A stretch of 64,000 nucleotides of DNA from Candidatus Hydrogenedentota bacterium (GTDB lineage Bacteria > Hydrogenedentota > Hydrogenedentia > Hydrogenedentales > SLHB01): positions 416,001 through 480,000 of the forward strand of contig CAVUWV010000008.1 in the NCBI GenBank assembly GCA_963745075.1, written 5' to 3'. Each line of letters starts with the position of its first letter. Positions within the stretch are counted from its first letter, which is position 1. The translations under genes were made by a program, and so were the position numbers. Below, piece after piece: positions 1 through 64,000 of the stretch. The notes beneath the pieces were generated by a model, which was not told the origin of the DNA, ran no database searches, and saw only the letters and a program-made list of their open reading frames with translations.

Positions 1-3585
<3,585 letters not shown>

Positions 3586-3588
3586 CGA

Positions 3589-7711
<4,123 letters not shown>

Positions 7712-7767
7712 TTCCCGGGTGCAGCGTCGGCCGGAGTTTCGCCGGCGTTCAAATAACGACGTGACGC

Positions 7768-7796
7768 TTGACATATGGGTATGCGTGTGTTAAGCT
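7768..7796 (+). promoter_or_regulatory. sigma70-type promoter of the str (rpsL) operon
   Basis: TTGACA (7768-7773), a 17-nt spacer and TAAGCT (7791-7796), upstream of rpsL. Confidence 0.75.
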
Positions 7797-7932
7797 TGCG
7801 GGCCGTTGTCTATGGGGGACAGTTGTGCCTGTAACGCAAACGTTGCGGTACGATTCCGTCCCGTGAGACGACGCGGAACCAAGGAGCTAAGGCCCTCTAC
7901 TAAAGAGGCTTAGGAGTTAAGGAGATTATCTC

Positions 7933-8358
7933 TTGCCAACCATCAACCAATTGATGCGTGGCTCGCGCAAAAAACGGGTGAGCAAGACCAAGTCGCCGGC
8001 CCTGCTGCAATGTCCGCAGGCCTCGGGAACTTGTACACGTGTGTACACGATGACCCCCAAGAAACCGAACTCGGCCCTCCGCAAAGTGGCCCGCGTCCGG
8101 CTGAAGAACGGCATCGAAGTCACCGCCTACATTCCCGGCATCGGCCATAACCTGCAAGAGCACTCGCAGGTCATGATCCGCGGCGGCCGCGTCAAAGACC
8201 TTCCCGGCGTGCGCTACCACCTCATTCGCGGCGTCCTCGACGCCACCGGCGACATGGGTGGGACGGCCAGCGCCAAAGACGATGGCGGCAAGAAGGTGCA
8301 CACCGGACGCTGGGTCAGCCGATCGAAGTACGGCGTGAAAAAGCCCAAACAGGGTTAA
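7933..8358 (+). CDS. rpsL: 30S ribosomal protein S12
   Basis: [42 protein letters not shown]. Confidence 0.98.
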
Positions 8359-8374
8359 TGAGGAGCGGTGAGTA

Positions 8375-8848
8375 ATGCCACGTCGTCGTGAGGTTCCCAA
8401 GCGCCAGCCGCTTCCGGATCCAAAGTTTAAGAACGTCACCCTGACAAAATTCGTCAACACCGTCATGGTCGACGGCAAGAAGAGTATTGCCGAATCGATC
8501 GTGTACGGCGCGCTGCAGATCATTCATGGCCGCAGTCCCAACGAAGACACCATCCGGATCTTCGAAGTGGCCATCGAAAACGCGAAGCCGGTTCTGCAAG
8601 TCAAGTCGCGCCGCGTCGGCGGTTCCACCTATCAGGTGCCCGTCGAGATCCCGCCCGCGACCCGGACGGCGTTGGCCTTTCGTTGGATTATTGAGTTTGC
8701 CCGCAAACGCGGCGAGAAGTCCATGGAAGAACGTCTCGCGGGCGAGTTGCTGGACTGCTTTAACAAGACCGGCAACACCATTAAACGGCGCGAAGATACG
8801 CATCGGATGGCCGAGGCCAACAAAGCCTTTGCCCACCTCCGTTATTGA
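8375..8848 (+). CDS. rpsG: 30S ribosomal protein S7
   Basis: [28 protein letters not shown]. Confidence 0.98.
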
Positions 8849-9132
8849 GCTAGGCTCGGTTTTCTTCAGAGCCCACTCCTAGTTGATAGCCGGATTAGTT
8901 TTGCCACCATGCCCTTGCGCAACGCAAAGGAGCGCGAGGGGTTTGTGTTGTGATTATGCCCCGTCGGTTTTCCAGGACGCGGTCGCGTCGCGGGGCCGGG
9001 ATGTGAAGGACACAGGTTAGATACTCGAAATGAACCGCATGTATACATATCGCAAACAGTCGCCCGCGGCCCCCGTCGTGGAAACCGGCTTTGTAACGCA
9101 CGCCTGCCGTGGGTTGAAAAGGGGGCGGTTCC

Positions 9133-11236
9133 ATGTCTAAGCGCCGCTACACCCTGAACAAAACCCGCAATATCGGCATCATGGCCCATATCGACGCGGG
9201 CAAGACCACCGTCACCGAACGGATCCTGTTCTACTCCGGGCGCCTCCATCGCGTCGGCGAAGTGCACGAAGGCACCGCCACCATGGACTACATGGCCCAG
9301 GAACGCGAACGCGGCATCACCATTACCTCCGCCGCCACCGCCTGCGAGTGGAAAGAGCACCGGATCAATATCATCGATACCCCCGGCCACGTGGACTTCA
9401 CCGCTGAAGTCGAACGAAGCCTCCGCGTGCTCGACGGAGCCGTCGCCGTATTCTGTGCCGTTGCCGGCGTCCAGCCCCAGTCCGAGACCGTCTGGCGCCA
9501 GGCCGACAAGTACGGCGTCCCCCGGATCGCGTTCATCAACAAGATGGACCGCGTCGGCGCCGACTTCAATCGCGCCGTGAACACCATGCGCGAACGGCTC
9601 GGCGCCCGCGCAGTGCCCTTGCACATTCCCATCGGCGCCGAAGACTCGTTCCGCGGCGTCATCGACATCGTCGCCATGCGCGCCGTCGAATGGCGGGGCG
9701 AAGGTATTGCCACGGAAATGGTCGAAATCCCCATTCCGGACGACATGAACGATGCCGTCGAAACGGCCCGGCACGACGCCATCGCGGCCGCTGCCGAATG
9801 CGACGAAGCCCTCATGGAGAAATACGTCCTCGAAGAGGAAATCTCCACCGAAGAAATGAAGGCCGCCCTCCGCAAAGGCACCATCGGCAACCTCATATGT
9901 CCCGTGTTCGCCGGCACCGCCCTCAAGAACAAAGGCACGCGCCTCCTCCTCGACGCCGTCATCGACTATCTGCCCTCGCCCGTCGACGTCGCGTCCGTCG
10001 TCGGCATGGACCCCGGTTCCGAACAAAAAGAAATCGAACGCAAACCCAGCGACGACGAACCCTTTGCCGGTCTCGCCTTCAAGATCCTGACCGATCCGCA
10101 CGTCGGCCGCTTGACCTTCGTGCGCGTCTACTCCGGCATCGTAAAATCGGGCGACATGGTGCTCAACGTCCGCACCGGCCGCAAGGAACGCCTGGGCCGG
10201 CTCCTCGAAATGCACGCCGACCAGCGCATCGATTTGACCGAACTGCGCGCCGGCGACATCGGCGCCGTCATCGGCGCGAAAAACACCACCACCGGCGACA
10301 CCCTGTGCGACCCGAAAAAACCCGTCGCCCTCATGGCAGTGACGTTCCCGGATCCGGTGGTCCATATCGCCATCGAACCCAAAACCAAGGCCGACCAGGA
10401 CAAATTGTCCGACGCCTTGAACAAACTGAGTGAAGAAGACCCCACCTTCCGCGTCCGGGCCGACGAAGAAACCGGCCAGACCATTATCGCGGGTATGGGC
10501 GAACTGCACCTCGACATCATCGTCGACCGCATGCGGCGCGAATTCAACGTCCACGCCAACGTCGGCAAGCCCATGGTCGCCTACCGCGAATCCATCCGCA
10601 AGCGTGCGGAAGCCCAAGGCAAATTCGTCCGCCAGAGCGGCGGTCGCGGCCAATACGGCCACGTCGTCCTCGCCATCGAGCCGGGCGAACCCGGTTCCGG
10701 ATTTACCTTCGAAAACCAAAGCGTCGGCGGCGTGGTTCCCAAAGAATACTTCAATTCCGTCGAGCGCGGCGCCAAGGAAGCCCTCGAAAGCGGCATCGTC
10801 GCCGGCTATCCCATGGTCGACATCAAAGTGACGCTTGCTGGACGGTTCGTACCACGAGGTCGACTCCTCGGAAATGGCCTTCCAGACCGCCGCATCCATG
10901 GGCGTCAAGGCCGCCGTGCCCAAGGCCCGGCCGGTCCTGCTCGAGCCCGTCATGAAGGTCGAAGTGGTCTGCCCCGACGAATACACCGGCGACGTAATCG
11001 GCGACTTCAACGGCCGCCGCGGCCGCCTTGACACGCATGGAACAGGTTGGCGCGGTGCGCAAGCTGTTCAGCCTTCGTGCCCTCTCGCCGAGATGTTCGG
11101 ATACGCCAACGATATCCGTTCCCGGACCCAGGGCCGCGCCTCGTACAGCATGGAATTCGCCCAGTACGAACCAGTGCCGCCCAGTATTGCAAACGAAATC
11201 ATGGAACGTTCGGGAAGTTCGTTCCGGTTTAGTTGA
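9133..11236 (+). CDS. fusA: Elongation factor G; apparent frameshifts near 10835 and 11030-11085
   Basis: [63 protein letters not shown]. Confidence 0.97.
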
Positions 11237-11301
11237 GTTTGAATCGTAGTGACAGGATTCCGGCGCGGTGGCCGCGTCGATGAGAGTGCAAGGAGAGAAC
11301 C

Positions 11302-12499
<1,198 letters not shown>

Positions 12500-12581
12500 C
12501 GTAACCAACCAACGGTTGAAGTAGTAAACTGTATTGCGATGCGCCACGACGCAACGTGGCCCAGGCAGGTGGAGACATACA

Positions 12582-12895
12582 ATGGCGGACAGCCAGAAGA
12601 TTCGAATCAAACTGCGGGCGTACGATCATCGGCTGCTGGATCAGTCGACCCAGGAAATCGTCTCGGCCGCACAGCGCACGGGCGCCAGCATCAACGGACC
12701 CGATTCCGCTGCCGACCGCCCTGTCGAAGTATACGGTCAACCGCTCCCCGCACGTCGACAAGAAGTCGCGGGAGCAGTTTGAAGTGCGCACGCACAAACG
12801 GCTGTTGGACATTGTCGAACCCCACGGCCCAAACCGTGGACGCGCTCATGCGGCTGGACCTTCCGGCGGGTGTGGATGTGGAGATCAAGCAGTAG
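12582..12895 (+). CDS. rpsJ: 30S ribosomal protein S10, frameshifted
   Basis: [30 protein letters not shown] and [12 protein letters not shown] occur in successive frames. Confidence 0.95.
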
Positions 12896-12948
12896 GAGCG
12901 GTACGGCGGCACGGCGCGGCGGATACCGCTGAATAGGGATAGGCAACA

Positions 12949-13589
12949 ATGCTAACGGGATTGTTAGGACGAAAGCTGGGCATGACCCGGATCTTCACGG
13001 AGGATGGCCGCTGGGTTGAAGTGACCTTGCTCGAAGCGGGTCCCTGCACGGTCGTGCAGCGCAAAACGCAAGACCACCGACGGCTACGAAGCCGTGCAGC
13101 TTGGTTTCGGCGACCAAGAAAGAAAAGCGCTGCACCAAACCCGAACTGGGGCACTTCAAAAAGTCCGAGCGTCGACCCGCAAGGCCACGCTGCGCGAATT
13201 CCCGATCGCCGGCGACACGAACTCAAAGCCGGTGACGAAGTGAAGGCCGACCTGTTCGACGTCGGCGACCACATCGACGTCAGCGGCACCAGCAAAGGCG
13301 CCGGGTTTGCCGGCGTCCATCAAGCGCCACGGCTTCGGCGGCGGACCCGGCGCCCACGGCTCGAATTTCCACCGTGCGCCCGGCTCCATCGGCCCCAGCG
13401 CCGACGCCGTCCCGGACCCTGAAAGGCACCAAGTTGCCCGGCCAGATGGGCAACGTCCGCGTGACCGCCCAAAACCTCGAAGTGGTCCAGGTCAATGCCG
13501 AAAAGAATTTGATCGCGGTGCGCGGCTGCGTGCCCGGAAAGCCCGGCCGCGTGGTGGAACTCAAGAAAAGCGTGAAAGGATCGCGTTAG
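12949..13589 (+). CDS. rplC: 50S ribosomal protein L3, frameshifted
   Basis: GLLGRKLGMTRIF, DVSGTSKG, HRAPGSIG, KLPGQMGN; expected position in the S10 operon. Confidence 0.95.
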
Positions 13590-13591
13590 TC

Positions 13592-14219
13592 ATGGCTTCG
13601 GCGAAAGTATTCAAGATGGACGGCAGCGACGCCGGCACGCTGGAACTCGACGGCGCCGTGTTCGACGTCGAACCCAACGCCACGCTCGTACACGACGTGG
13701 TCGTGGCCCTTCGCAACGCCCAGCGTCAGGGCAACGCGGTGAGTCAAGAATCGCAGTGCAGTCAGCGGCGGCGGCAAGAAGCCCTACCGCCAGAAAGGCA
13801 CCGGCACCGCCCGGCACGGCAGCAGCCGCGAACCCCAAATGCGGGGCGGCGGCGTTGTCTGGGGACCGCGCAAACGCAGTTACCGCCAGAAGGTGCCCAC
13901 CGCGTTCCGCCGCAAGGCCCTCTGTTGCGCGTTGAGCGACTGCCTCCGGTCCGACGCCTTGTACGTGTTGGACTCGCTGGCCTGCGAACTGCCCAAAACA
14001 AAACCGTTTGCCGAAATGCTTGGCAAACTGTCTCCGGACGGCAAGAAGACCCTGTTTGTCACGGTCGAAACCGACGACAACGTGGCCTTGTCCGCACGGA
14101 ATCTGAATCGCGTGGGGCTTAAAACCGCGAGCGATCTAAATGCGTTAGATGTGATGAATTACGGCCGCGTCGTGCTCGTCCGCGACGCCGTCGCCAAGCT
14201 CGAGGAGCGCCTCAAATGA
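13592..14219 (+). CDS. rplD: 50S ribosomal protein L4, frameshift near 13745
   Basis: RQGNA, SGGGKKPYRQKGTGTARHGS, RGGGVVWGP, ALSARNL. Confidence 0.95.
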
Positions 14220-14503
14220 AATCCGATCCGTTTTACATCGTCCGGAGGCCCATCATCACCGAAGAATCGACCATCCAGACGCAATCGCGCAATCAATACG
14301 TGTTTCACGTCGATCCACGCGCCAATAAACACCAGATTCGGGATGCCATCGAGCAGATGTTTCAGGTGAAGGTCGTCTCCGTGAACACCATGAACTACGT
14401 GGGCAAGCAGCGCCGTCGCGGCCGCACCGTTGGACGCCGGCCGCACTGGAAGAAAGCGATCGTCACGCTGCGTCCGGGCGACGCGATCGACCTGATCGGG
14501 TAG
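14216..14503 (+). CDS. rplW: 50S ribosomal protein L23
   Basis: [30 protein letters not shown]. Confidence 0.97.
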
Positions 14504-14517
14504 GAGTCGTAGGGATT

Positions 14518-15345
14518 ATGGGAATCAAGAAGTTCAAGCCGTTGACACCGTCCCAGCGCGGGATGAGTGTGTCCGACTTTGCCGAGATTACAAAGGACAA
14601 GCCCGAAAAGGCCTTGACCGCGCCCATGAAGCGCAAGTCCGGCCGCAACAACCACGGCCGCATCACCATGCGCCGACGAGGTGGCGGCCACAAACGCCGC
14701 TATCGCGTCCTCGACTTCCGCCGCGAAAAAGACGGCGTCCCGTGCAAGGTCTCGGCCATCGAATACGATCCGAACCGGTCCGCGCGTATCGCCCTCGTCG
14801 TCTACGCCGACGGCGAAAAACGCTACATCCTCGCGCCGCGCGGCCTCGAAGTCGGCATGACGCTTCAGAGCGGCGTCGGCGCGGATTTTCAGGTCGGCAA
14901 CTGCCTGCCCCTGGCCAATATCCCCCTCGGGACCGAAATTCACAACGTCGAACTGACCCCCGGCAAGGGCGGCCAGATCGCGCGCTCCGCCGGAAACGGC
15001 TGCCAGTTGCTGGCCAAAGAAGGCGAACACGCCGCGTTGCGGCTGCCCTCCGGCGAAATGCGCCGCGTCTTCCTGTCCTGCCGCGCCACCATTGGAAACG
15101 TCGGCAACGAAGACCACAGCAACATCAGCATCGGGAAAGCCGGCCGCACACGCTGGAAAGGCCGCCGTCCGAAAGTCCGCGGCGTTGTCATGAACCCGGT
15201 GGACCACCCCCACGGCGGCGGTGAAGGCCGCACCTCAGGGGGCCGCCACCCCGTGACCCCGTGGGGCGTTCCCACCAAGGGACACAAGACGCGTAAGCAG
15301 AAGAAACGTTCGAACGTTTTCATCATTCGTCGGCGCAAGCCCTGA
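14518..15345 (+). CDS. rplB: 50S ribosomal protein L2
   Basis: [35 protein letters not shown]. Confidence 0.98.
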
Positions 15346-15404
15346 CCGGCTTTGCGCAGGCCACGCCCGGCAGTGTGCCGGGCCGTAGATAGGAGATTGA
15401 CACC

Positions 15405-15671
15405 GTGCCACGCTCAGTGAAGAAAGGCCCGTTCGTCGACGACCACCTCATGAAAAAGGTGGAGAAGCACATGTCGTCGGGCGACAAACGCGTGATCCGG
15501 ACCTGGTCGCGCCGCTCGACCGTGACCCCTGAAATGGTGGGCCTCACGATCGCGGTTCACAACGGCAACAAGTTCCTCCCCGTGTTCGTCTCGGAAAACA
15601 TGGTGGGGCACAAACTGGGCGAGTTCGCCCCCACGCGTACCTACCGAGGGCACGCGGGCGGCAAGAAATAG
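15405..15671 (+). CDS. rpsS: 30S ribosomal protein S19
   Basis: [27 protein letters not shown]. Confidence 0.98.
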
Positions 15672-15687
15672 AAAGGGAGGTTGACCA

Positions 15688-16083
15688 ATGCCGGTAGCAG
15701 TGGCACGGGCCAGACATCTGCGCGTCTCTCCGCGTAAATTGCGGTTGGTAGCCGACCTGATTCGTGGCAAGAGCGTCGCCGAAGCGCGCGACATTCTGCA
15801 GTTCACGATCAAAGGCGGATCGCCCTTGTTGTCAAAGGTGCTCGCCTCGGCCGTGGCCAACGCCGAAAGCAAAGCCGCCGAAAAGCGCGAACGCCTCGAC
15901 ACAGACGAGATGGTCATCTCGAAGATTATGGTCAATGACGGCCTTACGATGAAACGGTTCCGCTCCGCGCCCCGAAGCCGCGCGGTGAAGATCCGCAAAC
16001 GTATCAGCCACGTGGAATTGGTAATTTCGGATAAAGTAAGTAGGGACCGGCCGCGCATCGGCGCGACACCATCCCGCACCTAA
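15688..16083 (+). CDS. rplV: 50S ribosomal protein L22
   Basis: [31 protein letters not shown]. Confidence 0.96.
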
Positions 16084-16094
16084 GGAGAACATCG

Positions 16095-16790
16095 GTGGGT
16101 CAGAAGGTACATCCGCTGGGCTTTCGCCTGGGCGTGATCCGCACCTGGAGTTCGATCTGGTACGCCGGACGCGACTACGCGGATCTGCTCCATGAAGATT
16201 TGAAGCTGCGCGACTACATCAAAAAGCGGCTGTACAACACCGGTGTGGCCCGCGTCGACATCGAACGCGCCGGCCGCAAGGCCAAAGTGCACATTTTCAC
16301 CGCGCGCCCCGGTCTGGTCATCGGCCAGCGCGGATCGGAAGTCGACAAGCTTCGCTTCGAACTCGAGAAGCTGACCGGCCGTGAACTGCTCATCAACATT
16401 CACGAAGTCGTCAGCCCCGAACTCAACGCCCAGCTCGTCGCCGAGAACATCGCGTCCCAATTGGAGCGCCGCGTCTCCTTCCGCCGGGCCATGAAAAAGG
16501 CCATGCAGAACACCATGCGCCTCGGCGCCAAGGGGATTCGTCTCCGCGTGGCCGGCCGCCTGAACGGCGCCGAAATCGCTCGTCAGGAGCAGGCCCGCGA
16601 CGGCAGCATCCCGCTCCATACCCTGCGGGCGGACGTGGACTACGGACTGGCCACCAGCTTCACGACCTACGGAACCATCGGCGTGAAATGCTGGATTTAC
16701 CACGGCGACGTGGAGCCCGGTGGCATGGCCTCCGGCCCCGCCGACGCCCGTGGAGTGCAGGGACGCCGCGACCGCGGCCCCCGGCAGTAA
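16095..16790 (+). CDS. rpsC: 30S ribosomal protein S3
   Basis: [44 protein letters not shown]. Confidence 0.98.
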
Positions 16791-16808
16791 TCGAGGAGAA
16801 TCAGTACC

Positions 16809-17216
16809 ATGCTGATGCCGAAACGAGTGAAGCACCGCAAACAGCAACGCGGCCGCCGGACGGGCGCAAGCAAAGGCGGAACGAATGTCGACTTTGGCGA
16901 ATACGGTTTGAAGGCCGATCAGGACGGATGGATCACCGCCCGTCAGATCGAGGCCGCCCGTATCGCCCTGACCCGCCACATTAAACGCGGCGGGAAAATC
17001 TGGATTCGCGTCTTCCCGGACAAGCCCATTACCAAGAAGCCCGCGGAAGTTCGCATGGGTAAAGGCAAAGGCGCCCCCGAAGAATGGGTCGCCGTGGTCA
17101 AGCCCGGCCGCGTCATGTTCGAACTCGAGGGCGTCAGCGAAGATCTGGCCCGCGAAGCCGTGCGCTTGGCGGGGCACAAACTGCCCATCGCGACCCGGTT
17201 CGTGAAGCGGCCCTAA
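16809..17216 (+). CDS. rplP: 50S ribosomal protein L16
   Basis: [30 protein letters not shown]. Confidence 0.98.
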
Positions 17217-17232
17217 GGCACGGAGAACTGAA

Positions 17233-17442
17233 GTGAGAGCGAGAGAATTTCGAGAGCTGTCCGACGAGGAACTCGGCCAGCAGTTGAAAGATCGGAGCGA
17301 AGCGCTTCGAAATTTCCATTTTCAAATGGCCACAAGTTCCGTGGACAACACCCGCGGCGCCCGTCAGGCGCGCCGGGACGTCGCACGGATCAGGACAATC
17401 ATGCGGGAGCGGGAGCTGGCCGCGAAGAAAGAGGCTATCTAG
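17233..17442 (+). CDS. rpmC: 50S ribosomal protein L29
   Basis: Size, position between rplP and rpsQ, and RRDVARIRT. Confidence 0.95.
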
Positions 17443-17443
17443 C

Positions 17444-17701
17444 ATGCAGGAACGCGGCGCCAGGAAAGAACGGGTCGGTGTAGTCACAAGCACGGCCATG
17501 GACAAGACCATCACGGTCAGCGTGGAACGTTTCGTACAGCATCGCCTGTACAAAAAGGGCGTGAAGCAAACGAAAAAATTCAAAGCCCACGACGGAGAAA
17601 ACTCCTGCAACGTGGGGGATTTGGTCCGGATTCGCGAAACCCGCCCCGTCAGTAAGACCAAGCGGTGGCGCCTGATCGAAGTCGTCAAACGCGCCGAGTA
17701 A
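17444..17701 (+). CDS. rpsQ: 30S ribosomal protein S17
   Basis: [29 protein letters not shown]. Confidence 0.97.
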
Positions 17702-17721
17702 CCGGTGAGGAAACGAAGTCC

Positions 17722-18090
17722 ATGATTCAGATTTATTCCAATCTCGAAGTTGCCGATAACACCGGTGCCAGACGCCTTCGCTGCATCCAGGTGATGGGCG
17801 GAACCCGCCGGCGCTACGCCCACGTCGGCGACATCATCACCGCCTCCGTCAAAGAGGCGCTCCCCAATTCCGGCGTGAAAAAAGGCGACGTGGTCAAAGC
17901 CGTCATCGTGCGGACCAAACAGGACACCCAACGGCCCGACGGAACGATCATTCGCTTCGATTCCAACGCGGCCGTCTTGATCAATCCGAACAAGGAGCCG
18001 CGCGGCACCCGTATTTTCGGGCCCGTTCCGCGCGAACTTCGCGACCGTGGCTACATGCGAATCATTTCGCTGGCCCCGGAAGTCGTATAG
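17722..18090 (+). CDS. rplN: 50S ribosomal protein L14
   Basis: [37 protein letters not shown]. Confidence 0.98.
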
Positions 18091-18102
18091 GGGTACGAGA
18101 CG

Positions 18103-18417
18103 ATGCACATTCAAAAAGGCGATACGGTGGTCGTGATCACCGGCAAATACAAGGGCCGCCGCGGCCGCGTGCTCCGCGTCATGCCCAAAGAGGATCGTCT
18201 CGTCGTGGAAGGCGTCAACATGATGAAACGCCATACCAAGCCGGGCAACCGCAACCAGCAGGGCGGGATCGTCGAACGCGAAGCCCCCATCCACATCTCC
18301 AATGTGATGGCGTGGTGCGCCTCCGCGAGCAGACCCTCCAAGATTCAGGTGCGAAAACTCGAAGACGGATCCCGGGTCCGAATCTACAAGGTTAACGGCG
18401 AAACGTTGACCGATTAG
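18103..18417 (+). CDS. rplX: 50S ribosomal protein L24
   Basis: KGDTVVVITGKYKG, VEGVN, EAPIHISNV. Confidence 0.97.
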   Translation: MHIQKGDTVVVITGKYKGRRGRVLRVMPKEDRLVVEGVNMMKRHTKPGNRNQQGGIVEREAPIHISNVMAWCASASRPSKIQVRKLEDGSRVRIYKVNGETLTD

Positions 18418-18503
18418 TTAAACGCAGTTTCACGAACGATCGGTGCGATCCCGTCGCGGCAATGCAACAACAAGCGGGACGCTCCGGCAGGAGAACAACT
18501 ACC

Positions 18504-19049
18504 GTGGCCGCCAGACTGAAAGAACTATACGCAACGAAGATCCTCCCCGAAATGCGGGAGCAGTTTAAGTACGAAAACACCATGCAGGTGCCCCACGTCG
18601 AGAAAATCGTCGTCAACATGGGCGTGGGCGACGGCCAATCCGACCCCCGCATGATGGAAGCCGCCGTGACGGAACTGACCGCGATTACGGGGCAGAAGCC
18701 CAGCATTCGCAAAGCGCGCAAGTCCATCGCGAACTTCAAAGTCCGCGAAGGCGCCAACATCGGCTGCATGGTCACCCTGCGCGGCGCGCGCATGTACGAA
18801 TTCATGGATCGCCTCCTGAACGTGGCGATCCCCCGTATCCGCGACTTTCGCGGCGTGTCGCCCAAGGCCTTCGACAAGTTCGGAAACTATACCCTGGGCA
18901 TCCGGGAACAGACCATCTTCCCGGAAGTGGATATCGACGCCGTCACCCGCGTCCGCGGGATGAACGTTACGTTCGTCGTTTCCAACGCGCGGTCCGCCGA
19001 CGAAAGCAGAGAGCTGTTGCGTAAATTTGGAATGCCGTTCCGCGCCTGA
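18504..19049 (+). CDS. rplE: 50S ribosomal protein L5
   Basis: KIVVNMGVG, ITGQKP, PRIRDFRG, GNYTLG; GTG start after a GGAG RBS. Confidence 0.98.
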   Translation: MAARLKELYATKILPEMREQFKYENTMQVPHVEKIVVNMGVGDGQSDPRMMEAAVTELTAITGQKPSIRKARKSIANFKVREGANIGCMVTLRGARMYEFMDRLLNVAIPRIRDFRGVSPKAFDKFGNYTLGIREQTIFPEVDIDAVTRVRGMNVTFVVSNARSADESRELLRKFGMPFRA

Positions 19050-19088
19050 TGCGCACGGCGCCGCCCGCTTCGGGCTTAGGAGAGTATT

Positions 19089-19274
19089 GTGGCGAAGAAG
19101 TCGATGATTGCAAAGACCAAACGGACGCCCAAATTCAAGGTGCGCGGCTACAACCGCTGCCGCTTGTGCGGCCGTCCCCGAAGCTACATGCGTAAGTTCG
19201 GGATCTGCCGGATTTGCTTCCGGAAGCTCGCCCTCGAAGGGCTGCTCCCGGGCGTAACCAAATCCAGTTGGTAA
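19089..19274 (+). CDS. rpsN: 30S ribosomal protein S14, short Zn-binding type Z
   Basis: 61 aa with RCRLCGRPR and ICRICFR. Confidence 0.97.
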
Positions 19275-19324
19275 ACGACGCCCCAAGGCGTGGTCTCTAG
19301 AGCAGGAAAAAAGGAAACGAACCC

Positions 19325-19723
19325 ATGTCGATGAGCGACCCGATCGCAGATTTGCTGACGCGGATACGCAACGGACTCTCCGCCCGGCACGACCGCGTGG
19401 ACATGCCCGCTTCGCGCTTAAAAGAACAGATCTGTGCCGTGCTGCAGCAAGAAGGCTACATCGCCGGCTACAAACTCGTGGAGGACGCCAAACAGGGCAT
19501 CCTCCAAGTCAGCCTGCGCTATCTGGAAGACCAGAAACCCGTCGTCCGCGGGATGCGCCGCGTGAGCAAACCCAGTCTCCGCGTCTACGTCAAGAGCGAC
19601 GAGATTCGCCCGGTTCGCAGCGGCCTCGGAATCTCCATCCTCAGCACTTCCAAGGGCGTCATGACCGGCAAGCAAGCGCGCGACGGTAAAATGGGCGGTG
19701 AATTACTTTGCGAGGTCTGGTAG
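19325..19723 (+). CDS. rpsH: 30S ribosomal protein S8
   Basis: DPIADLLTRIRN, SKPSLRVY, STSKGVM, GGELLCEVW. Confidence 0.98.
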   Translation: MSMSDPIADLLTRIRNGLSARHDRVDMPASRLKEQICAVLQQEGYIAGYKLVEDAKQGILQVSLRYLEDQKPVVRGMRRVSKPSLRVYVKSDEIRPVRSGLGISILSTSKGVMTGKQARDGKMGGELLCEVW

Positions 19724-19753
19724 ACCTCGCCGTTGACGAAAGGAACCTAGACC

Positions 19754-20293
19754 GTGTCGAGAGTAGGGAAACTACCGGTAACCATTCCGGACGGAGTGAA
19801 ATGCGAACTCAAAGGTTCGCACCTGAAGGTCACCGGCCCGAAAGGTACGCTGGAGCGCACGCTCAGCCCGGAAATGAAGATCGCGATCGACGGGAACGGC
19901 ATCACCGTCGCCCGTCCCTCGGATCAACCCGGGCATCGTGCCACACACGGCCTGACCCGCGCCCTGATTCAGAACATGGTGACCGGCGTGACCGACGGGT
20001 ACATCAAGACCCTCGTCATTAACGGCGTCGGCTATCGTGCCGCCATGCAGGGCAAAGAGTTGAGCCTGTCCGTCGGATATAGCCACCCCGTGTCGCTCGC
20101 CCCGCCCGCCGGCATCACCTTCAGTGTCGACGGCACCCAGACCATCAAAGTCGAAGGGATCGACAAACAATTGGTGGGCCAAGTCGCGGCCAACGTCCGC
20201 GCGTGGCGCAAACCCGAACCCTACAAGGGCAAGGGCATCCGCTATGAGAACGAACAGATTCGCCGCAAGGTCGGTAAGGCCGGCGCGAAGTAA
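19754..20293 (+). CDS. rplF: 50S ribosomal protein L6
   Basis: MSRVGKLPV, GVGYRA, PEPYKGKGIRY. Confidence 0.98.
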   Translation: MSRVGKLPVTIPDGVKCELKGSHLKVTGPKGTLERTLSPEMKIAIDGNGITVARPSDQPGHRATHGLTRALIQNMVTGVTDGYIKTLVINGVGYRAAMQGKELSLSVGYSHPVSLAPPAGITFSVDGTQTIKVEGIDKQLVGQVAANVRAWRKPEPYKGKGIRYENEQIRRKVGKAGAK

Positions 20294-20318
20294 TATCGCC
20301 AGGGAGAGTTGAGCGCAC

Positions 20319-20672
20319 ATGAATACTCGGCATGAAAAAATCGACCGCTTGGCACGGCGCCGCTTGCGCGTGCGGAAGTCCATCAGCGGAACCACCGAAC
20401 GGCCCCGGCTGACGGTGCGGTCCACGCTGAAGCACATTTACGCCCAAGTCATCGACGATACCACCGGCAAGACCTTGGCGTCCGCCTCCTCCGTGTCTCT
20501 GAAAATCACCGGAGGAAACGTCGACGCCGCCAAGACCGTCGGCAAAGCCCTGGCGGAAAGCGCCAAATCGGCCTCCGTCAAACAGGTCTGCTTCGACCGG
20601 AACGGCCGCTTGTATCACGGGCGCGTCAAGGCCTTGGCCGACGCCGCCCGCGAAGGTGGATTGGAATTCTAA
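20319..20672 (+). CDS. rplR: 50S ribosomal protein L18
   Basis: [39 protein letters not shown]. Confidence 0.98.
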
Positions 20673-20769
20673 TAGAACGGGTCAATGGCCGGAGGAACCG
20701 GCCGGGAAACGGAACCAGAGTAGAAGGCCGCCAAACGCATTCAGCGCAAGCGCGGCCGGGAGAGCGAGG

Positions 20770-21311
20770 TTGAGTACATCGCAAGGAAGACGGGAAGGTC
20801 GCGGAGATCGACGGCCGCGGTCCGATCAGTCGGATTCGAACTTCATTGAATCGGTCGTCAAAATCTACCGCGTCGCCAAAGTCGTCAAGGGCGGCCGTCG
20901 CTTCAGCTTCAGCGCCATCGTGGTCGTCGGCGACGGCAAAGGCCGCGTCGGCGCCGCCATGGGCAAGGCCCGGGAAGTGCCGGACGCCATTCGCAAGGCC
21001 ATCGAACGGGCCAAGCGCAACATGGTCGGGTGCCGATCGTCAGCACCACCATCCCCCACGAAATCGTGGGCCGCTCCGGATGCCGCCCGCGTTCTGCTGA
21101 AGCCCGCCTCCCTCGGTACCGGTATCGTGGCGGGCGGTCCCGTGCGCGCCGTCGTGGAAGCCGCCGGATACCAGAACATTCTGACGAAGTCGCTCGGCTC
21201 CAACAACGCCACCAACGTGGTGTGGGCCACCATGGACGGGCTGCAGCAGCTTCAAGACCGTCGAGGAAATCGCCGCCATGCGAGACTTGGAAGTCGCCGC
21301 GGTATCTGTAG
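20770..21311 (+). CDS. rpsE: 30S ribosomal protein S5; frameshifted, 3' end approximate
   Basis: [49 protein letters not shown]. Confidence 0.94.
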
Positions 21312-21373
21312 CGTGTCGGCCGGCCTGCCGCGGCCGGAACCATCGACCGTATATTGGGTAAGGAATGTTTACG

Positions 21374-21873
21374 ATGGAACTGCAGCAAACTAGACAACAG
21401 CCCCGGGAGCGCGCCGCAAAGCGCAAGCGCGTCGGCCGGGGACCCGGCTCGCGGCAACGGAAAAACTGCCGGCCGCGGCCACAAGGGCCAGCGCTCGCGC
21501 GCCGGCGTGTCCCGCCGTGCCACGTTCGAAGGCGGCCAGATGCCCATGAACCGGCGTCTGCCCAAGCGCGGATTCAACCATCAGTCCCGCTTCCCGAGTG
21601 CCATTGTCAATGTGGATAACCTCGAGAGCGCCTTTGAATCCGGCGCCGAGGTCAACCCCGAATCGCTCGTCAGCGTCGGGTCTCGCCGATCCCGAAAAAG
21701 GCGGCGTCAAGATCCTCGGCCGCGGCGAACTGACCAAAAAGCTGATCGTCAAGACCAGCGCGATCAGTTCCGGCGCCCGGGCCAAGATTGAAGCCGCCGG
21801 CGGAACGGTCGAGCTGATTCCGAACATCGCCAAAAAACCCGCCGGCAAAAAGACCGTGAAGCAGGAGGGTTAG
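21374..21873 (+). CDS. rplO: 50S ribosomal protein L15, frameshifted
   Basis: [42 protein letters not shown]. Confidence 0.94.
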
Positions 21874-21875
21874 TA

Positions 21876-23219
21876 GTGTCCCAGCCCTTGGAAGCCTATA
21901 AGAATGCCTGGCGCATTCCCGAGCTGAAACAGCGCATCATTTTCACGCTGGTCATGCTCGCCATTTACCGGCTCGGCGCCCACGTGCCCACCCCCGGTAT
22001 TGACGGCAACGCCCTGTCCAAAATGATGCAAGACATGCAGGGCGGTCTGCTCGGCTTTTACGACATGTTCACCGGCGGCGCCTTCGAAAGCGCCACCGTG
22101 TTCGCCCTCGGCATCATGCCGTACATCAGCGCTTCCATTATCATTCAGTTGCTCGTTTCCGTCATGCCCGCCCTGGAAAAACTGCAAAAGGAAGGCGCCG
22201 AAGGTCAGAAAAAAATCACCGAATACACCCGCTACCTGACCATCGCCCTCTGCATCGTGCAGTCCATCGGCGTCGCGGTCTGGTTGAAGAACGCCAATTC
22301 GGCCGAAAACCCGATCCTCGTGAGCACCGGGATCTGGTTCTACTGCACCTGCATCATCACCTTCACGACCGGCACGGCCTTCATTATGTGGCAGGGCGAA
22401 CAAATCAGCGAACACGGCGTCGGCAACGGCATGTCGCTCATCATCTTCACCAGTATCGTGGCCCGCATGCCCAACGCCTTGTGGACCATGTTGCAGTTGT
22501 TCCGCGCGGGCGACCTCGACATCTTCAAGATCGGGTTGCTCGTCGCCCTCATGGTCGTGGTCATCGCCGGCGTCATCCTGGTCACCACCGGCCAGCGCCG
22601 CGTGCCCGTCCAATACCCCCGGCAGGTCAAGGGACGGAAGATGACCGCCGGAGGCCGCAACTACTTGCCCCTGCGCGTCAATCAGGCCGGCGTGATCCCC
22701 ATCATCTTCGCCAGCTCGATCATGATGCTTCCCGGAATGGTGGGCGGCGCGCTGAAATCGGAGACCGTAGACCCAATCTTCAGCTTCTTCAGCATCTACT
22801 TTGGATACGGCAGTCTTGGATACAGCGTGATTTACGGCGCATTGATTATCTTCTTCTGCTTCTTCTACACGGCCATCACCTTCAATCCAATTGAAATGGC
22901 CGACAACATGAAAAAGTACGGCGGCGTGGTCCTCGGCGTACGCCCGGGCAAAGCCACTGCCGAATACCTGAACCGCGTGATGACGCGCATTACCTTGGTC
23001 GGTTCGATCTTCCTGGCTGCCGTCGCACTGCTTCCGCACGTCGTCCAGTCCATGATGAACCTGAACTCGTGGCAAATCGCCCACTTCTTCGGCGGCACGA
23101 GCTTGCTGATTCTCGTCGGCGTGGCCCTGGATACCGTCCGCCAGATCGAGACGCACCTGACCATGCGCAACTACGACGGATTCATGAAAGGACGGCGCAT
23201 GAAAGGCCGCCGTCTCTAA
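21876..23219 (+). CDS. secY: Preprotein translocase subunit SecY
   Basis: FALGIMPYISASII, GVGNGMSLIIF, NQAGVIPIIFA, GGTSLLILVGVALDT. Confidence 0.98.
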   Translation: MSQPLEAYKNAWRIPELKQRIIFTLVMLAIYRLGAHVPTPGIDGNALSKMMQDMQGGLLGFYDMFTGGAFESATVFALGIMPYISASIIIQLLVSVMPALEKLQKEGAEGQKKITEYTRYLTIALCIVQSIGVAVWLKNANSAENPILVSTGIWFYCTCIITFTTGTAFIMWQGEQISEHGVGNGMSLIIFTSIVARMPNALWTMLQLFRAGDLDIFKIGLLVALMVVVIAGVILVTTGQRRVPVQYPRQVKGRKMTAGGRNYLPLRVNQAGVIPIIFASSIMMLPGMVGGALKSETVDPIFSFFSIYFGYGSLGYSVIYGALIIFFCFFYTAITFNPIEMADNMKKYGGVVLGVRPGKATAEYLNRVMTRITLVGSIFLAAVALLPHVVQSMMNLNSWQIAHFFGGTSLLILVGVALDTVRQIETHLTMRNYDGFMKGRRMKGRRL

Positions 23220-23346
23220 CAGCCCGGTCTTCGGGCCCGTATTCGACAACATTGATGCGAAGGAACCACACGGGTCCCTCGCCGGGAGATACACTGGAAC
23301 CGCGACGACCAAAACGCGAAGTAAGCGCCGAGCGAAGGTAACGGAA

Positions 23347-24033
23347 TTGGCCGTGGGATTGCGAATCATCATACTCGGAGCGCCCGGCGCCGGAAAAGGT
23401 ACCCAGGCCAGGCGGCTGGCCGCCCGGCGGAATCTCCCGCACGTATCGACCGGAGATATTTTCCGGGAGCACTTGACCCGGGATACGGCCTTTTCCCGGA
23501 AGATACGCCCGTTCATGGAATCGGGCGCGCTGGTGCCGGACAACCTGACCTGCGCCATCGTGGAAGAGCGCCTGGCCGAGCCCGATTGCGCCGTCGGTTA
23601 CGTGCTGGATGGGTTTCCCCGTTCCCTGTCCCAGGCCGAAGCCTTGGACCAGCTCCTCAACGAGCGCGGGGAGCGAATCGACGTCGCGATTAATCTGGAC
23701 GTGCCGGACGACGAAATCGTCGCGCGCCTCAGTGCGCGCAGAACGTGCGCTGTTTGTGGTACCATATATAGTTTGAAATTCGATCCGCCCAAGGGCGACG
23801 GAACCCATTGCACCCAGAACGGGTGCAACGGCCTACTCGTCCAACGGCCCGATGATAACGAGGAAACGATCCGGCAGCGTCTGGTCGTATATCACCAGAT
23901 GACTGAAACGATTATCGCTTTCTATCGAACGCGCGGTCTGCTCCGCTCGATACCCGGCGACATCGCCCCGGACGATGTCTCGGCAAAAATTGAAGAGATT
24001 TTGTGCGCTCTGGAAGTGGTTCGAGAACCATGA
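23347..24033 (+). CDS. adk: Adenylate kinase
   Basis: GAPGAGKGTQA, STGDIFR, LDGFPR, and a Zn-type LID with CxxC...CxxxxC. Confidence 0.96.
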   Translation: MAVGLRIIILGAPGAGKGTQARRLAARRNLPHVSTGDIFREHLTRDTAFSRKIRPFMESGALVPDNLTCAIVEERLAEPDCAVGYVLDGFPRSLSQAEALDQLLNERGERIDVAINLDVPDDEIVARLSARRTCAVCGTIYSLKFDPPKGDGTHCTQNGCNGLLVQRPDDNEETIRQRLVVYHQMTETIIAFYRTRGLLRSIPGDIAPDDVSAKIEEILCALEVVREP

Positions 24034-24809
24034 TTACCTGTCGTTCCGAAAAGGAAATCGACATCCTCCGCGAAGCCAATCAATGCGTCGCGGAGGTCTT
24101 GGTGACCTTGGCCGGCATGGTGGAACCCGGAATCGCGACCCGAGAGCTGGATGTTGCGGCCGAAAAACTGATTCGCGCGTTGGGCGGCGAACCCTCGTTT
24201 CTCGGGTACCACGGCTATCCCAAAAGTACCTGCATCTCCGTCGACGAAGTCATCGTCCACGGGATACCGGGTAAACGGAAGCTGAAAGAGGGCGAAATCG
24301 TCAGCATGGACGTCGGCGTCTTCTACCGCGGGTACCACGGCGACGCCGCGGTCACCGTGCCCTGCGGCACGGCCGACGCGAAACGGCAGCGTCTCATGGA
24401 GATTACGGATCTCGCCCTCAGCCGGGCCATTGCCGCGGCGCGGGCCGGAAACTATCTGGACGATATCTCCCGGGCCGTTCAGGAGACGAGCGAAGACGCC
24501 GGCTTTTCCATCGTGCGCGACTTCGTCGGCCACGGCATCGGCACGCGAATGCACGAGGAGCCGCAGATACCGAACTTCGTCGTTCCGGGTTCGCGCGGCC
24601 CCAAGCTCAAAGCGGGCATGGTGCTCGCCATCGAACCGATGGTGAACACCGGCTCGCCCGAAGTGAAAGTGCTTCGGGACGGGTGGACCGCCGTCACGGC
24701 CGACGGAAAGCCCAGTGCGCATTTTGAACACAGCATAGTGGTCCGCGAGTCGGGAGGCGAAATCCTCTCGGCGACCCCCAAATTGGTTTGGGGAAAGCGG
24801 GTCGCGTGA
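24030..24809 (+). CDS. map: Type I methionine aminopeptidase
   Basis: CISVDEVIVHGIP, GDAAVT, GHGIG..MHEEP, AIEPMV, SAHFEHS. Confidence 0.97.
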   Translation: MITCRSEKEIDILREANQCVAEVLVTLAGMVEPGIATRELDVAAEKLIRALGGEPSFLGYHGYPKSTCISVDEVIVHGIPGKRKLKEGEIVSMDVGVFYRGYHGDAAVTVPCGTADAKRQRLMEITDLALSRAIAAARAGNYLDDISRAVQETSEDAGFSIVRDFVGHGIGTRMHEEPQIPNFVVPGSRGPKLKAGMVLAIEPMVNTGSPEVKVLRDGWTAVTADGKPSAHFEHSIVVRESGGEILSATPKLVWGKRVA

Positions 24810-24854
24810 CGGCAGCTCCCGCGAGCCGCCGGGAAGTTCAGTACATAGACACGT

Positions 24855-25073
24855 ATGCAGAAAGAAGAAGCCATAGAAGTTGAAGGGACGGTCGTGGAAC
24901 CGCTGCCCAACGCGATGTTTCGCGTCGAGCTGAAAAACGGCCACACCGTACTGGCGCATATCTCCGGCAAGATGCGGATGAACTTCATCCGAATCCTCCC
25001 CGGCGACCGCGTCAAGTTGGAAATGTCACCCTACGACTTGAGCCGTGGGCGGATTACGTACCGTTACAAGTAG
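24855..25073 (+). CDS. infA: Translation initiation factor IF-1
   Basis: [31 protein letters not shown]. Confidence 0.98.
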
Positions 25074-25169
25074 TTCGAGCAACGCCGGTCCGAGGCCCGT
25101 TTCCGGAACGAGTCAGGTCTTATGCCTGACCCAGCGGCGCGCGTGTCAACGCAGCGCGTGGAGTGAACG

Positions 25170-25283
25170 ATGAAGGTAAGAAGTTCCGTTAAGAAAATTT
25201 GCGAAAAGTGCAAGATTATCCGCCGGCACGGCCGGGTCCGGGTGATCTGTGAAAACCCCCGCCACAAACAACGGCAAGGGTAA
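25170..25283 (+). CDS. rpmJ: 50S ribosomal protein L36 (not in the ORF track)
   Basis: Translated by hand: [37 protein letters not shown]. Confidence 0.97.
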
Positions 25284-25334
25284 CCCGGAAGCTGAAGGGG
25301 CCGAACCATCCCCTTCGTGAGGAGAACGTATTCC

Positions 25335-25700
25335 ATGGCACGTGTAGTTGGTATCGACCTTCCCCGCGAAAAACGCGTGGAAATCGGGGTGCAGTACATC
25401 TACGGCATCGGGCCGACCCGCGCGAAAGCGCTCATGGCCGAAACGGGCATCAACCCCAGTACGCGCGTCCGCGATCTCACGGACGAGGAAGTCAGCCGCC
25501 TGACGACGGCCATCACGGCCAAGTACGCCGTGGAAGGCGATCTGCGCCGTGAAGTCATGTCCAACATCAAGCGGTTGATGGACATCAACGCCTACCGCGG
25601 TCAGCGCCACAAGCGCGGCCTGCCGGTGCGCGGGCAGCGTACCCATACGAACGCCCGGACCCGCAAGGGACCGCGCGGCGCGACAGTCAAGAAGAAATAG
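25335..25700 (+). CDS. rpsM: 30S ribosomal protein S13
   Basis: [33 protein letters not shown]. Confidence 0.98.
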
Positions 25701-25787
25701 CGGATCGAGATCGCGCGGTGGAACCGCGCGCACGTGAAATTGGCCGGAGCGGAACAGCCGCCCGGCATACCCAGGAGGCACAGGTCA

Positions 25788-26186
25788 GTGGCCAAGGAAA
25801 AGAGGAAGACAAAGGGCAAGAAACGGCGTACCGCCCTGAACGTCACGTCGGGTGTCGCGCACATCCAGGCAACGTTCAACAACACCATCGTGTCCATTAC
25901 GGACAGCCAGGGCAACGTCATCTCGTGGTCGAGCGCCGGACAAGTCGGGTTCGTCGGTTCGCGCAAGAGCACGGCGTTTGCTGCCCAGGTCGCAGCCGAA
26001 GCCGCCGCGCAAAAGGCGCGCGAAGTCGGCCTGCGCGAAGTGCGGGTCCACGTGAACGGTCCCGGCGCGGGCCGCGAATCCGCCATCCGGGCGATTCAGG
26101 CCACCGGCCTGGACATCACCCTGATTCGAGACGTAACCAGCATCCCACACAACGGTTGCCGGCCGCCCAAACGCCGCCGCGTGTAG
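25788..26186 (+). CDS. rpsK: 30S ribosomal protein S11
   Basis: [41 protein letters not shown]. Confidence 0.98.
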
Positions 26187-26276
26187 CGACGCCTTGCGCC
26201 GCTGCAACCTTTTCCACGACAGCAACGTATGTGGAACACCTGAGAACAGGCCGCACTGCCGGGGAGAACGATACGA

Positions 26277-27299
26277 ATGATAGCTCAAGATTTCGTGATA
26301 CCGAAATTTGTCAAGATTGACGATGGCGCCACGGGCCAGTATGCCCGCTACACGGTCGAAGCCTTCGAACGTGGCTACGGCACGACGATAGGGAATTCCC
26401 TGCGCCGCGTCCTGCTCGCTTCCCTGGAGGGATCGGCCGTGACCGCCATCCGCATCGAAGGGATTCAGCACGAGTTCTCGGCTATTCCAGGCGTCAAAGA
26501 AGACGTCACCGACGTCGTCCTGAATTTCAAAAAGTCCCAGTTGCGTCTGAACCGCGATGAACCCATCATCTTCACGTTCAAGCACCAGGGCCAGGGCGAA
26601 GTCACCGCCGGAACCGTGTTCAAGGATCAGGACATCGAGGTGTTCAACCCCGATCACGTGATCTACACCTCCACCAACGCCTCCAACACAGTGGAAATGG
26701 AAATCAAGGTCGCCCGGGGCCGCGGCTACCAGACCGCCGACCACTTCGAGTTGGAACATGCCGCCATCGGCACCATCTACCTCGACGCCAACTTCTCGCC
26801 GGTCACGCGCGTGAACTTCTCCGTGGAAGACGCCCGCGTCGGCCAGCGCACCGACTACGACCGCCTGATCATGGAGATCTGGACGAACGGCTCGATTACC
26901 CCGGAAATCGCCATGGAAGAAGCGGCCGCCCTGCTCATCGACCACCTCAAGATCTTCGTGCAGCAGCGTCAGGAAATCGACGTCACCGGCGGCGCCGGCG
27001 CGCCCGAAGACCCCGAAATGGCCCGCACCTTGTCGCGGCCCGTCGAAGAACTCGAACTGAGCGTCCGCGCGGCGAACTGCCTCAAGGCGGCCAACATCCG
27101 GACCATCGGCGACCTGGTCGTGCGCAGCGAAGCGGAAATGCTGCAGTTTCACAACTTCGGCAAGAAGTCGCTCGATGAGATTAAAGCGATTCTCGAAAGC
27201 CTCGGGCTCGGTCTCGGCATGAACGTCGGTGTTGCCGCCGCCGTCCCCGCGGGAGCCGGCGAAGAATCGGATGTAGAAGAATACGACGAAGACGAGTAA
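26277..27299 (+). CDS. rpoA: DNA-directed RNA polymerase alpha subunit
   Basis: [46 protein letters not shown]. Confidence 0.98.
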
Positions 27300-27335
27300 G
27301 CACGAAAACGCGATAGCGATAGAGGTACACGACCA

Positions 27336-27710
27336 ATGAGGCACCGCAAGGCAGGACGACGGCTGGGGCGCAACACCAGTCACCGCAAGGCGACGATGAA
27401 AAATCTCGCCCTGGCGCTGTTCAAACATAACGCCATCGAAACGACCGTGGCGAAATCCAAGGAGCTGCGTGGCTTCGCCGAGCCGCTCATCACCATGGCC
27501 CGCGAAGACACCGTGGCAAACCGCCGCCGTGCCTTTGCCGAACTTCGCGACAACGCGGTCGTCACCAAGCTGTTTGCCGAGATCGCGCCCGCCTTCGCCG
27601 ACCGGCCCGGCGGGTACACCCGCATCCTGAAGCTCGGCAACCGCAACGGCGACGCGGCCCCCATGGCCCGCATCGAACTCGTCGGCCTGGGCGAATACAA
27701 AGAAGACTGA
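27336..27710 (+). CDS. rplQ: 50S ribosomal protein L17
   Basis: [28 protein letters not shown]. Confidence 0.98.
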
Positions 27711-27878
27711 TTTCAAAAGACCACTTCGGGATTATATGACCCGCGAGCGCAATTGCCACGCTCGCGGGTTTCGTTCTGTCGAGAAATAGGCGCATGCGGT
27801 TCCCGGCGACCGCGTGCTCCCTGTCGTAATCGTTATCGTCGAAATCCCTGCTGTCCGTGACCGTCCGAGTGCTTCCCC

Positions 27879-28847
27879 TCAATACCCTCGCGCCGCCTGC
27901 ATCACGCGCACGTTCTCCAGACCTTCCCGGCCCGGCACCAGAAACTCCGACCCTTCCAGCACGGCCCGGCCGAAGGCTTCCACTTCATTGCGGTACGGGT
28001 TCACGTTATGCGCGCCCGACACCTTCGGTTCCCCGTTGCCGCGCCCTCGCACGATCAAGCCGCCGTGACCGAAGTACGTTTTCTCGCAGACGCAATAGGC
28101 ATCCGTGCCGTACATCTCGATACGCGCAAGACCGCCCGCCCCGGTCGATGCGTCCGCAATGGCTACCGCGCCGCTCTTGAACCGCATCGTCACGATGGCG
28201 TGGTCATCGGTTTCAAAGCCCCAGCGCGGACTCGTCAAAATTCCCTGCGCCGCGTCCACATCACCCATAAACCAGCGGCACAGATCGATCAGATGCGTCC
28301 CAATATCGCAAAGCGCCCAACCGCCCGACGTTTCCTTCTTCTGACGCCATTCGGCCGGCGCTTCCGGATACGCGAAATAGAGCTGCGCCCGGAAAAACAC
28401 CGGATCCCCGAAGTTTCCCGATTTCCATTCCTGTCGCACCTCCTGATGGAGCGGGTGATGGCGCAGGTGGTACCCGATCCCGAGTTGTCGGCCCCCGGCC
28501 TCCGCCGCGGCCAGCATCGCCTCGCATTCGGTGACCGTCAGCGCCATAGGCTTTTCGCACAACACGTGCTTGCCCGCGTTCAATGCGGCGATCGTTTGGG
28601 GCGCATGAAGGTAGTTGGGGCTGGCCACCCAGACAACTTGAACCTCATCATCCGCCAGAAACGCATCGAGATCGGCGTATCCCTTGTCAACCTCATGCTT
28701 TTCGCAGAACGCGTCCGCCGATTCCTGCTTACTGCTTAACACCGCATGCAGCGCCGCATTGTCCGCCGCAGCAATCGCCGGTCCGAAGGTCGAATCCGCC
28801 CAGCCGGTGGTCCCAATGAGCCCCCACGCAATCTGTGACTTCGCCAT
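27879..28847 (-). CDS. Gfo/Idh/MocA family oxidoreductase
   Basis: N-terminal Rossmann WGLIG, ASPNYLH, GKHVLCEKP, DIGTHLID; AAGGAG RBS before the ATG at 28847. Confidence 0.9.
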   Translation of the reverse strand: MAKSQIAWGLIGTTGWADSTFGPAIAAADNAALHAVLSSKQESADAFCEKHEVDKGYADLDAFLADDEVQVVWVASPNYLHAPQTIAALNAGKHVLCEKPMALTVTECEAMLAAAEAGGRQLGIGYHLRHHPLHQEVRQEWKSGNFGDPVFFRAQLYFAYPEAPAEWRQKKETSGGWALCDIGTHLIDLCRWFMGDVDAAQGILTSPRWGFETDDHAIVTMRFKSGAVAIADASTGAGGLARIEMYGTDAYCVCEKTYFGHGGLIVRGRGNGEPKVSGAHNVNPYRNEVEAFGRAVLEGSEFLVPGREGLENVRVMQAARGY

Positions 28848-29159
28848 GGTATCTCTCCTTCGGCGTTTCAAATCCTCCATTATTCGTATTTTTACTATAC
28901 ACCCTCTCCCGTCCGTTCCGCAATGGCGAGGCGAGCGAGATTTCGGATTGCGGATTAGAAACGCGCGGGAGTCCGAGCCGACCGACAGTGGCCCTATTGA
29001 ATCGGTCCGATCGGACCGATCCGTCCGATCCGTCCGATCAGGCGTAGTGGGGGAAGGTACCTATCCTTCCACACGTATCCCGGCTTTCCTCCTGCCTCTG
29101 GTTTCCCTCCACCTTCCGCAATCCGCAATCCAGACTTCCGCCTGCTATAATCCCCCCCT

Positions 29160-31800
29160 ATGGCCCACCAGTGGAAAAAACTGAGCGATATCTCTGACTC
29201 GAAACTGACGCCCATGTTGCGACAATACCTGGAAGCCAAGGCGGAAAGCGGGGGCGAATCCCTCCTTTTCTTTCGGATGGGCGACTTTTACGAAATGTTC
29301 TTCGAGGACGCTGTCGCGGCGGCGGATATCCTCGGGATCGCCCTGACCTCCCGTGACGCCGTCAACAAGGACGACCGAATTCCCATGGCGGGCGTCCCGG
29401 TCCGGGCCGTCGACGCGTATATCGCCAAGGCCATCAAGGCCGGACGCATGGTGACCATCTGCGAACAGGTCGAGAACCCCAAGGATGCCAAGGGCGTCGT
29501 AAAACGGGCCATCGTCCGGACCATCACCCCCGGCACCGTCCTGGAACCGGAACTGCTCGAAGACGCGGCCAACAATTACCTCGGGTCCCTGTCGGTACGG
29601 AACGGAAAAGCCGGTCTCGCGCTGGTCGATGTCAGCACGGGCGAGTTTCTAACCGCCCAGATCGACGACGACCCGCTACGGACGCTTGCCGACGAACTGA
29701 CCCGCATGGCGCCCGCTGAAATGCTTGTCCCGGAATCGATGGACGAAGACGCGTTGAACGTCCTGAAACAACGCTTTCCCGGCTTGACCTTTGCGCGGCG
29801 GCCGGACGACGAATTCGACCCCGCCGACGGTAGGGAAATGCTGCTGGATCAGTTCGGGCTGAAGACCCTGAAAGGGCTGGGCCTCGACGACGCGCCCGAA
29901 GCCGTGGCCTGCGCCGGGGCCGTCGTGGCCTACGTGAAATCGACGCAGCGCGACGCGGTACCGCACCTGCGTTTTCCCAGGCGTTACAGCCCGTCCCAAT
30001 ACGTCGTCCTGGACGGCAACACCCAGCGCAACCTCGAACTCGTCGAGTCCATGACGGACCGAAAAGGCCGCGGGACATTGCTCTCCGTTCTCGACCGCAC
30101 CCAAACCAGCATGGGCGGACGCAAACTGCGCCATTGGATCCTGCATCCCCTGCTGGGCGTCGACGAGATTCGCGGTCGCCTCGACGCGGTCGAAGCGCTT
30201 CTCGACGACGCCGAGTTGCGGCTGCGGTTGCGCGACCTGCTCCGCGGCGTCGCGGACATCGAGCGCCTCACCGGCCGCTTGACCTCGCGTGCCGGCAACG
30301 CCCGGGACGTGAAGTCCCTGGGCTCGTCTCTCGGCCAGGCGCCTGCCTTACGCGATTTGCTGAACGGCGTTGAAGCGCCGTTGCTCGCCGGCATCCGCGA
30401 TACCATGGACACCCTGGACGACGTGGCCGGATGGATCGCATCGGCCGTCGTCGATGAGCCGCCCCTCGCCATCACCGAAGGCAACTTCATGCGGGACGGC
30501 TACGATCCGGAACTCGATCGGCTTCGCGATCTCGTCAAAGGCGGCCGCGACTGGATCGCGACCTTGCAGCGGGAAGAGTCCGCGCGCACCAAGATCCCCA
30601 ATCTGAAAGTGGGGTACAACAAAGTCTTCGGCTATTACCTCGAAGTGACCCGCGCCCACACCCATCTCGTCCCCGAGGATTACGAGCGCAAACAAACCCT
30701 CGTTAACGCCGAGCGCTACGTCACACCCACATTGAAATCGCGGGAAGAGGAGATCGTCACCGCCCAGGAAAAGATGCAGCAACTCGAATACGACCTTTTC
30801 GTCGCGTTACGCGATCGGATTGGCGCCGAAGCGCGGCGTCTTCAGGAAACCGCCGACGCCATCGCGACCGTCGACGTGCTGCTGTCCCTTGCCGAAGCCG
30901 CGGCAACCAAGGGATACGCCAAACCCACCATCGATGAATCCGACGAACTGCGCATCCGCGACGGCCGCCATCCCGTGGTGGAAGACCTCATGGCCCGCAA
31001 CGAGTTTGTTGCCAACGATACCGTTTTGGACCCGGCCAAGGCCGCGCTGCTCATCGTGACCGGGCCGAACATGGCGGGCAAATCGACTTACCTCCGCCAG
31101 GTCGCGCTAATCACGCTGATGGCGCAGATAGGAAGTTTCGTGCCGGCGGCCGAAGCCCATATCGGCGTCGTAGACCGCATCTTCACGCGGGTCGGCGCGT
31201 CCGACAATCTCGTGCGCGGCGAGAGCACGTTCATGGTCGAGATGATCGAGACCGCCAACATCATCAACACGGCGACCGAACGCAGCCTCCTCGTGCTCGA
31301 CGAAATCGGACGCGGCACCAGCACCTTCGACGGCATCAGCATTGCCTGGTCCGTCGCCGAGCACATTCACGATCGCATCCGCGCGAAGACCCTTTTCGCC
31401 ACGCACTACCACGAACTCACCGAACTCGCCAACAATCTCGAACGCGCCAAAAACCTGAACGTGGCCGTGCGCGAATGGGGCGGGAAAGTCGTGTTCCTCT
31501 ATCGCATCGTCGACGGCGGCGCGGACCACAGTTACGGAATCCAGGTCGCCAAGCTGGCAGGATCTGCCGCCGGCGGTGTTGGATCGCGCCCGCGACATTC
31601 TCGAATCCCTCGAAGCGGGCAACCCCGCGTCCACCGGGTTGCCGGAACAGATGTACCTCTTCGGCGCGCAGACCGCCGAGCCCAGCCGCGTCGAAAAAGA
31701 ACTCGAGACGATCGATCCCGACGAACTATCCCCGAAAGACGCCCACGAACTGGTCTGCCACCTGAAACACCTCATGGCCAAACCCCGCCACGAACGGTGA
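29160..31800 (+). CDS. mutS: DNA mismatch repair protein MutS, frameshift near 31560
   Basis: TPMLRQY, FFRMGDFYEMF, TGPNMAGKSTYLRQ, GESTFMVEM, DEIGRGTST, HSYGIQVAKLAG. Confidence 0.97.
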
Positions 31801-31821
31801 ACGGGCCTGACGCCAATTTTG

Positions 31822-31986
31822 TCGAAAGACCACAGCCGGGGGCGGCTGTGCCACACGTCTAACTCCGGAGACCTTGGCTTTGCTTTTCGTGCCACAGTGT
31901 TCGTCTGAAATCCGTGATGGAAAGACCGGAGACGACGTGTCGGTAAGGCGAGTGTGGCACAGCCGCCCCCGGCTGTGGTCTTTCGA
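31822..31986. repeat. REP doublet (REPIN-like), family A
   Basis: Perfect 35-bp inverted arms (31822-31856 and 31952-31986), each containing the hairpin CACAGCCGGGGGCGGCTGTG. Confidence 0.85.
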
Positions 31987-32121
31987 AGGCATCGGCGTTT
32001 ACCCACATGGCGACCGGCACGTATCATGGGAACCTTGAAAGAGCCGAGTTTCGGAACGCCAATTGCTTAGACGCCCGCTTCTACGGCAGCACGCTATAAA
32101 CAGAAATCCACAAACGAAATC

Positions 32122-33027
32122 ATGAACAAGCTGAACGCATGGTTGAACAAAGAGTCCGTGGCCGGGTGGGTCATGGCGGGGCCGGCTCTGCTCGGGCTCA
32201 CGGCCTTCATCGCCATCCCCTTCGCGTTAGCCGCAGGGCTGTCCTTTACCAACCTGCGTCTCGGCTCACCGTTGCCGGTGCAATGGGTCGGTTTCCAGCA
32301 ATACGGCCGCGTGCTCGGGGATGCGTCGTTCCAACGGGCGCTGATCAACAACGCCGTATTCGCGGGCGTCGTGGTGCCGCTGCAGACCACGCTCGCGCTG
32401 TTGCTCGCCATCGTCCTGAACCGGAACCTTCCGGGCCGCGCGATCTTTCGTACGCTATTCTTCATGCCCGTCGTGTTTCCCATGGCGCTCGTCGCCGTGA
32501 TCTGGGAACTCATCTACGCGCCGGGCCCGAACGGCCTCGCCAACGGGTTCTTGCACTTCGTCACCTTCGGCGCGTGGACGCCGCACGATTTCCTCGACAA
32601 TCCGTACCTCGCGCTGCCCGCGATCGTCGTGCTGTCCATCTGGCAGGGCGTGGGATTCCAGATGATCATTTTGCTCGCGGGACTGCAATCGATTCCCGAG
32701 ATGCTCTACGAGGCCGCGCGCATCGACGGCGCTAACCGCTGGAACCAATTCGTCCACGTCACGCTGCCGCAACTGCGCAATCCCCTGATATTCACCGCAC
32801 TGGTCACGTCGATCCTTGCATTCCGCGTGTTCGACCAGGTCCAGATCATGACCCAGGGCGGACCCAACGACGCGACCACCACGGTCATGTACCAAGCCGT
32901 ACGCACCGCTTTTGACCGACAACAGGTGGGCCAGGCCTCCGCCATGACGGTCATCTTCTTTCTGATCGTGCTCCTATTCACCTGGGTGCAACGGTCGCTC
33001 GTGAAAGAGGAGCGCGAAATCGAATGA
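32122..33027 (+). CDS. Carbohydrate ABC transporter permease (MalF/UgpA-like)
   Basis: Multiple TM segments and the EAA motif LQSIPEMLYEAARIDGA. Confidence 0.93.
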   Translation: MNKLNAWLNKESVAGWVMAGPALLGLTAFIAIPFALAAGLSFTNLRLGSPLPVQWVGFQQYGRVLGDASFQRALINNAVFAGVVVPLQTTLALLLAIVLNRNLPGRAIFRTLFFMPVVFPMALVAVIWELIYAPGPNGLANGFLHFVTFGAWTPHDFLDNPYLALPAIVVLSIWQGVGFQMIILLAGLQSIPEMLYEAARIDGANRWNQFVHVTLPQLRNPLIFTALVTSILAFRVFDQVQIMTQGGPNDATTTVMYQAVRTAFDRQQVGQASAMTVIFFLIVLLFTWVQRSLVKEEREIE

Positions 33028-33869
33028 GCGCGGTACGAACACGTCATCGTGTGGGCGCGGTCATCAGTTTCGGCTTCTTAATCGTGGCCGTGCTGGTGTA
33101 CATCGCCCCCATCGCCTTCATGCTGGTCGGCAGTCTCAAACCCAACGATCGGGTCCTGGCGGAAGCCGGCACCCTCAACGCCTTCGTGCCGGACTCGGTG
33201 AGTTTGCACAACTACGCCAACGTGTTTCACCGCGTGAGCTTCCTACGGTTCATGCTCAACTCGCTACTCATCACCGGGTCCATCGTCGTAGGCGGACTTG
33301 CGATCAACGCCATGGCGGGCTACGCCTTTGCGCGCATGCGCTGGCCCGGACGCACCATCATGTTCGCCTTCGTCTTGTCCCTGATGATCCTGCCCTTCGA
33401 ATCCATTGCCGTGCCGCTCTTTTACCAGATCACGATCCTCGGCTGGCGCGACACGTACATTGTGCAAATCCTGCCCTTCCTGGCGAATGCCTTTTCGATC
33501 TATCTCTTCTACACGTTCTTCCTGAGCCTGCCCCGGGAACTCGAGGAATCCGCCCGTATTGACGGCGCGGGCGTGTACCGCACGTTCATCTCGATTGTGA
33601 TCCCGAATGCGAAACCCGTCTTCGCCACGGTGGCGATCATCACCTTCCTGTTTTTCTGGGGGTTCTTCCTCTGGCCGCTCATGGTGACCAGCGGCGAGGC
33701 GGTACGCCCCCTGCCCGTGGCCATTGCTTCGTTCCATACCCTGCCGCCGCTGCAATGGGGCGACATCATGGCCTTCGGCGTCATGATGGTCGCGCCCGTG
33801 CTGGTGGTGTTTTTAGTCTTCCAACGCTGGTTCGTCCAAGGTGTCGCCAGCGCCGGTCTGAAAGGATAG
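33024..33869 (+). CDS. Carbohydrate ABC transporter permease (MalG/UgpE-like)
   Basis: AGYAFAR, LPRELEESARIDGA, FQRWFVQG..GLKG; ATGA overlap with the previous gene. Confidence 0.93.
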   Translation: MSAVRTRHRVGAVISFGFLIVAVLVYIAPIAFMLVGSLKPNDRVLAEAGTLNAFVPDSVSLHNYANVFHRVSFLRFMLNSLLITGSIVVGGLAINAMAGYAFARMRWPGRTIMFAFVLSLMILPFESIAVPLFYQITILGWRDTYIVQILPFLANAFSIYLFYTFFLSLPRELEESARIDGAGVYRTFISIVIPNAKPVFATVAIITFLFFWGFFLWPLMVTSGEAVRPLPVAIASFHTLPPLQWGDIMAFGVMMVAPVLVVFLVFQRWFVQGVASAGLKG

Positions 33870-33925
33870 GGAAGGGCGCAACACAGGAAGCGGATGACCC
33901 CACCGTCTCATCATTAGTAATGGGG

Positions 33926-34059
33926 CCACTGGGAGCGCCAGGCACCAGCCTGGCGAAGCTTCGGAGCGACACCATTGAGGCTGCGCAGTCGCAGTTGATG
34001 TTATTGTGGCCGGTAAACGCTCCGAATCCCGCCATGCTGGTGCCTGGCGCTCCCAGTGG
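33926..34059. repeat. REP doublet (REPIN-like), family B
   Basis: Inverted arms CCACTGGGAGCGCCAGGCACCAGC and GCTGGTGCCTGGCGCTCCCAGTGG; the family recurs at 47450-47538. Confidence 0.8.
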
Positions 34060-34268
34060 GGAAACTATATTCCTTCCTTCCGGTATAGTGTTTGTTGTCC
34101 GCACAGGGGTGCTTTACCCATCGCCCTCCAATGTGGCGCCACTCCTACCTCCGGACTCCGGACTTCCGCCTCGAATTGGCAACGCCACGCGTATTTTCGG
34201 TAGTATGGTACGTTGATTCCGGGCAATTCCCGCAATAAATCCGAAGATCGCGATATGGAGGATATGGA

Positions 34269-35675
34269 ATGTCTACGAAAAGTGATGTGACGCGCCGCGA
34301 TTTCATGCGTGATGCCGCCAAGGTGGCCGCCGGTGTGACCGCCGGGGCAGCGGTGACGAAAACCGCGCGCGCGGACGTATACAAGAGCATTCTGCCGCAG
34401 AGCGTCATGGGCGCCAACGAGAAGATCATCACCGGCCACGTCGGCGTCGGGAACATGGGGAAGCGGGACCTGCAGTTCGTGTGCATGCGCGACGACATGC
34501 AGCCCATCGCGGTGTGCGACCTCTTCCCGAAGTTTACCATGCAGGCGAAACAGATCATCGCCAGTACCGGGCGTCCGGAACCGACCGAACACACCAAGTT
34601 TGAAGAGGTCATCGAGAACAAGGATATCGACGTGGTGGTGGTGGTGACGCCGGACCACTGGCACACGGTTCCCGCCATGATGGCCATCGAAGCGGGTAAA
34701 GACGTGTATTGCGAGAAACCGTTGTGCGCCACCATCGAAGAGGCCAAAGCGATTCGTGCCTGCGTGCGCGAGCACAAGGCCGTGTACCAGAGCGGCACCA
34801 TGCAGCGCAGCGGCAAGTATTTTCAGGAAGCCGTTCAGATGATCCAGGATGGCTACATCGGCAAGATCGGCCGGGTCGAGTGCTGGAACAACGATCACTC
34901 CAAGATTGAAGGTATCGGCAACCCGCCGAACGAAGACCCACCGTCCTGGCTCGATTGGGACCGCTATATCGGGTGGACGCCGAAGGTGCCCTACAACAAG
35001 AACCGCTACATCTACAACTTTCGGTGGTTCAAGAATTACTCGGGCGGCAAGATCACGGACTGGGGCGCGCACTTGCTCGATGTGGCGATTTGGGCCATGG
35101 GCATGGAGAAACCCATTCGCCGGGTCACCGCCACCAGCGGCAATCTCATCCTCGAGGACAACCGGACGACGCCCGATACGCTGGACGCGTTCTGGGAGTT
35201 CGACGACTACATTCTCAGTTTCTCGAATCGCGCCTGGAGCCCGGACTGGCTCGAAGACACCGACATCGGCAGCCCCGGCCACGGCATCTTCTTCCACGGC
35301 ACCTTGGGCAGCATGCGCGTCGATCGCCTCGGCTACCAGGTCTTTCCGTTCCGTGACAACGGCGGCTGCGAACCGAAGGCCGTTCGGGACGCGCTCGAAA
35401 TGGACATGAACGTGGGCCACTGGCAAAACTTTGCGGAGTGCGTCCGCAGCCGGAAAGATCCAATTTGTAATGTGGATGTGGCCTACCACACCGTCGTGAC
35501 GTGCATCTCCGGCAAGTGCGCGTACATCGCAAACGCGAAGCTCGACTACGACGCCGAAAACGATAAGTTTGTGGGCGACTCGGACGCCGTGAAGACCGCC
35601 AATGAGTGGGCCTACCGTCCCTATCAGAACGGCTGGTCGTTGAAGGCTCCCCACTATGAGGGGTGGAAGGCGTAA
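34269..35675 (+). CDS. Tat-exported Gfo/Idh/MocA family oxidoreductase
   Basis: TRRDF twin-arginine signal, GVGNMG, TPDHWH, GKDVYCEKP, TDWGAHLLD. Confidence 0.92.
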   Translation: MSTKSDVTRRDFMRDAAKVAAGVTAGAAVTKTARADVYKSILPQSVMGANEKIITGHVGVGNMGKRDLQFVCMRDDMQPIAVCDLFPKFTMQAKQIIASTGRPEPTEHTKFEEVIENKDIDVVVVVTPDHWHTVPAMMAIEAGKDVYCEKPLCATIEEAKAIRACVREHKAVYQSGTMQRSGKYFQEAVQMIQDGYIGKIGRVECWNNDHSKIEGIGNPPNEDPPSWLDWDRYIGWTPKVPYNKNRYIYNFRWFKNYSGGKITDWGAHLLDVAIWAMGMEKPIRRVTATSGNLILEDNRTTPDTLDAFWEFDDYILSFSNRAWSPDWLEDTDIGSPGHGIFFHGTLGSMRVDRLGYQVFPFRDNGGCEPKAVRDALEMDMNVGHWQNFAECVRSRKDPICNVDVAYHTVVTCISGKCAYIANAKLDYDAENDKFVGDSDAVKTANEWAYRPYQNGWSLKAPHYEGWKA

Positions 35676-35748
35676 CGAGTGCGGATTTCGGGTTATGGAT
35701 TGCGGATTGAAAGACTAGACCGCGCAAAGCGGCGAAGGAAGGAATCCA

Positions 35749-36450
35749 ATGAAACGATATCGCAGTGTGGTTGTAATCGCGGCATTTCTTGTGCCGCTGG
35801 TGCTGGCCCAGGCGGCCGGCAAGGAAGAGTGGGTGAAGGAAGGCCTGCTTACGCAACAGGAAGCGGACGACGGGTTTGTTCCCCTTTTCAATGGCAAGAA
35901 CCTGGACGGCTGGTGGTGTCGCGGCGACAACAAGGACGCCTTCCAGATCAAGGACAGCGGCGTAATCCGCGTGACCGGCGAGAAGGGCGGCGACTGGCTC
36001 TTCACGGACGGCCAGTACGGCAACTTCATCCTGCGCTACGAGTACAAGTGCGTCAGCGGCGAGGGCAATTCGGGCGTGGGTATTCGTGCGCCGAAGGAAG
36101 GCAACCCCGCGTTTGACGGGTTCGAAATCCAGGTGTTGCGCCCGGGTTGGGAAACGCCGTACCAGCGCTCTTGTTCGCTGTACTCGATCCAGCCACCAAA
36201 GGTGGAGGCGGACAAGCCCTTCGGCGAGTGGAATTCCGTGGAAGTCATGGCGGACGGCACGCGCATCCGCACGACCTTGAACGGCACGGTGATTTACGAC
36301 GTGCATACCACCGACTTCACGCCCGAGACGGTGAAGGAAGACTGGCAGAAACCCGCGAACACCCGGCCGATGAAAGGCTACATTGCCTTGCAGGATCACT
36401 CGGATGCGGTTGATTTCCGGAACATCCGGATCAAGCCACTGCCGGAATAG
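35749..36450 (+). CDS. DUF1080 (3-keto-disaccharide hydrolase-like) secreted protein
   Basis: Signal peptide, LFNGKNLDGW, GNSGV, EIQV, GEWN, GYIALQDH..V.FRNIRIK. Confidence 0.9.
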   Translation: MKRYRSVVVIAAFLVPLVLAQAAGKEEWVKEGLLTQQEADDGFVPLFNGKNLDGWWCRGDNKDAFQIKDSGVIRVTGEKGGDWLFTDGQYGNFILRYEYKCVSGEGNSGVGIRAPKEGNPAFDGFEIQVLRPGWETPYQRSCSLYSIQPPKVEADKPFGEWNSVEVMADGTRIRTTLNGTVIYDVHTTDFTPETVKEDWQKPANTRPMKGYIALQDHSDAVDFRNIRIKPLPE

Positions 36451-36540
36451 GGCGAAACGTGCAACAACCAGGGACGACGAGCGTGGTCTCGAATGGTGTA
36501 GAATCGAACACACCACGGACCGTGGAGTGAGGAGCGCGAA

Positions 36541-37659
36541 GTGAATGCACCGGTTACACGACGACATTTCCTGGCCGTTTCAGGCGCTGCCGCGGCAGCG
36601 GTTCCGCGCGCCATGGCATCGCAAGGCCATACCGCGACCCGCGTAGGGATTATCGGATTCGGCCAACGGGGTGAGGAATTGACCCGGGAATTCGCGCGGC
36701 GGGACTGCCGGATATCGGCCGTGGCGGATGTGTCGACAGCGAACCGGGACCGCGCCCGCACGCTTACCGGCGCAGACGTTTGCGCCGAGTGGAAAGCGCT
36801 CCTCGACCGGGACGACGTGGACGCGGTCGTCGTCGCCACGCCGGATTATCTGCACGCACCCATGACCATAGCCGCGTTGCGTGTGGGCAAAGACGTGTAC
36901 TGCGAGACGCCGATGACGCGCACCCTCGACGAAGCGCGGGCGGTTCGCGACACCGCAGCCGCGACCGGGCGTATTCTCCAAATCGGTGCGACCGGGTTGG
37001 CGAGCGGTCCGTGGGAAACCGTGCGCGAAACCGTTGCGAACGGGCGGCTCGGTGAATTGTACTGGTGCCAGAGCAGTTGTCCTCTCCAAATGAGTGGCGA
37101 AAGTTGGCGCGGATCCTGGGAAACATCCGGCGGGATCGCGTCGGACGTGGTGTTCGATCGGGTGGCGTCCATGATGACCGGCCTGGGGTTGCGCGTTCCC
37201 GATCGGGTTTCCGTGGCCGGCGGCGTTTACGCGCGCGGCGCACGCGAAGTGCCCGATTCCTTTGTTCTGACGCTGGAATACGAGCGCGGCACGAAGATCG
37301 TGTTGACGTCCGCGAACGCCCACGGCAACGGCGCAGTCACCGTGCTTCGCGGCCGGGAAGCGCGCCTGCATCTCACGGAGAACAGCGTAGTAGCCGAGGC
37401 GGAGCCTGGATACGAACGCGCATTTGCGCGGCGTTTCGGGACCGGTCCCCGGGTCGTGCTGACACCGGCGCGGTCCTTCGACCTTCTCGACAACTGGATC
37501 GAGTCGATTCGTTCGCGCCAGGCCGCGGCCTGCGGGCCGGAAACGGCCTATCCGGTGATGGTCGCCGCTGCTATGGCCAACGAAGCCTATCGGAGCAAGC
37601 GTGCAGTCGCGTTCGATGCAGGGACGGGGTGCATCGGCATGGCTCCGGTGCGGTGTTGA
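36541..37659 (+). CDS. Tat-exported Gfo/Idh/MocA family oxidoreductase (divergent)
   Basis: TRRHF signal, GIIGFGQRG, ATPDYLH, GKDVYCETP (ETP in place of EKP). Confidence 0.85.
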   Translation: MNAPVTRRHFLAVSGAAAAAVPRAMASQGHTATRVGIIGFGQRGEELTREFARRDCRISAVADVSTANRDRARTLTGADVCAEWKALLDRDDVDAVVVATPDYLHAPMTIAALRVGKDVYCETPMTRTLDEARAVRDTAAATGRILQIGATGLASGPWETVRETVANGRLGELYWCQSSCPLQMSGESWRGSWETSGGIASDVVFDRVASMMTGLGLRVPDRVSVAGGVYARGAREVPDSFVLTLEYERGTKIVLTSANAHGNGAVTVLRGREARLHLTENSVVAEAEPGYERAFARRFGTGPRVVLTPARSFDLLDNWIESIRSRQAAACGPETAYPVMVAAAMANEAYRSKRAVAFDAGTGCIGMAPVRC

Positions 37660-37707
37660 TTGTGGGGATTGCCAAGTCTGCCATTGGAACGATTGTAAAC
37701 ACTCGGA

Positions 37708-37985
37708 AGAACACAGCCGGGGCGGCTGTGCCACACGCGCCCGCCCGGTGGTCCGTTACCGGTTTTCCCGTCGTAGCGCATAGGCGATACAGCCGGCACT
37801 GGGCCTCGATCAAATCGGTCCCGCTTGGATCGGATTTGGCTAGTAGTATCGCGCGTCTGGTTGATTCGCTTTCAGCGAAATTCCTGAGAATAAGTACCGG
37901 CTATTCAGGCAGATCCAGCAACGGAATAGAGATGGCTGAAGTTTCTGAGTTGACCGTGTGGCACAGCCGCCCCCGGCTGTGTTCT
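37708..37985. repeat. REP doublet (REPIN-like), family A, second copy
   Basis: Arms AGAACACAGCCGGGGCGGCTGTGCCACACG and CGTGTGGCACAGCCGCCCCCGGCTGTGTTCT. Confidence 0.8.
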
Positions 37986-38022
37986 CTTGGGTAATCGGTA
38001 TCCGGGTCCGGTAGTAAGCACT

Positions 38023-38727
38023 ATGGAAACACGTTTGCAATTCGACATACAGCCTCAGCCGGACGAGACTACATGCGGCCCGACCTGCCTGCACGCGGTT
38101 TACAACTACTACGACGACCAGGCGCCTCTGAGCGAAATTGTCAACGAGACGCCGACACTGGAGGAAGGCGGCACGCTGGCGGCCTTGCTCGCGGGGCACG
38201 CCTTGCGCCGGAATTATGACGCGACGATCTACACCTATAACTTGAAGGTTTTCGATCCGACGTGGTTTGCGCCGGAAGCCCCGGACATGGCCACCCGGCT
38301 GCGGGCGCGGTACGAGCACAAACGGTCCCCGAAATTGCGCAAGGTCATCAAGGCCTACATTGATGTGTTGGAAAACGGCGGGACGGTGCGGTTCGAGGAT
38401 CTGACGGCGAGACTGATCGAGAGCTATTTGATCGAGGGCATCCCGATTCTGACCGGGCTCAGCGCGACGTACCTGTACCGGTGCGCGCGCGAATACGGCC
38501 CCAAGGCGGATTACGACGACGTGCGGGGCGATCCGGCGGGGCACTTTGTGGTGTTGTGTGGATACCACAAGGAGACCCGGGAGGTGCAGGTGGCCGACCC
38601 GCTGCTGCCCAATCCGTTTACCGAGGATCAGCATTACGAAGTAAACATTGACACGGTCATTTGCGCTATTCTCTTGGGCGTCCTGACGTACGACGCGAAT
38701 CTACTGGTGATTAAACCGAAGGCTTAA
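38023..38727 (+). CDS. Papain-like C39-family peptidase
   Basis: Q-x5-CGPTCL catalytic Cys motif, GHFVVL.GY, VADP (Cys-His-Asp triad). Confidence 0.82.
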   Translation: METRLQFDIQPQPDETTCGPTCLHAVYNYYDDQAPLSEIVNETPTLEEGGTLAALLAGHALRRNYDATIYTYNLKVFDPTWFAPEAPDMATRLRARYEHKRSPKLRKVIKAYIDVLENGGTVRFEDLTARLIESYLIEGIPILTGLSATYLYRCAREYGPKADYDDVRGDPAGHFVVLCGYHKETREVQVADPLLPNPFTEDQHYEVNIDTVICAILLGVLTYDANLLVIKPKA

Positions 38728-38742
38728 CGCGAGTTCACGCTT

Positions 38743-40218
38743 ATGGCGGTTCTGATCGTTGTGAACAAGCCGCAAAACTGGCCGCTCAAGATCCCGGGCG
38801 GCGAGGTCGTCGCGGCGCGAGATTACCTGACCGATCCCACCTACTACCGGCTGCGCGGCGCCCGCGTGTTCAACCTGTGCCGGTCGTACCGGTACCAAAG
38901 CACGGGCTACTACGTGTCGCTCCTGGCGACGGCCCGGGGCCACAAACCTATTCCAAGCATCGAGACGATCCAGGACGTTAAGTCCGCCGCCATCGTGCGG
39001 CTCGCCGCGGACGAACTGGACGAATTGATCCAGAAGAGCCTCAAACCGATCCAGTCCCGCGAGTTCACGCTGAGCATCTATTTCGGCCGCAATCTTGCGA
39101 AGCGGTACGACCGGTTGAGCGCCTACATCTTCAAGCTGTTTCAGTGCCCCCTGATGCGGGCGCGGTTTGTGTATCACGACGAAGACGGTTGGGAGTTGAA
39201 CAATCTCCGGATCATCTCGGCCAACGAGATTCCCGAAGATCACCACCCGTTCGTGGTGGATGTTACGCAGGAGTACTTCCGCCGGTTCCGGGTCTCGGGG
39301 CCGCGCCGGTTCACGCCGCGCTACGATCTGGCGATTCTCTACAACCCGAAAGAGGAGAATCCACCGTCGGATGCGCGCGCGCTGGAGAAGTTCATCAAAG
39401 CGGCGAAGAAGCTCGACATGCGGGCGGAACTGATCGAGCCCGAGGAGTACGGAATTCTGCCCCAGTACGACGGATTGTTCATTCGGGAGACCACCGAGGT
39501 CGACCACCACACGTTCCGATTCTCGCGGCGGGCCTTTGCCGAGGGCATGGTGGTCATCGACGATCCGGAATCGATCGTGCGGTGCGGCAACAAGGTCTAT
39601 CTGGCCGAGTTGCTTGATCTGCACCGCGTGCGCATCCCCAAGACGCTCATCGTGCACAAGGGGAATCAGGAAGAGATTATGCAGAAGATCGGTTTGCCCT
39701 GCATCCTGAAGGAGCCGGACAGTTCCTTTTCGCAAGGCGTGTACAAGGCGGTCAATGAAGCGCAGTTGCACGAGATGATCGAGCAGTTACTGTCCGAATC
39801 GGATCTCATCATCGCGCAAGAGTTTCTGCCCACGCCGTACGATTGGCGCGTAGGGATCCTGGATGGGCAACCGCTGTACGTGTGCCGGTATCACATGGCG
39901 AACCGGCATTGGCAAATCCAGCACAAGGACAGCGGGGGAAAGACGCGCTACGGCAAGGTCGACACGCTGCCCGTCGAGGATGCGCCGCCCCACGTCGTCA
40001 GCACGGCGTTGCGCGCGTCGAAATTGATCGGGGACGGACTGTACGGCGTCGATCTCAAGGAAGCGGGCCGGCGCACCTACGTGATCGAGGTGAACGATAA
40101 CCCCAGCATCGAATCCGGGTTCGAGGATCGCGTGCTCAAAGACGACCTGTATTTGAAGATCATGGAAGTGTTCCTGAAACGCATCGAGCAGCAGAAGGAA
40201 GCCCGGCAACCCAAATGA
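38743..40218 (+). CDS. RimK-family ATP-grasp ligase with an RLAN-type N-terminal domain
   Basis: NLCRSYRYQSTGYYVSLLA.ARGH, NKVYLAELL, LKEPDSSFSQGV, QEFLPT.YDWRVG, YGVDLK, IEVNDNP. Confidence 0.88.
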   Translation: MAVLIVVNKPQNWPLKIPGGEVVAARDYLTDPTYYRLRGARVFNLCRSYRYQSTGYYVSLLATARGHKPIPSIETIQDVKSAAIVRLAADELDELIQKSLKPIQSREFTLSIYFGRNLAKRYDRLSAYIFKLFQCPLMRARFVYHDEDGWELNNLRIISANEIPEDHHPFVVDVTQEYFRRFRVSGPRRFTPRYDLAILYNPKEENPPSDARALEKFIKAAKKLDMRAELIEPEEYGILPQYDGLFIRETTEVDHHTFRFSRRAFAEGMVVIDDPESIVRCGNKVYLAELLDLHRVRIPKTLIVHKGNQEEIMQKIGLPCILKEPDSSFSQGVYKAVNEAQLHEMIEQLLSESDLIIAQEFLPTPYDWRVGILDGQPLYVCRYHMANRHWQIQHKDSGGKTRYGKVDTLPVEDAPPHVVSTALRASKLIGDGLYGVDLKEAGRRTYVIEVNDNPSIESGFEDRVLKDDLYLKIMEVFLKRIEQQKEARQPK

Positions 40219-41449
40219 GCGTCCCGAAGTATCACCTGTTTGACCGTTACGGGGTCGAACTCGAGTATATGATCGTCGATGCGGAGAGCCTGTCGGTTCG
40301 CCCCATCGCCGACGAGGTGCTGCGCCGCGTCGCGGGCGAATACGTCAACGAAGTCGAGCGGGGCCCACTGGCGTGGTCCAACGAACTGGTGTTGCACGTC
40401 ATTGAGTTGAAGACGAATGGGCCGGCGCTCAAGGACTCGACGGACTCGATGGCGTATTCCAGGAACACGTGCGTGTTATCAACGAGATTCTGGCGCCCTT
40501 GGGCGCGCGGCTGATGCCCACGGCGATGCACCCGTGGATGGACCCGCAGGCCGAAACGCGGTTGTGGCCGCACGAGAACAGTCCCATCTACGACGCCTTC
40601 GATCGGATCTTCTCGTGCCAGGGGCACGGCTGGTCGAATCTGCAGAGCGTGCACGTGAATCTGCCTTTCGCCGACGACGAGGAGTTCGGGAAACTGCACG
40701 CGGCGATCCGGTTGCTGATGCCGATCGTGCCGGCGCTCGCGGCCAGTTCGCCGTTTGTCGAGTCGGGCGCGACGGGGCTGTTGGACAACCGGCTCGACGC
40801 GTACCAGACGAACTGCCAGCGGATCCCATCGGTCACGGGATACGTCATTCCGGAACCCGTGTTTCTTTCCGCGGATTACGAGATCCTGATCCTGCAGCGG
40901 ATGTACGAAGACATCGCCCCCCACGATCCCGAGGGCATTCTGCAGGAAGAATGGCTGAACGCGCGCGGGGCCATTGCGCGGTTTGAACGAAACACGCTCG
41001 AGATTCGCGTCATTGACATCCAGGAATGCCCGAAAGCCGATCTCGCGGTCGTGACCGCCATTACTGCCGTGTTGAAAGCGCTGACGGAAGGGCGCTGGTC
41101 GGACGCCTTTCACCAGGAGGCCTGGGAAGTGGATCCCTTGTATGCCATCCTGCTCGCTACGATGCGGTCGGCCGACGCAGCGGTCATTCGGAATCGCGCG
41201 TATCTTCGGGCTTTCGGGCTTGACTCGTCGGCGGCCACGGCCGGCGAACTCTGGCAGCATCTGATCGAATCCGTGGTGCCGGACGGCGATCCGGTGCGAT
41301 CCCCCCTGAAAACGATTCTGAACCAAGGATGCCTCGCGCGGCGAATTCTGTCCGCCGTGGGCGGGGACTCATCGAAGAAACGCATTGCCGAGGTTTACGG
41401 GACCTTGTGCGATTGCCTGGCGGAAGGCCGAATGTTTGAAACCGCGTAG
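40215..41449 (+). CDS. Glutamate--cysteine ligase family (GCS2-type) carboxylate-amine ligase, frameshift near 40440
   Basis: GVELEYMIVD, NELVLHVIELKT, MHPW, SVHVNL, ASSPF, NARGAIARFERNTLEIRVID. Confidence 0.85.
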
Positions 41450-41575
41450 CGATTGGGGTTGACTCGGCGGCGTAGGTACTCGGTTTGGCAAGGTCGATTA
41501 CGATTACGAATTCGATTAGGATTACGAGTAGTGTGGGCCGGGGCGATGGGGTCGCCTGACGCAGGAGAGGGAATC

Positions 41576-42253
41576 GTGCGAATTCTGGTGGTGGAAGACG
41601 ATGCGAAGATCGCGTCTTTCGTGGCGAAGGGGTTGCGGGAGGCGGGCTACGCGGCGGAGACGGCGGCGGACGGCGAGGAGGGACTCTACCTCGCGGAAGC
41701 GAATAGGTACGACGCCGCGATCGTGGATCTCATGCTGCCGAAACGGGACGGGCTGAGTCTCATCGAAGCGATGCGCGAACGGCAGGTCCGGACGCCGGTG
41801 ATCATTCTGAGCGCGAAACGGTCGGTGGACGACCGGGTGCGCGGGCTGCAAGCGGGCGGGGATGACTACCTCACGAAACCGTTTGCATTCAGCGAACTCC
41901 TGGCGCGGGTGCAGGCGCTGGTACGGCGCACAACGGGAATGGCCGAGCCCACGGTGCTGGAAGTGGCGGACCTGCGCGTGGATCTGTTAAAGCGCGAGGT
42001 GATCCGTGCGGGTGCGTCGATTCAACTTCAACCCAAGGAATTTGCGCTGCTCGAATTTCTCATGCGTCATGCGGGGCGGGTGGTGTCGAAGACGATGATC
42101 ATGGAACACGTGTGGAACTATCACTTCGATCCCGAAACCAACGTCGTTGAGGCGCGCATCTGCCGATTGCGGGACAAGATCGACAAGGGCCGCAAACGAA
42201 CGCTGATCCACACGGTGCGCGGGGTGGGCTACGTCCTGCGCGAGGAACAGTGA
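41576..42253 (+). CDS. OmpR-family response regulator (CusR/CzcR-like)
   Basis: RILVVEDD, DLMLP, DDYLTKPF, winged-helix tail ending HTVRGVGY. Confidence 0.93.
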   Translation: MRILVVEDDAKIASFVAKGLREAGYAAETAADGEEGLYLAEANRYDAAIVDLMLPKRDGLSLIEAMRERQVRTPVIILSAKRSVDDRVRGLQAGGDDYLTKPFAFSELLARVQALVRRTTGMAEPTVLEVADLRVDLLKREVIRAGASIQLQPKEFALLEFLMRHAGRVVSKTMIMEHVWNYHFDPETNVVEARICRLRDKIDKGRKRTLIHTVRGVGYVLREEQ

Positions 42254-42254
42254 C

Positions 42255-43637
42255 ATGCGCGTCGGCCTCGTCTTCCGGCTCACCGCGTGGTACGCCGTGA
42301 TTTTCACCGTGTCCTGCATTCTGGTGGGCGCGGTGGTATACGGCATCCTGGTCCGGAATCTGCATACGCGTATGGACGAAGAGCTACGGGACGAGGCGCG
42401 GGAATTCGCCTCCATTTTTGAGACCGAGACGCTCGAAACCTTCAAGAACGACGTTTCGCGGGAAGCGGTACTGGAAGGCATCGACAAAATTTACGTGCGG
42501 TTGGTGAACGCGGATGGGACCGAAGTCGTCACCACCGACCCGCGGTTGTGGCGGGGCTATGGGCTCGATCCGCTGCTTCATGAGCCGGCGCACGACGGGG
42601 AAATGAAGTTGGTTACCCTGCGCGATCCGGAGACCGGAAACGCGGCGCGGGTCCTGCAACTGGGATTGGACGATGGGCGAGTCCTGCAACTGGGGCTGTC
42701 GTTGAAGGCCGACCGGCAGGTGCTCCTGCGGCTGCGGGAATTGTTCCTCGTGGCGTTGGTCACGGTGGCGGGCATCGCGGGACTGGGCGGCTGGTTCATG
42801 GCCCGCCGTGCGCTGGCGGGCGTGGAAGCGGTGACGCGAACCGCACGTTCTATTGCGCCCGACGACATGACGAGCCGCGTGCCGGTGTCGCGGCGGGGCG
42901 ATGAAATCGACCGGTTAGCCGCGACGTTCAACGACATGCTCGATCGAATCGACACGCTGGTGCGCAGCATGCGCGAGGTCAATGACAACATCGCCCATGA
43001 CCTGCGCAGTCCCATCACGCGGATGCGGGCGTCGGCGGAGCTGACTTTCGACGCAGGGAGTGCCGGCGATCCGTGCCACACGCTCGCAGCCGAGATCGTG
43101 GAAGAGTGCGACCGGTTGCTCGCCATGATAAATACCATGCTCGACATTTCCGAAGCGGAATCGGGAGTCGTTCAGTTCCGGAAGGACTTGGTGGATCTGG
43201 CGGACCTGGTGCGGGAAGGGTGCGAACTCTTTTCCACGGCGCTCGAGGACAAGAATATCACGCTGACGGTAGACGTGCCGGAGGAACCGTGCGAAGTGCT
43301 GGGGGATATCCGATGGTTGCAGCGGGTGGTCGGCAACCTGCTGGACAATGCCGCCAAGTATACACCGTCCGGAGGAAGGGTCGCGGTGCGGACGGAACCC
43401 CGAGACAGCCAGGTCGTGGTAACGGTGGAGGACAGCGGCCCCGGGATCGCTGCAAAGGATTTGCCGCGAATCTTCGACCGGTTTTACCGCGGCGATGAAA
43501 GCCGGACGCACCACGGCAGCGGTCTGGGATTGAGCCTGGCCAAGGCGGTTGTTCAGGCGCACGGCGGCACGATCGAAGCCGCGAATGTTGCGGGAAACGG
43601 AAGCCGGTTTGCGGTGGTCTTGCCGCGAAAGAAGTAA
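42255..43637 (+). CDS. HAMP-domain sensor histidine kinase (CusS/CzcS-like)
   Basis: Two TM segments, HAMP domain, H-box IAHDLRSP, NLLDNAAKY, DSGPG, GSGLGL. Confidence 0.93.
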   Translation: MRVGLVFRLTAWYAVIFTVSCILVGAVVYGILVRNLHTRMDEELRDEAREFASIFETETLETFKNDVSREAVLEGIDKIYVRLVNADGTEVVTTDPRLWRGYGLDPLLHEPAHDGEMKLVTLRDPETGNAARVLQLGLDDGRVLQLGLSLKADRQVLLRLRELFLVALVTVAGIAGLGGWFMARRALAGVEAVTRTARSIAPDDMTSRVPVSRRGDEIDRLAATFNDMLDRIDTLVRSMREVNDNIAHDLRSPITRMRASAELTFDAGSAGDPCHTLAAEIVEECDRLLAMINTMLDISEAESGVVQFRKDLVDLADLVREGCELFSTALEDKNITLTVDVPEEPCEVLGDIRWLQRVVGNLLDNAAKYTPSGGRVAVRTEPRDSQVVVTVEDSGPGIAAKDLPRIFDRFYRGDESRTHHGSGLGLSLAKAVVQAHGGTIEAANVAGNGSRFAVVLPRKK

Positions 43638-43661
43638 ATAGCCTGTCTATTCCCGGATTTC

Positions 43662-43716
43662 ATTACCATTTGGTAATCGATTCGCAAGGTCGTAATCATT
43701 CCGAAAACGGTATACT
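43662..43716 (+). promoter_or_regulatory. Putative response-regulator box ATTAC-N6-GTAAT plus a -10 element
   Basis: ATTACCATTTGGTAAT at 43662-43677, an extra GTAAT at 43692 and TATACT at 43711-43716, between the kinase and the methyltransferase gene. Confidence 0.55.
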
Positions 43717-43803
43717 TCCACTGTAAGCATGGCGCGAAACCACGCGCTACCCCAATGGTCTCCTTCCAGACCCCCGAACGTACGAATTGGAGGAATCCCT
43801 CGA

Positions 43804-44364
43804 ATGGAGCGATATCGCAGTATCTTCAAGGTGCGCGGGCTGCTGATGGTCCCGCCGGTGCTTTTTGTGTTGTTGGTGAATTTCGGCGAGTACGAACACG
43901 ACTGGCTGGTCTTGCCCATTGGATATGGCATCTTCCTCGCGGGGGTGGCCCTGCGAGTCTGGGCGCAGATGCATCTGCATTACCGGTTAAGCGTGCGCAA
44001 GAACCTGACCAACACAGGGCCCTATGCATTTGTGCGCAATCCCATCTACATTGCAAACACCACGATGCTGCTGGGGTTGACGGTGGCGTCGGAAGTGCTT
44101 TGGTTTCTGCCCGTCATGCTGGCATGGTGCGTCGTCGTGTACCACTTTGTCGTGCGGTACGAAGAGGCCCATCTCAGGGTGAAATATGGGGACGCGTACC
44201 GCGCGTTCATGGAACAAACACCGCGATGGCTGCCGCGCGTCCCCGCGGAACGGGCGGTTGGCGCCCATACGATGCGGCGGTTTCTGAAGCCGAGTATCGT
44301 GGCTGAACTGCACTGCTTTCTGTTGCTGGTGCCGTTTGTGCTGAAAGAGATCATCGAACGCTGA
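43804..44364 (+). CDS. Isoprenylcysteine carboxylmethyltransferase / PEMT-family membrane protein
   Basis: L.NTGPYAFVRNPIY and EE..L..KYG..Y..F....PRWLP; hydrophobic protein. Confidence 0.85.
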   Translation: MERYRSIFKVRGLLMVPPVLFVLLVNFGEYEHDWLVLPIGYGIFLAGVALRVWAQMHLHYRLSVRKNLTNTGPYAFVRNPIYIANTTMLLGLTVASEVLWFLPVMLAWCVVVYHFVVRYEEAHLRVKYGDAYRAFMEQTPRWLPRVPAERAVGAHTMRRFLKPSIVAELHCFLLLVPFVLKEIIER

Positions 44365-44475
44365 CATGGACCGACACGGACGCGGGACGAAGATCCACGC
44401 GGAATTGACTCACCGCCGTTCGCAGCACATACTCGACTCCGGTAAATGACCTACATCGCGAACGGGGAATTCCTG

Positions 44476-46401
44476 ATGATTGGTACGATCGTATCGATGT
44501 TGTCCGTGCTGTGCGCGGCGGGTGCGCCGCAGAGCCTGGGGCAATTGTCGAACGGGATCGTGCGGGTGGATCTCGCGGCGACAGCGCAGGGGGCGCCGTA
44601 CGTTGCGGCATGGTTCTGGGAGCAGGACGGTGCGGTGGCGCTGCGGACGGATTCGCCGCCGGTATGGGACGGGTGGCCGGATTTGGAGCCGGGCACGGCG
44701 CAGGTCGAGGTGGATGCCGGCGACCTGGTGACGCGGGCGACGATTGTGCGCGTGGCCGATCCGAACGTAACGCTGCGCTGGGTCGTGGAACTGGTCCGCG
44801 ATACGGCGATGGTGCGACTGCATGCGGCGATCGAAAACACGGGCGCTGTGCCGTTGAAGGTCCCGTCGTTTCCGATCTGGTCCGGCAACTGGACCGTGCC
44901 GGGCGCGTCACGGATCACTTGGTGGAAGGCGCTGAGTTACGAACCAGTCTCACGGAACCTTGACGGCGACGTCTCGCTGGAAATGGCCAGCCGGCTCCAC
45001 AGTTCGGACACGCGGCTCAGCGAGGGGGTGAATCCCTATTGGCAAATCGCGAACGCCGCGGGGCAGCTTTACTTCGCGCTGGAATGGTGCGGCGGTTGGG
45101 CGGCGAGCCTGGATGCACGGGGCGACAATCTTCGGTTTCAATGGTTTCTCCCGAAGGATGAAACGCAGTTGGTGCTGGCGCCGGGTGAAACGGTGGACGG
45201 TCCAATCCTGTGCGTGACGCCCACGCGCGGCGCGTCGGAGGCGCTGTGCCGGCAGTCGTGGATGAATCAGCGCACGCGCTACGCGGCGCAACGGTACCAC
45301 GGGCCCGAACCGCGCTACGTGTTTACGTACAACCACTGGTACACGACGCGGTTCGATCTTACGGCAGATTTTTTGCGGCGGCAAGCCGAGTTGGCGCCGC
45401 CGTTCGGGTTCGACTTCTTCATCATCGACGCGGGCTGGTACCAGGCCCCGGGAAAGTGGTGGCCAGACCCGAAGAAGTTCGTGCAAGGCGAATTCGAGAC
45501 CATCCTGGGCCAAGTGCGGCAGGAGGGCATCCCGACCGGGATCTGGACCTGTCCCCAGTTCGTGCAGGACGGGGACGATCCGCGCGTGGACCAGCCCGGC
45601 GTCTACGAAAAATTTATCGACGGGCATTTGCTCGACTTGGCGGGGTGCGACTTTTCGGAGCTGTTGACGGACCACGTGGCGAAACTACGGTCCCGGTACG
45701 GAGCGAGCTGGTGGAAATACGACCAGCTCCTGTTTGCGGAGGAGACGCGGGCGGGTGTCATGCGCAATGTAATCGCGTTTCAAGACGCGCTCACCGCCGT
45801 GCGCGAGGCCAACCCCGATCTCTTCATCGAGAACTGCCAAAGCGGCGGGCGTATGGTGAATGAATTCACCGCGCTTATCACGCAGAGTCAGTGGCTACGC
45901 GACGGCGGCGGCAACGGGCTCGAACACGCGCGCGGCAATTTTGCGCAAGCCCTCGGCGCGGTCCAATTTCTTCCGCCCTGGACGGCGAATCGTTGGACGA
46001 ACAATCCCGGGCGCATGAACGACGCAAGTCCAGAGTTGTTGCGGTACTACTGCCGGAGCGCCATGGCTGGAACGTGGGGCCTCGTTGCGGATCTCGCGGA
46101 ACTCACGGACGATCAGCGCGCCGTCATTCTCGACGAGATCGCGAACTACCGCCGGTTCAACGCGATCAAGAAGGACAATCTCTATGCGATCGTCTATCCG
46201 CATGACGGCGCGGACTTCGCCGCGATCGCGTGCTTCACTGCGGACGGTACGCAGGCCGCGGCGCTGGTGCTTCGCTGGGACGCGGACGGCGCCTTTGAGG
46301 CGCGGATTCCGACGCCGTATTTGCAGGGGGATGAGCGGGACGTGGTGGTTCGGTTTGGTGCGGGGGAATTAAGTCGGCTCGTGTTTTCGGAAGCGGGCTG
46401 A
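44476..46401 (+). CDS. Secreted alpha-galactosidase-like glycoside hydrolase (GH36/clan D)
   Basis: YNHWY, FIIDAGWY, KYD nucleophile region, IENCQSGGR; N-terminal signal-like segment. Confidence 0.75.
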   Translation: MIGTIVSMLSVLCAAGAPQSLGQLSNGIVRVDLAATAQGAPYVAAWFWEQDGAVALRTDSPPVWDGWPDLEPGTAQVEVDAGDLVTRATIVRVADPNVTLRWVVELVRDTAMVRLHAAIENTGAVPLKVPSFPIWSGNWTVPGASRITWWKALSYEPVSRNLDGDVSLEMASRLHSSDTRLSEGVNPYWQIANAAGQLYFALEWCGGWAASLDARGDNLRFQWFLPKDETQLVLAPGETVDGPILCVTPTRGASEALCRQSWMNQRTRYAAQRYHGPEPRYVFTYNHWYTTRFDLTADFLRRQAELAPPFGFDFFIIDAGWYQAPGKWWPDPKKFVQGEFETILGQVRQEGIPTGIWTCPQFVQDGDDPRVDQPGVYEKFIDGHLLDLAGCDFSELLTDHVAKLRSRYGASWWKYDQLLFAEETRAGVMRNVIAFQDALTAVREANPDLFIENCQSGGRMVNEFTALITQSQWLRDGGGNGLEHARGNFAQALGAVQFLPPWTANRWTNNPGRMNDASPELLRYYCRSAMAGTWGLVADLAELTDDQRAVILDEIANYRRFNAIKKDNLYAIVYPHDGADFAAIACFTADGTQAAALVLRWDADGAFEARIPTPYLQGDERDVVVRFGAGELSRLVFSEAG

Positions 46402-46449
46402 TACGGACCGGTGGTGGGTGCTTCGGCTTCGACGTTTGGCCCTTGGCTC

Positions 46450-46473
46450 GGCGGGTTGGAAAACCCGCCCTCC
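46450..46473. repeat. REP-like palindrome, family C
   Basis: GGCGGGTTGGAAAACCCGCCCTCC; an identical copy is at 52788-52811. Confidence 0.75.
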
Positions 46474-46483
46474 ATGGGGAGGA

Positions 46484-46675
46484 TCATTCGTCTTCCTGGT
46501 GGGTATCAACGTCGACCTGGCCGTTTGCGTCGACGGTGGCTCGGATTATGATGGGGCGACAGCAGACCTCGCAGTCTTCGACATACTCCTGGTCAGGGGT
46601 GCTGCAATCGATGACGAGTTCGATGGGCGCGGCGCAGTAAGGGCAGCGCGTGGGGACGGTTTCGGTGGCGCTCAT
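46484..46675 (-). CDS. CPXCG-motif cysteine-rich small protein
   Basis: CPYC...ID.S...[14 protein letters not shown]. Confidence 0.85.
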
Positions 46676-46927
46676 GAGGCGATCTCCGGTCGCAGTATTT
46701 TTGAAAAGGACACGAAGGACGCAAAAGGCCGAAACGACGGGGGAGCATGGCGTATCGCTGCTTTGAGGCGCAGGCAGATCTTTTGAGTCCTTTATGTCTT
46801 TTTAGTCCCTTGTTTTCATGCTGTGAACGTGCTCCTCAACATGAAACACCGCCGCTCACGGATTTCTTTCCCGGTCGAGGATAGGAACCTTGCTTTTCCT
46901 GGAGAGACCGCAGGGACCAAAACGACG

Positions 46928-47023
46928 AAGATGGATCCCCGCTTTCTGGGAGGATGACGGAAATGGCCCAAGAATCTGACCTCGCTCCAAACCGTCATCC
47001 TCGCGAAAGCAGGGATCCATCTT
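46928..47023. repeat. REP doublet (REPIN-like), family D
   Basis: Inverted arms AAGATGGATCCCCGCTTTCTGGGAGGATGACGG and CCGTCATCCTCGCGAAAGCAGGGATCCATCTT. Confidence 0.8.
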
Positions 47024-47062
47024 GTTACGAAGGGATCGAACGCGGCTCGTGGGACGTGCGGA

Positions 47063-47425
47063 TCAGATGTTTCCTTTGGCCTGCTTCACCAGACGGTTGA
47101 TCCAGAGGTCGATGTAGTCGCCGCCGACTTCGGCGATAACATTGATGCCTTGGGTGCGGCCGAAGGTGACGGCGGCGTCGCGGGCGAGTTCACGGGCGCG
47201 GCGGCGTTCGGCGGAGGTGAGCTTGCCGTCTTCGCTGGCTTCTTTGATGGCGCGGACGTAGGTCTGGTAGGTCTGGTCGACGCCGGCTTCGAGGGCGGAT
47301 ATGGCCTGGGCGTAGCGACGCTCTTTGGCCCGCTGGTACCAGTCCCGGGATTTGAAGAAGGTCCAGGCGGCGCCGAAAACGGTGCCGAGAAGGGTGATGC
47401 TGGTATCGGAGACGAGAGATTCCAT
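47063..47425 (-). CDS. Putative holin (LL-H-like)
   Basis: One N-terminal TM segment followed by V..TYQTYV..IK..S.DGKLT..E; AAGGAG RBS; last gene of the structural cluster. Confidence 0.6.
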   Translation of the reverse strand: MESLVSDTSITLLGTVFGAAWTFFKSRDWYQRAKERRYAQAISALEAGVDQTYQTYVRAIKEASEDGKLTSAERRRARELARDAAVTFGRTQGINVIAEVGGDYIDLWINRLVKQAKGNI

Positions 47426-47449
47426 GAGGGGACTCCTTTGGTTGGTTTC

Positions 47450-47538
47450 ACTGGGAGCGCCATGCACCAGCGCGGCGAGTGCCGGGGAACACCTGCGGTA
47501 AGGACCAAGACGCCACGCTGGTGCATGGCGCTCCCAGT
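47450..47538. repeat. REP doublet, family B, second copy (inside the phage-like cluster)
   Basis: ACTGGGAGCGCCATGCACCAGCG and CGCTGGTGCATGGCGCTCCCAGT. Confidence 0.8.
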
Positions 47539-47594
47539 CGATTTACACGGACCTGCACGGACGGACACGGACAACAAATGCCGGAGTGCAGGAA

Positions 47595-48116
47595 CTACAA
47601 GAAGGTTCGGGCGTCGATAATGTAGCCGTTGATGGCGTCGTCGGTGTTTTTGATGGCGGCCATGCCAGGGCGCACATAGAGGTGCGCGAGGGCGAGGGCA
47701 TTGCTCGACGGGCTCGGCGCGACGGGCGACGCGGCTTCGGCGCCGGGGACGATGCTGATATCCCAGGTTTCGAGACGGGCTTGCACGAGATCGATGCGGG
47801 GGTTCGTCGTGGGCGGCGTGACGTCGGGCGTGGCGGTCTCGGATTCGAGGCGGTACGGGAAGCGCCCGATAAAGGCGTAGCCAGGTTTCACGTTCACGGA
47901 CAGGCCGGGCACGTCCGCGGCGACAACTTTCAGATCGTCCGTCGCGGCTTTTCGAATGACGCCGTCGCCGCCGCCCCAGGCCTGGCTGAGCAGGAAGTGG
48001 ATGAGTTCGAGGGCGGCCTCGATGCGGTCGTCCCAGGAGTTGAGTTTGGACGAGGCGACGGGGCGTTCCGCAAAGGTCCAGGAGGTCTTGGTGTAGGCTT
48101 TGCCTTTGATCGCCAT
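47595..48116 (-). CDS. Phage baseplate / minor tail protein-like
   Basis: LSVNVKPGYAFI, TNPRIDLV, ASPVAP...LALAHLYV and IIDARTF resemble a common siphophage baseplate/fibre-anchor domain; it follows Tal. Confidence 0.6.
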   Translation of the reverse strand: MAIKGKAYTKTSWTFAERPVASSKLNSWDDRIEAALELIHFLLSQAWGGGDGVIRKAATDDLKVVAADVPGLSVNVKPGYAFIGRFPYRLESETATPDVTPPTTNPRIDLVQARLETWDISIVPGAEAASPVAPSPSSNALALAHLYVRPGMAAIKNTDDAINGYIIDARTFL

Positions 48117-48144
48117 TTCGAGAATCCTTTCGGGCTGGGGTTTT

Positions 48145-49899
48145 CTAGTCGAGGTGGTAGCCGGCGTCGAGACCGACGTCGTCCGCATCGAGGCGGAACT
48201 GGAAGAGCTCCGTTTCGCGGGGTTGGCTGCGGACGGTGAAACTGAGCGGATTGGCGACGGAACGCAGCGGGGACGTAAATCGGATACGGGTTTGGAGGTG
48301 CGCGCCGGAGAAACGGTGGACGATTTCCTTCACGCGGGCGACAAGCACGCCGGGAAACCGGTCGCCCCATTCACCGTCGACTTCGCGGTCGAGACGGCGG
48401 AGGACGCCACCGCGAAGTTCGACGAGATCGCCTACGGACACGTCCGCAAACCCGTCGTAGTATTCCACTTCGTCGGAGGGCTCGGGATAGGCGATGTCGT
48501 CGAGGAGGCCTTCGACGAGTTTGTCGGCGTCCTCTTCGAGGGAGATGCCGAAGTGATCGAGCGAGCGGGCGTAGAACCCGAAAGCGTCGATACTCGCGCC
48601 GGCCCAATAGGTCTTTTCCAGTGTGCCGGTGATGGGATTGCCATCGAAGTAAACGGCGTTGATGAGGTCGCTTGAATCGGACCCGAGTGTCACGCCCATG
48701 CGCGTGGGATCGAAGAACCAAACGCGGTCGGGGCGTGTAGCTCGGCGAAAGCTTACGCGTAGCTCCGGATCGATGGACCAGATGAAACCACCCGCGGCAT
48801 AGGCCAGCGCGGTAAGTGCTTCGAGGACGCCGCCGGACGCGTCGAAGTTCACGAGAGAGACGCTCGTGCTGTCGACGGAGTCTGCCTTTGGGCCGGGGTA
48901 TGAGAAGAAATCCTTCAGCTCCATCTCAGGCACAAGGCATTGGCCGTCTTCGTAGAGATAGACTTCGGCGAGTCCCTGTTCAACGAGGGCGGCGTTGAAA
49001 CATTCGCCGCCGCCGAAGACGAGGCCGAGGTAGCGACCGTAGACGTCAACGCGATCGTCGAATGCGCCGCTTGCGTCGCGATGGGGGTTTAGTTCGATGA
49101 AGTCGATACCCTTGGTGTCGATGAGCGACTGCAACGCGGCCGTCGCGGCGTCCGCCTTCAATTTGTAGCCGCTCGCGTTGTATCGGTCGGTGGTCCAGTC
49201 TGCGACTTCTGGGTGGCGCGCGATGGCGTGCGAGTTCTTGTCGGTCTCCTCGGCATCGATGAGCATGAGGCGGACGTCGGGCCAAGGCGCGCCATCCACT
49301 TCGATGCCCGCGATAGTGTCGCCGTCTTTGGCGTAGGCATTGGTGAGGTCGAGTCGATCGCTGCCGACCCATTGGCCCGCGTCGATACCACCGTTTGCGA
49401 GTTCGTTCGTGTCCGTCTTACGTGCGAGGAATTTCTGGTATTCGCGCGCGGCGCCGTCAGGGTAGGCCGTGTGGGCGACGGTGTAGTGAATTGCACCCGG
49501 CGCGCTTTGGACGGCGTCTTTGACGATGGCGTCGATGCTGCGGTTCGTGTAGACGCGGGAAATCGTGGTGTTGCCGTCAAGGGGATCGCGCGCGGCGGCG
49601 AACTCGATGATTTCGTGGAACGTGACGTATTTCTCGAGAATGAGTTTGCGCGTTTCGCTCCATTGCGGTGCGATCTCCGTGACGGGCGCTTCGCAGAAAA
49701 GTTGCCCGTCGATCAACACACGCACCCGATAGCCGTGGCCAAGATCGGTGATACCTTCGGGCAACAGGCCGCGTACCCGATCCGCATCGCCGGGCCAGGT
49801 ACGGATTGCTTCCAGTAACGGCACGTCCGCGTAGCGCCCGATGCGCCGGCCTTCCGTGTCATAGATTTCGATAGCGTAGTTCACGTCAATCACCACCAC
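48145..49899 (-). CDS. Tal/baseplate-hub-like tail protein with an inserted thermonuclease (SNase) domain
   Basis: Directly follows Dit. Hub-like N- and C-terminal parts (DLINAVYFDG, SIDAFG, VSVGDLV) surround an internal DGDT / VRLMLIDAEE / DVYGRYLGLV / NAALVEQGLA. Confidence 0.7.
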   Translation of the reverse strand: MVVIDVNYAIEIYDTEGRRIGRYADVPLLEAIRTWPGDADRVRGLLPEGITDLGHGYRVRVLIDGQLFCEAPVTEIAPQWSETRKLILEKYVTFHEIIEFAAARDPLDGNTTISRVYTNRSIDAIVKDAVQSAPGAIHYTVAHTAYPDGAAREYQKFLARKTDTNELANGGIDAGQWVGSDRLDLTNAYAKDGDTIAGIEVDGAPWPDVRLMLIDAEETDKNSHAIARHPEVADWTTDRYNASGYKLKADAATAALQSLIDTKGIDFIELNPHRDASGAFDDRVDVYGRYLGLVFGGGECFNAALVEQGLAEVYLYEDGQCLVPEMELKDFFSYPGPKADSVDSTSVSLVNFDASGGVLEALTALAYAAGGFIWSIDPELRVSFRRATRPDRVWFFDPTRMGVTLGSDSSDLINAVYFDGNPITGTLEKTYWAGASIDAFGFYARSLDHFGISLEEDADKLVEGLLDDIAYPEPSDEVEYYDGFADVSVGDLVELRGGVLRRLDREVDGEWGDRFPGVLVARVKEIVHRFSGAHLQTRIRFTSPLRSVANPLSFTVRSQPRETELFQFRLDADDVGLDAGYHLD

Positions 49900-50576
49900 C
49901 GGTCGTGGACCGACACGACCGCTTCAGCGTCGTGGGAGCTGGCAGGATCGTCGGTGTAGGTTAGCGTCGTCCCTTCCGGTGCGATCTCGGGGAAAAGACC
50001 GGTCGTGTAGGGCGTCACGTCGACGCCGTCGAGGGTGACGCGGGAATTCGGCCCGTCAAAGATCAGCACGGACGCGGAGGACACAACGCCATTGTAAAGG
50101 ATGCTCCAGATACCATCAGAAATGGACGGATTGATGAGATTGTCGTTTGCGGTGATTGTGATTGCCGGTACGGAGGTGTAGTTACCGCCGGCGGATACGA
50201 CAAGGGTCGCGCCGGAGGCGTTGATGGGCCAGTTCTCGCTCGTGGGATCGACGGACCGCTCGTAAGGATCGCGGGCGTGGAGTTTCAATGTGAAGTTGCC
50301 GACGCGGGCGTCGTTCGCGATCTCGCGTTTGAACTCCGTGCGGCGGACGTAGAGTTCGCGGTCCGTGCGAATGGAGAGCGCGGCGGTGTAATCCTCCGAG
50401 GACACCGCGTCGAGAATGGCGTCGAGTTTGGTTTCGATAGCGGCGGCGGTGGACTCGCCCACGATGAGTCCGGCGATCTCGATGACGCGCTCGCGGCGGC
50501 CGCCGACTTCCTGGTGCGTCTCACGGACCGTGGTGTGGGCGGGATCGAAGGTGTGGTTTCCCAGCGTAATGGCCAC
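49890..50576 (-). CDS. Distal tail protein (Dit)-like
   Basis: F.LKL.ARDPYE.S, G.FPEIAPEG and C-terminal DRWW fit the siphophage Dit pattern; overlaps the Tal start. Confidence 0.68.
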   Translation of the reverse strand: MAITLGNHTFDPAHTTVRETHQEVGGRRERVIEIAGLIVGESTAAAIETKLDAILDAVSSEDYTAALSIRTDRELYVRRTEFKREIANDARVGNFTLKLHARDPYERSVDPTSENWPINASGATLVVSAGGNYTSVPAITITANDNLINPSISDGIWSILYNGVVSSASVLIFDGPNSRVTLDGVDVTPYTTGLFPEIAPEGTTLTYTDDPASSHDAEAVVSVHDRWW

Positions 50577-50579
50577 GGG

Positions 50580-50996
50580 TTAGTCCTCCCCGAGGATGGG
50601 GGTCGAACCGGTCGCGTCGGCGGGGATGCGGGCAGGGGCATCGCGGAGGTACGGTTCGAGGACGTACCACGCCTGCTTTTCCGTGAGGGCCGCGACGCCG
50701 GTCAGTGCGCGGAAGCGGTTGCCATCCTCGACGCGTTGGCCGCCGATAGCGACGTTTTTCTGGGCGAAGGCGTCGTGGGCCGCAAGGGACCGGAAGAGGT
50801 ACGCACCCGCGAGCAGAGTTTCGCCGGAGACGAGACCGGGGTCGGGGGATTCGGTGTCGACGTCGGGATCGATCTGGCGGAGGATGTTGCGGTGCGCGTC
50901 GTCGATGGCGGCGACGACGAGGTCCTGGGGGACGGCGACGGTGTCGTTGAGCTGGAATTTGAGGCGGACATCGGCTTCGGTGGTGAAGTTGGGCAT
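50580..50996 (-). CDS. Head-tail adaptor (gp6/gp36-like)
   Basis: 138 aa directly downstream of the capsid gene; FTT.ADVR, I.DAH..I and A...LEPYL helical adaptor pattern; GGAGG RBS. Confidence 0.62.
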   Translation of the reverse strand: MPNFTTEADVRLKFQLNDTVAVPQDLVVAAIDDAHRNILRQIDPDVDTESPDPGLVSGETLLAGAYLFRSLAAHDAFAQKNVAIGGQRVEDGNRFRALTGVAALTEKQAWYVLEPYLRDAPARIPADATGSTPILGED

Positions 50997-51177
50997 GGGC
51001 GGAACCTCCGGGAAGAAGAACACGGACCTATACGGACAAGCACGGACGGACACGGACAAAGCAACCGAGGCCACCGCACGAGCCGCGCGAACAGCAGCTT
51101 TTGGCGGGGCCTGGGGCCTCTTGTGGCGTAGAGGCCCCAGGCGTGGGCCGGATGGGCGGGTCCGGCGAGGAGATTCG

Positions 51178-52227
51178 TTAGGACCAGTCGCTTTGGACGA
51201 CGACGCGGGCGTCTTTGTAGATCACGGCGAAGTCGGTGACGACCGTGAGGTAGGTGCGGTCCCACTGCTGGTTGATGAGTTTGTCGTTCTCGACGAGCAG
51301 GTCCTGTTCGGTGAGTTTCTGGACCGTGTATCCGGCGTCGAGGATAGTCAGTTTATCCGTGGGCTGATCGACCATGGGAACGAGACGCACGCCGAGTGGA
51401 GTGGGCAGGTTGCCGGTCTTCGCGAAGTCGAAGAGGACGGCATCCTTGAGTTCGGTGAGTCCCAGGATGGTTTGCGCCAGCGCCGAGTTTGCCAGCATGT
51501 GGGTGGGCGTGAAGTACTTGTCCAGCGTCAGGGTCATGAACCCTTTGACGATGTCCGCGTAGGTCCACGTGTCGGCGGTGGCGGTGTTCACCGTGGGCGC
51601 CGCCGTGCCGCTGCCAGACGAATCGCCGCTGACAAGGACCGTGGCCAGGCGCGCATCGAGATTGCGACCGAGGCGTTCGCCGATGCGTTGCAAGTGGACG
51701 CGGAGCATGTCGACGGACATGCGGCGGATGACTTCGTAGGACGCGACCACGCCGCGGCCTTTCTTGTCGAGGCGGACGATGCGGTCGCCGTAGGTGATCT
51801 CCGATTCAGGGATCGCGGCGCCTTCGGCGACGGTGCGCAGTTCCTCTTCGGCGGACGCTTCGTCGACGTAGGGCACATCGTAGGCCGTGCTCGATACGGG
51901 TTCGTCGCGGATGATGAGTTCGGGGTAGACCGGCTTGCGCTTGAGACCGGAAACGACGGCCTCCCGCACGATGTCGGGAAAGAGCCATTTCGCGTTGGGG
52001 TCGCTCTGGAAGAAGCGGTCGACGGTAATGCGGTGTACGTCGACGCCGAATTCCTGGGCGCAGTAGTCGGTAAGGGTGGTGCCGAGGGCGCGAAAGTACT
52101 GCCCGTGGGTCAGGCCGAGGGCGCCGAGGGTGTCGTACAAGTCGTGGCCGCGCGTCTGGCGGAGCCGGTCGGGCTCCTGGCTCAGGAACGCGAGGCGTTC
52201 TTTGACGTTGTCGTCGCGGTAGGGCAT
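51178..52227 (-). CDS. Major capsid protein (HK97 fold)
   Basis: LFPDIV, VAEGAAIPE, K.GRGVVASYEVIRR, TPLGV; 349 aa; capsid position in the cluster. Confidence 0.88.
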   Translation of the reverse strand: MPYRDDNVKERLAFLSQEPDRLRQTRGHDLYDTLGALGLTHGQYFRALGTTLTDYCAQEFGVDVHRITVDRFFQSDPNAKWLFPDIVREAVVSGLKRKPVYPELIIRDEPVSSTAYDVPYVDEASAEEELRTVAEGAAIPESEITYGDRIVRLDKKGRGVVASYEVIRRMSVDMLRVHLQRIGERLGRNLDARLATVLVSGDSSGSGTAAPTVNTATADTWTYADIVKGFMTLTLDKYFTPTHMLANSALAQTILGLTELKDAVLFDFAKTGNLPTPLGVRLVPMVDQPTDKLTILDAGYTVQKLTEQDLLVENDKLINQQWDRTYLTVVTDFAVIYKDARVVVQSDWS

Positions 52228-52336
52228 GTGGGATTCCTTTGTTATTGGCTCGCGCTTTGCGCTCGCATGGGATCGATTACGAGTACGATTACGAGCACGA
52301 GAAGAAGATGGAGGTTAATGATGAGGTTGAGTTGGT

Positions 52337-52717
52337 TTAGAGCAGAACGTGAACCTTGCTTGCTCCGCTGTCGACTTTGAGGTTGCGGCCGACGCCGTTG
52401 CCGGAGGCGGGGGCTTTGACGGTGCCGTCGGTGGCGGAGGCGAGAATGCCGGCCTCGCCGTCGACGGTGGGCGCGGAGCCCGTGTAGGTGAAGATGCAAA
52501 TGCCACGGACCTTGATGGGAATTGCGACGCCGTTGTCGTCGGCGTCCGCCAGGGCTTGGCCGAAGACCACGTCTTCGTCGTCGGTGGCATTGTTCACTTC
52601 ATAGGCGCCGGTGAGCTTGACGGCGTCGCCCGCGGCGATGTCGATGGTGCCGCTGGCGGGGGTTTTGCAGGTGATGACGAGTTCGGTGACCGAACCGCCT
52701 ACGTCTCCGTATGCCAT
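52337..52717 (-). CDS. Capsid decoration/cement protein (DUF2190-like)
   Basis: 126 aa, Gly/Ala-rich; IAAGDAVK, FGQALADA, V.VRG; adjacent to the capsid gene. Confidence 0.65.
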   Translation of the reverse strand: MAYGDVGGSVTELVITCKTPASGTIDIAAGDAVKLTGAYEVNNATDDEDVVFGQALADADDNGVAIPIKVRGICIFTYTGSAPTVDGEAGILASATDGTVKAPASGNGVGRNLKVDSGASKVHVLL

Positions 52718-52787
52718 TTTGCGTCTCCTTGTTTGATCACTTCGGTGTGGGCTTCTCTATGCTTGCGCCTATCTGGGCGATGGGTTA

Positions 52788-52811
52788 GGCGGGTTGGAAA
52801 ACCCGCCCTCC
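52788..52811. repeat. REP-like palindrome, family C, second copy
   Basis: Identical to 46450-46473. Confidence 0.75.
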
Positions 52812-52960
52812 TTTGAGGGACGAAAGGGACCTAAAGGACGGGGAGAAAACCGACGCGCTGCTCGATGTCCCCTTGGTCCTTTTGGTCGTTTGGGTCCTTT
52901 GGATTGGGAGAGGCCCAGTCCTATGGTCCTCATCGATTAGCGCCGCGCGTTGCACTGCGG

Positions 52961-53656
52961 TTACGCCGGGTCGCGGAGGATCGTCATGGCGCGATTTTGG
53001 TCTCGCGTGGTCTGTGTCAGCGGCTCCGGTCTGGATGTGGGGCTCGGGGGATATTTGTTGTCGAACCGGATCTCGTAGGCGCGGAGGTGGACATGGATCT
53101 CGTCGAGGGAGAGTTGGGCGAGGGTCCGGCGCCAGAGCGTGTCGTCGAAGGACGGGCCGTCGAGTTCGCGGCCGAGCCCGCAGAAACGTTCGATGGCGCG
53201 GGTGCGGGCGGTTGCGCCGTCGGTGATGAGGCGAGCGGCGTCGTGTTCGCGCGCGCCGGCTTCGTCCAGGGCGTGGCGGATGTCCCGGACGGCGGCGGGG
53301 GGCAGGCCGTCGACGCGGCGTGCGCGGATGACGCGGGATTCGCCGTTGCTGTGGAGGACAAGGGCGCGCTCGTCTTCGGTGGATTCAAGCCAGTGGTAGG
53401 TGCCTGCTTCGAGGCAAATGGCGTCGCCGGGCTGGTTGAGCCAGCGGAGATCGTGGGGCGCTTTTTCGGTCGCCCAGGGCTTGCCGTCGAGAGCGGTGGC
53501 GTCGATGCGCCAGCCGGTGAGGCAATCGCCGAATTCGAGGCGCAGATCGAGGTGGGCGCCGATGGCGTCGCGGTGGCGGTGGATGACGTAGCGGCCGTCT
53601 GGGGTGGTTGGGCGCAACGTGGAATCGGGGGTTTCGGTGGTGAGGGTCCAGTACAT
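52961..53656 (-). CDS. LigD 3'-phosphoesterase-like domain fused to a helical, scaffold-like C-terminus
   Basis: RYVIHRH..., HLDLRLE, W, APHD and GTY match the LigD PE pattern; sits in the scaffold position; AAGGA RBS before the ATG at 53656. Confidence 0.6.
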   Translation of the reverse strand: MYWTLTTETPDSTLRPTTPDGRYVIHRHRDAIGAHLDLRLEFGDCLTGWRIDATALDGKPWATEKAPHDLRWLNQPGDAICLEAGTYHWLESTEDERALVLHSNGESRVIRARRVDGLPPAAVRDIRHALDEAGAREHDAARLITDGATARTRAIERFCGLGRELDGPSFDDTLWRRTLAQLSLDEIHVHLRAYEIRFDNKYPPSPTSRPEPLTQTTRDQNRAMTILRDPA

Positions 53657-53739
53657 TGAGGGGGTCCTTTTTTGGGTGGGCGGCGGCAGAAACACGGACT
53701 TACACGGACAGCCACGGACGGGCACGGACCAATGCGGCT

Positions 53740-53952
53740 TTACGCGTGAAGCAGCTGCTGGCCGAGGGAAATGACCACCGCGACGAGGTTGGCGACAAGG
53801 AGGAGGACGCCTCGTGCGAGCGTGGTTTCGAGGTCTTGGACCCGCGCTTTCAGTTCCTTGATGTCTTCGGCGAGGTTGTTGACCTGAATCTCGTAGACGA
53901 TGCCGTATGGGCAGCGTTCCGTGTCGCAGGGGGCGGTTGCGTTGCTATTCAT
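53740..53952 (-). CDS. Small coiled-coil protein with a C-terminal TM segment (XhlA/BhlA-like holin candidate)
   Basis: 70 aa: heptad LAEDIKELKARVQDLE followed by hydrophobic GVLLLVANLVAVVISL; its start overlaps the protease stop. Confidence 0.5.
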   Translation of the reverse strand: MNSNATAPCDTERCPYGIVYEIQVNNLAEDIKELKARVQDLETTLARGVLLLVANLVAVVISLGQQLLHA

Positions 53953-54644
53953 GGGACCACCATTTGCGGGGGCAAAGTTCGATGGGTTCGTGGTAGGCGT
54001 CGCGGGCGACTTTGAGAGCTTGGTCGAGGGGGAGCGTGCGTTTGGCGCGTTCGGCTGCGACGAAGCCGGTGCCCTGCGAACCGGAGGAGACGACGGAGCC
54101 TTCAATAACTTCGAGGACGTTGCGCATGATGTAGTGGCATTGGTGATCTCCGTAGGTCTTGCCGGGGACGTGGTCGCAAGTGCGGAGGTCTTTTGCGCAG
54201 ATCGAGCATTCGGGTGTTTCGAAGGAAAAGCCGATGGAGGTCTCGCGATACACGCCGCCCTCGATGTTCAGGATGAAGTCGGCGTTGTCCTGGGTGCGGA
54301 GCACGTAGAACGTCGGGCCGCACGGCGACGCGCGCGCCGTCGTGATGGAGCTGGGATCGGAAGAAAGTGCCGCGCGGCAACGAACCGCGCAGATCGTGGC
54401 GCTCCATCAGCGGACGGCCTGGGGTCATGGCGCTGATCGTTTCGAGTTCGTCGTCGGGGAAGCGGCTGTGGTGCCGGTCGATCTGGTTGTGGCAGAGGTC
54501 GAGGGTGAAGACCGCGAACTCGTGCGGTTCGAGGGGGCGCAGGGCGAAGCGGTTGACCTCAGCGGCGCTGCTGTCGTCATCGGCGCGGGCGCGGACGGCG
54601 ATGAGGGCGCCTTCGCGGCGGAATACAAAGGGATCGAGATCCAT
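53945..54644 (-). CDS. Prohead (capsid maturation) protease, 1-nt frameshift near 54310
   Basis: NQIDRHHSRF, ERHD (His), ETSIGF (Ser), CSIC..C.H Zn motif, EGSVV; located between portal and capsid. Confidence 0.75.
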
Positions 54645-54681
54645 GGCGGTGCTCCGTGTTGTTGTCGGGTAGTCACTGACC

Positions 54682-54858
54682 GGAAAAACAGGGACAGACA
54701 CCAATTGCCGTTGGAAGTTTGGGTGAGGCAAACGTTCTTGGGGCAATTTGAGTCAGTCCCCATTTTTCCAAGGGGCATACATGGGGACACCTGTCGGCCC
54801 GGTGGACATATACTTATTGATTATTCAGGGGCTAACGAGTGCCCCCATGTATGACCCT
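54682..54858. repeat. Two adjacent inverted-repeat elements
   Basis: GGAAAAACAGGGACAGACACCAATTGCC / GGCAATTTGAGTCAGTCCCCATTTTTCC, and AGGGGCATACATGGGGACAC / GTGCCCCCATGTATGACCCT. Confidence 0.65.
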
Positions 54859-54899
54859 TGCGATTGCGGATTGCGGACTTCGAATTGCAGATCGGAAGA

Positions 54900-55057
54900 A
54901 CATCCCCCTTGATCCCCCTTCAAAGGGGGAGTTCGGCCAGCGTCGTCTATTAGTATGTGCGCGGTGACATGCTCCGAACCGAATTCTTTTGGCGAACCTA
55001 ACGCAACGCGAAGCGTTGTGGGAGATTCCCCCTTTGAAGGGGAATTAAGGGGGATGT
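54900..55057. repeat. REP doublet (REPIN-like), family E
   Basis: ACATCCCCCTTGATCCCCCTTCAAAGGGGGA and TCCCCCTTTGAAGGGGAATTAAGGGGGATGT. Confidence 0.8.
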
Positions 55058-55064
55058 GCATTTC

Positions 55065-56324
55065 CTATCCGATGCCGAGGGTTTTGGCGGCTTCTTCGTG
55101 GGTGAGGAAACCGTTTTCGCGGAGTTGGACGGCGTTGGCGATCTCGCGCTGGCGGGCGGTGGCTTCTTTGAGCACGTCGACGGTGCGGTTGGCGCGCACA
55201 TGGACGCGGGCCTCGGCGTAACCCCACATGAGCGCGAGTTCGAAGTTGTAGAGCCGTTCGAGGATGCGTTTGACGCTGCGGTTGACGGCCTCAACGTGGC
55301 GGTTGATGATTTCGAACTGGGCGGTGCCGTAGGTTTCGGTGGTGCCGTAGTTGCGGCCGAGGAGGATCGGCATGAGGTGCATGCCGGTGATCACCTGTTC
55401 CTCGATGGCCTTGTGGTTGTCGTAAAAGATCTGCGCGTGTTGGTCGCCGCGAATGAGATTGACGCGCACGTTGTCGAAGGTGACGAAATTCTGATCCGCT
55501 TCGAGTCCGGACAAGCGATCCCGCAGCAGATCGAAGTTGCCCTGGATGCGTTCTTCATAGGCCTCGGCGGATTCGCCGCGGGCGCGTTCGTCGGCGGTGT
55601 ATTGGACGTGGAGTTTGGACCAGCCGGCGTTGTGGGTGGCTTTGGCCATATCTTCGAGGAGGCGCTGCTGGATCTTCACGACGAAGGGGATAGACCGCAG
55701 CATGGAGCGGCCGTAGGGATTGGTGCCGTCGCGATCGAGACCGACGTAGATGAACCGTTCGGGCGGCAAGGGGATGGCCTCGCCGTCGAGGATCTGGTAG
55801 GGCCGGAGAAGCCCGTCCTCACGGCGGAAGCGAACGGTCCAGACGTCGACGGGGAGGACGTCGAAGATGGATTCGCGGCTCTGAGAAAGCACGATCTCGA
55901 CCGCGGCGGCACCGTAGGTGAAGAGCGAGGTGTAAAACACATCGAGGAGACCGTCCATGCCGCGGTCGCCGGAATTCACGCGCCTGTCGAGTTCGTGGAG
56001 GAGGCGTTGCGCGCGGCGTTTGGCGGCGTCGGACGACGGGTTGAGGATCTCGATGTCGTAGCCGGTCTGGCAGAGGCGTTTCCAGGTCCAGACGGCGTCG
56101 GAGATGTCGGGGATGGCGTCGCGCAGGAAGCGGTAGACCTGGAGCATGCCGAAGGGCGTATCGTTGGGGAGGGCGACGAACTCGCGGGGAATGCCCTGAA
56201 AGGCGCGCTGGTCTTCGGCGAGGGACGCGGGGAACAGGGCGCCGCCGCGCTCGCGGGTGGTGAAGGTTTCGGCGCGGGGCGCGGGCTTTGGGGGGCGGCG
56301 GAGGCGTTGGAACCAGTGGAGCAT
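55065..56324 (-). CDS. Phage portal protein
   Basis: About 420 aa; SLFTYGAAAVEIV, VLPVD..TV, NPYGRSML, MPILLG, C-terminal G.LT.EEA...LG; first gene of the head module. Confidence 0.82.
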   Translation of the reverse strand: MLHWFQRLRRPPKPAPRAETFTTRERGGALFPASLAEDQRAFQGIPREFVALPNDTPFGMLQVYRFLRDAIPDISDAVWTWKRLCQTGYDIEILNPSSDAAKRRAQRLLHELDRRVNSGDRGMDGLLDVFYTSLFTYGAAAVEIVLSQSRESIFDVLPVDVWTVRFRREDGLLRPYQILDGEAIPLPPERFIYVGLDRDGTNPYGRSMLRSIPFVVKIQQRLLEDMAKATHNAGWSKLHVQYTADERARGESAEAYEERIQGNFDLLRDRLSGLEADQNFVTFDNVRVNLIRGDQHAQIFYDNHKAIEEQVITGMHLMPILLGRNYGTTETYGTAQFEIINRHVEAVNRSVKRILERLYNFELALMWGYAEARVHVRANRTVDVLKEATARQREIANAVQLRENGFLTHEEAAKTLGIG

Positions 56325-56595
56325 ATCGGGGTGATCCTCAGGTGTTGGTTTCATTGGTTAGGCACGGGGCGTTGCATGGAGAAGGCTGGAGACCGGAGTC
56401 CGGAGGCTGGAAGGGACAGAGGCGCAGCCAGGACATAGGTAACAGACTCGGACTGACACGGACGACCGAGACGGCCGCATGCTGGTGCTAGTGCTTGGGT
56501 AGGTGATGGGGTCGAAAAGATTTGGGAAATGGCTCATAATTAGAGGATTCCTTTGGGATATGACCGTGGAGGGCTGGATAGTGCGGTGGATTCGA

Positions 56596-59500
56596 ATGAC
56601 GTGGTGTTTGGTGGCGGCGGTTGGCGTAGCGCTGGCGGCGGTGGGCCAGGAGGGGAACGTCAAGGCGTGGGAAGGGGAAATCACCATTCCCACGTATCCC
56701 ATCTATGGCGCGGACGTGAATCCGAAGATTTACGAGCTGGAAGGGTCCATCGTCTACCCTTACACGATGCAAGACCATTTGACGACGATCAAGGAGGACC
56801 GGACGTACCGGGCGGTCTGCCTGGAAAACGAGTATCTGAAGGTGACGTGTTTGCCGCAGCTCGGGGGCCGCATCCATTCCGTGCTCGACAAGACGACCGG
56901 CGAGCAGATGTTTCACCTGAACCACGTGATCAAACCGGGGCTGATCGCCATGCGGGGGGCGTGGATCTCGGGCGGGATCGAATGGAACCGGGGACCGCAG
57001 GGACATACGGTGACGAGTTTCGCGCCGGTCAACGTCACGTCACGGCCGAACCCGGACGGGTCGGCGTCGCTGGTGATTGGGTATACGGAGGCGAATTTTC
57101 ACACGCGGTGGAACGTCACGCTGACGTTGCGGCCGGGCAAGGCCTATTTGGACGAAGCCATCCGCATTTACAACCCGACCGACGGCACGCACAGCTTTTA
57201 TTTCTGGAACAACACGGCGTTCCCGTGCGAGCCTGGGACGCGGTTTATCTATCCCATGACGCTGGGGACGGACCATGCGGGCACGACGTTCTTTCATTGG
57301 CCGATCGACAACGGACGCGATTTGACGTGGCTGAAGAACTACGATAAGCCCACATCGGTGTTCGCGTACGAGTGCGCCTTCGATTTCTTTGGCGCGTACG
57401 ACGTGGACCGCGATCGCGGAATCGTGCAGTACGGGAATCATGAAATCGTTACGGGCAAGAAGGCGTGGACTTGGGGGCAGTCGGGTGACGGGCTGGCGAG
57501 CCAGGCGGCGTTGACGGACGATGACGGTCCGTATATCGAGGTGCAAAGTGGGCCGTTGCGGACGCAAGCGGACTACGGACTGTTGGGGCCGCACGAAGAG
57601 ATTGCCTGGCGGGAGTGGTGGTATCCCGTGCACGGGTTGGGCGACGGGTTCGAGTACGCGACGCAGGACGCGGCGGTGCAGACCTACCGCAACGATGGCG
57701 ATCTCGAGGTGCGGGTGCTGACGACCGGCGTGTACGACGGCGCAAAATGCACGTTTTCGCGGGACGGCCAGACGATTGGCGCGAATGCGGTGGACCTGTC
57801 GCCCATGAAACCGGTGGTGATGAAGCAGGCAGGGGCAGCGGACCGACCGGTGCAGATTCGCGTCGAAAGCGCAGCCGGCGCGGTGCTCGCCGAGTACACG
57901 TCGCCGCTGCCGATTCCGGAGCGGACGCCGCCGGCGAAGACGGAAGCCGATCCGGTCGATACGGCAGAGGAAGCGTGGCTGGAAGGCGTCACTGCGGAGG
58001 AACGCATCCAACGCACCAACGCGCGGGCAGCCTACGAACGGGCGCTGACGTTTGACCCCGGATTCGTGCCGGCGTTGCGGTCGCTGGCCGTGCTGGATCT
58101 CGAGGCCGGATTGTACGACGACGCGGCGGAAGGACTGGAACAGGCACTGAAACGGAACCCGGAAGACGGGATGTCGTGGTATTACCTTGGCGTCGCGCGG
58201 CTGAAACAGGACCGGTTGGACGAAGCGGAGTCCTGCGGATACCGCGTAATCGACCAACTGGACGAGCGGTCGTTGGGATACGATCTGGTCGGGCGGGCCT
58301 TGATGCGGCAAGGAAAATACGCGGACGCCGTGCCTGCATTCAGGCAGGCGATGACGTTGAACCCGACGGATTCGCGCGCACGGGATCATTGGTTGACGGC
58401 ATTACACGGCGCGGGCGAACACCAACAATTGCTGGACGGGGTTGCCGCCGCGCACGCCGCGGATCCCTTGGACTTCGTGACCGGCGCGCTGGTTGCGCTG
58501 CAAGATCCGAGTTATTTGCCCGGTTTCATCGACGAGATGAAAGGGACGATGGGACCGTACCAGTCGGAGATGATCCGGTTGTCGCTCTATTTTGACGATT
58601 TGGGGTTGACCCGTGAGGCGTTTCAGTTGTTGGACGCGGCATACGCGAGATTCGCCCCGGCGGTACACCAGATTACCTACTATCCGGGAAAGCCTCCGGT
58701 GGACCTGCGGGATCGGCCGTTGCCCTGGTACGTGATGGCGTACTACGCGAGCAAGTTGAACTTGCAGAACGAGGAAACGCGCTGTCTGCGCAAATCACAA
58801 ACCGTCTACGGAAACTACGCCTTCCCGTCGCAACCAGTGTACGAGCGCATACTGAAACATGCGATCGAGAAGAATCCCGAGGATTCGCGGGCACATTTGT
58901 ATCTCGGCAACCTGTACGGGGGCCTTGGGCGCTTGGACGAGGCCAAAGCGGAATGGGAAGCGGCGGCGGCACTACCGGGCGCGCTCAGCGTCGCGTACCG
59001 GAATCTCGGTTTGTACGCGTGGAAGAAGGACGAGGACCTGTCGAAGGCGGAAAGACTGTACCAGCAGGCGATTGCGGCTTTCCCGGGGGATCAAACCTTA
59101 TACCGCGATGAGGCGAATATCCTGATCGCCGACAAAAAGCCGGACGAAGCGATTGCGGTCCTGGAAGGCATGCCGTTGAATCGGGCGCGGCGCGGTGACG
59201 TGACGGTATTGCTGGCGCGGACGTATAACGACGTGCACCGGTACGACGACACGATCGCGTTGCTGGACGACGCTTTCTTCTCGAACTGGGAGAACAACAG
59301 CCTATCATGGCGCGTGTGGTCACAGGCACATGTCGAGCGCGGCAAACAGCGGATGGACGCGGGTGACGCGAAATCCGCGCTGACGGATTTTGAAGCGGCG
59401 TTGACCTATCCCGAGAATCTCGGCGTGGGCCGTCCGGCGGACCCGGAAGAAGCGGAGGTCTTGTTCTGGAAGGGCAAGGCCTTGGCTGCGCTGAACCGGA

Positions 59501-59616
59501 TGGATGAAGCGAAGGCGACGTGGCAGTCCGGCGCGGGCGGCCACGCAGGCTCGGATACACAGAACGAGTATGTGAAGCGGTGCAAGGAGGCACTGGCGGC
59601 GGGCGCGCAGGCGTAG
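56596..59616 (+). CDS. DUF5107 domain and TPR repeat protein (start uncertain)
   Basis: LENEYLKV..LPQLGGRI, KPGLIAMRGAWISGGIEWN, GKKAWTWG, LTDDDGPYIEVQSG, followed by TPR repeats. Confidence 0.85.
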   Translation: MTWCLVAAVGVALAAVGQEGNVKAWEGEITIPTYPIYGADVNPKIYELEGSIVYPYTMQDHLTTIKEDRTYRAVCLENEYLKVTCLPQLGGRIHSVLDKTTGEQMFHLNHVIKPGLIAMRGAWISGGIEWNRGPQGHTVTSFAPVNVTSRPNPDGSASLVIGYTEANFHTRWNVTLTLRPGKAYLDEAIRIYNPTDGTHSFYFWNNTAFPCEPGTRFIYPMTLGTDHAGTTFFHWPIDNGRDLTWLKNYDKPTSVFAYECAFDFFGAYDVDRDRGIVQYGNHEIVTGKKAWTWGQSGDGLASQAALTDDDGPYIEVQSGPLRTQADYGLLGPHEEIAWREWWYPVHGLGDGFEYATQDAAVQTYRNDGDLEVRVLTTGVYDGAKCTFSRDGQTIGANAVDLSPMKPVVMKQAGAADRPVQIRVESAAGAVLAEYTSPLPIPERTPPAKTEADPVDTAEEAWLEGVTAEERIQRTNARAAYERALTFDPGFVPALRSLAVLDLEAGLYDDAAEGLEQALKRNPEDGMSWYYLGVARLKQDRLDEAESCGYRVIDQLDERSLGYDLVGRALMRQGKYADAVPAFRQAMTLNPTDSRARDHWLTALHGAGEHQQLLDGVAAAHAADPLDFVTGALVALQDPSYLPGFIDEMKGTMGPYQSEMIRLSLYFDDLGLTREAFQLLDAAYARFAPAVHQITYYPGKPPVDLRDRPLPWYVMAYYASKLNLQNEETRCLRKSQTVYGNYAFPSQPVYERILKHAIEKNPEDSRAHLYLGNLYGGLGRLDEAKAEWEAAAALPGALSVAYRNLGLYAWKKDEDLSKAERLYQQAIAAFPGDQTLYRDEANILIADKKPDEAIAVLEGMPLNRARRGDVTVLLARTYNDVHRYDDTIALLDDAFFSNWENNSLSWRVWSQAHVERGKQRMDAGDAKSALTDFEAALTYPENLGVGRPADPEEAEVLFWKGKALAALNRMDEAKATWQSGAGGHAGSDTQNEYVKRCKEALAAGAQA

Positions 59617-59760
59617 AAGAAACCTGCACGGACGAACGCGGACGATCGGGCGCGATACTGGCTGCGAGAACACGAGAGACATAGGATTCGAGAGAACCGG
59701 CGCGGGCGGTGAATGACCGTAAGCGGCTCCCGCGGCAAGCCGGTTCCCTGATGATGGAAC

Positions 59761-61854
59761 ATGATTGATACGAGAAGTTATTGGTGGTTTGGCGCGGCGA
59801 TCGCGCTGGCCGTAGTTGTGGTGTTGAGCGGCGGATGTTCCGGCGGTATATCGCTGAATGGCGCGACGCCCATTGACCTGAGTGCGCTCCCGCAGAAGCG
59901 GATCGAGATCGATCGGGACTGGCGGGACGTCCGCGTGGTTCCTGCCGGGGAACACGTGACGGATCTGGGAACGATCCCCGAGGGAGGCGCCGTACGGCTG
60001 GCTTTCTTCCCGAAAGGGATATCTCCGGAGTCGCCCTCGGTTGCGGTATTCGCCGGGGACACATTGGTGGAGCAACGGGCACCCGAAGATGCCGGGCACT
60101 GGAGCGATTGGCGGATCGATCTTGGGCCCTACAGCGGGCGGGATGTTTCGTGCAAGGTGGTGTTTTCCTCGAACTGCGACGTGTTTCTGGCGCATTGCGA
60201 ACTGGTTCCCCAGGCCGAGGCGCCGCCGAACGTGCTGGTGTTCTTGATCGACACACTGCGACCGGATCACCTGGGATGTTATGGGTACGATCGCGCGACG
60301 TCGCCGAACATCGACGCGTTGGCCGGGGACAGTCTGCGATTTGCGGAGATGATTTCGCAATCCTCGTGGACGCGGCCGGCGGTGGCATCCCTACTGACGA
60401 GCACTTACCCCTCCGTGCACGAAGCAAAGGATCGGTTGGATGTACTGCGCGCCGATTTGCCGACGCTGGCGGAGGTATTTCGCGATGCGGGATACGAGAC
60501 CCAGGGGTTCATGAGCAATCCGAACTGTGTTCCCGCGTGGGGGTTCGACCGGGGGTTCAATCGATTCATCGACATCGATTCGTACACGATCAAGCCGGGC
60601 AAGGACGAGGACACGGTGAACGCGGCACTCGCGGCGTTGGAGGAGGCCGCGGGCCGGCCGTGGTTCTTCTACATACACGTGGTGGGTCCGCATGAACCAT
60701 ATGAACCGCCGGTGCCATACGACGCGAAATTCACATCGGCGTCGGACGATGACCACGCCCGGGCCAAGGCGTTGTACGACGGTGAAATCGCGTTTACCGA
60801 CGTGCAGTTCGGACGCATCGTCGATACGTTGAAACGCTTGGGCATTTACGACAACACGTTGATCGTCGTGGTATCGGATCACGGCGAGGAATTCTGGGAA
60901 CACGGCGGGACCGGTCACGGGTCCACGCTGTTCGACGAGGAGATTCGCATTCCCTTTATCTTGAAACTGCCGCAGCAACAGGACGCGGGCAAGGCGGTGG
61001 ACGGGATATGCCAGATCATCGACGCGGGTCCGACGATTCTGGAGACGCTCGGTCTGACGATTCCGGCGTCGTTCCAGGGCACGACGTTGAGTGGGCTGGC
61101 CGCCGGGGAACCGCGCGCGCAACCGTATGCGTATTCGTCGTTGTTTTTTGACAAGTTCAGCGCGCACGGGGCCCGAAGCGAAGCGTTCAAGTATATCGAC
61201 GACGCCGCGCAGGACACGCGCGCGTGGTACGACCTCAATGCCGATCCCGGCGAGCAGCACCCCCTTGCCGATGCCCCTGACGGGCAGGCCGGGCTGGCGC
61301 GGCTCGCGTCGCAGATTGCCGCGAGCGGCAACGACGGTCTACACATTCTGGTGACGGGCAGTTTGGAGGAAAAACATACGATTGACGGTGTAGTCGAGGG
61401 CGAAGGGCTTGGGGCGTTCAGCCTGCGCTATCTTGCCGACAACGGTGAGGTGACGCGAACGGAGAAGGGGGTCGCGTTTCGGATTGTCACCAGCCCGGGA
61501 GAGAATGCTCCCTTCGACATTGTGAATTTCCATAAGGACAGCGCCGAACAGAACAACGCCGATGTGCGTATCGATGCGGATCCGGCGCAACCGTTGCGGA
61601 TTGCGATCGCGCTCGACGGGGTTCCGGCTCCGGCGGATATGGTGTTTGTGGGACCGAAGAAAATGCCGCGCGCGTTAAACGGCACGGAACTGCAGCCCAG
61701 TGAACTGGCCGCCGGTTCGGAAGGGTTCTTTCCCAGTGCGCTGCCGCGACGGTTGGCGGTCTACGTGTGGTACGCGCCCGGCGCCGATACGGTGTCGAAT
61801 GAGAACCTCGAGCCCGGCATGGCGGACGCGTTGAAGGCGTTGGGGTATTTGTAG
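59761..61854 (+). CDS. Sulfatase-like (alkaline phosphatase superfamily) exported protein
   Basis: NVLVFLIDTLRPDHLGCYGY, SSWTRPAVASL, PHEPY, YDGEI, SDHGEEF.EHG..GHG, C-terminal LKALGYL. Confidence 0.88.
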   Translation: MIDTRSYWWFGAAIALAVVVVLSGGCSGGISLNGATPIDLSALPQKRIEIDRDWRDVRVVPAGEHVTDLGTIPEGGAVRLAFFPKGISPESPSVAVFAGDTLVEQRAPEDAGHWSDWRIDLGPYSGRDVSCKVVFSSNCDVFLAHCELVPQAEAPPNVLVFLIDTLRPDHLGCYGYDRATSPNIDALAGDSLRFAEMISQSSWTRPAVASLLTSTYPSVHEAKDRLDVLRADLPTLAEVFRDAGYETQGFMSNPNCVPAWGFDRGFNRFIDIDSYTIKPGKDEDTVNAALAALEEAAGRPWFFYIHVVGPHEPYEPPVPYDAKFTSASDDDHARAKALYDGEIAFTDVQFGRIVDTLKRLGIYDNTLIVVVSDHGEEFWEHGGTGHGSTLFDEEIRIPFILKLPQQQDAGKAVDGICQIIDAGPTILETLGLTIPASFQGTTLSGLAAGEPRAQPYAYSSLFFDKFSAHGARSEAFKYIDDAAQDTRAWYDLNADPGEQHPLADAPDGQAGLARLASQIAASGNDGLHILVTGSLEEKHTIDGVVEGEGLGAFSLRYLADNGEVTRTEKGVAFRIVTSPGENAPFDIVNFHKDSAEQNNADVRIDADPAQPLRIAIALDGVPAPADMVFVGPKKMPRALNGTELQPSELAAGSEGFFPSALPRRLAVYVWYAPGADTVSNENLEPGMADALKALGYL

Positions 61855-61922
61855 AGGAAACTCAGACGGGCACGGGCCTCACTGACGAGCGCGAACGCAT
61901 AGGGTTATCGACGGATCGAGGG

Positions 61923-64000
61923 ATGAGTTTCAGGAGGAACAAGAAATTCTATTTTGTGTTGGCGGTCGTTTTGGGCGTCGTGGCCGTGGTCTGTGCGTGG
62001 TGGTTTTACGCGGCATCCGGTCCGGAGGCGCCACCCGCGGCCACGTCCGCTTTTGCGCTTCGCGACGGGGCGATAAACGACGTTGAGTGGGAAGGCGACT
62101 GGCGTGAGGCCAGGATCGTGCCGGCGGGCAGCCACACCATCGATTTGGGCGCGATACCTGCCGGTGGCGCGCTGCGAATCGGGACTGCTCCGCGCCAGTT
62201 GTTCCAGCGGGCGCCGCACGTGTTTGTGCTGGCCGGGGATGTCGTGGTCACGAAATTTGACGTACGCGAGCCAAAGACATGGACCGACTATCGCGTCGCT
62301 CTCGCGGCCTACGGGGGGGATGGCGCACCCTGCCGGGTCGTAATTGTCTCGGACGTGGACGTGTATGTTTCGCATTGTGAACTGGTGCCCATTGCGTCCG
62401 GTCAACCCAATGTGGTCCTGTTTCTGGTAGACACCATGCGCCGCGATCATCTTGGATGCTATGGGTATGCGCGTGACACGTCACCGAACATGGATGGGCT
62501 GGCCGGGGACGGCGTTCGATTGAACGGCATGATATCGCAGTCGTCGTGGACGCGCCCGGCCGTGGCGTCATTGCTGACGAGCACCTATCCGTCGGTGCAT
62601 CGCGCGAACGATCGGGCGGATATCCTGCGCCAGGACTTGCCGACGGTGGCGGAGGCGTTTCGTGACGCGGGCTACGTCACAGAAGGATTCATGAGCAATC
62701 CCTCGTGCCTCCCTGCGTGGGGATTCGGCCGGGGATTCGGCCGCTATCTGGATATCGACTCCTACACGGTGAACCCGGGAAAGGATGCGGACGTGGTGGA
62801 TGCGGTCCTGGCGGCGCTGGACGACGTTGCCGGAAGGCCCTGGTTCTTCTACGTTCACGCGATCGGTCCCCATGACCCCTACGATCCGCCGGCGCCATAC
62901 GACCGGATGTTCACCACGGATACCGCGTCGCTTTCACAAGAGGAAGCAAACCATGCGAATGCCCGCGATCGCTATGATGGCGAGATTGCGTTCACGGACG
63001 CGCAGATCGGCCGTCTGATAGCGGCGTTGCGCGCGAAGGGGATGTACGATAACACGTGGTTCGTCGTTTTGTCCGACCATGGCGAGGAGTTCTGGGAACA
63101 CGGCGGCGAGGGGCATGGGACTACGTTGTACGACGAATTAATCCGGATTCCGTGCATCGTGAAGCCGCCGCATCCCGGGGAGAGCGGTGTCGTGGTGGAC
63201 GGAGTTTGCGAGATCGTGGACGTGGCCCCGACGTTGATCGATCGCACCGGGCTGACCATTCCGCCCACGTTTCAGGGGCATTCGCTGGCAGGGTTCCTGT
63301 CGGGCGGGACGCTTCCCGCGCATCTCGCCTATTCGTCCCTTTACCTCGAAAAACATAGCCAGTATGGCGCGCGCAGCGATGGTCTGAAATACATCAACAA
63401 CATCGCGGCGGGTTCTGAGTCCTGGTACGACTTGGCAGCCGACCCCGGGGAGCACGCGGCGCTTGCGGCGATGCCATCCGAGGGGGCGGCGCTGGTGCAG
63501 TACGCGTCGCGCATCGCGGCGAGTGGAAACGCGGGCTTGCACATTCTGGTTACGGGGAGTCTGCTGGAGGAGCACACGATCGAAGGGACGATAGCGGGTA
63601 AAGGGATGGGCGACATCAGCCTGCGCTATCTGGCGAACAACGGAGAGGTACATCGCACCGATGACGGCGTAACGTTCCGAATCACCACGAGTGTGGGTCA
63701 AGGTGCCGGGATCGGGTTGGCGGAATGGCATGAAATCGGCGCCGAACAAAACCATGCGAACGTGCACGTCGAAGCGAAGCCCGACGAACCGTTGCGGATT
63801 ACGGTGAATCTGGACGGTGCGCCGGCGCCGGAGTCGGCCGTGTTCGTGGGCCCCGCGATGACGCCACGGGCGTTGCAAGACACGGTGCTCGAGCCCGTGG
63901 AACTGGTTGCGGGATCGGAGCAGTTCGATCCGGTGGCGTTGCCGCGGCGGCTGGCCGTGTATGTATGGTATGTGCCGGGTCCGGAGACGGTCGCGGATGA
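61923..64000 (+). CDS. Second sulfatase-like paralog; runs off the window end and is absent from the ORF track
   Basis: Frame from ATG 61923 translated by hand at several points: N-terminal TM, NVVLFLVDTMRRDHLGCYGY, SSWTRPAVASL, SDHGEEFWEHG; collinear with the upstream gene. Confidence 0.87.
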   Translation, partial: MSFRRNKKFYFVLAVVLGVVAVVCAWWFYAASGPEAPPAATSAFALRDGAINDVEWEGDWREARIVPAGSHTIDLGAIPAGGALRIGTAPRQLFQRAPHVFVLAGDVVVTKFDVREPKTWTDYRVALAAYGGDGAPCRVVIVSDVDVYVSHCELVPIASGQPNVVLFLVDTMRRDHLGCYGYARDTSPNMDGLAGDGVRLNGMISQSSWTRPAVASLLTSTYPSVHRANDRADILRQDLPTVAEAFRDAGYVTEGFMSNPSCLPAWGFGRGFGRYLDIDSYTVNPGKDADVVDAVLAALDDVAGRPWFFYVHAIGPHDPYDPPAPYDRMFTTDTASLSQEEANHANARDRYDGEIAFTDAQIGRLIAALRAKGMYDNTWFVVLSDHGEEFWEHGGEGHGTTLYDELIRIPCIVKPPHPGESGVVVDGVCEIVDVAPTLIDRTGLTIPPTFQGHSLAGFLSGGTLPAHLAYSSLYLEKHSQYGARSDGLKYINNIAAGSESWYDLAADPGEHAALAAMPSEGAALVQYASRIAASGNAGLHILVTGSLLEEHTIEGTIAGKGMGDISLRYLANNGEVHRTDDGVTFRITTSVGQGAGIGLAEWHEIGAEQNHANVHVEAKPDEPLRITVNLDGAPAPESAVFVGPAMTPRALQDTVLEPVELVAGSEQFDPVALPRRLAVYVWYVPGPETVAD

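What the first reader, a model, noticed from the sequence alone, without database searches (positions are those of the whole stretch)
47063..56324. Domesticated, GTA-like phage structural cluster with no terminase, integrase, replication or tail-tube genes
Seen: eleven co-oriented genes, most with clear RBSs, in siphovirus order (portal, protease, small TM protein, PE/scaffold, decoration, capsid, adaptor, Dit, Tal, baseplate-like, holin). The flanks are ordinary host genes, and I see no integrase, att repeats, repressor, replication genes, terminase or endolysin. Composition and strand skew look the same as the flanks, and host REP-like repeats fill most spacers. Known: gene transfer agents (RcGTA, VSH-1, BaGTA) are ameliorated, non-replicating structural clusters and are often split over several loci. 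Inference: this is a host-maintained particle system, either a new GTA-like element or another capsid-based device, rather than a recent prophage.
Basis: partly seen in the sequence, partly recalled or inferred. Interest (0 to 1): 0.92.

Follow-up and report, generated by a model that had tools for sequence, protein, structure and literature searches.

The report
Domesticated phage particle genes, Hydrogenedentota
This is one copy of a phage-derived gene cluster for a capsid with a stub tail that almost every bacterium of the uncultured phylum Hydrogenedentota has inherited and kept intact, so it looks like an undescribed host-owned virus-like particle, probably a gene-transfer-agent-like device, and not a prophage.

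Summary
Eleven co-oriented minus-strand genes at 47063-56324 encode a portal, a protease-like protein, a small membrane protein, a LigD-phosphoesterase fusion, a small virion protein, the major capsid protein, an adaptor candidate, Dit, a baseplate hub carrying a staphylococcal-nuclease domain, a small distal protein and a holin-like protein. The flanks are host genes.

The cluster is single copy. Its gene order is fixed in 80 of 80 species loci. The capsid is present in 115 of 135 Hydrogenedentota genomes. Capsid divergence tracks RpoB (r 0.86), and within-genus dN/dS is 0.05-0.27. The nearest phages are at most 35% identical. It is therefore domesticated, not a prophage.

An intact orphan TerL, with a TerS candidate, lies about 130 kb away on the same contig and occurs in 123 of 135 genomes. 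It sits directly upstream of the portal in two relatives. I found no conserved tail tube or tape measure.

The one broken gene (g2, one extra base) is probably an assembly error, because rpoB in this assembly is also frameshifted.

No paper in the library searched describes this system. This scan had already met it on other genomes (notes e1-1226637, e1-5087037, e1-1441652 and e1-733287). Particle production and DNA transfer remain untested.

The parts
55065..56324 (-). g1 portal protein (419 aa from ATG 56324; the longer GTG/ATG ORF runs to 56354)
   Evidence: phrog_3753 4e-47 and PF06074 Portal_Mu 6.7e-10. The start is set at M11 because G003 has an in-frame stop upstream of it. dN/dS is 0.09 against G003.
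53945..54644 (-). g2 protease-like head protein with an invariant Cys/His cluster. In this assembly it is split by a one-base insertion near 54305-54308.
   Evidence: phrog_16951 matches both pieces (profile positions 21-98 and 115-201). The insertion is seen against G003, G019 and G021. The gene is an intact single ORF in 63 of 65 related loci that hold both parts. The homologue in phage MT835508 hits Peptidase_S78_2 at 23.8 bits, just under the 24-bit cut-off. No PDB sequence hit.
53740..53952 (-). g3 small protein (~70 aa) with a coiled coil and a C-terminal hydrophobic helix
   Evidence: Only the C-terminal ~60 residues are conserved in relatives. PHROG holin-family hits are weak (E 0.015-0.054). 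The start is inferred.
52961..53656 (-). g4: N-terminal LigD-type 3'-phosphoesterase domain plus a conserved helical C-terminal half. It sits where a scaffolding gene usually lies.
   Evidence: A profile of 19 orthologues hits PE-domain structures 3p43 (4.9e-7), 3p4h (8e-7) and 3n9b/2lj6 (0.016). The H-x-H...H-x-D-x-R-x-E motif is kept in at least 90% of rows. dN/dS is 0.11.
52337..52717 (-). g5 small virion protein (decoration-like)
   Evidence: phrog_4588 'virion structural protein' 1.4e-8. Present in 78 of 80 loci.
51178..52227 (-). g6 major capsid protein (HK97 fold family PF25209)
   Evidence: phrog_3922 3.6e-52 and PF25209 4.2e-15. Single copy in the genome. Present in 115 of 135 genomes of the phylum. 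dN/dS is 0.06.
50580..50996 (-). g7 head-tail adaptor candidate (138 aa)
   Evidence: The call rests on its position between capsid and Dit. No Pfam, PHROG or PDB hit. There is an Atlas lead at 0.95 to a viral cluster in which 30% of members carry PF05135 Phage_connect_1. dN/dS is 0.07.
49890..50576 (-). g8 distal tail protein (Dit)
   Evidence: phrog_33 3.3e-12 and PF22768 SPP1_Dit 1.3e-3. The profile hits SPP1 gp19.1 (2x8k) at 5.4e-6.
48145..49899 (-). g9 baseplate hub / Tal-like protein with an inserted staphylococcal-nuclease domain (about residues 200-325)
   Evidence: Foldseek on the AF2 model (pLDDT 62.8) gives AlgoCIS 7aef_q 5.7e-12, Mu gp44 1wru 1.5e-9, T4 gp27, T5 pb3 and 80alpha. 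SNase: Pfam 3.8e-6; PDB profile 2.8e-8. R210, D215, E218 and R289 are invariant in 17 sequences.
47595..48116 (-). g10 small distal virion protein (173 aa), possibly the anchoring domain of a baseplate or fibre protein
   Evidence: PHROG hits to the N-terminal ~110 residues of longer virion proteins (phrog_9534 1.2e-7, phrog_27282 1.3e-6). Atlas leads are below 0.9. No PDB hit.
47063..47425 (-). g11 holin-like small membrane protein (one N-terminal TM helix)
   Evidence: Weak holin hit, phrog_13712 E 0.012. It is the conserved last gene of the cluster. In Ca. Hydrogenedens it directly follows an M15-like peptidase gene.
47540..47572 (.). Array of GTCCGTG (coding strand) at 10-nt period in the g10-g11 spacer. 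Sister arrays lie at 51015-51057 and 53687-53739.
   Evidence: the repeat finder family D1. There are 28 such triple arrays in the genome. Within related clusters they are found in 4 of 80 loci, two of them in the window's genus. This makes it a host REP-like element, not a conserved regulatory site.
54900..55057 (.). 31-nt inverted repeat in the portal-g2 spacer
   Evidence: the repeat finder I1, 94% complementary. Its arm motif occurs 195 times in the genome.

Best explanation
The cluster is the head, stub-tail and lysis locus of a domesticated, phage-derived particle system (a viriform) of Candidatus Hydrogenedentota. It was inherited vertically from before the radiation of the sampled phylum and is kept under purifying selection.

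The system is split over at least two loci. This locus makes a portal-bearing HK97-type capsid (portal, protease-like g2, g4, g5, capsid). To that capsid a minimal tail tip is probably joined directly (adaptor candidate g7, Dit ring g8, trimeric hub g9, g10), with no tail tube or tape measure. An orphan TerS-candidate/TerL pair elsewhere in the chromosome (G000 contig C8:332009-333487, about 130 kb away) supplies the packaging motor.

Inferred steps, none shown here:
- TerL fills the capsids with DNA, most likely pieces of host DNA, as in gene transfer agents.
- g4, a LigD 3'-phosphoesterase fused to a scaffold-like C-terminal half, is loaded into the head.
- The hub displays an active SNase-type nuclease at the tip.
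- Particles leave by lysis, through holin-like g11 plus an M15 peptidase in many lineages.
- The two end-processing enzymes act on DNA at or in the recipient.

Shown here: gene identities, domestication and the existence of an intact TerL.
For: Identity of parts.

Single copy: no paralogue of any cluster protein in the genome.

Conserved synteny with unconserved flanks:
- 80 of 80 species loci keep the order and strand of whichever genes they hold, as do 18 of 18 further loci.
- Apart from shadow frames of the cluster genes and two accessory genes inside the cluster, no ORF family occurs in more than 7 of 80 loci.

Distribution:
- Capsid in 36 of 41 relatives, at 88-95% identity within the genus, 70-84% within the family and 60-79% within the order.
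- Capsid in 115 of 135 genomes of the phylum, 78 of 86 high-quality ones, including 2 of 2 genomes outside the order.
- Two of five capsid-negative genomes examined hold the cluster cut off by a contig end.

Vertical descent:
- Capsid against RpoB p-distances give Pearson 0.86 over 190 pairs of 20 genomes; 0 of 2000 Mantel permutations reached this; slope 1.7.
- The capsid and RpoB trees share 5 of 17 splits, against a permutation mean of 0.19 and a maximum of 3.

Selection: dN/dS is 0.05-0.27 for all 12 ORF pieces against three congeners. The neighbouring host TPR gene gives 0.13 and TerL 0.07.

No phage counterpart:
- Best capsid identity in 50,697 phage records is 33%.
- In IMG/VR, 46 of 48 hits are at most 35% identical. 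The other two (60-65%) are 7.7-7.9 kb fragments of this same cluster.

TerL:
- 33-37% identical over more than 440 aa to TerLs that pass PF03237 and sit next to a portal. hhalign gives probability 100%, E 1e-61.
- Walker A (DGRDVGKT), Walker B (VDWQIVDEA) and three nuclease aspartate positions are invariant in 13 sequences.
- Foldseek's best hits are T4 gp17 (6.7e-9), HK97, D6E and Sf6 terminases.
- Present in 123 of 135 genomes, 83 of 86 high-quality ones, at 79-81% identity within the genus.
- It lies 1.4-2 kb upstream of the portal on the same strand in G022 and G035.
- The nearest phage, MT835508, has the order TerS-TerL-portal-g2-capsid.

Lysis: an M15-like peptidase gene lies before g11 in 31 of 80 loci.

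Precedent: RcGTA genes are scattered over five loci (PMC9662315, section 6 passages).
Against: - There are no data on particles, packaged DNA or expression.
- TerL and the head locus are partly uncoupled. Of 135 genomes, 18 have TerL but no capsid hit and 10 have the capsid but no TerL hit.
- G028 and G096 lack portal, capsid and hub but keep TerL. G133 keeps only portal and g2 in mid-contig.
- Families f4 and f14 (G027, G038, G041) have the head genes but no TerL, even with a profile search.
- TerL has extra paralogues: two partial copies in G000 and full-length second copies in relatives.
- TerL matches no Pfam terminase family directly. Its model is poor (pLDDT 53).
- No conserved tail tube or tape measure was found: PF04630 in 0 of 31 genomes, PF10145 over its cut-off in 5 of 31. 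How DNA would reach a recipient is therefore unexplained.
- The deep Ca. Hydrogenedens lineage lacks g7-g10 altogether.
- This genome's cluster has no endolysin, and its g2 is frameshifted.
- Deeper nodes of the capsid and RpoB trees disagree with moderate support. For example, G014 groups differently in the two trees. Some transfer within the phylum is therefore not excluded.
Confidence: 0.62

Rival explanations
1. A terminase-independent capsid device. The portal-bearing shell is a host-owned container or delivery vehicle for enzymes (the LigD phosphoesterase inside, the SNase on the tip), used against competitors or on extracellular DNA. The conserved TerL-like gene has a separate job.
For: - TerL and head locus are uncoupled in 28 of 135 genomes.
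- Families f4 and f14 have heads but no TerL, even with a profile search.
- G028 and G096 have TerL but no head genes.
- TerL lies far from the cluster in 45 of 46 loci that have at least 3.5 kb upstream of the portal.
- Two catalytically intact DNA-end enzymes are built into the structural genes and are not matched in the nearest phage.
- There is no tube or tape measure to conduct DNA.
Against: - A portal and a prohead-protease-like gene are kept. Their only known role is in terminase-driven packaging and head maturation.
- TerL keeps all its ATPase and nuclease motifs. It is adjacent to the portal in two lineages, as it is in the nearest phage.
- Most genomes (105 of 135) have both TerL and the capsid.
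Confidence: 0.17
2. A capsid-forming satellite or defective prophage that still moves by exploiting a helper phage for tails, replication and packaging (PICI or cf-PICI-like).
For: - It encodes heads but not a full tail.
- Sporadic complete TerL-portal elements exist in relatives.
Against: - The ORFs scanned hit no integrase, primase/Rep or regulator family, and there is no tRNA in the window.
- It is single copy, and its divergence tracks RpoB.
- The same gene order is kept across 80 species.
- Spacers hold host REP-like repeats.
- dN/dS equals or is below that of the host neighbour.
Confidence: 0.04
3. An ordinary decaying prophage remnant with no function.
For: - g2 is frameshifted in this assembly.
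- The terminase, tail tube, tape measure and lysin are missing from the locus.
- A few lineages have lost all or part of it (G133, G028, G096).
Against: - The phylum-wide retention, fixed order and dN/dS of 0.05-0.27 are incompatible with neutral decay.
- g2 is intact in 63 of 65 other loci.
- The same assembly has rpoB split over three frames, so indel errors are expected.
Confidence: 0.02

Closest known systems
RcGTA-type gene transfer agents (Rhodogtaviriformidae) and other GTAs/viriforms (BaGTA, VSH-1/BhGTA, Dd1, VTA, FpGTA)
   Same: Both are phage-derived structural genes fixed in the host chromosome and inherited vertically. Both lack integration and replication modules. In both, the genes are under purifying selection and split over several loci (RcGTA over five: PMC9662315, passages read). 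In both, the packaging terminase is retained and lysis genes are associated.
   Different: - This looks like an independent domestication in a different, uncultured phylum.
- The portal and capsid belong to PF06074 and PF25209. That RcGTA uses other families is recalled and was not tested here.
- There is no tail tube, tape measure or head-completion set.
- The hub carries an SNase domain, and a LigD phosphoesterase sits in the scaffold position.
- TerL is far from the head genes in most genomes.
- No experimental evidence of particles or transfer exists. FpGTA (PMC12946183) was seen only in a search listing.
Siphovirus tail tip (SPP1 gp19.1 Dit + Tal; T5 pb9/pb3; phage 80alpha baseplate)
   Same: g8 matches SPP1 Dit by sequence profile. 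g9 has the gp27/Tal hub fold. The Dit-then-Tal gene order is the siphovirus one.
   Different: In siphoviruses the Dit ring caps a tail tube built around a tape measure. Here neither gene is in the cluster or found conserved elsewhere. Dit follows the adaptor candidate directly.
Uncultured gut phage MT835508 (nearest phage by capsid)
   Same: It has the same module order, portal, g2-like protein, capsid, with homologous proteins: capsid 32.5%, portal 24.7%, and g2 24% and 30% for its two parts.
   Different: The phage keeps TerS (PF03592) and TerL (PF03237) directly upstream of the portal. It is only 25-33% identical. tblastn found no LigD-PE or SNase-hub homologue in it.
LigD 3'-phosphoesterase domain (P. 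aeruginosa LigD PE, 3n9b/2lj6; archaeal stand-alone PE, 3p43, 3p4h)
   Same: The N-terminal ~100 residues of g4 align with these, and the His/Asp/Arg motif is conserved.
   Different: It is not joined to ligase or polymerase domains. It is fused to a ~120-aa helical domain and is encoded inside a virion head module. Its activity is untested.

Membership tests
Gene transfer agent / viriform | Caudovirus-derived structural genes resident in the cellular chromosome and inherited vertically | tested here: met
   Present in 115 of 135 genomes of the phylum and single copy. Capsid against RpoB distances give r 0.86 (0 of 2000 Mantel permutations reached this). 5 of 17 tree splits are shared, against a permutation maximum of 3.
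Gene transfer agent / viriform | Genes maintained by purifying selection, not decaying | tested here: met
   dN/dS is 0.05-0.27 for every gene against three congeners. g2 is intact in 63 of 65 loci.
Gene transfer agent / viriform | No own replication, integration or lysogeny control genes | tested here: met
   Pfam and PHROG scans of all cluster ORFs and six flanking ORFs show only structural and host families. There is no tRNA in the window. Small unscanned ORFs are not excluded.
Gene transfer agent / viriform | A DNA-packaging terminase is present | tested here: met
   An orphan TerL lies at G000 C8:332009-333487. Its motifs are intact and its fold hits are terminases. It is present in 123 of 135 genomes. 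It is not in the window.
Gene transfer agent / viriform | Particles package pieces of host DNA too small to carry the agent's own genes | not testable with these tools
   This needs particle DNA sequencing.
Gene transfer agent / viriform | Particles are released and deliver DNA to recipient cells | not testable with these tools
   The only indirect evidence is lysis genes: holin-like g11, and an M15-like peptidase in 31 of 80 loci.
Rhodogtaviriformidae (RcGTA family) | Homology of head and terminase genes to RcGTA | not tested
   No RcGTA sequence was fetched. The Pfam families here are PF06074 and PF25209. That RcGTA belongs to other families is recalled only.
Siphovirus tail | Tail tube protein and tape measure protein | tested here: not met
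   Neither is in the cluster. PF04630 was found in 0 of 31 genomes and PF10145 over its cut-off in 5 of 31, sporadically. Only two families were tried, and the TerL case shows that family searches can miss divergent genes.
Siphovirus tail | Dit ring and Tal/hub | tested here: met
PICI / capsid-forming PICI satellites | Integrase, att site, replication module and mobility between sites | tested here: not met
   None was found. The inheritance pattern is vertical.
Staphylococcal nuclease (SNase) fold enzymes | Catalytic and Ca-binding Arg/Asp/Glu/Arg residues | tested here: met
   R210, D215, E218 and R289 are invariant in 17 orthologues. The profile aligns with SNase residues 74-126 at 2.8e-8. 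The mapping onto SNase R35/D40/E43/R87 is my own reading from recalled numbering.
LigD 3'-phosphoesterase | His-x-His ... His-x-Asp-x-Arg-x-Glu metal and phosphate-binding motif | tested here: met
   These positions are nearly invariant, kept in at least 90% of 19 rows; row L075 departs from the consensus in this stretch. Profile hits are 3p43 and 3p4h.
Encapsulin nanocompartments | HK97-fold shell without portal, with cargo targeted by a peptide | tested here: not met
   A portal, a protease-like gene and tail-tip genes are present.

The most novel reading that the evidence does not exclude
Hydrogenedentota own a new architectural class of viriform: a DNA-filled capsid joined straight to a Dit-hub tail tip, with no tube and no tape measure. 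It carries its own DNA-end toolkit, an SNase on the tip that leaves 3'-phosphate ends and a capsid-loaded LigD phosphoesterase that removes them. The particle would therefore both deliver DNA and prepare ends for repair-type integration in the recipient. Domesticated before the phylum's radiation, it would be among the oldest and most widely retained GTA-like systems, and the first in an uncultured phylum.
Probability: 0.3. Interest if true: 0.92.

Novelty: new variant of a known kind. Interest (0 to 1): 0.8.

Why it matters
Few independent domestications of tailed phages into host-owned particles are known, and nearly all come from cultured Proteobacteria, spirochaetes or archaea. This one spans a whole candidate phylum that has no cultured member. 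It is retained about as faithfully as a housekeeping gene: the capsid evolves only 1.7 times faster than the C-terminal half of RpoB.

It has an anatomy not described for any GTA. There is no tube, the tail tip is armed with a nuclease, a DNA-end phosphoesterase sits in the scaffold position, and the packaging motor is relocated.

If it transfers DNA, it is a major unrecognised route of gene flow in sediments, soils and wastewater communities. If it does not, it is a new use of a viral capsid. Either way the enzyme pair gives a concrete biochemical hypothesis to test.

Tried and rejected
- Direct Pfam terminase searches of whole genomes (PF03237, PF03354, PF17289, PF04466, PF20441, PF05876) found nothing over cut-off in G000 or five good relatives, two of them closed. 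One weak PF20441 hit was an aldo-keto reductase.
- Single-sequence searches of G000 with the TerLs of phages Seuss, CUBc25, MT835508 and MT121964 found nothing.
- A Walker-motif and singleton filter over G000 ORFs was abandoned.
- hhalign of the TerL alignment against seven bona fide PF03237 TerLs was not significant. The PDB sequence profile for TerL was also not significant (4zni, E 0.08).
- PDB profile searches for g2, g7 and g10 gave nothing.
- Complex prediction of Dit (g8) with the adaptor candidate (g7) returned no verdict (score 0.00). This is not evidence either way.
- The look-up of sequencing runs listed three DNA runs from one study holding only 0.07-0.10 of the sampled words, and no RNA holder. 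I therefore ran no read-level check of the g2 frameshift and no expression test, and I did not use read laying.
- Rfam found nothing in 46300-56700 at E up to 0.1. The sigma-70 and terminator scans were no richer than shuffles.
- The GTCCGTG arrays were considered as a regulatory site and rejected. They are genome-wide and are found in only 4 of 80 related clusters, two of them in the window's genus.
- The 453-aa accessory ORF found in 18 of 80 loci was tested as a hidden terminase. It has no Pfam or PHROG support and is a Gly-rich protein with an N-terminal hydrophobic stretch.
- Not used: the metagenome-contig scan, the search for homologous proteins and the search of protein representatives.

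Full report
**What is there.** The window is G000 contig C8:416001-480000. Between 47063 and 56324 the minus strand carries eleven consecutive genes (ORFs). Family scans identify four of them:
- a portal (phrog_3753 4e-47; PF06074 Portal_Mu);
- a major capsid protein (phrog_3922 3.6e-52; PF25209);
- a small virion protein (phrog_4588);
- a Dit (phrog_33 3.3e-12).

The remaining genes needed more work.
- **g8.** A profile hits the solved SPP1 Dit, gp19.1, at 5.4e-6.
- **g9 (584 aa).** The AlphaFold model has mean pLDDT 62.8. It is good in the N- and C-terminal parts and poor in residues 138-340. Foldseek matches it to baseplate hubs: AlgoCIS 5.7e-12, Mu gp44, T4 gp27, T5 pb3, 80alpha, VgrG. The poorly modelled insert is a staphylococcal-nuclease domain (Pfam 3.8e-6; PDB profile 2.8e-8). 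R210, D215, E218 and R289 are invariant in 17 orthologues. Equating these with SNase R35/D40/E43/R87 rests on recalled numbering.
- **g4.** It has an N-terminal LigD-type 3'-phosphoesterase domain (3p43 4.9e-7, 3p4h 8e-7). The His/Asp/Arg motif is kept in at least 90% of 19 rows. A conserved helical C-terminal half follows. The gene sits where scaffolding genes usually lie.
- **g2.** It matches phrog_16951. Its homologue in the nearest phage scores just under the cut-off of Peptidase_S78_2, so 'protease' is tentative.
- **g7.** This is an adaptor by position only, with an Atlas lead to Phage_connect_1.
- **g10.** It resembles the N-terminal ~110 residues of longer virion proteins.
- **g11.** This is a single-TM, holin-like protein (weak hit).

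The flanks are a two-component system, a PEMT-like protein and a melibiase on one side, and a DUF5107-TPR protein and sulfatases on the other. The window has no tRNA. The repeats in the spacers occur throughout the genome.

**The one broken gene.** g2 is split by a single extra base near 54305-54308 compared with three relatives. The gene is one intact ORF in 63 of the 65 related loci that hold both parts. The same assembly has rpoB, at the start of this window, in three frames. I therefore read the g2 frameshift as a probable assembly error. I could not check reads, because only small-share DNA runs were listed.

**Whose genes these are.**
- Of 80 related contigs, 55 have record titles naming Candidatus Hydrogenedentota, Hydrogenedentes, Hydrogenedentales or Hydrogenedens. 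The other 25 carry generic or different labels. At least two of those are contigs of genomes that the genome search places in the window's own genus or family.
- The capsid gene is single copy in G000, and no cluster protein has a paralogue there.
- The capsid occurs in 36 of 41 relatives. Identity falls with kinship: 88-95% within the genus, 70-84% within the family, 60-79% within the order.
- It occurs in 115 of 135 genomes of the phylum: 78 of 86 high-quality genomes, 58 of 66 genera, and 2 of 2 genomes outside the order.
- In all 80 species loci from genome contigs, and in 18 loci taken by handle, the genes present keep the same order and strand.
- The flanks are not conserved beyond the genus. 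Apart from shadow frames of the cluster genes and two accessory genes inside the cluster, no ORF family occurs in more than 7 of 80 loci.

**Losses.** I examined five capsid-negative genomes.
- In two (G058, G062) the cluster is simply cut off by a contig end.
- G133 keeps only portal and g2 in the middle of a long contig.
- G028 and G096 show no portal, capsid or hub.

Real losses therefore exist but are rare.

**Vertical descent and selection.**
- Over 20 genomes, capsid p-distances correlate with those of the C-terminal half of RpoB (Pearson 0.86, Spearman 0.82, 190 pairs). None of 2000 Mantel permutations reached this value.
- The slope is 1.7, so the capsid changes less than twice as fast as RpoB.
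- Quick ML trees of the two proteins share 5 of 17 splits, against a permutation mean of 0.19 and a maximum of 3. The shared splits are mostly the shallow ones.
- Some deeper nodes disagree with moderate support, so occasional exchange within the phylum is not excluded.
- Nei-Gojobori dN/dS against three congeners is 0.05-0.27 for every ORF piece. The adjacent host TPR gene gives 0.13.

**No phage counterpart.**
- In 50,697 phage records the best capsid match is 33% identical.
- In IMG/VR, 46 of 48 hits are at most 35% identical. The two at 60-65% are 7.7-7.9 kb fragments carrying this same cluster.

An ordinary prophage is excluded.

**The terminase.**
- Six Pfam terminase families found nothing over cut-off in G000 or five good relatives, two of them closed genomes. 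TerLs of four related phages found nothing in G000.
- Across the phylum PF03237 is sporadic, in 23 of 135 genomes.
- Some of those weak hits were ~550-aa proteins lying next to a second portal gene. They turned out to be 33-37% identical over more than 440 residues to three G000 loci.
- The full-length one, C8:332009-333487, lies about 130 kb from the cluster, between dapB and a hydrolase gene.

I tested this candidate in four ways:
- hhalign to the portal-adjacent TerL family gives probability 100%, E 1e-61.
- Walker A, Walker B and three nuclease aspartate positions are invariant in 13 orthologues.
- The fold model is poor (pLDDT 53), yet Foldseek returns T4 gp17 (6.7e-9) and the HK97, D6E, Sf6, G20c and SPP1 terminases as its best hits.
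- dN/dS is 0.07.

A fast-evolving ~160-aa ORF sits just upstream of it in 12 of 15 loci examined. This is a TerS candidate with no family hit.

This TerL is present in 123 of 135 genomes, 83 of 86 high-quality ones. Identity is 79-81% within the genus and 57-74% for most full-length matches beyond it; two genomes (G062, G063) fall to 51-52%.

**How TerL relates to the head locus.**
- In G022 and G035 TerL lies 1.4-2 kb upstream of the portal on the same strand.
- That is the order TerS-TerL-portal-g2-capsid seen in the nearest phage, MT835508.
- In the other 45 of 46 loci with at least 3.5 kb upstream of the portal, TerL is not within reach.

The system is thus split over at least two loci, as RcGTA is over five (PMC9662315, passages of section 6).

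**What weakens the link.** Of 135 genomes, 105 have both the capsid and TerL, 18 have TerL only, 10 have the capsid only, and 2 have neither.
- Some TerL-only cases are assembly gaps. G028 and G096 look like real loss of the head genes with TerL retained.
- Families f4 and f14 keep the head genes without a TerL detectable even by profile.
- TerL also has paralogues: two partial copies in G000 at 71% identity, and full-length second copies in several relatives.

**The tail.**
- Dit follows the adaptor candidate directly in every locus that has it. There is no tube, chaperone or tape-measure gene between them.
- A tape-measure family is sporadic, over cut-off in 5 of 31 genomes. A tail-tube family was found in 0 of 31. 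Given how the terminase hid, this is only weak evidence of absence.
- Nine loci from a deep lineage that includes Ca. Hydrogenedens lack g7-g10 altogether. Where I read the DNA (L107, Ca. Hydrogenedens), the cluster runs capsid, M15-like peptidase, g11, and then a host gene. The same peptidase lies between g10 and g11 in 31 of 80 loci but not in G000.
- A 453-aa Gly-rich protein with an N-terminal hydrophobic stretch is inserted between g2 and g3 in 18 of 80 loci.

**Most likely mechanism.**
- Shown: a host-fixed, selected gene set for a portal-bearing capsid, a Dit-hub tip with an intact nuclease domain, a phosphoesterase in the head module, and an intact terminase elsewhere.
- Inferred: the terminase fills the heads, probably with host DNA. 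g4 is co-assembled through its C-terminal half. The tip attaches without a tube. Cells lyse to release particles. The two enzymes act on DNA ends at delivery (SNase-type cleavage leaves 3'-phosphates, which LigD phosphoesterases remove; this is established enzymology, recalled).

I put about 0.6 on this GTA-like reading and about 0.17 on a terminase-independent, enzyme-bearing capsid device. A satellite or a dead prophage gets very little.

**Novelty.**
- Two full-text searches combining Hydrogenedentes or Hydrogenedentota with gene transfer agent, GTA, viriform or prophage found no paper describing such a system. One hit (10.1101/2022.02.18.481119) was a salt-pan metagenome survey that I saw only as a listing and abstract. 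None of the 12 papers listed mentions the phylum. A third search was uninformative.
- This scan had met the cluster before in other genomes (e1-1226637, e1-5087037, e1-1441652) and had met the terminase (e1-733287). I re-derived their main claims here independently. One of those notes is marked as having partly failed a later check.
- I class the finding as a new variant of a known kind: a viriform with an undescribed anatomy in a new phylum.

Noticed in passing
window 1-3522 (G000 C8:415741-419522): rpoB is split over three reading frames in this assembly (model positions 3-414, 414-587 and 586-1236). This points to indel errors in the MAG and bears on every 'broken' gene in it.
   Followed up: partly
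G000 C24:454945-456024 and C1:372381-373487 (outside the window; loci L161, L162): Two partial paralogues of the orphan TerL (71% identity, residues ~127-493 only). The C24 copy is followed by sulfite reductase and PAPS reductase genes, and then by a Peptidase_M15_4 gene about 3 kb downstream. Full-length second copies exist in several genomes of the same family.
   Followed up: partly
L156 (G023:C24), L157 (G046:C1), L158, L159: A second phage-like element seen in about a dozen Hydrogenedentota genomes. In the two copies examined (L156, L157) a ~550-aa TerL (PF03237 and PF17289, 35% identical to the orphan TerL) is followed directly by a 514-551 aa portal. Whether these are prophages or a second domesticated set is open.
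   Followed up: partly
L043:4145-5503 and 17 other loci, between g2 and g3: A 453-aa Gly-rich protein with an N-terminal hydrophobic stretch and no family match is inserted in the cluster in 18 of 80 species. It is absent from G000 except for a 62-aa N-terminal similarity on contig C31.
   Followed up: partly
window 47540-47572, 51015-51057, 53687-53739: Arrays of GTCCGTG at exact 10-nt spacing lie in three spacers of the cluster. There are 28 triple arrays genome-wide, so three in 9.3 kb is far more than chance. Within related clusters they were found in only 4 of 80 loci, two of them in this genus.
   Followed up: partly
window 46438-46473 and 52776-52811: A 36-nt hairpin element (86% identical copies) occurs once just outside the cluster and once in the g4-g5 spacer. 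Its core occurs 12 times in the genome.
   Followed up: partly
window 59761-61854 and 61923-63998: Two tandem sulfatase paralogues (58% identical) belonging to a very large sulfatase family in this genome (dozens of tblastn hits).
   Followed up: no
G000 C7:9363-9593 (outside the window): A weak PhageMin_Tail (tape measure) match (21 bits, under the cut-off) in a 758-aa open frame. I did not examine it.
   Followed up: no
L177 (G133:C2:66000-85900): In a nearly complete genome the cluster is reduced to portal plus g2 in the middle of a 144-kb contig, while the orphan TerL is retained. This is a natural truncation that could show what the head genes are needed for.
   Followed up: partly

Follow-up and report, generated by a model that had tools for sequence, protein, structure and literature searches.

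The window, a stretch of 64,000 nucleotides from a Candidatus Hydrogenedentota genome (G000), harbors a cluster of approximately 9.3 kb on the minus strand. Its genes are arranged in the order portal, protease-like, LigD-phosphoesterase-like, small structural protein, capsid, adaptor-like, distal tail protein (Dit), tail hub with a staphylococcal nuclease (SNase, thermonuclease) domain, a 197-aa ORF and a small membrane protein. The portal protein (429 aa; 55065..56354) matched phrog_3753 (E 4e-47) and the Pfam family Portal_Mu (39.2 bits). The prohead-protease-like gene (53945..54746; phrog_16951) is split into two ORFs (54102-54746 and 53945-54304), both of which are matched by phrog_16951. 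The break is caused by one extra base near positions 54308-54310, visible as a 1-base gap in the blastn alignment with genome G106. A programmed frameshift was ruled out, as all 12 distant loci, as well as G106, have the gene in one unbroken frame, and as rpoB is likewise split in this assembly.

The following gene (52961..53725) codes for a 254-aa protein that, based on a profile search against the PDB, an AF2 model and Foldseek, is predicted to consist of an N-terminal barrel resembling LigD-type 3'-phosphoesterases and a helical C-terminal half. The profile matched 3p43_A (E 1e-7), 3p4h_A (3.7e-6) and the LigD phosphoesterase 3n9b (0.018). The model had a pLDDT of 81.9, and ranks 1-5 of its best six Foldseek matches went to chains of LigD phosphoesterases (four entries; E 2e-5 to 2e-4). 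Matches of the protein family to Pfam LigD_N were weak (nine of 11 members at E<=1; best value 0.0011, below the cut-off), and the motif H..H-x-D-x-R-x-E is invariant in the family. The gene was present in all 19 distant loci examined, including seven out of seven that lack the hub gene. Next to it lies the gene for a 126-aa virion structural protein of unassigned role (52337..52717; phrog_4588, E 1.4e-8), which was also found in all 19 distant loci examined, followed by that of the major capsid protein (349 aa; 51178..52227; phrog_3922, E 3.6e-52; Pfam Phage_capsid_4, 57.2 bits).

The 164-aa ORF downstream of the capsid gene (50580..51074) is a probable head-tail adaptor. It occurs in 12 of 12 distant loci, and its homologues align from about residue 27 onwards. 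Neither Pfam nor PHROG returned a match for this ORF, and the sole functional lead was an Atlas cluster with Phage_connect_1 on 30% of its members (score 0.93). The 228-aa product of the next gene (49890..50576) resembles distal tail proteins: it matched phrog_33 (E 3.3e-12) and, in a profile search against the PDB, SPP1 gp19.1 (2x8k_A; E 3.7e-4), in agreement with the first-pass annotation, which had called it Dit. The Pfam family SPP1_Dit scored 19.4 bits with this protein, below the cut-off of 25.

Two genes lie downstream of the hub gene. The 197-aa ORF (47595..48188), which probably encodes a protein of about 173 aa starting from an ATG near position 48116, matched phrog_9534 and other PHROGs annotated as 'head/virion structural protein' (E 1e-7 to 7e-3). 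Atlas leads to BppU/Caudo_bapla_N were weak, and the profile of this gene had no match in the PDB. The gene was present in 11 of 12 hub-bearing loci and in none of seven hub-less loci, i.e., in the loci examined it never occurred without the hub; its product is possibly a tip or baseplate accessory protein. The last gene (47063..47467) codes for a 134-aa protein with one N-terminal hydrophobic helix. It had no Pfam or PHROG match and was found in nine of 12 hub-bearing and in all seven hub-less loci; judged from its sequence, the protein is possibly holin-like. In other loci a 150-aa gene adjoins the membrane-protein gene; by its motif the product resembles LAS/M15 peptidases, but neither Pfam nor the PDB yielded a match.

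The tail hub gene (48145..49899), present in a single copy in G000, encodes a protein of 584 aa and overlaps the upstream Dit-like ORF by 10 bases. All 12 distant loci have the order Dit-hub. The earlier placement of a 584-aa protein directly after Dit was confirmed. The AF2 monomer model (pLDDT 88.2, pTM 0.86) was superposed on known structures, which resulted in Z scores of 20.6 for the HFTV1 tail protein, 15.3-16.7 for Mu gp44 and 14.3-14.4 for T4 gp27. Matches in the Z 15-20 class also included VgrG, hubs of extracellular contractile injection systems (eCIS) and siphophage tail-tip proteins. Foldseek comparison of the model with hub structures gave E values of 1e-11 to 1e-6. Approximately 290-320 residues, spread over model residues 1-560, were superposed on known hubs. 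Hubs of the gp27 type consist of four domains with tube-like barrels. As judged from the model, the 584-aa protein is a tail hub of the gp27/Mu gp44 type (Tal/gp27/gp44-like), and the parts that flank the SNase domain form a gp27/gp44-like hub as had been proposed. At the C-terminus, the protein carries a conserved peptide with a terminal HLD that was modeled with low confidence.

Between the N- and C-terminal hub parts lies the SNase domain, which was assigned to residues ~174-340 (48880..49380) on the basis of Pfam and structural superposition. The first-pass annotation had located a thermonuclease domain at 48950..49345 (residues ~185-317), within these boundaries, and the four motifs on which it relied are all present in the translation in the order typical of SNase. 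The hub matched the Pfam family SNase (PF00565) with 27.8 bits (E 3.8e-6; residues 209-317), above the curated gathering cut-off of 21 bits, with the match covering only profile positions 2-80 of 107. In addition, phrog_452 ('endonuclease') matched the ORF (E 3.4e-6). All 60 matches listed by phmmer against PDB chains were SNase, and the printed alignment comprised query residues 189-237 and 282-323. Model residues 174/176 to 320/340 superposed on SNase with a Z score of 11.9 and an rmsd of 2.6-3.1 Å (2.6 Å in the best case) over 112-129 of 129-137 residues at 24-27% identity, and the TM-scores determined by Foldseek for this region were 0.63-0.67 (on target). The segment following the equivalent of E43 is about 25 residues longer than in SNase and has conserved residues of its own (H224, H229, W235 and Y240).

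In the phmmer alignment, D192, D194, R210, D215, E218, D285, Y287 and R289 of the hub protein correspond to SNase residues 19, 21, 35, 40, 43, 83, 85 and 87. The catalytic and Ca2+-binding residues of SNase (D21, D40, E43, R35 and R87) are thus represented at aligned positions, as had been noticed from the sequence, and seven catalytic equivalents were all kept in 128 of 132 distinct homologues. In the remaining four, the D21 equivalent was replaced by R (twice) or N (once), the E43 equivalent by S (once) and the R87 equivalent by H (once). Replacement of the D21 equivalent by R is recurrent: two Hydrogenedentota loci have it, as does the divergent P0145. A divergent relative of 612 aa retains the insert with degenerate catalytic positions, which indicates that the domain can persist without catalysis. 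Across the homologues, the catalytic positions showed little or no variation, unlike the surface positions around them. Conservation within the protein is highest in the insert, with a mean pairwise identity of 0.66 compared to 0.49 and 0.47 for the two hub parts, and the dN/dS value of the insert (G000 versus G106) was 0.054 compared to 0.071 for the whole hub gene. By sequence criteria, the insert is apparently a complete SNase domain in which the catalytic positions of SNase are all present, and putatively an active enzyme.

Related hubs differed in what they carry at this place. As shown with hhalign, a homologue of 369 aa covers residues 355-584 only and lacks the insert, whereas in others this C-terminal hub part is preceded by a Laminin_G_3 domain (139-297) or an fn3 domain (145-225). 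The earlier remark that Tal proteins normally carry peptidoglycan hydrolases or inserts that bind carbohydrates is in line with the Laminin_G_3 lectin and fn3 domains found here.

The cluster lacks a tail tube or tape-measure gene. In the window, position 50580 is the end of the adaptor-like ORF and position 50576 the start of Dit, and adaptor-like gene, Dit and hub abut or overlap; the three are adjacent in 12 other loci, where there is likewise no room for such genes. The tail thus differs from that of an ordinary siphovirus, and the cluster behaves like a part of the chromosome that is passed on vertically. Further, no gene for a large terminase subunit (TerL) was found in or beside the cluster of G000; none of five Pfam TerL families was matched across this genome, and a profile search of G000 with phrog_2 was also negative. 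Within the phylum, TerL matches were sporadic for PF03237 (27 of 135 genomes) and PF03354 (12 of 135), and phrog_2 was matched in 96 of 135 genomes, many of these being weak P-loop matches. However, tblastn with the TerL-like ORF of G106 revealed three copies in G000 which had been missed by the family searches. The latter hence under-detect TerL, and their tallies are lower bounds. A divergent TerL-like gene (C8 copy; phrog_2 only) is located 135 kb from the cluster in G000 and has orthologues in 123 of 135 genomes. These copies and orthologues argue against the idea that the element has no terminase at all. The TerL-like gene adjoins the cluster in G034, G118 and G063, but genomes that lack the capsid gene possess it as well.

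No integrase, replication or lysogeny genes were seen in the flanks of the cluster within the window. The flanking genes code for a DUF5107/TPR protein, sulfatases, a melibiase-like protein, PEMT and a CPXCG protein; flanking regions differ from locus to locus (window and 12 loci compared), and the GC content across the cluster is not deviant. All 12 distant Hydrogenedentota loci compared had an identical gene order. Among the 135 genomes of the phylum, 90 possess the hub, nearly always in one copy, and 115 the capsid protein, with 57-95% identity. Seven hub-negative genomes retain the head genes, implying that the particle does not always need the SNase tip. No relatives of the hub were found in 50,697 phage records or in IMG/VR.

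Inheritance of the cluster was analyzed by comparison with RpoB. Six of nine internal branches were common to the portal+capsid+hub tree and the RpoB tree, both covering 12 genomes, and the RpoB branches that are in conflict have support values of 0, 48 and 82. Hub identity to G000 correlated with RpoB identity (Spearman 0.55, n=70), and some genomes from other families were nearer to G000 by their hub than genomes of the same family. Vertical descent is not clean, given the moderate correlation and these closer hubs from other families. The dN/dS values computed for four cluster genes (G000 versus G106) were ~0.06-0.17. In these respects, the cluster corresponds to what distinguishes gene transfer agents (GTAs), i.e., phage-derived structural genes that are fixed in the chromosome, inherited mostly vertically and kept under purifying selection, with congruence being partial in the present case.

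We favor the view, with a probability of roughly 0.6, that the 584-aa protein is a trimeric tail hub with an intact SNase insert that belongs to a GTA-like or otherwise host-serving, domesticated particle rather than to an active prophage. In this view, an SNase-type, presumably Ca2+-dependent nuclease has been inserted in a loop that is empty or holds a sugar-binding module in related hubs, and the cluster has become fixed in Hydrogenedentota chromosomes, where purifying selection acts on it and transmission is mostly vertical. As tube and tape-measure genes are missing from the cluster, Dit ring and hub would be placed immediately beneath the head-tail adaptor and form a minimal tail tip. 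Three nuclease domains may be displayed on this tip, facing outwards by analogy with related hubs, and they could cut nucleic acid at the surface of a target cell or in its matrix, or DNA leaving the particle.

All genes of the cluster are of phage type, and its head module (portal phrog_30703/3753, phrog_16951, capsid phrog_3922) is common to MT835508.1, a true phage contig in which TerS and TerL precede the portal gene. These features, and the fact that hub identity does not strictly track host relatedness, would also be expected if the protein were a prophage Tal, the prophage being of an ordinary kind, common in the phylum and perhaps in decay, and the nuclease an infection tool, e.g., for crossing an eDNA-rich matrix. 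We consider this unlikely in view of the single copy per genome in an identical order at all 12 loci spanning the phylum, the tree largely congruent with RpoB and the low dN/dS values of the four genes, the lack of integrase, replication and lysogeny genes in window flanks that are not conserved elsewhere, the lack of relatives in two viral collections, and the range of capsid identity over the whole phylum. A particle built as a killing device, whose nuclease would be delivered as a toxin to the envelope or cytoplasm of a competitor, is highly improbable. The fold of the hub is common to VgrG and eCIS hubs, and nuclease effectors on VgrG-type spikes are known, but the cluster contains no sheath, contractile parts or immunity-like gene, the domain is internal to the hub rather than a C-terminal cargo, and a device that injects a toxin would have no need of capsid and portal.

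Other alternatives concern the insert itself. SNase-like domains that only bind exist, such as Tudor-SN, and loss of catalytic residues in some members, including the recurrent change at the D21 equivalent, might indicate a non-catalytic module with the look of an SNase that binds nucleic acid or has a structural role (eDNA adhesin or scaffold). This is improbable, as all seven positions are kept in nearly all homologues and remain near-invariant while the nearby surface varies, and as the surrounding scaffold has diverged further than the insert. Alternatively, the SNase might trim or cut the particle's own cargo DNA at portal and tip during filling or exit, with the co-encoded LigD-type 3'-phosphoesterase restoring 3'-OH ends that are usable in the recipient. 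SNase leaves 3'-phosphates, which LigD phosphoesterases remove; the phosphoesterase-like gene belongs to the cluster at every distant locus examined and its motif is invariant, and without a tube the hub would be near the portal channel. On the other hand, this gene is retained in all seven hub-less loci and is thus independent of the SNase, the Pfam match of its product stays below the cut-off, and the surface-binding modules at the insert site of relatives argue for an outward-facing position. We regard processing of cargo as rather unlikely. A broader proposal unites these elements with the favored, domesticated particle: a hitherto undescribed, phylum-wide particle composed of capsid and portal, a tube-less tip (adaptor, Dit and hub) and an unlinked divergent terminase, in which the tip SNase would make 3'-phosphate ends and the LigD-type 3'-phosphoesterase would remove them, so that both would jointly process transferred DNA. 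This proposal is tentative and, on balance, doubtful; if true, it would describe a GTA-like system of new design whose tip has since been dropped in some lineages.

The first-pass annotation knew of no described fusion of Tal and SNase; this did not hold. Hardies et al. 2007 (Virol J 4:97), on the lineage of Bacillus phage 0305phi8-36, describe the BtI1 homologue of gp147 as a gp27-like hub that bears an SNase-related domain at its N-terminus, the purpose of which is stated there to be unknown. With such a hub in print since 2007, the fusion seen here varies a known design and does not found a new one. Apart from this paper, searches of the literature on thermonuclease or SNase in connection with phage tail, baseplate or virion retrieved nothing relevant. 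The hubs of the 0305phi8-36 lineage share with the present protein the fusion of a gp27-like hub to an SNase-related domain, but theirs is N-terminal on very large, myovirus-type hubs, whereas here it is an internal insert of a small Tal-like hub in a tube-less, fixed cluster.

Compared to nuclease A of Staphylococcus aureus, the insert shares the fold and has the metal- and phosphate-binding residues at aligned positions; however, it lies as an internal domain within a virion protein of 584 aa, while SNase is a secreted stand-alone enzyme. The hub fold is that of the gp27 family (Mu gp44 1wru/9ki1, T4 gp27 1k28, 80alpha 6v8i, T5 pb3, HFTV1 9h4p, VgrG and eCIS), and the gene follows a Dit-like gene as in the case of siphophage Tal. 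Unlike those hubs, it has a fifth, enzymatic domain and no tape-measure, tube, sheath or spike gene alongside. The 254-aa protein has the barrel and the H..H-x-D-x-R-x-E motif in common with LigD 3'-phosphoesterases (P. aeruginosa 3n9b; archaeal 3p43 and 3p4h) and differs from them by the location of its gene between protease and capsid genes, by its helical C-terminal half and by the lack of a ligase or polymerase partner. Like the GTA of Rhodobacter capsulatus (RcGTA; Alphaproteobacteria), the cluster is a phage-derived, syntenic head-tail cluster with Dit and hub which occurs in single copy, is inherited mostly vertically and is under purifying selection. In contrast to RcGTA, it has no tube, tape measure or terminator, has its TerL-like gene unlinked in G000 and possesses extra phosphoesterase-like and nuclease domains. 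Literature searches on Hydrogenedentota combined with gene transfer agents, capsid/portal or domesticated phage genes found nothing on this cluster.

The occurrence of SNase on a tail hub has been noticed since 2007. With its small size of 584 aa, a high-confidence structure prediction and more than 130 natural variants, among them some with altered catalytic residues, as well as lineages that have lost the hub, the hub-SNase described here is a tractable case for learning why a nuclease should be needed at the tip of a virion. Its setting may be of greater importance: across an uncultured phylum, purifying selection has maintained a compact cluster of phage origin, with putative enzymes acting on DNA ends encoded in a structural operon, and the Hydrogenedentota cluster is a candidate for a new domesticated particle.

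The hub ORF of 584 aa lies at 48145..49899 on the minus strand, overlaps the end of a 228-aa ORF (49890..50576) by 10 bases and belongs to a reading frame that is open over 592 aa without a stop. SNase (PF00565) was the single Pfam family found on this protein; the match (27.8 bits, E 3.8e-6, residues 209-317) exceeded the curated cut-off of 21 and spanned positions 2-80 of the 107 in the profile. Among the PHROGs, phrog_452 ('endonuclease') was matched with E 3.4e-6. A phmmer search of PDB chains returned 282 distinct sequences at E<=1, the best 60 of which were all staphylococcal nuclease (best E 1.6e-5). In the phmmer alignment, hub residues 189-237 and 282-323 corresponded to residues 16-63 and 80-122 of the SNase chain, and SNase positions 19, 21, 35, 40, 43, 83, 85 and 87 fell on D192, D194, R210, D215, E218, D285, Y287 and R289, respectively, which we take to include Ca2+ ligands, the general base and phosphate clamps. 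The SNase domain that the first-pass annotation had placed within a Tal/hub protein at 48950-49345, with equivalents of the catalytic residues retained, was thus confirmed; it comprises residues ~185-317 and lies inside the structural domain.

The hub structure was predicted from an alignment of 30 hub homologues (A1), with a mean pLDDT of 88.2 and a pTM of 0.86; values below 50 pLDDT were restricted to residues 1-4 and 567-584. Foldseek searches of the PDB with this model returned baseplate and tail hubs at E 1e-11 to 1e-6, namely those of the Anabaena and Algoriphagus eCIS, Neisseria 3d37, Mu gp44 (1wru/9ki1), T4 gp27, VgrG, T5 pb3 and 80alpha Tal, with SNase chains ranking after the hubs (~2e-6, TM 0.63-0.67 on target). 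A second structural aligner superposed the model on the HFTV1 tail protein (Z 20.6), Mu gp44 (Z 15.3-16.7) and T4 gp27 (Z 14.3-14.4) over ~290-320 residues each, spread across model residues 1-560, while residues 174/176 to 320/340 superposed on SNase (Z 11.9, rmsd 2.6 A, 24-27% identity). The flanks accordingly model as a gp27/gp44-type hub and the middle as SNase, in line with the initial proposal, and on these superpositions the predicted protein is a complete hub with an extra SNase domain of ~165 residues (48880-49380). The C-terminal peptide FRLD...VGLD.GYHLD (residues 566-584; 48145-48204 (-)) is strongly conserved despite a pLDDT below 50, is common even to distant relatives of 369 and 612 aa, and may be a docking motif.

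A search of 1.84 billion representative proteins with the A1 profile yielded 137 at E<=1e-3, only about ten of them full-length members. Many proteins of ~360 aa matched profile positions ~335-500 only, via their own residues ~125-300. One of the database relatives, P0175 (369 aa), aligned with residues 144-368 to hub residues 355-584 in hhalign, including the C-terminal 'FRLD...HLD' peptide; judged from its sequence, it has no room for the SNase insert. Among 25 profile matches scanned with Pfam, P0195 carried Laminin_G_3 (139-297) ahead of the hub part and P0215 carried fn3 (145-225); 'Prophage_tail' and 'YQBQ' were each matched weakly, below cut-off, in two proteins, and 15 of the 25 had no Pfam family at E<=0.01. 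P0145 (612 aa) retained an SNase-like insert with 'DGRT' in place of 'DGDT' and the other catalytic positions degenerate.

The hub gene belongs to a phage-type cluster of ~9.3 kb on the minus strand. From upstream to downstream it comprises genes for a portal (55065-56354; phrog_3753, Portal_Mu), a protease-like protein (53945-54746; phrog_16951, split in the assembly), a 254-aa LigD phosphoesterase-like protein (52961-53725; profile and model), a 126-aa structural protein (52337-52717; phrog_4588), the capsid (51178-52227; phrog_3922), a 164-aa ORF (50580-51074) whose sole lead was a connector family, a Dit-like protein of 228 aa (49890-50576; phrog_33, SPP1 gp19.1 by profile with E 3.7e-4, Pfam below cut-off), the hub-SNase (Pfam, PHROGs and structure model), a 197-aa ORF (47595-48188; weak PHROG and Atlas leads) and a 134-aa ORF (47063-47467) with a single hydrophobic helix. 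There is no space within the cluster for a tube or a tape-measure gene. Its GC content (0.61-0.64) is the same as that of the remaining window, and it is flanked by genes for a DUF5107/TPR protein, sulfatases, a melibiase-like enzyme, PEMT and a CPXCG protein. Three of these host genes (56503-59616, 59761-61854 and 61923-63998, all (+)) lie upstream of the portal and encode the DUF5107/TPR protein of 1037 aa and two sulfatases; the former, adjoining the portal, is conserved within the genus.

Matches to rpoB at the window start (1-3522 (+) and just upstream; contig C8, 415741-419522) are split over three frames, and single-base indels are therefore present in this assembly. The phrog_16951 gene is split into ORFs 54102-54746 and 53945-54304 (-), with one extra base near 54308-54310 relative to the same-genus genome G106. 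A programmed frameshift was considered and rejected; all 12 distant loci have the gene in a single frame, and the split is probably an assembly indel.

Further, the 254-aa protein was analysed. Its profile (11 members) matched archaeal LigD-type 3'-phosphoesterases in the PDB (3p43_A, E 1e-7; 3p4h_A, 3.7e-6) and, weakly, the Pseudomonas LigD phosphoesterase (0.018); Pfam LigD_N remained below cut-off. The predicted structure (pLDDT 81.9) consists of a barrel (residues 25-138) followed by helices (143-249). Of the six best Foldseek matches, those at ranks 1-5 (E 2e-5 to 2e-4) were chains of LigD phosphoesterases belonging to four entries, with a TM on target of just 0.41-0.55. The metal-binding motif H51..H58-x-D60-x-R62-x-E64 shows little or no variation. 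All 19 of the distant loci that were examined carry the gene, hub-less ones included. A putative enzyme of the DNA-end-healing type within a head module is unusual.

Neither the five Pfam TerL families nor phrog_2 found a TerL in the source genome. A TerL-like ORF of G106 (phrog_2 E 1.7e-20, no Pfam match) detected three copies there by tblastn, at C8:332009-333472, C24:454334-456054 and C1:371747-373487, each within a short repeated unit; a 490-aa ORF of unknown family adjoins those on C24 and C1. The C8 copy of this divergent gene lies 135 kb from the cluster, and orthologues 57-81% identical to it occur in 123 of the 135 genomes. In G034 and, by coordinates, in G118 the gene lies ~2 kb and ~1 kb upstream of the portal, respectively, and in G063 it directly follows the 134-aa gene. 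Given such adjacency in few genomes, and its presence also in genomes without capsid or hub (e.g. G132 and G072), it can be regarded only as a candidate for the packaging enzyme.

In a phylum survey with one genome per species (135 genomes, 86 of high quality), the hub was found in 90 genomes (59 high-quality), nearly always as one match, with split matches on small contigs, and the capsid in 115 (78 high-quality; 57-95% identity). The hub query found no match in family f8 (0/10 genomes) and matched 4/23 in family f3, in which the capsid was present in 10/10 and 20/23, respectively. Seven hub-less loci were examined. In five of them (L063, L064, L067-L069), the portal, protease-like, 254-aa, 126-aa and capsid genes are followed directly by a conserved ~150-aa gene and the 134-aa gene; Dit, the hub and the 197-aa gene are missing there, and an HMM found no homologue of the 164-aa gene. 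L065 and L066 (genomes G010 and G018) have the 164-aa gene and Dit and lack the hub and 197-aa genes. Loss of the hub seems likelier than gain, since the two most distant genomes, from other classes, carry the SNase hub. The 197-aa gene never occurred without the hub in the loci examined, which suggests that its product binds the hub; hub-bearing L031 lacks it. In hub-less loci, and in many that have a hub, the ~150-aa gene precedes the one for the 134-aa membrane protein (L063:8940-9467, L067:8904-9365, L038:15749-16225 and others). Its product has invariant 'SxHL..GGIAVD' and 'DGHVHAD' motifs, had no match in Pfam or PDB sequence searches and, from these motifs, looks like an LAS/M15-type cell-wall peptidase that would form a lysis pair with the 134-aa protein. 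This gene is absent from the source genome (tblastn), and none was seen in the loci of the same-genus genomes G106 and G107.

Most likely, the protein is the hub at the tip of a domesticated, phage-like particle, and its displayed SNase cuts nucleic acid outside that particle. The predicted tip would show three putatively active SNase domains at the site where relatives carry surface-binding modules, and these may cut matrix or surface eDNA/RNA, or DNA emerging from the particle. A non-catalytic binding role is quite improbable: equivalents of D19, D21, R35, D40, E43, D83 and R87 were all retained in 128 of 132 distinct sequences (the query, its 120 best database matches and 12 genome-derived rows). 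The exceptions were R to H at the R87 equivalent in P0079, D to R at that of D21 in two loci, one of them also with E to S at that of E43, and D to N (D21) plus D to E (D40) in one locus; at the Y85 equivalent, 93 sequences have Y and 35 have F. Mean pairwise identity was 0.66 in the insert versus 0.49 and 0.47 in the N- and C-terminal hub parts, which, like the low dN/dS of the insert given below, points to selection on the nuclease. A function as a toxin is very improbable. Processing of cargo ends by the hub SNase together with the phosphoesterase is rather unlikely. SNase-type cleavage leaves 3'-phosphates, which LigD phosphoesterases remove, and this chemistry suggests a functional pair; however, the 254-aa gene is retained where the hub has been lost.

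That the cluster is an ordinary prophage is unlikely. For the capsid, 13 matches to phages were found, none exceeding 33% identity, among them the real phage MT835508.1 with a related head module (TerS, TerL, portal, phrog_16951, capsid). The hub had no match among 50,697 phage records, and two peptide patterns yielded 53 candidates in IMG/VR, none confirmed. The best 120 database matches of the hub (565-603 aa, 58-100% identity) came, where the source was named, from Hydrogenedentes, bar one bin labelled Bathyarchaeia. In tblastn with window proteins, the order from portal to hub was identical in 12/12 loci from distant genomes, of which L039 ends inside the cluster; the 197-aa gene was found in 11/12 and the 134-aa gene in 9/12 of these hub-bearing loci, and no gene outside the cluster was common to more than a few. 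Hub identity to the source genome correlated with that of the C-terminal part of RpoB (Spearman 0.55, n=70 genomes matched at full length for both proteins; descriptive only, as kin are not independent), and with 0.47 when four same-genus genomes were left out, with outliers both ways. A portal, capsid and hub tree of 12 genomes, omitting G113 and G095 (no whole RpoB piece or no portal), had 6 of 9 internal branches in common with the RpoB tree, and the three conflicts concerned RpoB branches supported at 0, 48 and 82. Between the source genome and G106, dN/dS was 0.071 for the hub gene and 0.054 for the insert, at a dS of ~1.2-1.5 that is near saturation, and 0.061, 0.134 and 0.165 for the capsid, Dit and 126-aa genes. 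Because of the RpoB correlation, the tree agreement and the low dN/dS, the cluster is consistent with a chromosomal element that selection maintains and that may occasionally be transferred.

The first-pass annotation knew of no described Tal-SNase fusion. This did not hold, as Hardies et al. (2007, Virol J 4:97) describe the BtI1 homologue of a gp27-like hub with an N-terminal SNase-related domain; the fusion itself is thus not new. No published account of the Hydrogenedentota cluster was found in the literature searched, largely without subscription journals. New are the internal SNase insertion within a small Tal-like hub, the strong conservation of the inserted SNase, and the membership of this hub in a tube-less cluster conserved across Hydrogenedentota, whose hub-less and Dit-less variants are natural comparisons for the contribution of the tip.
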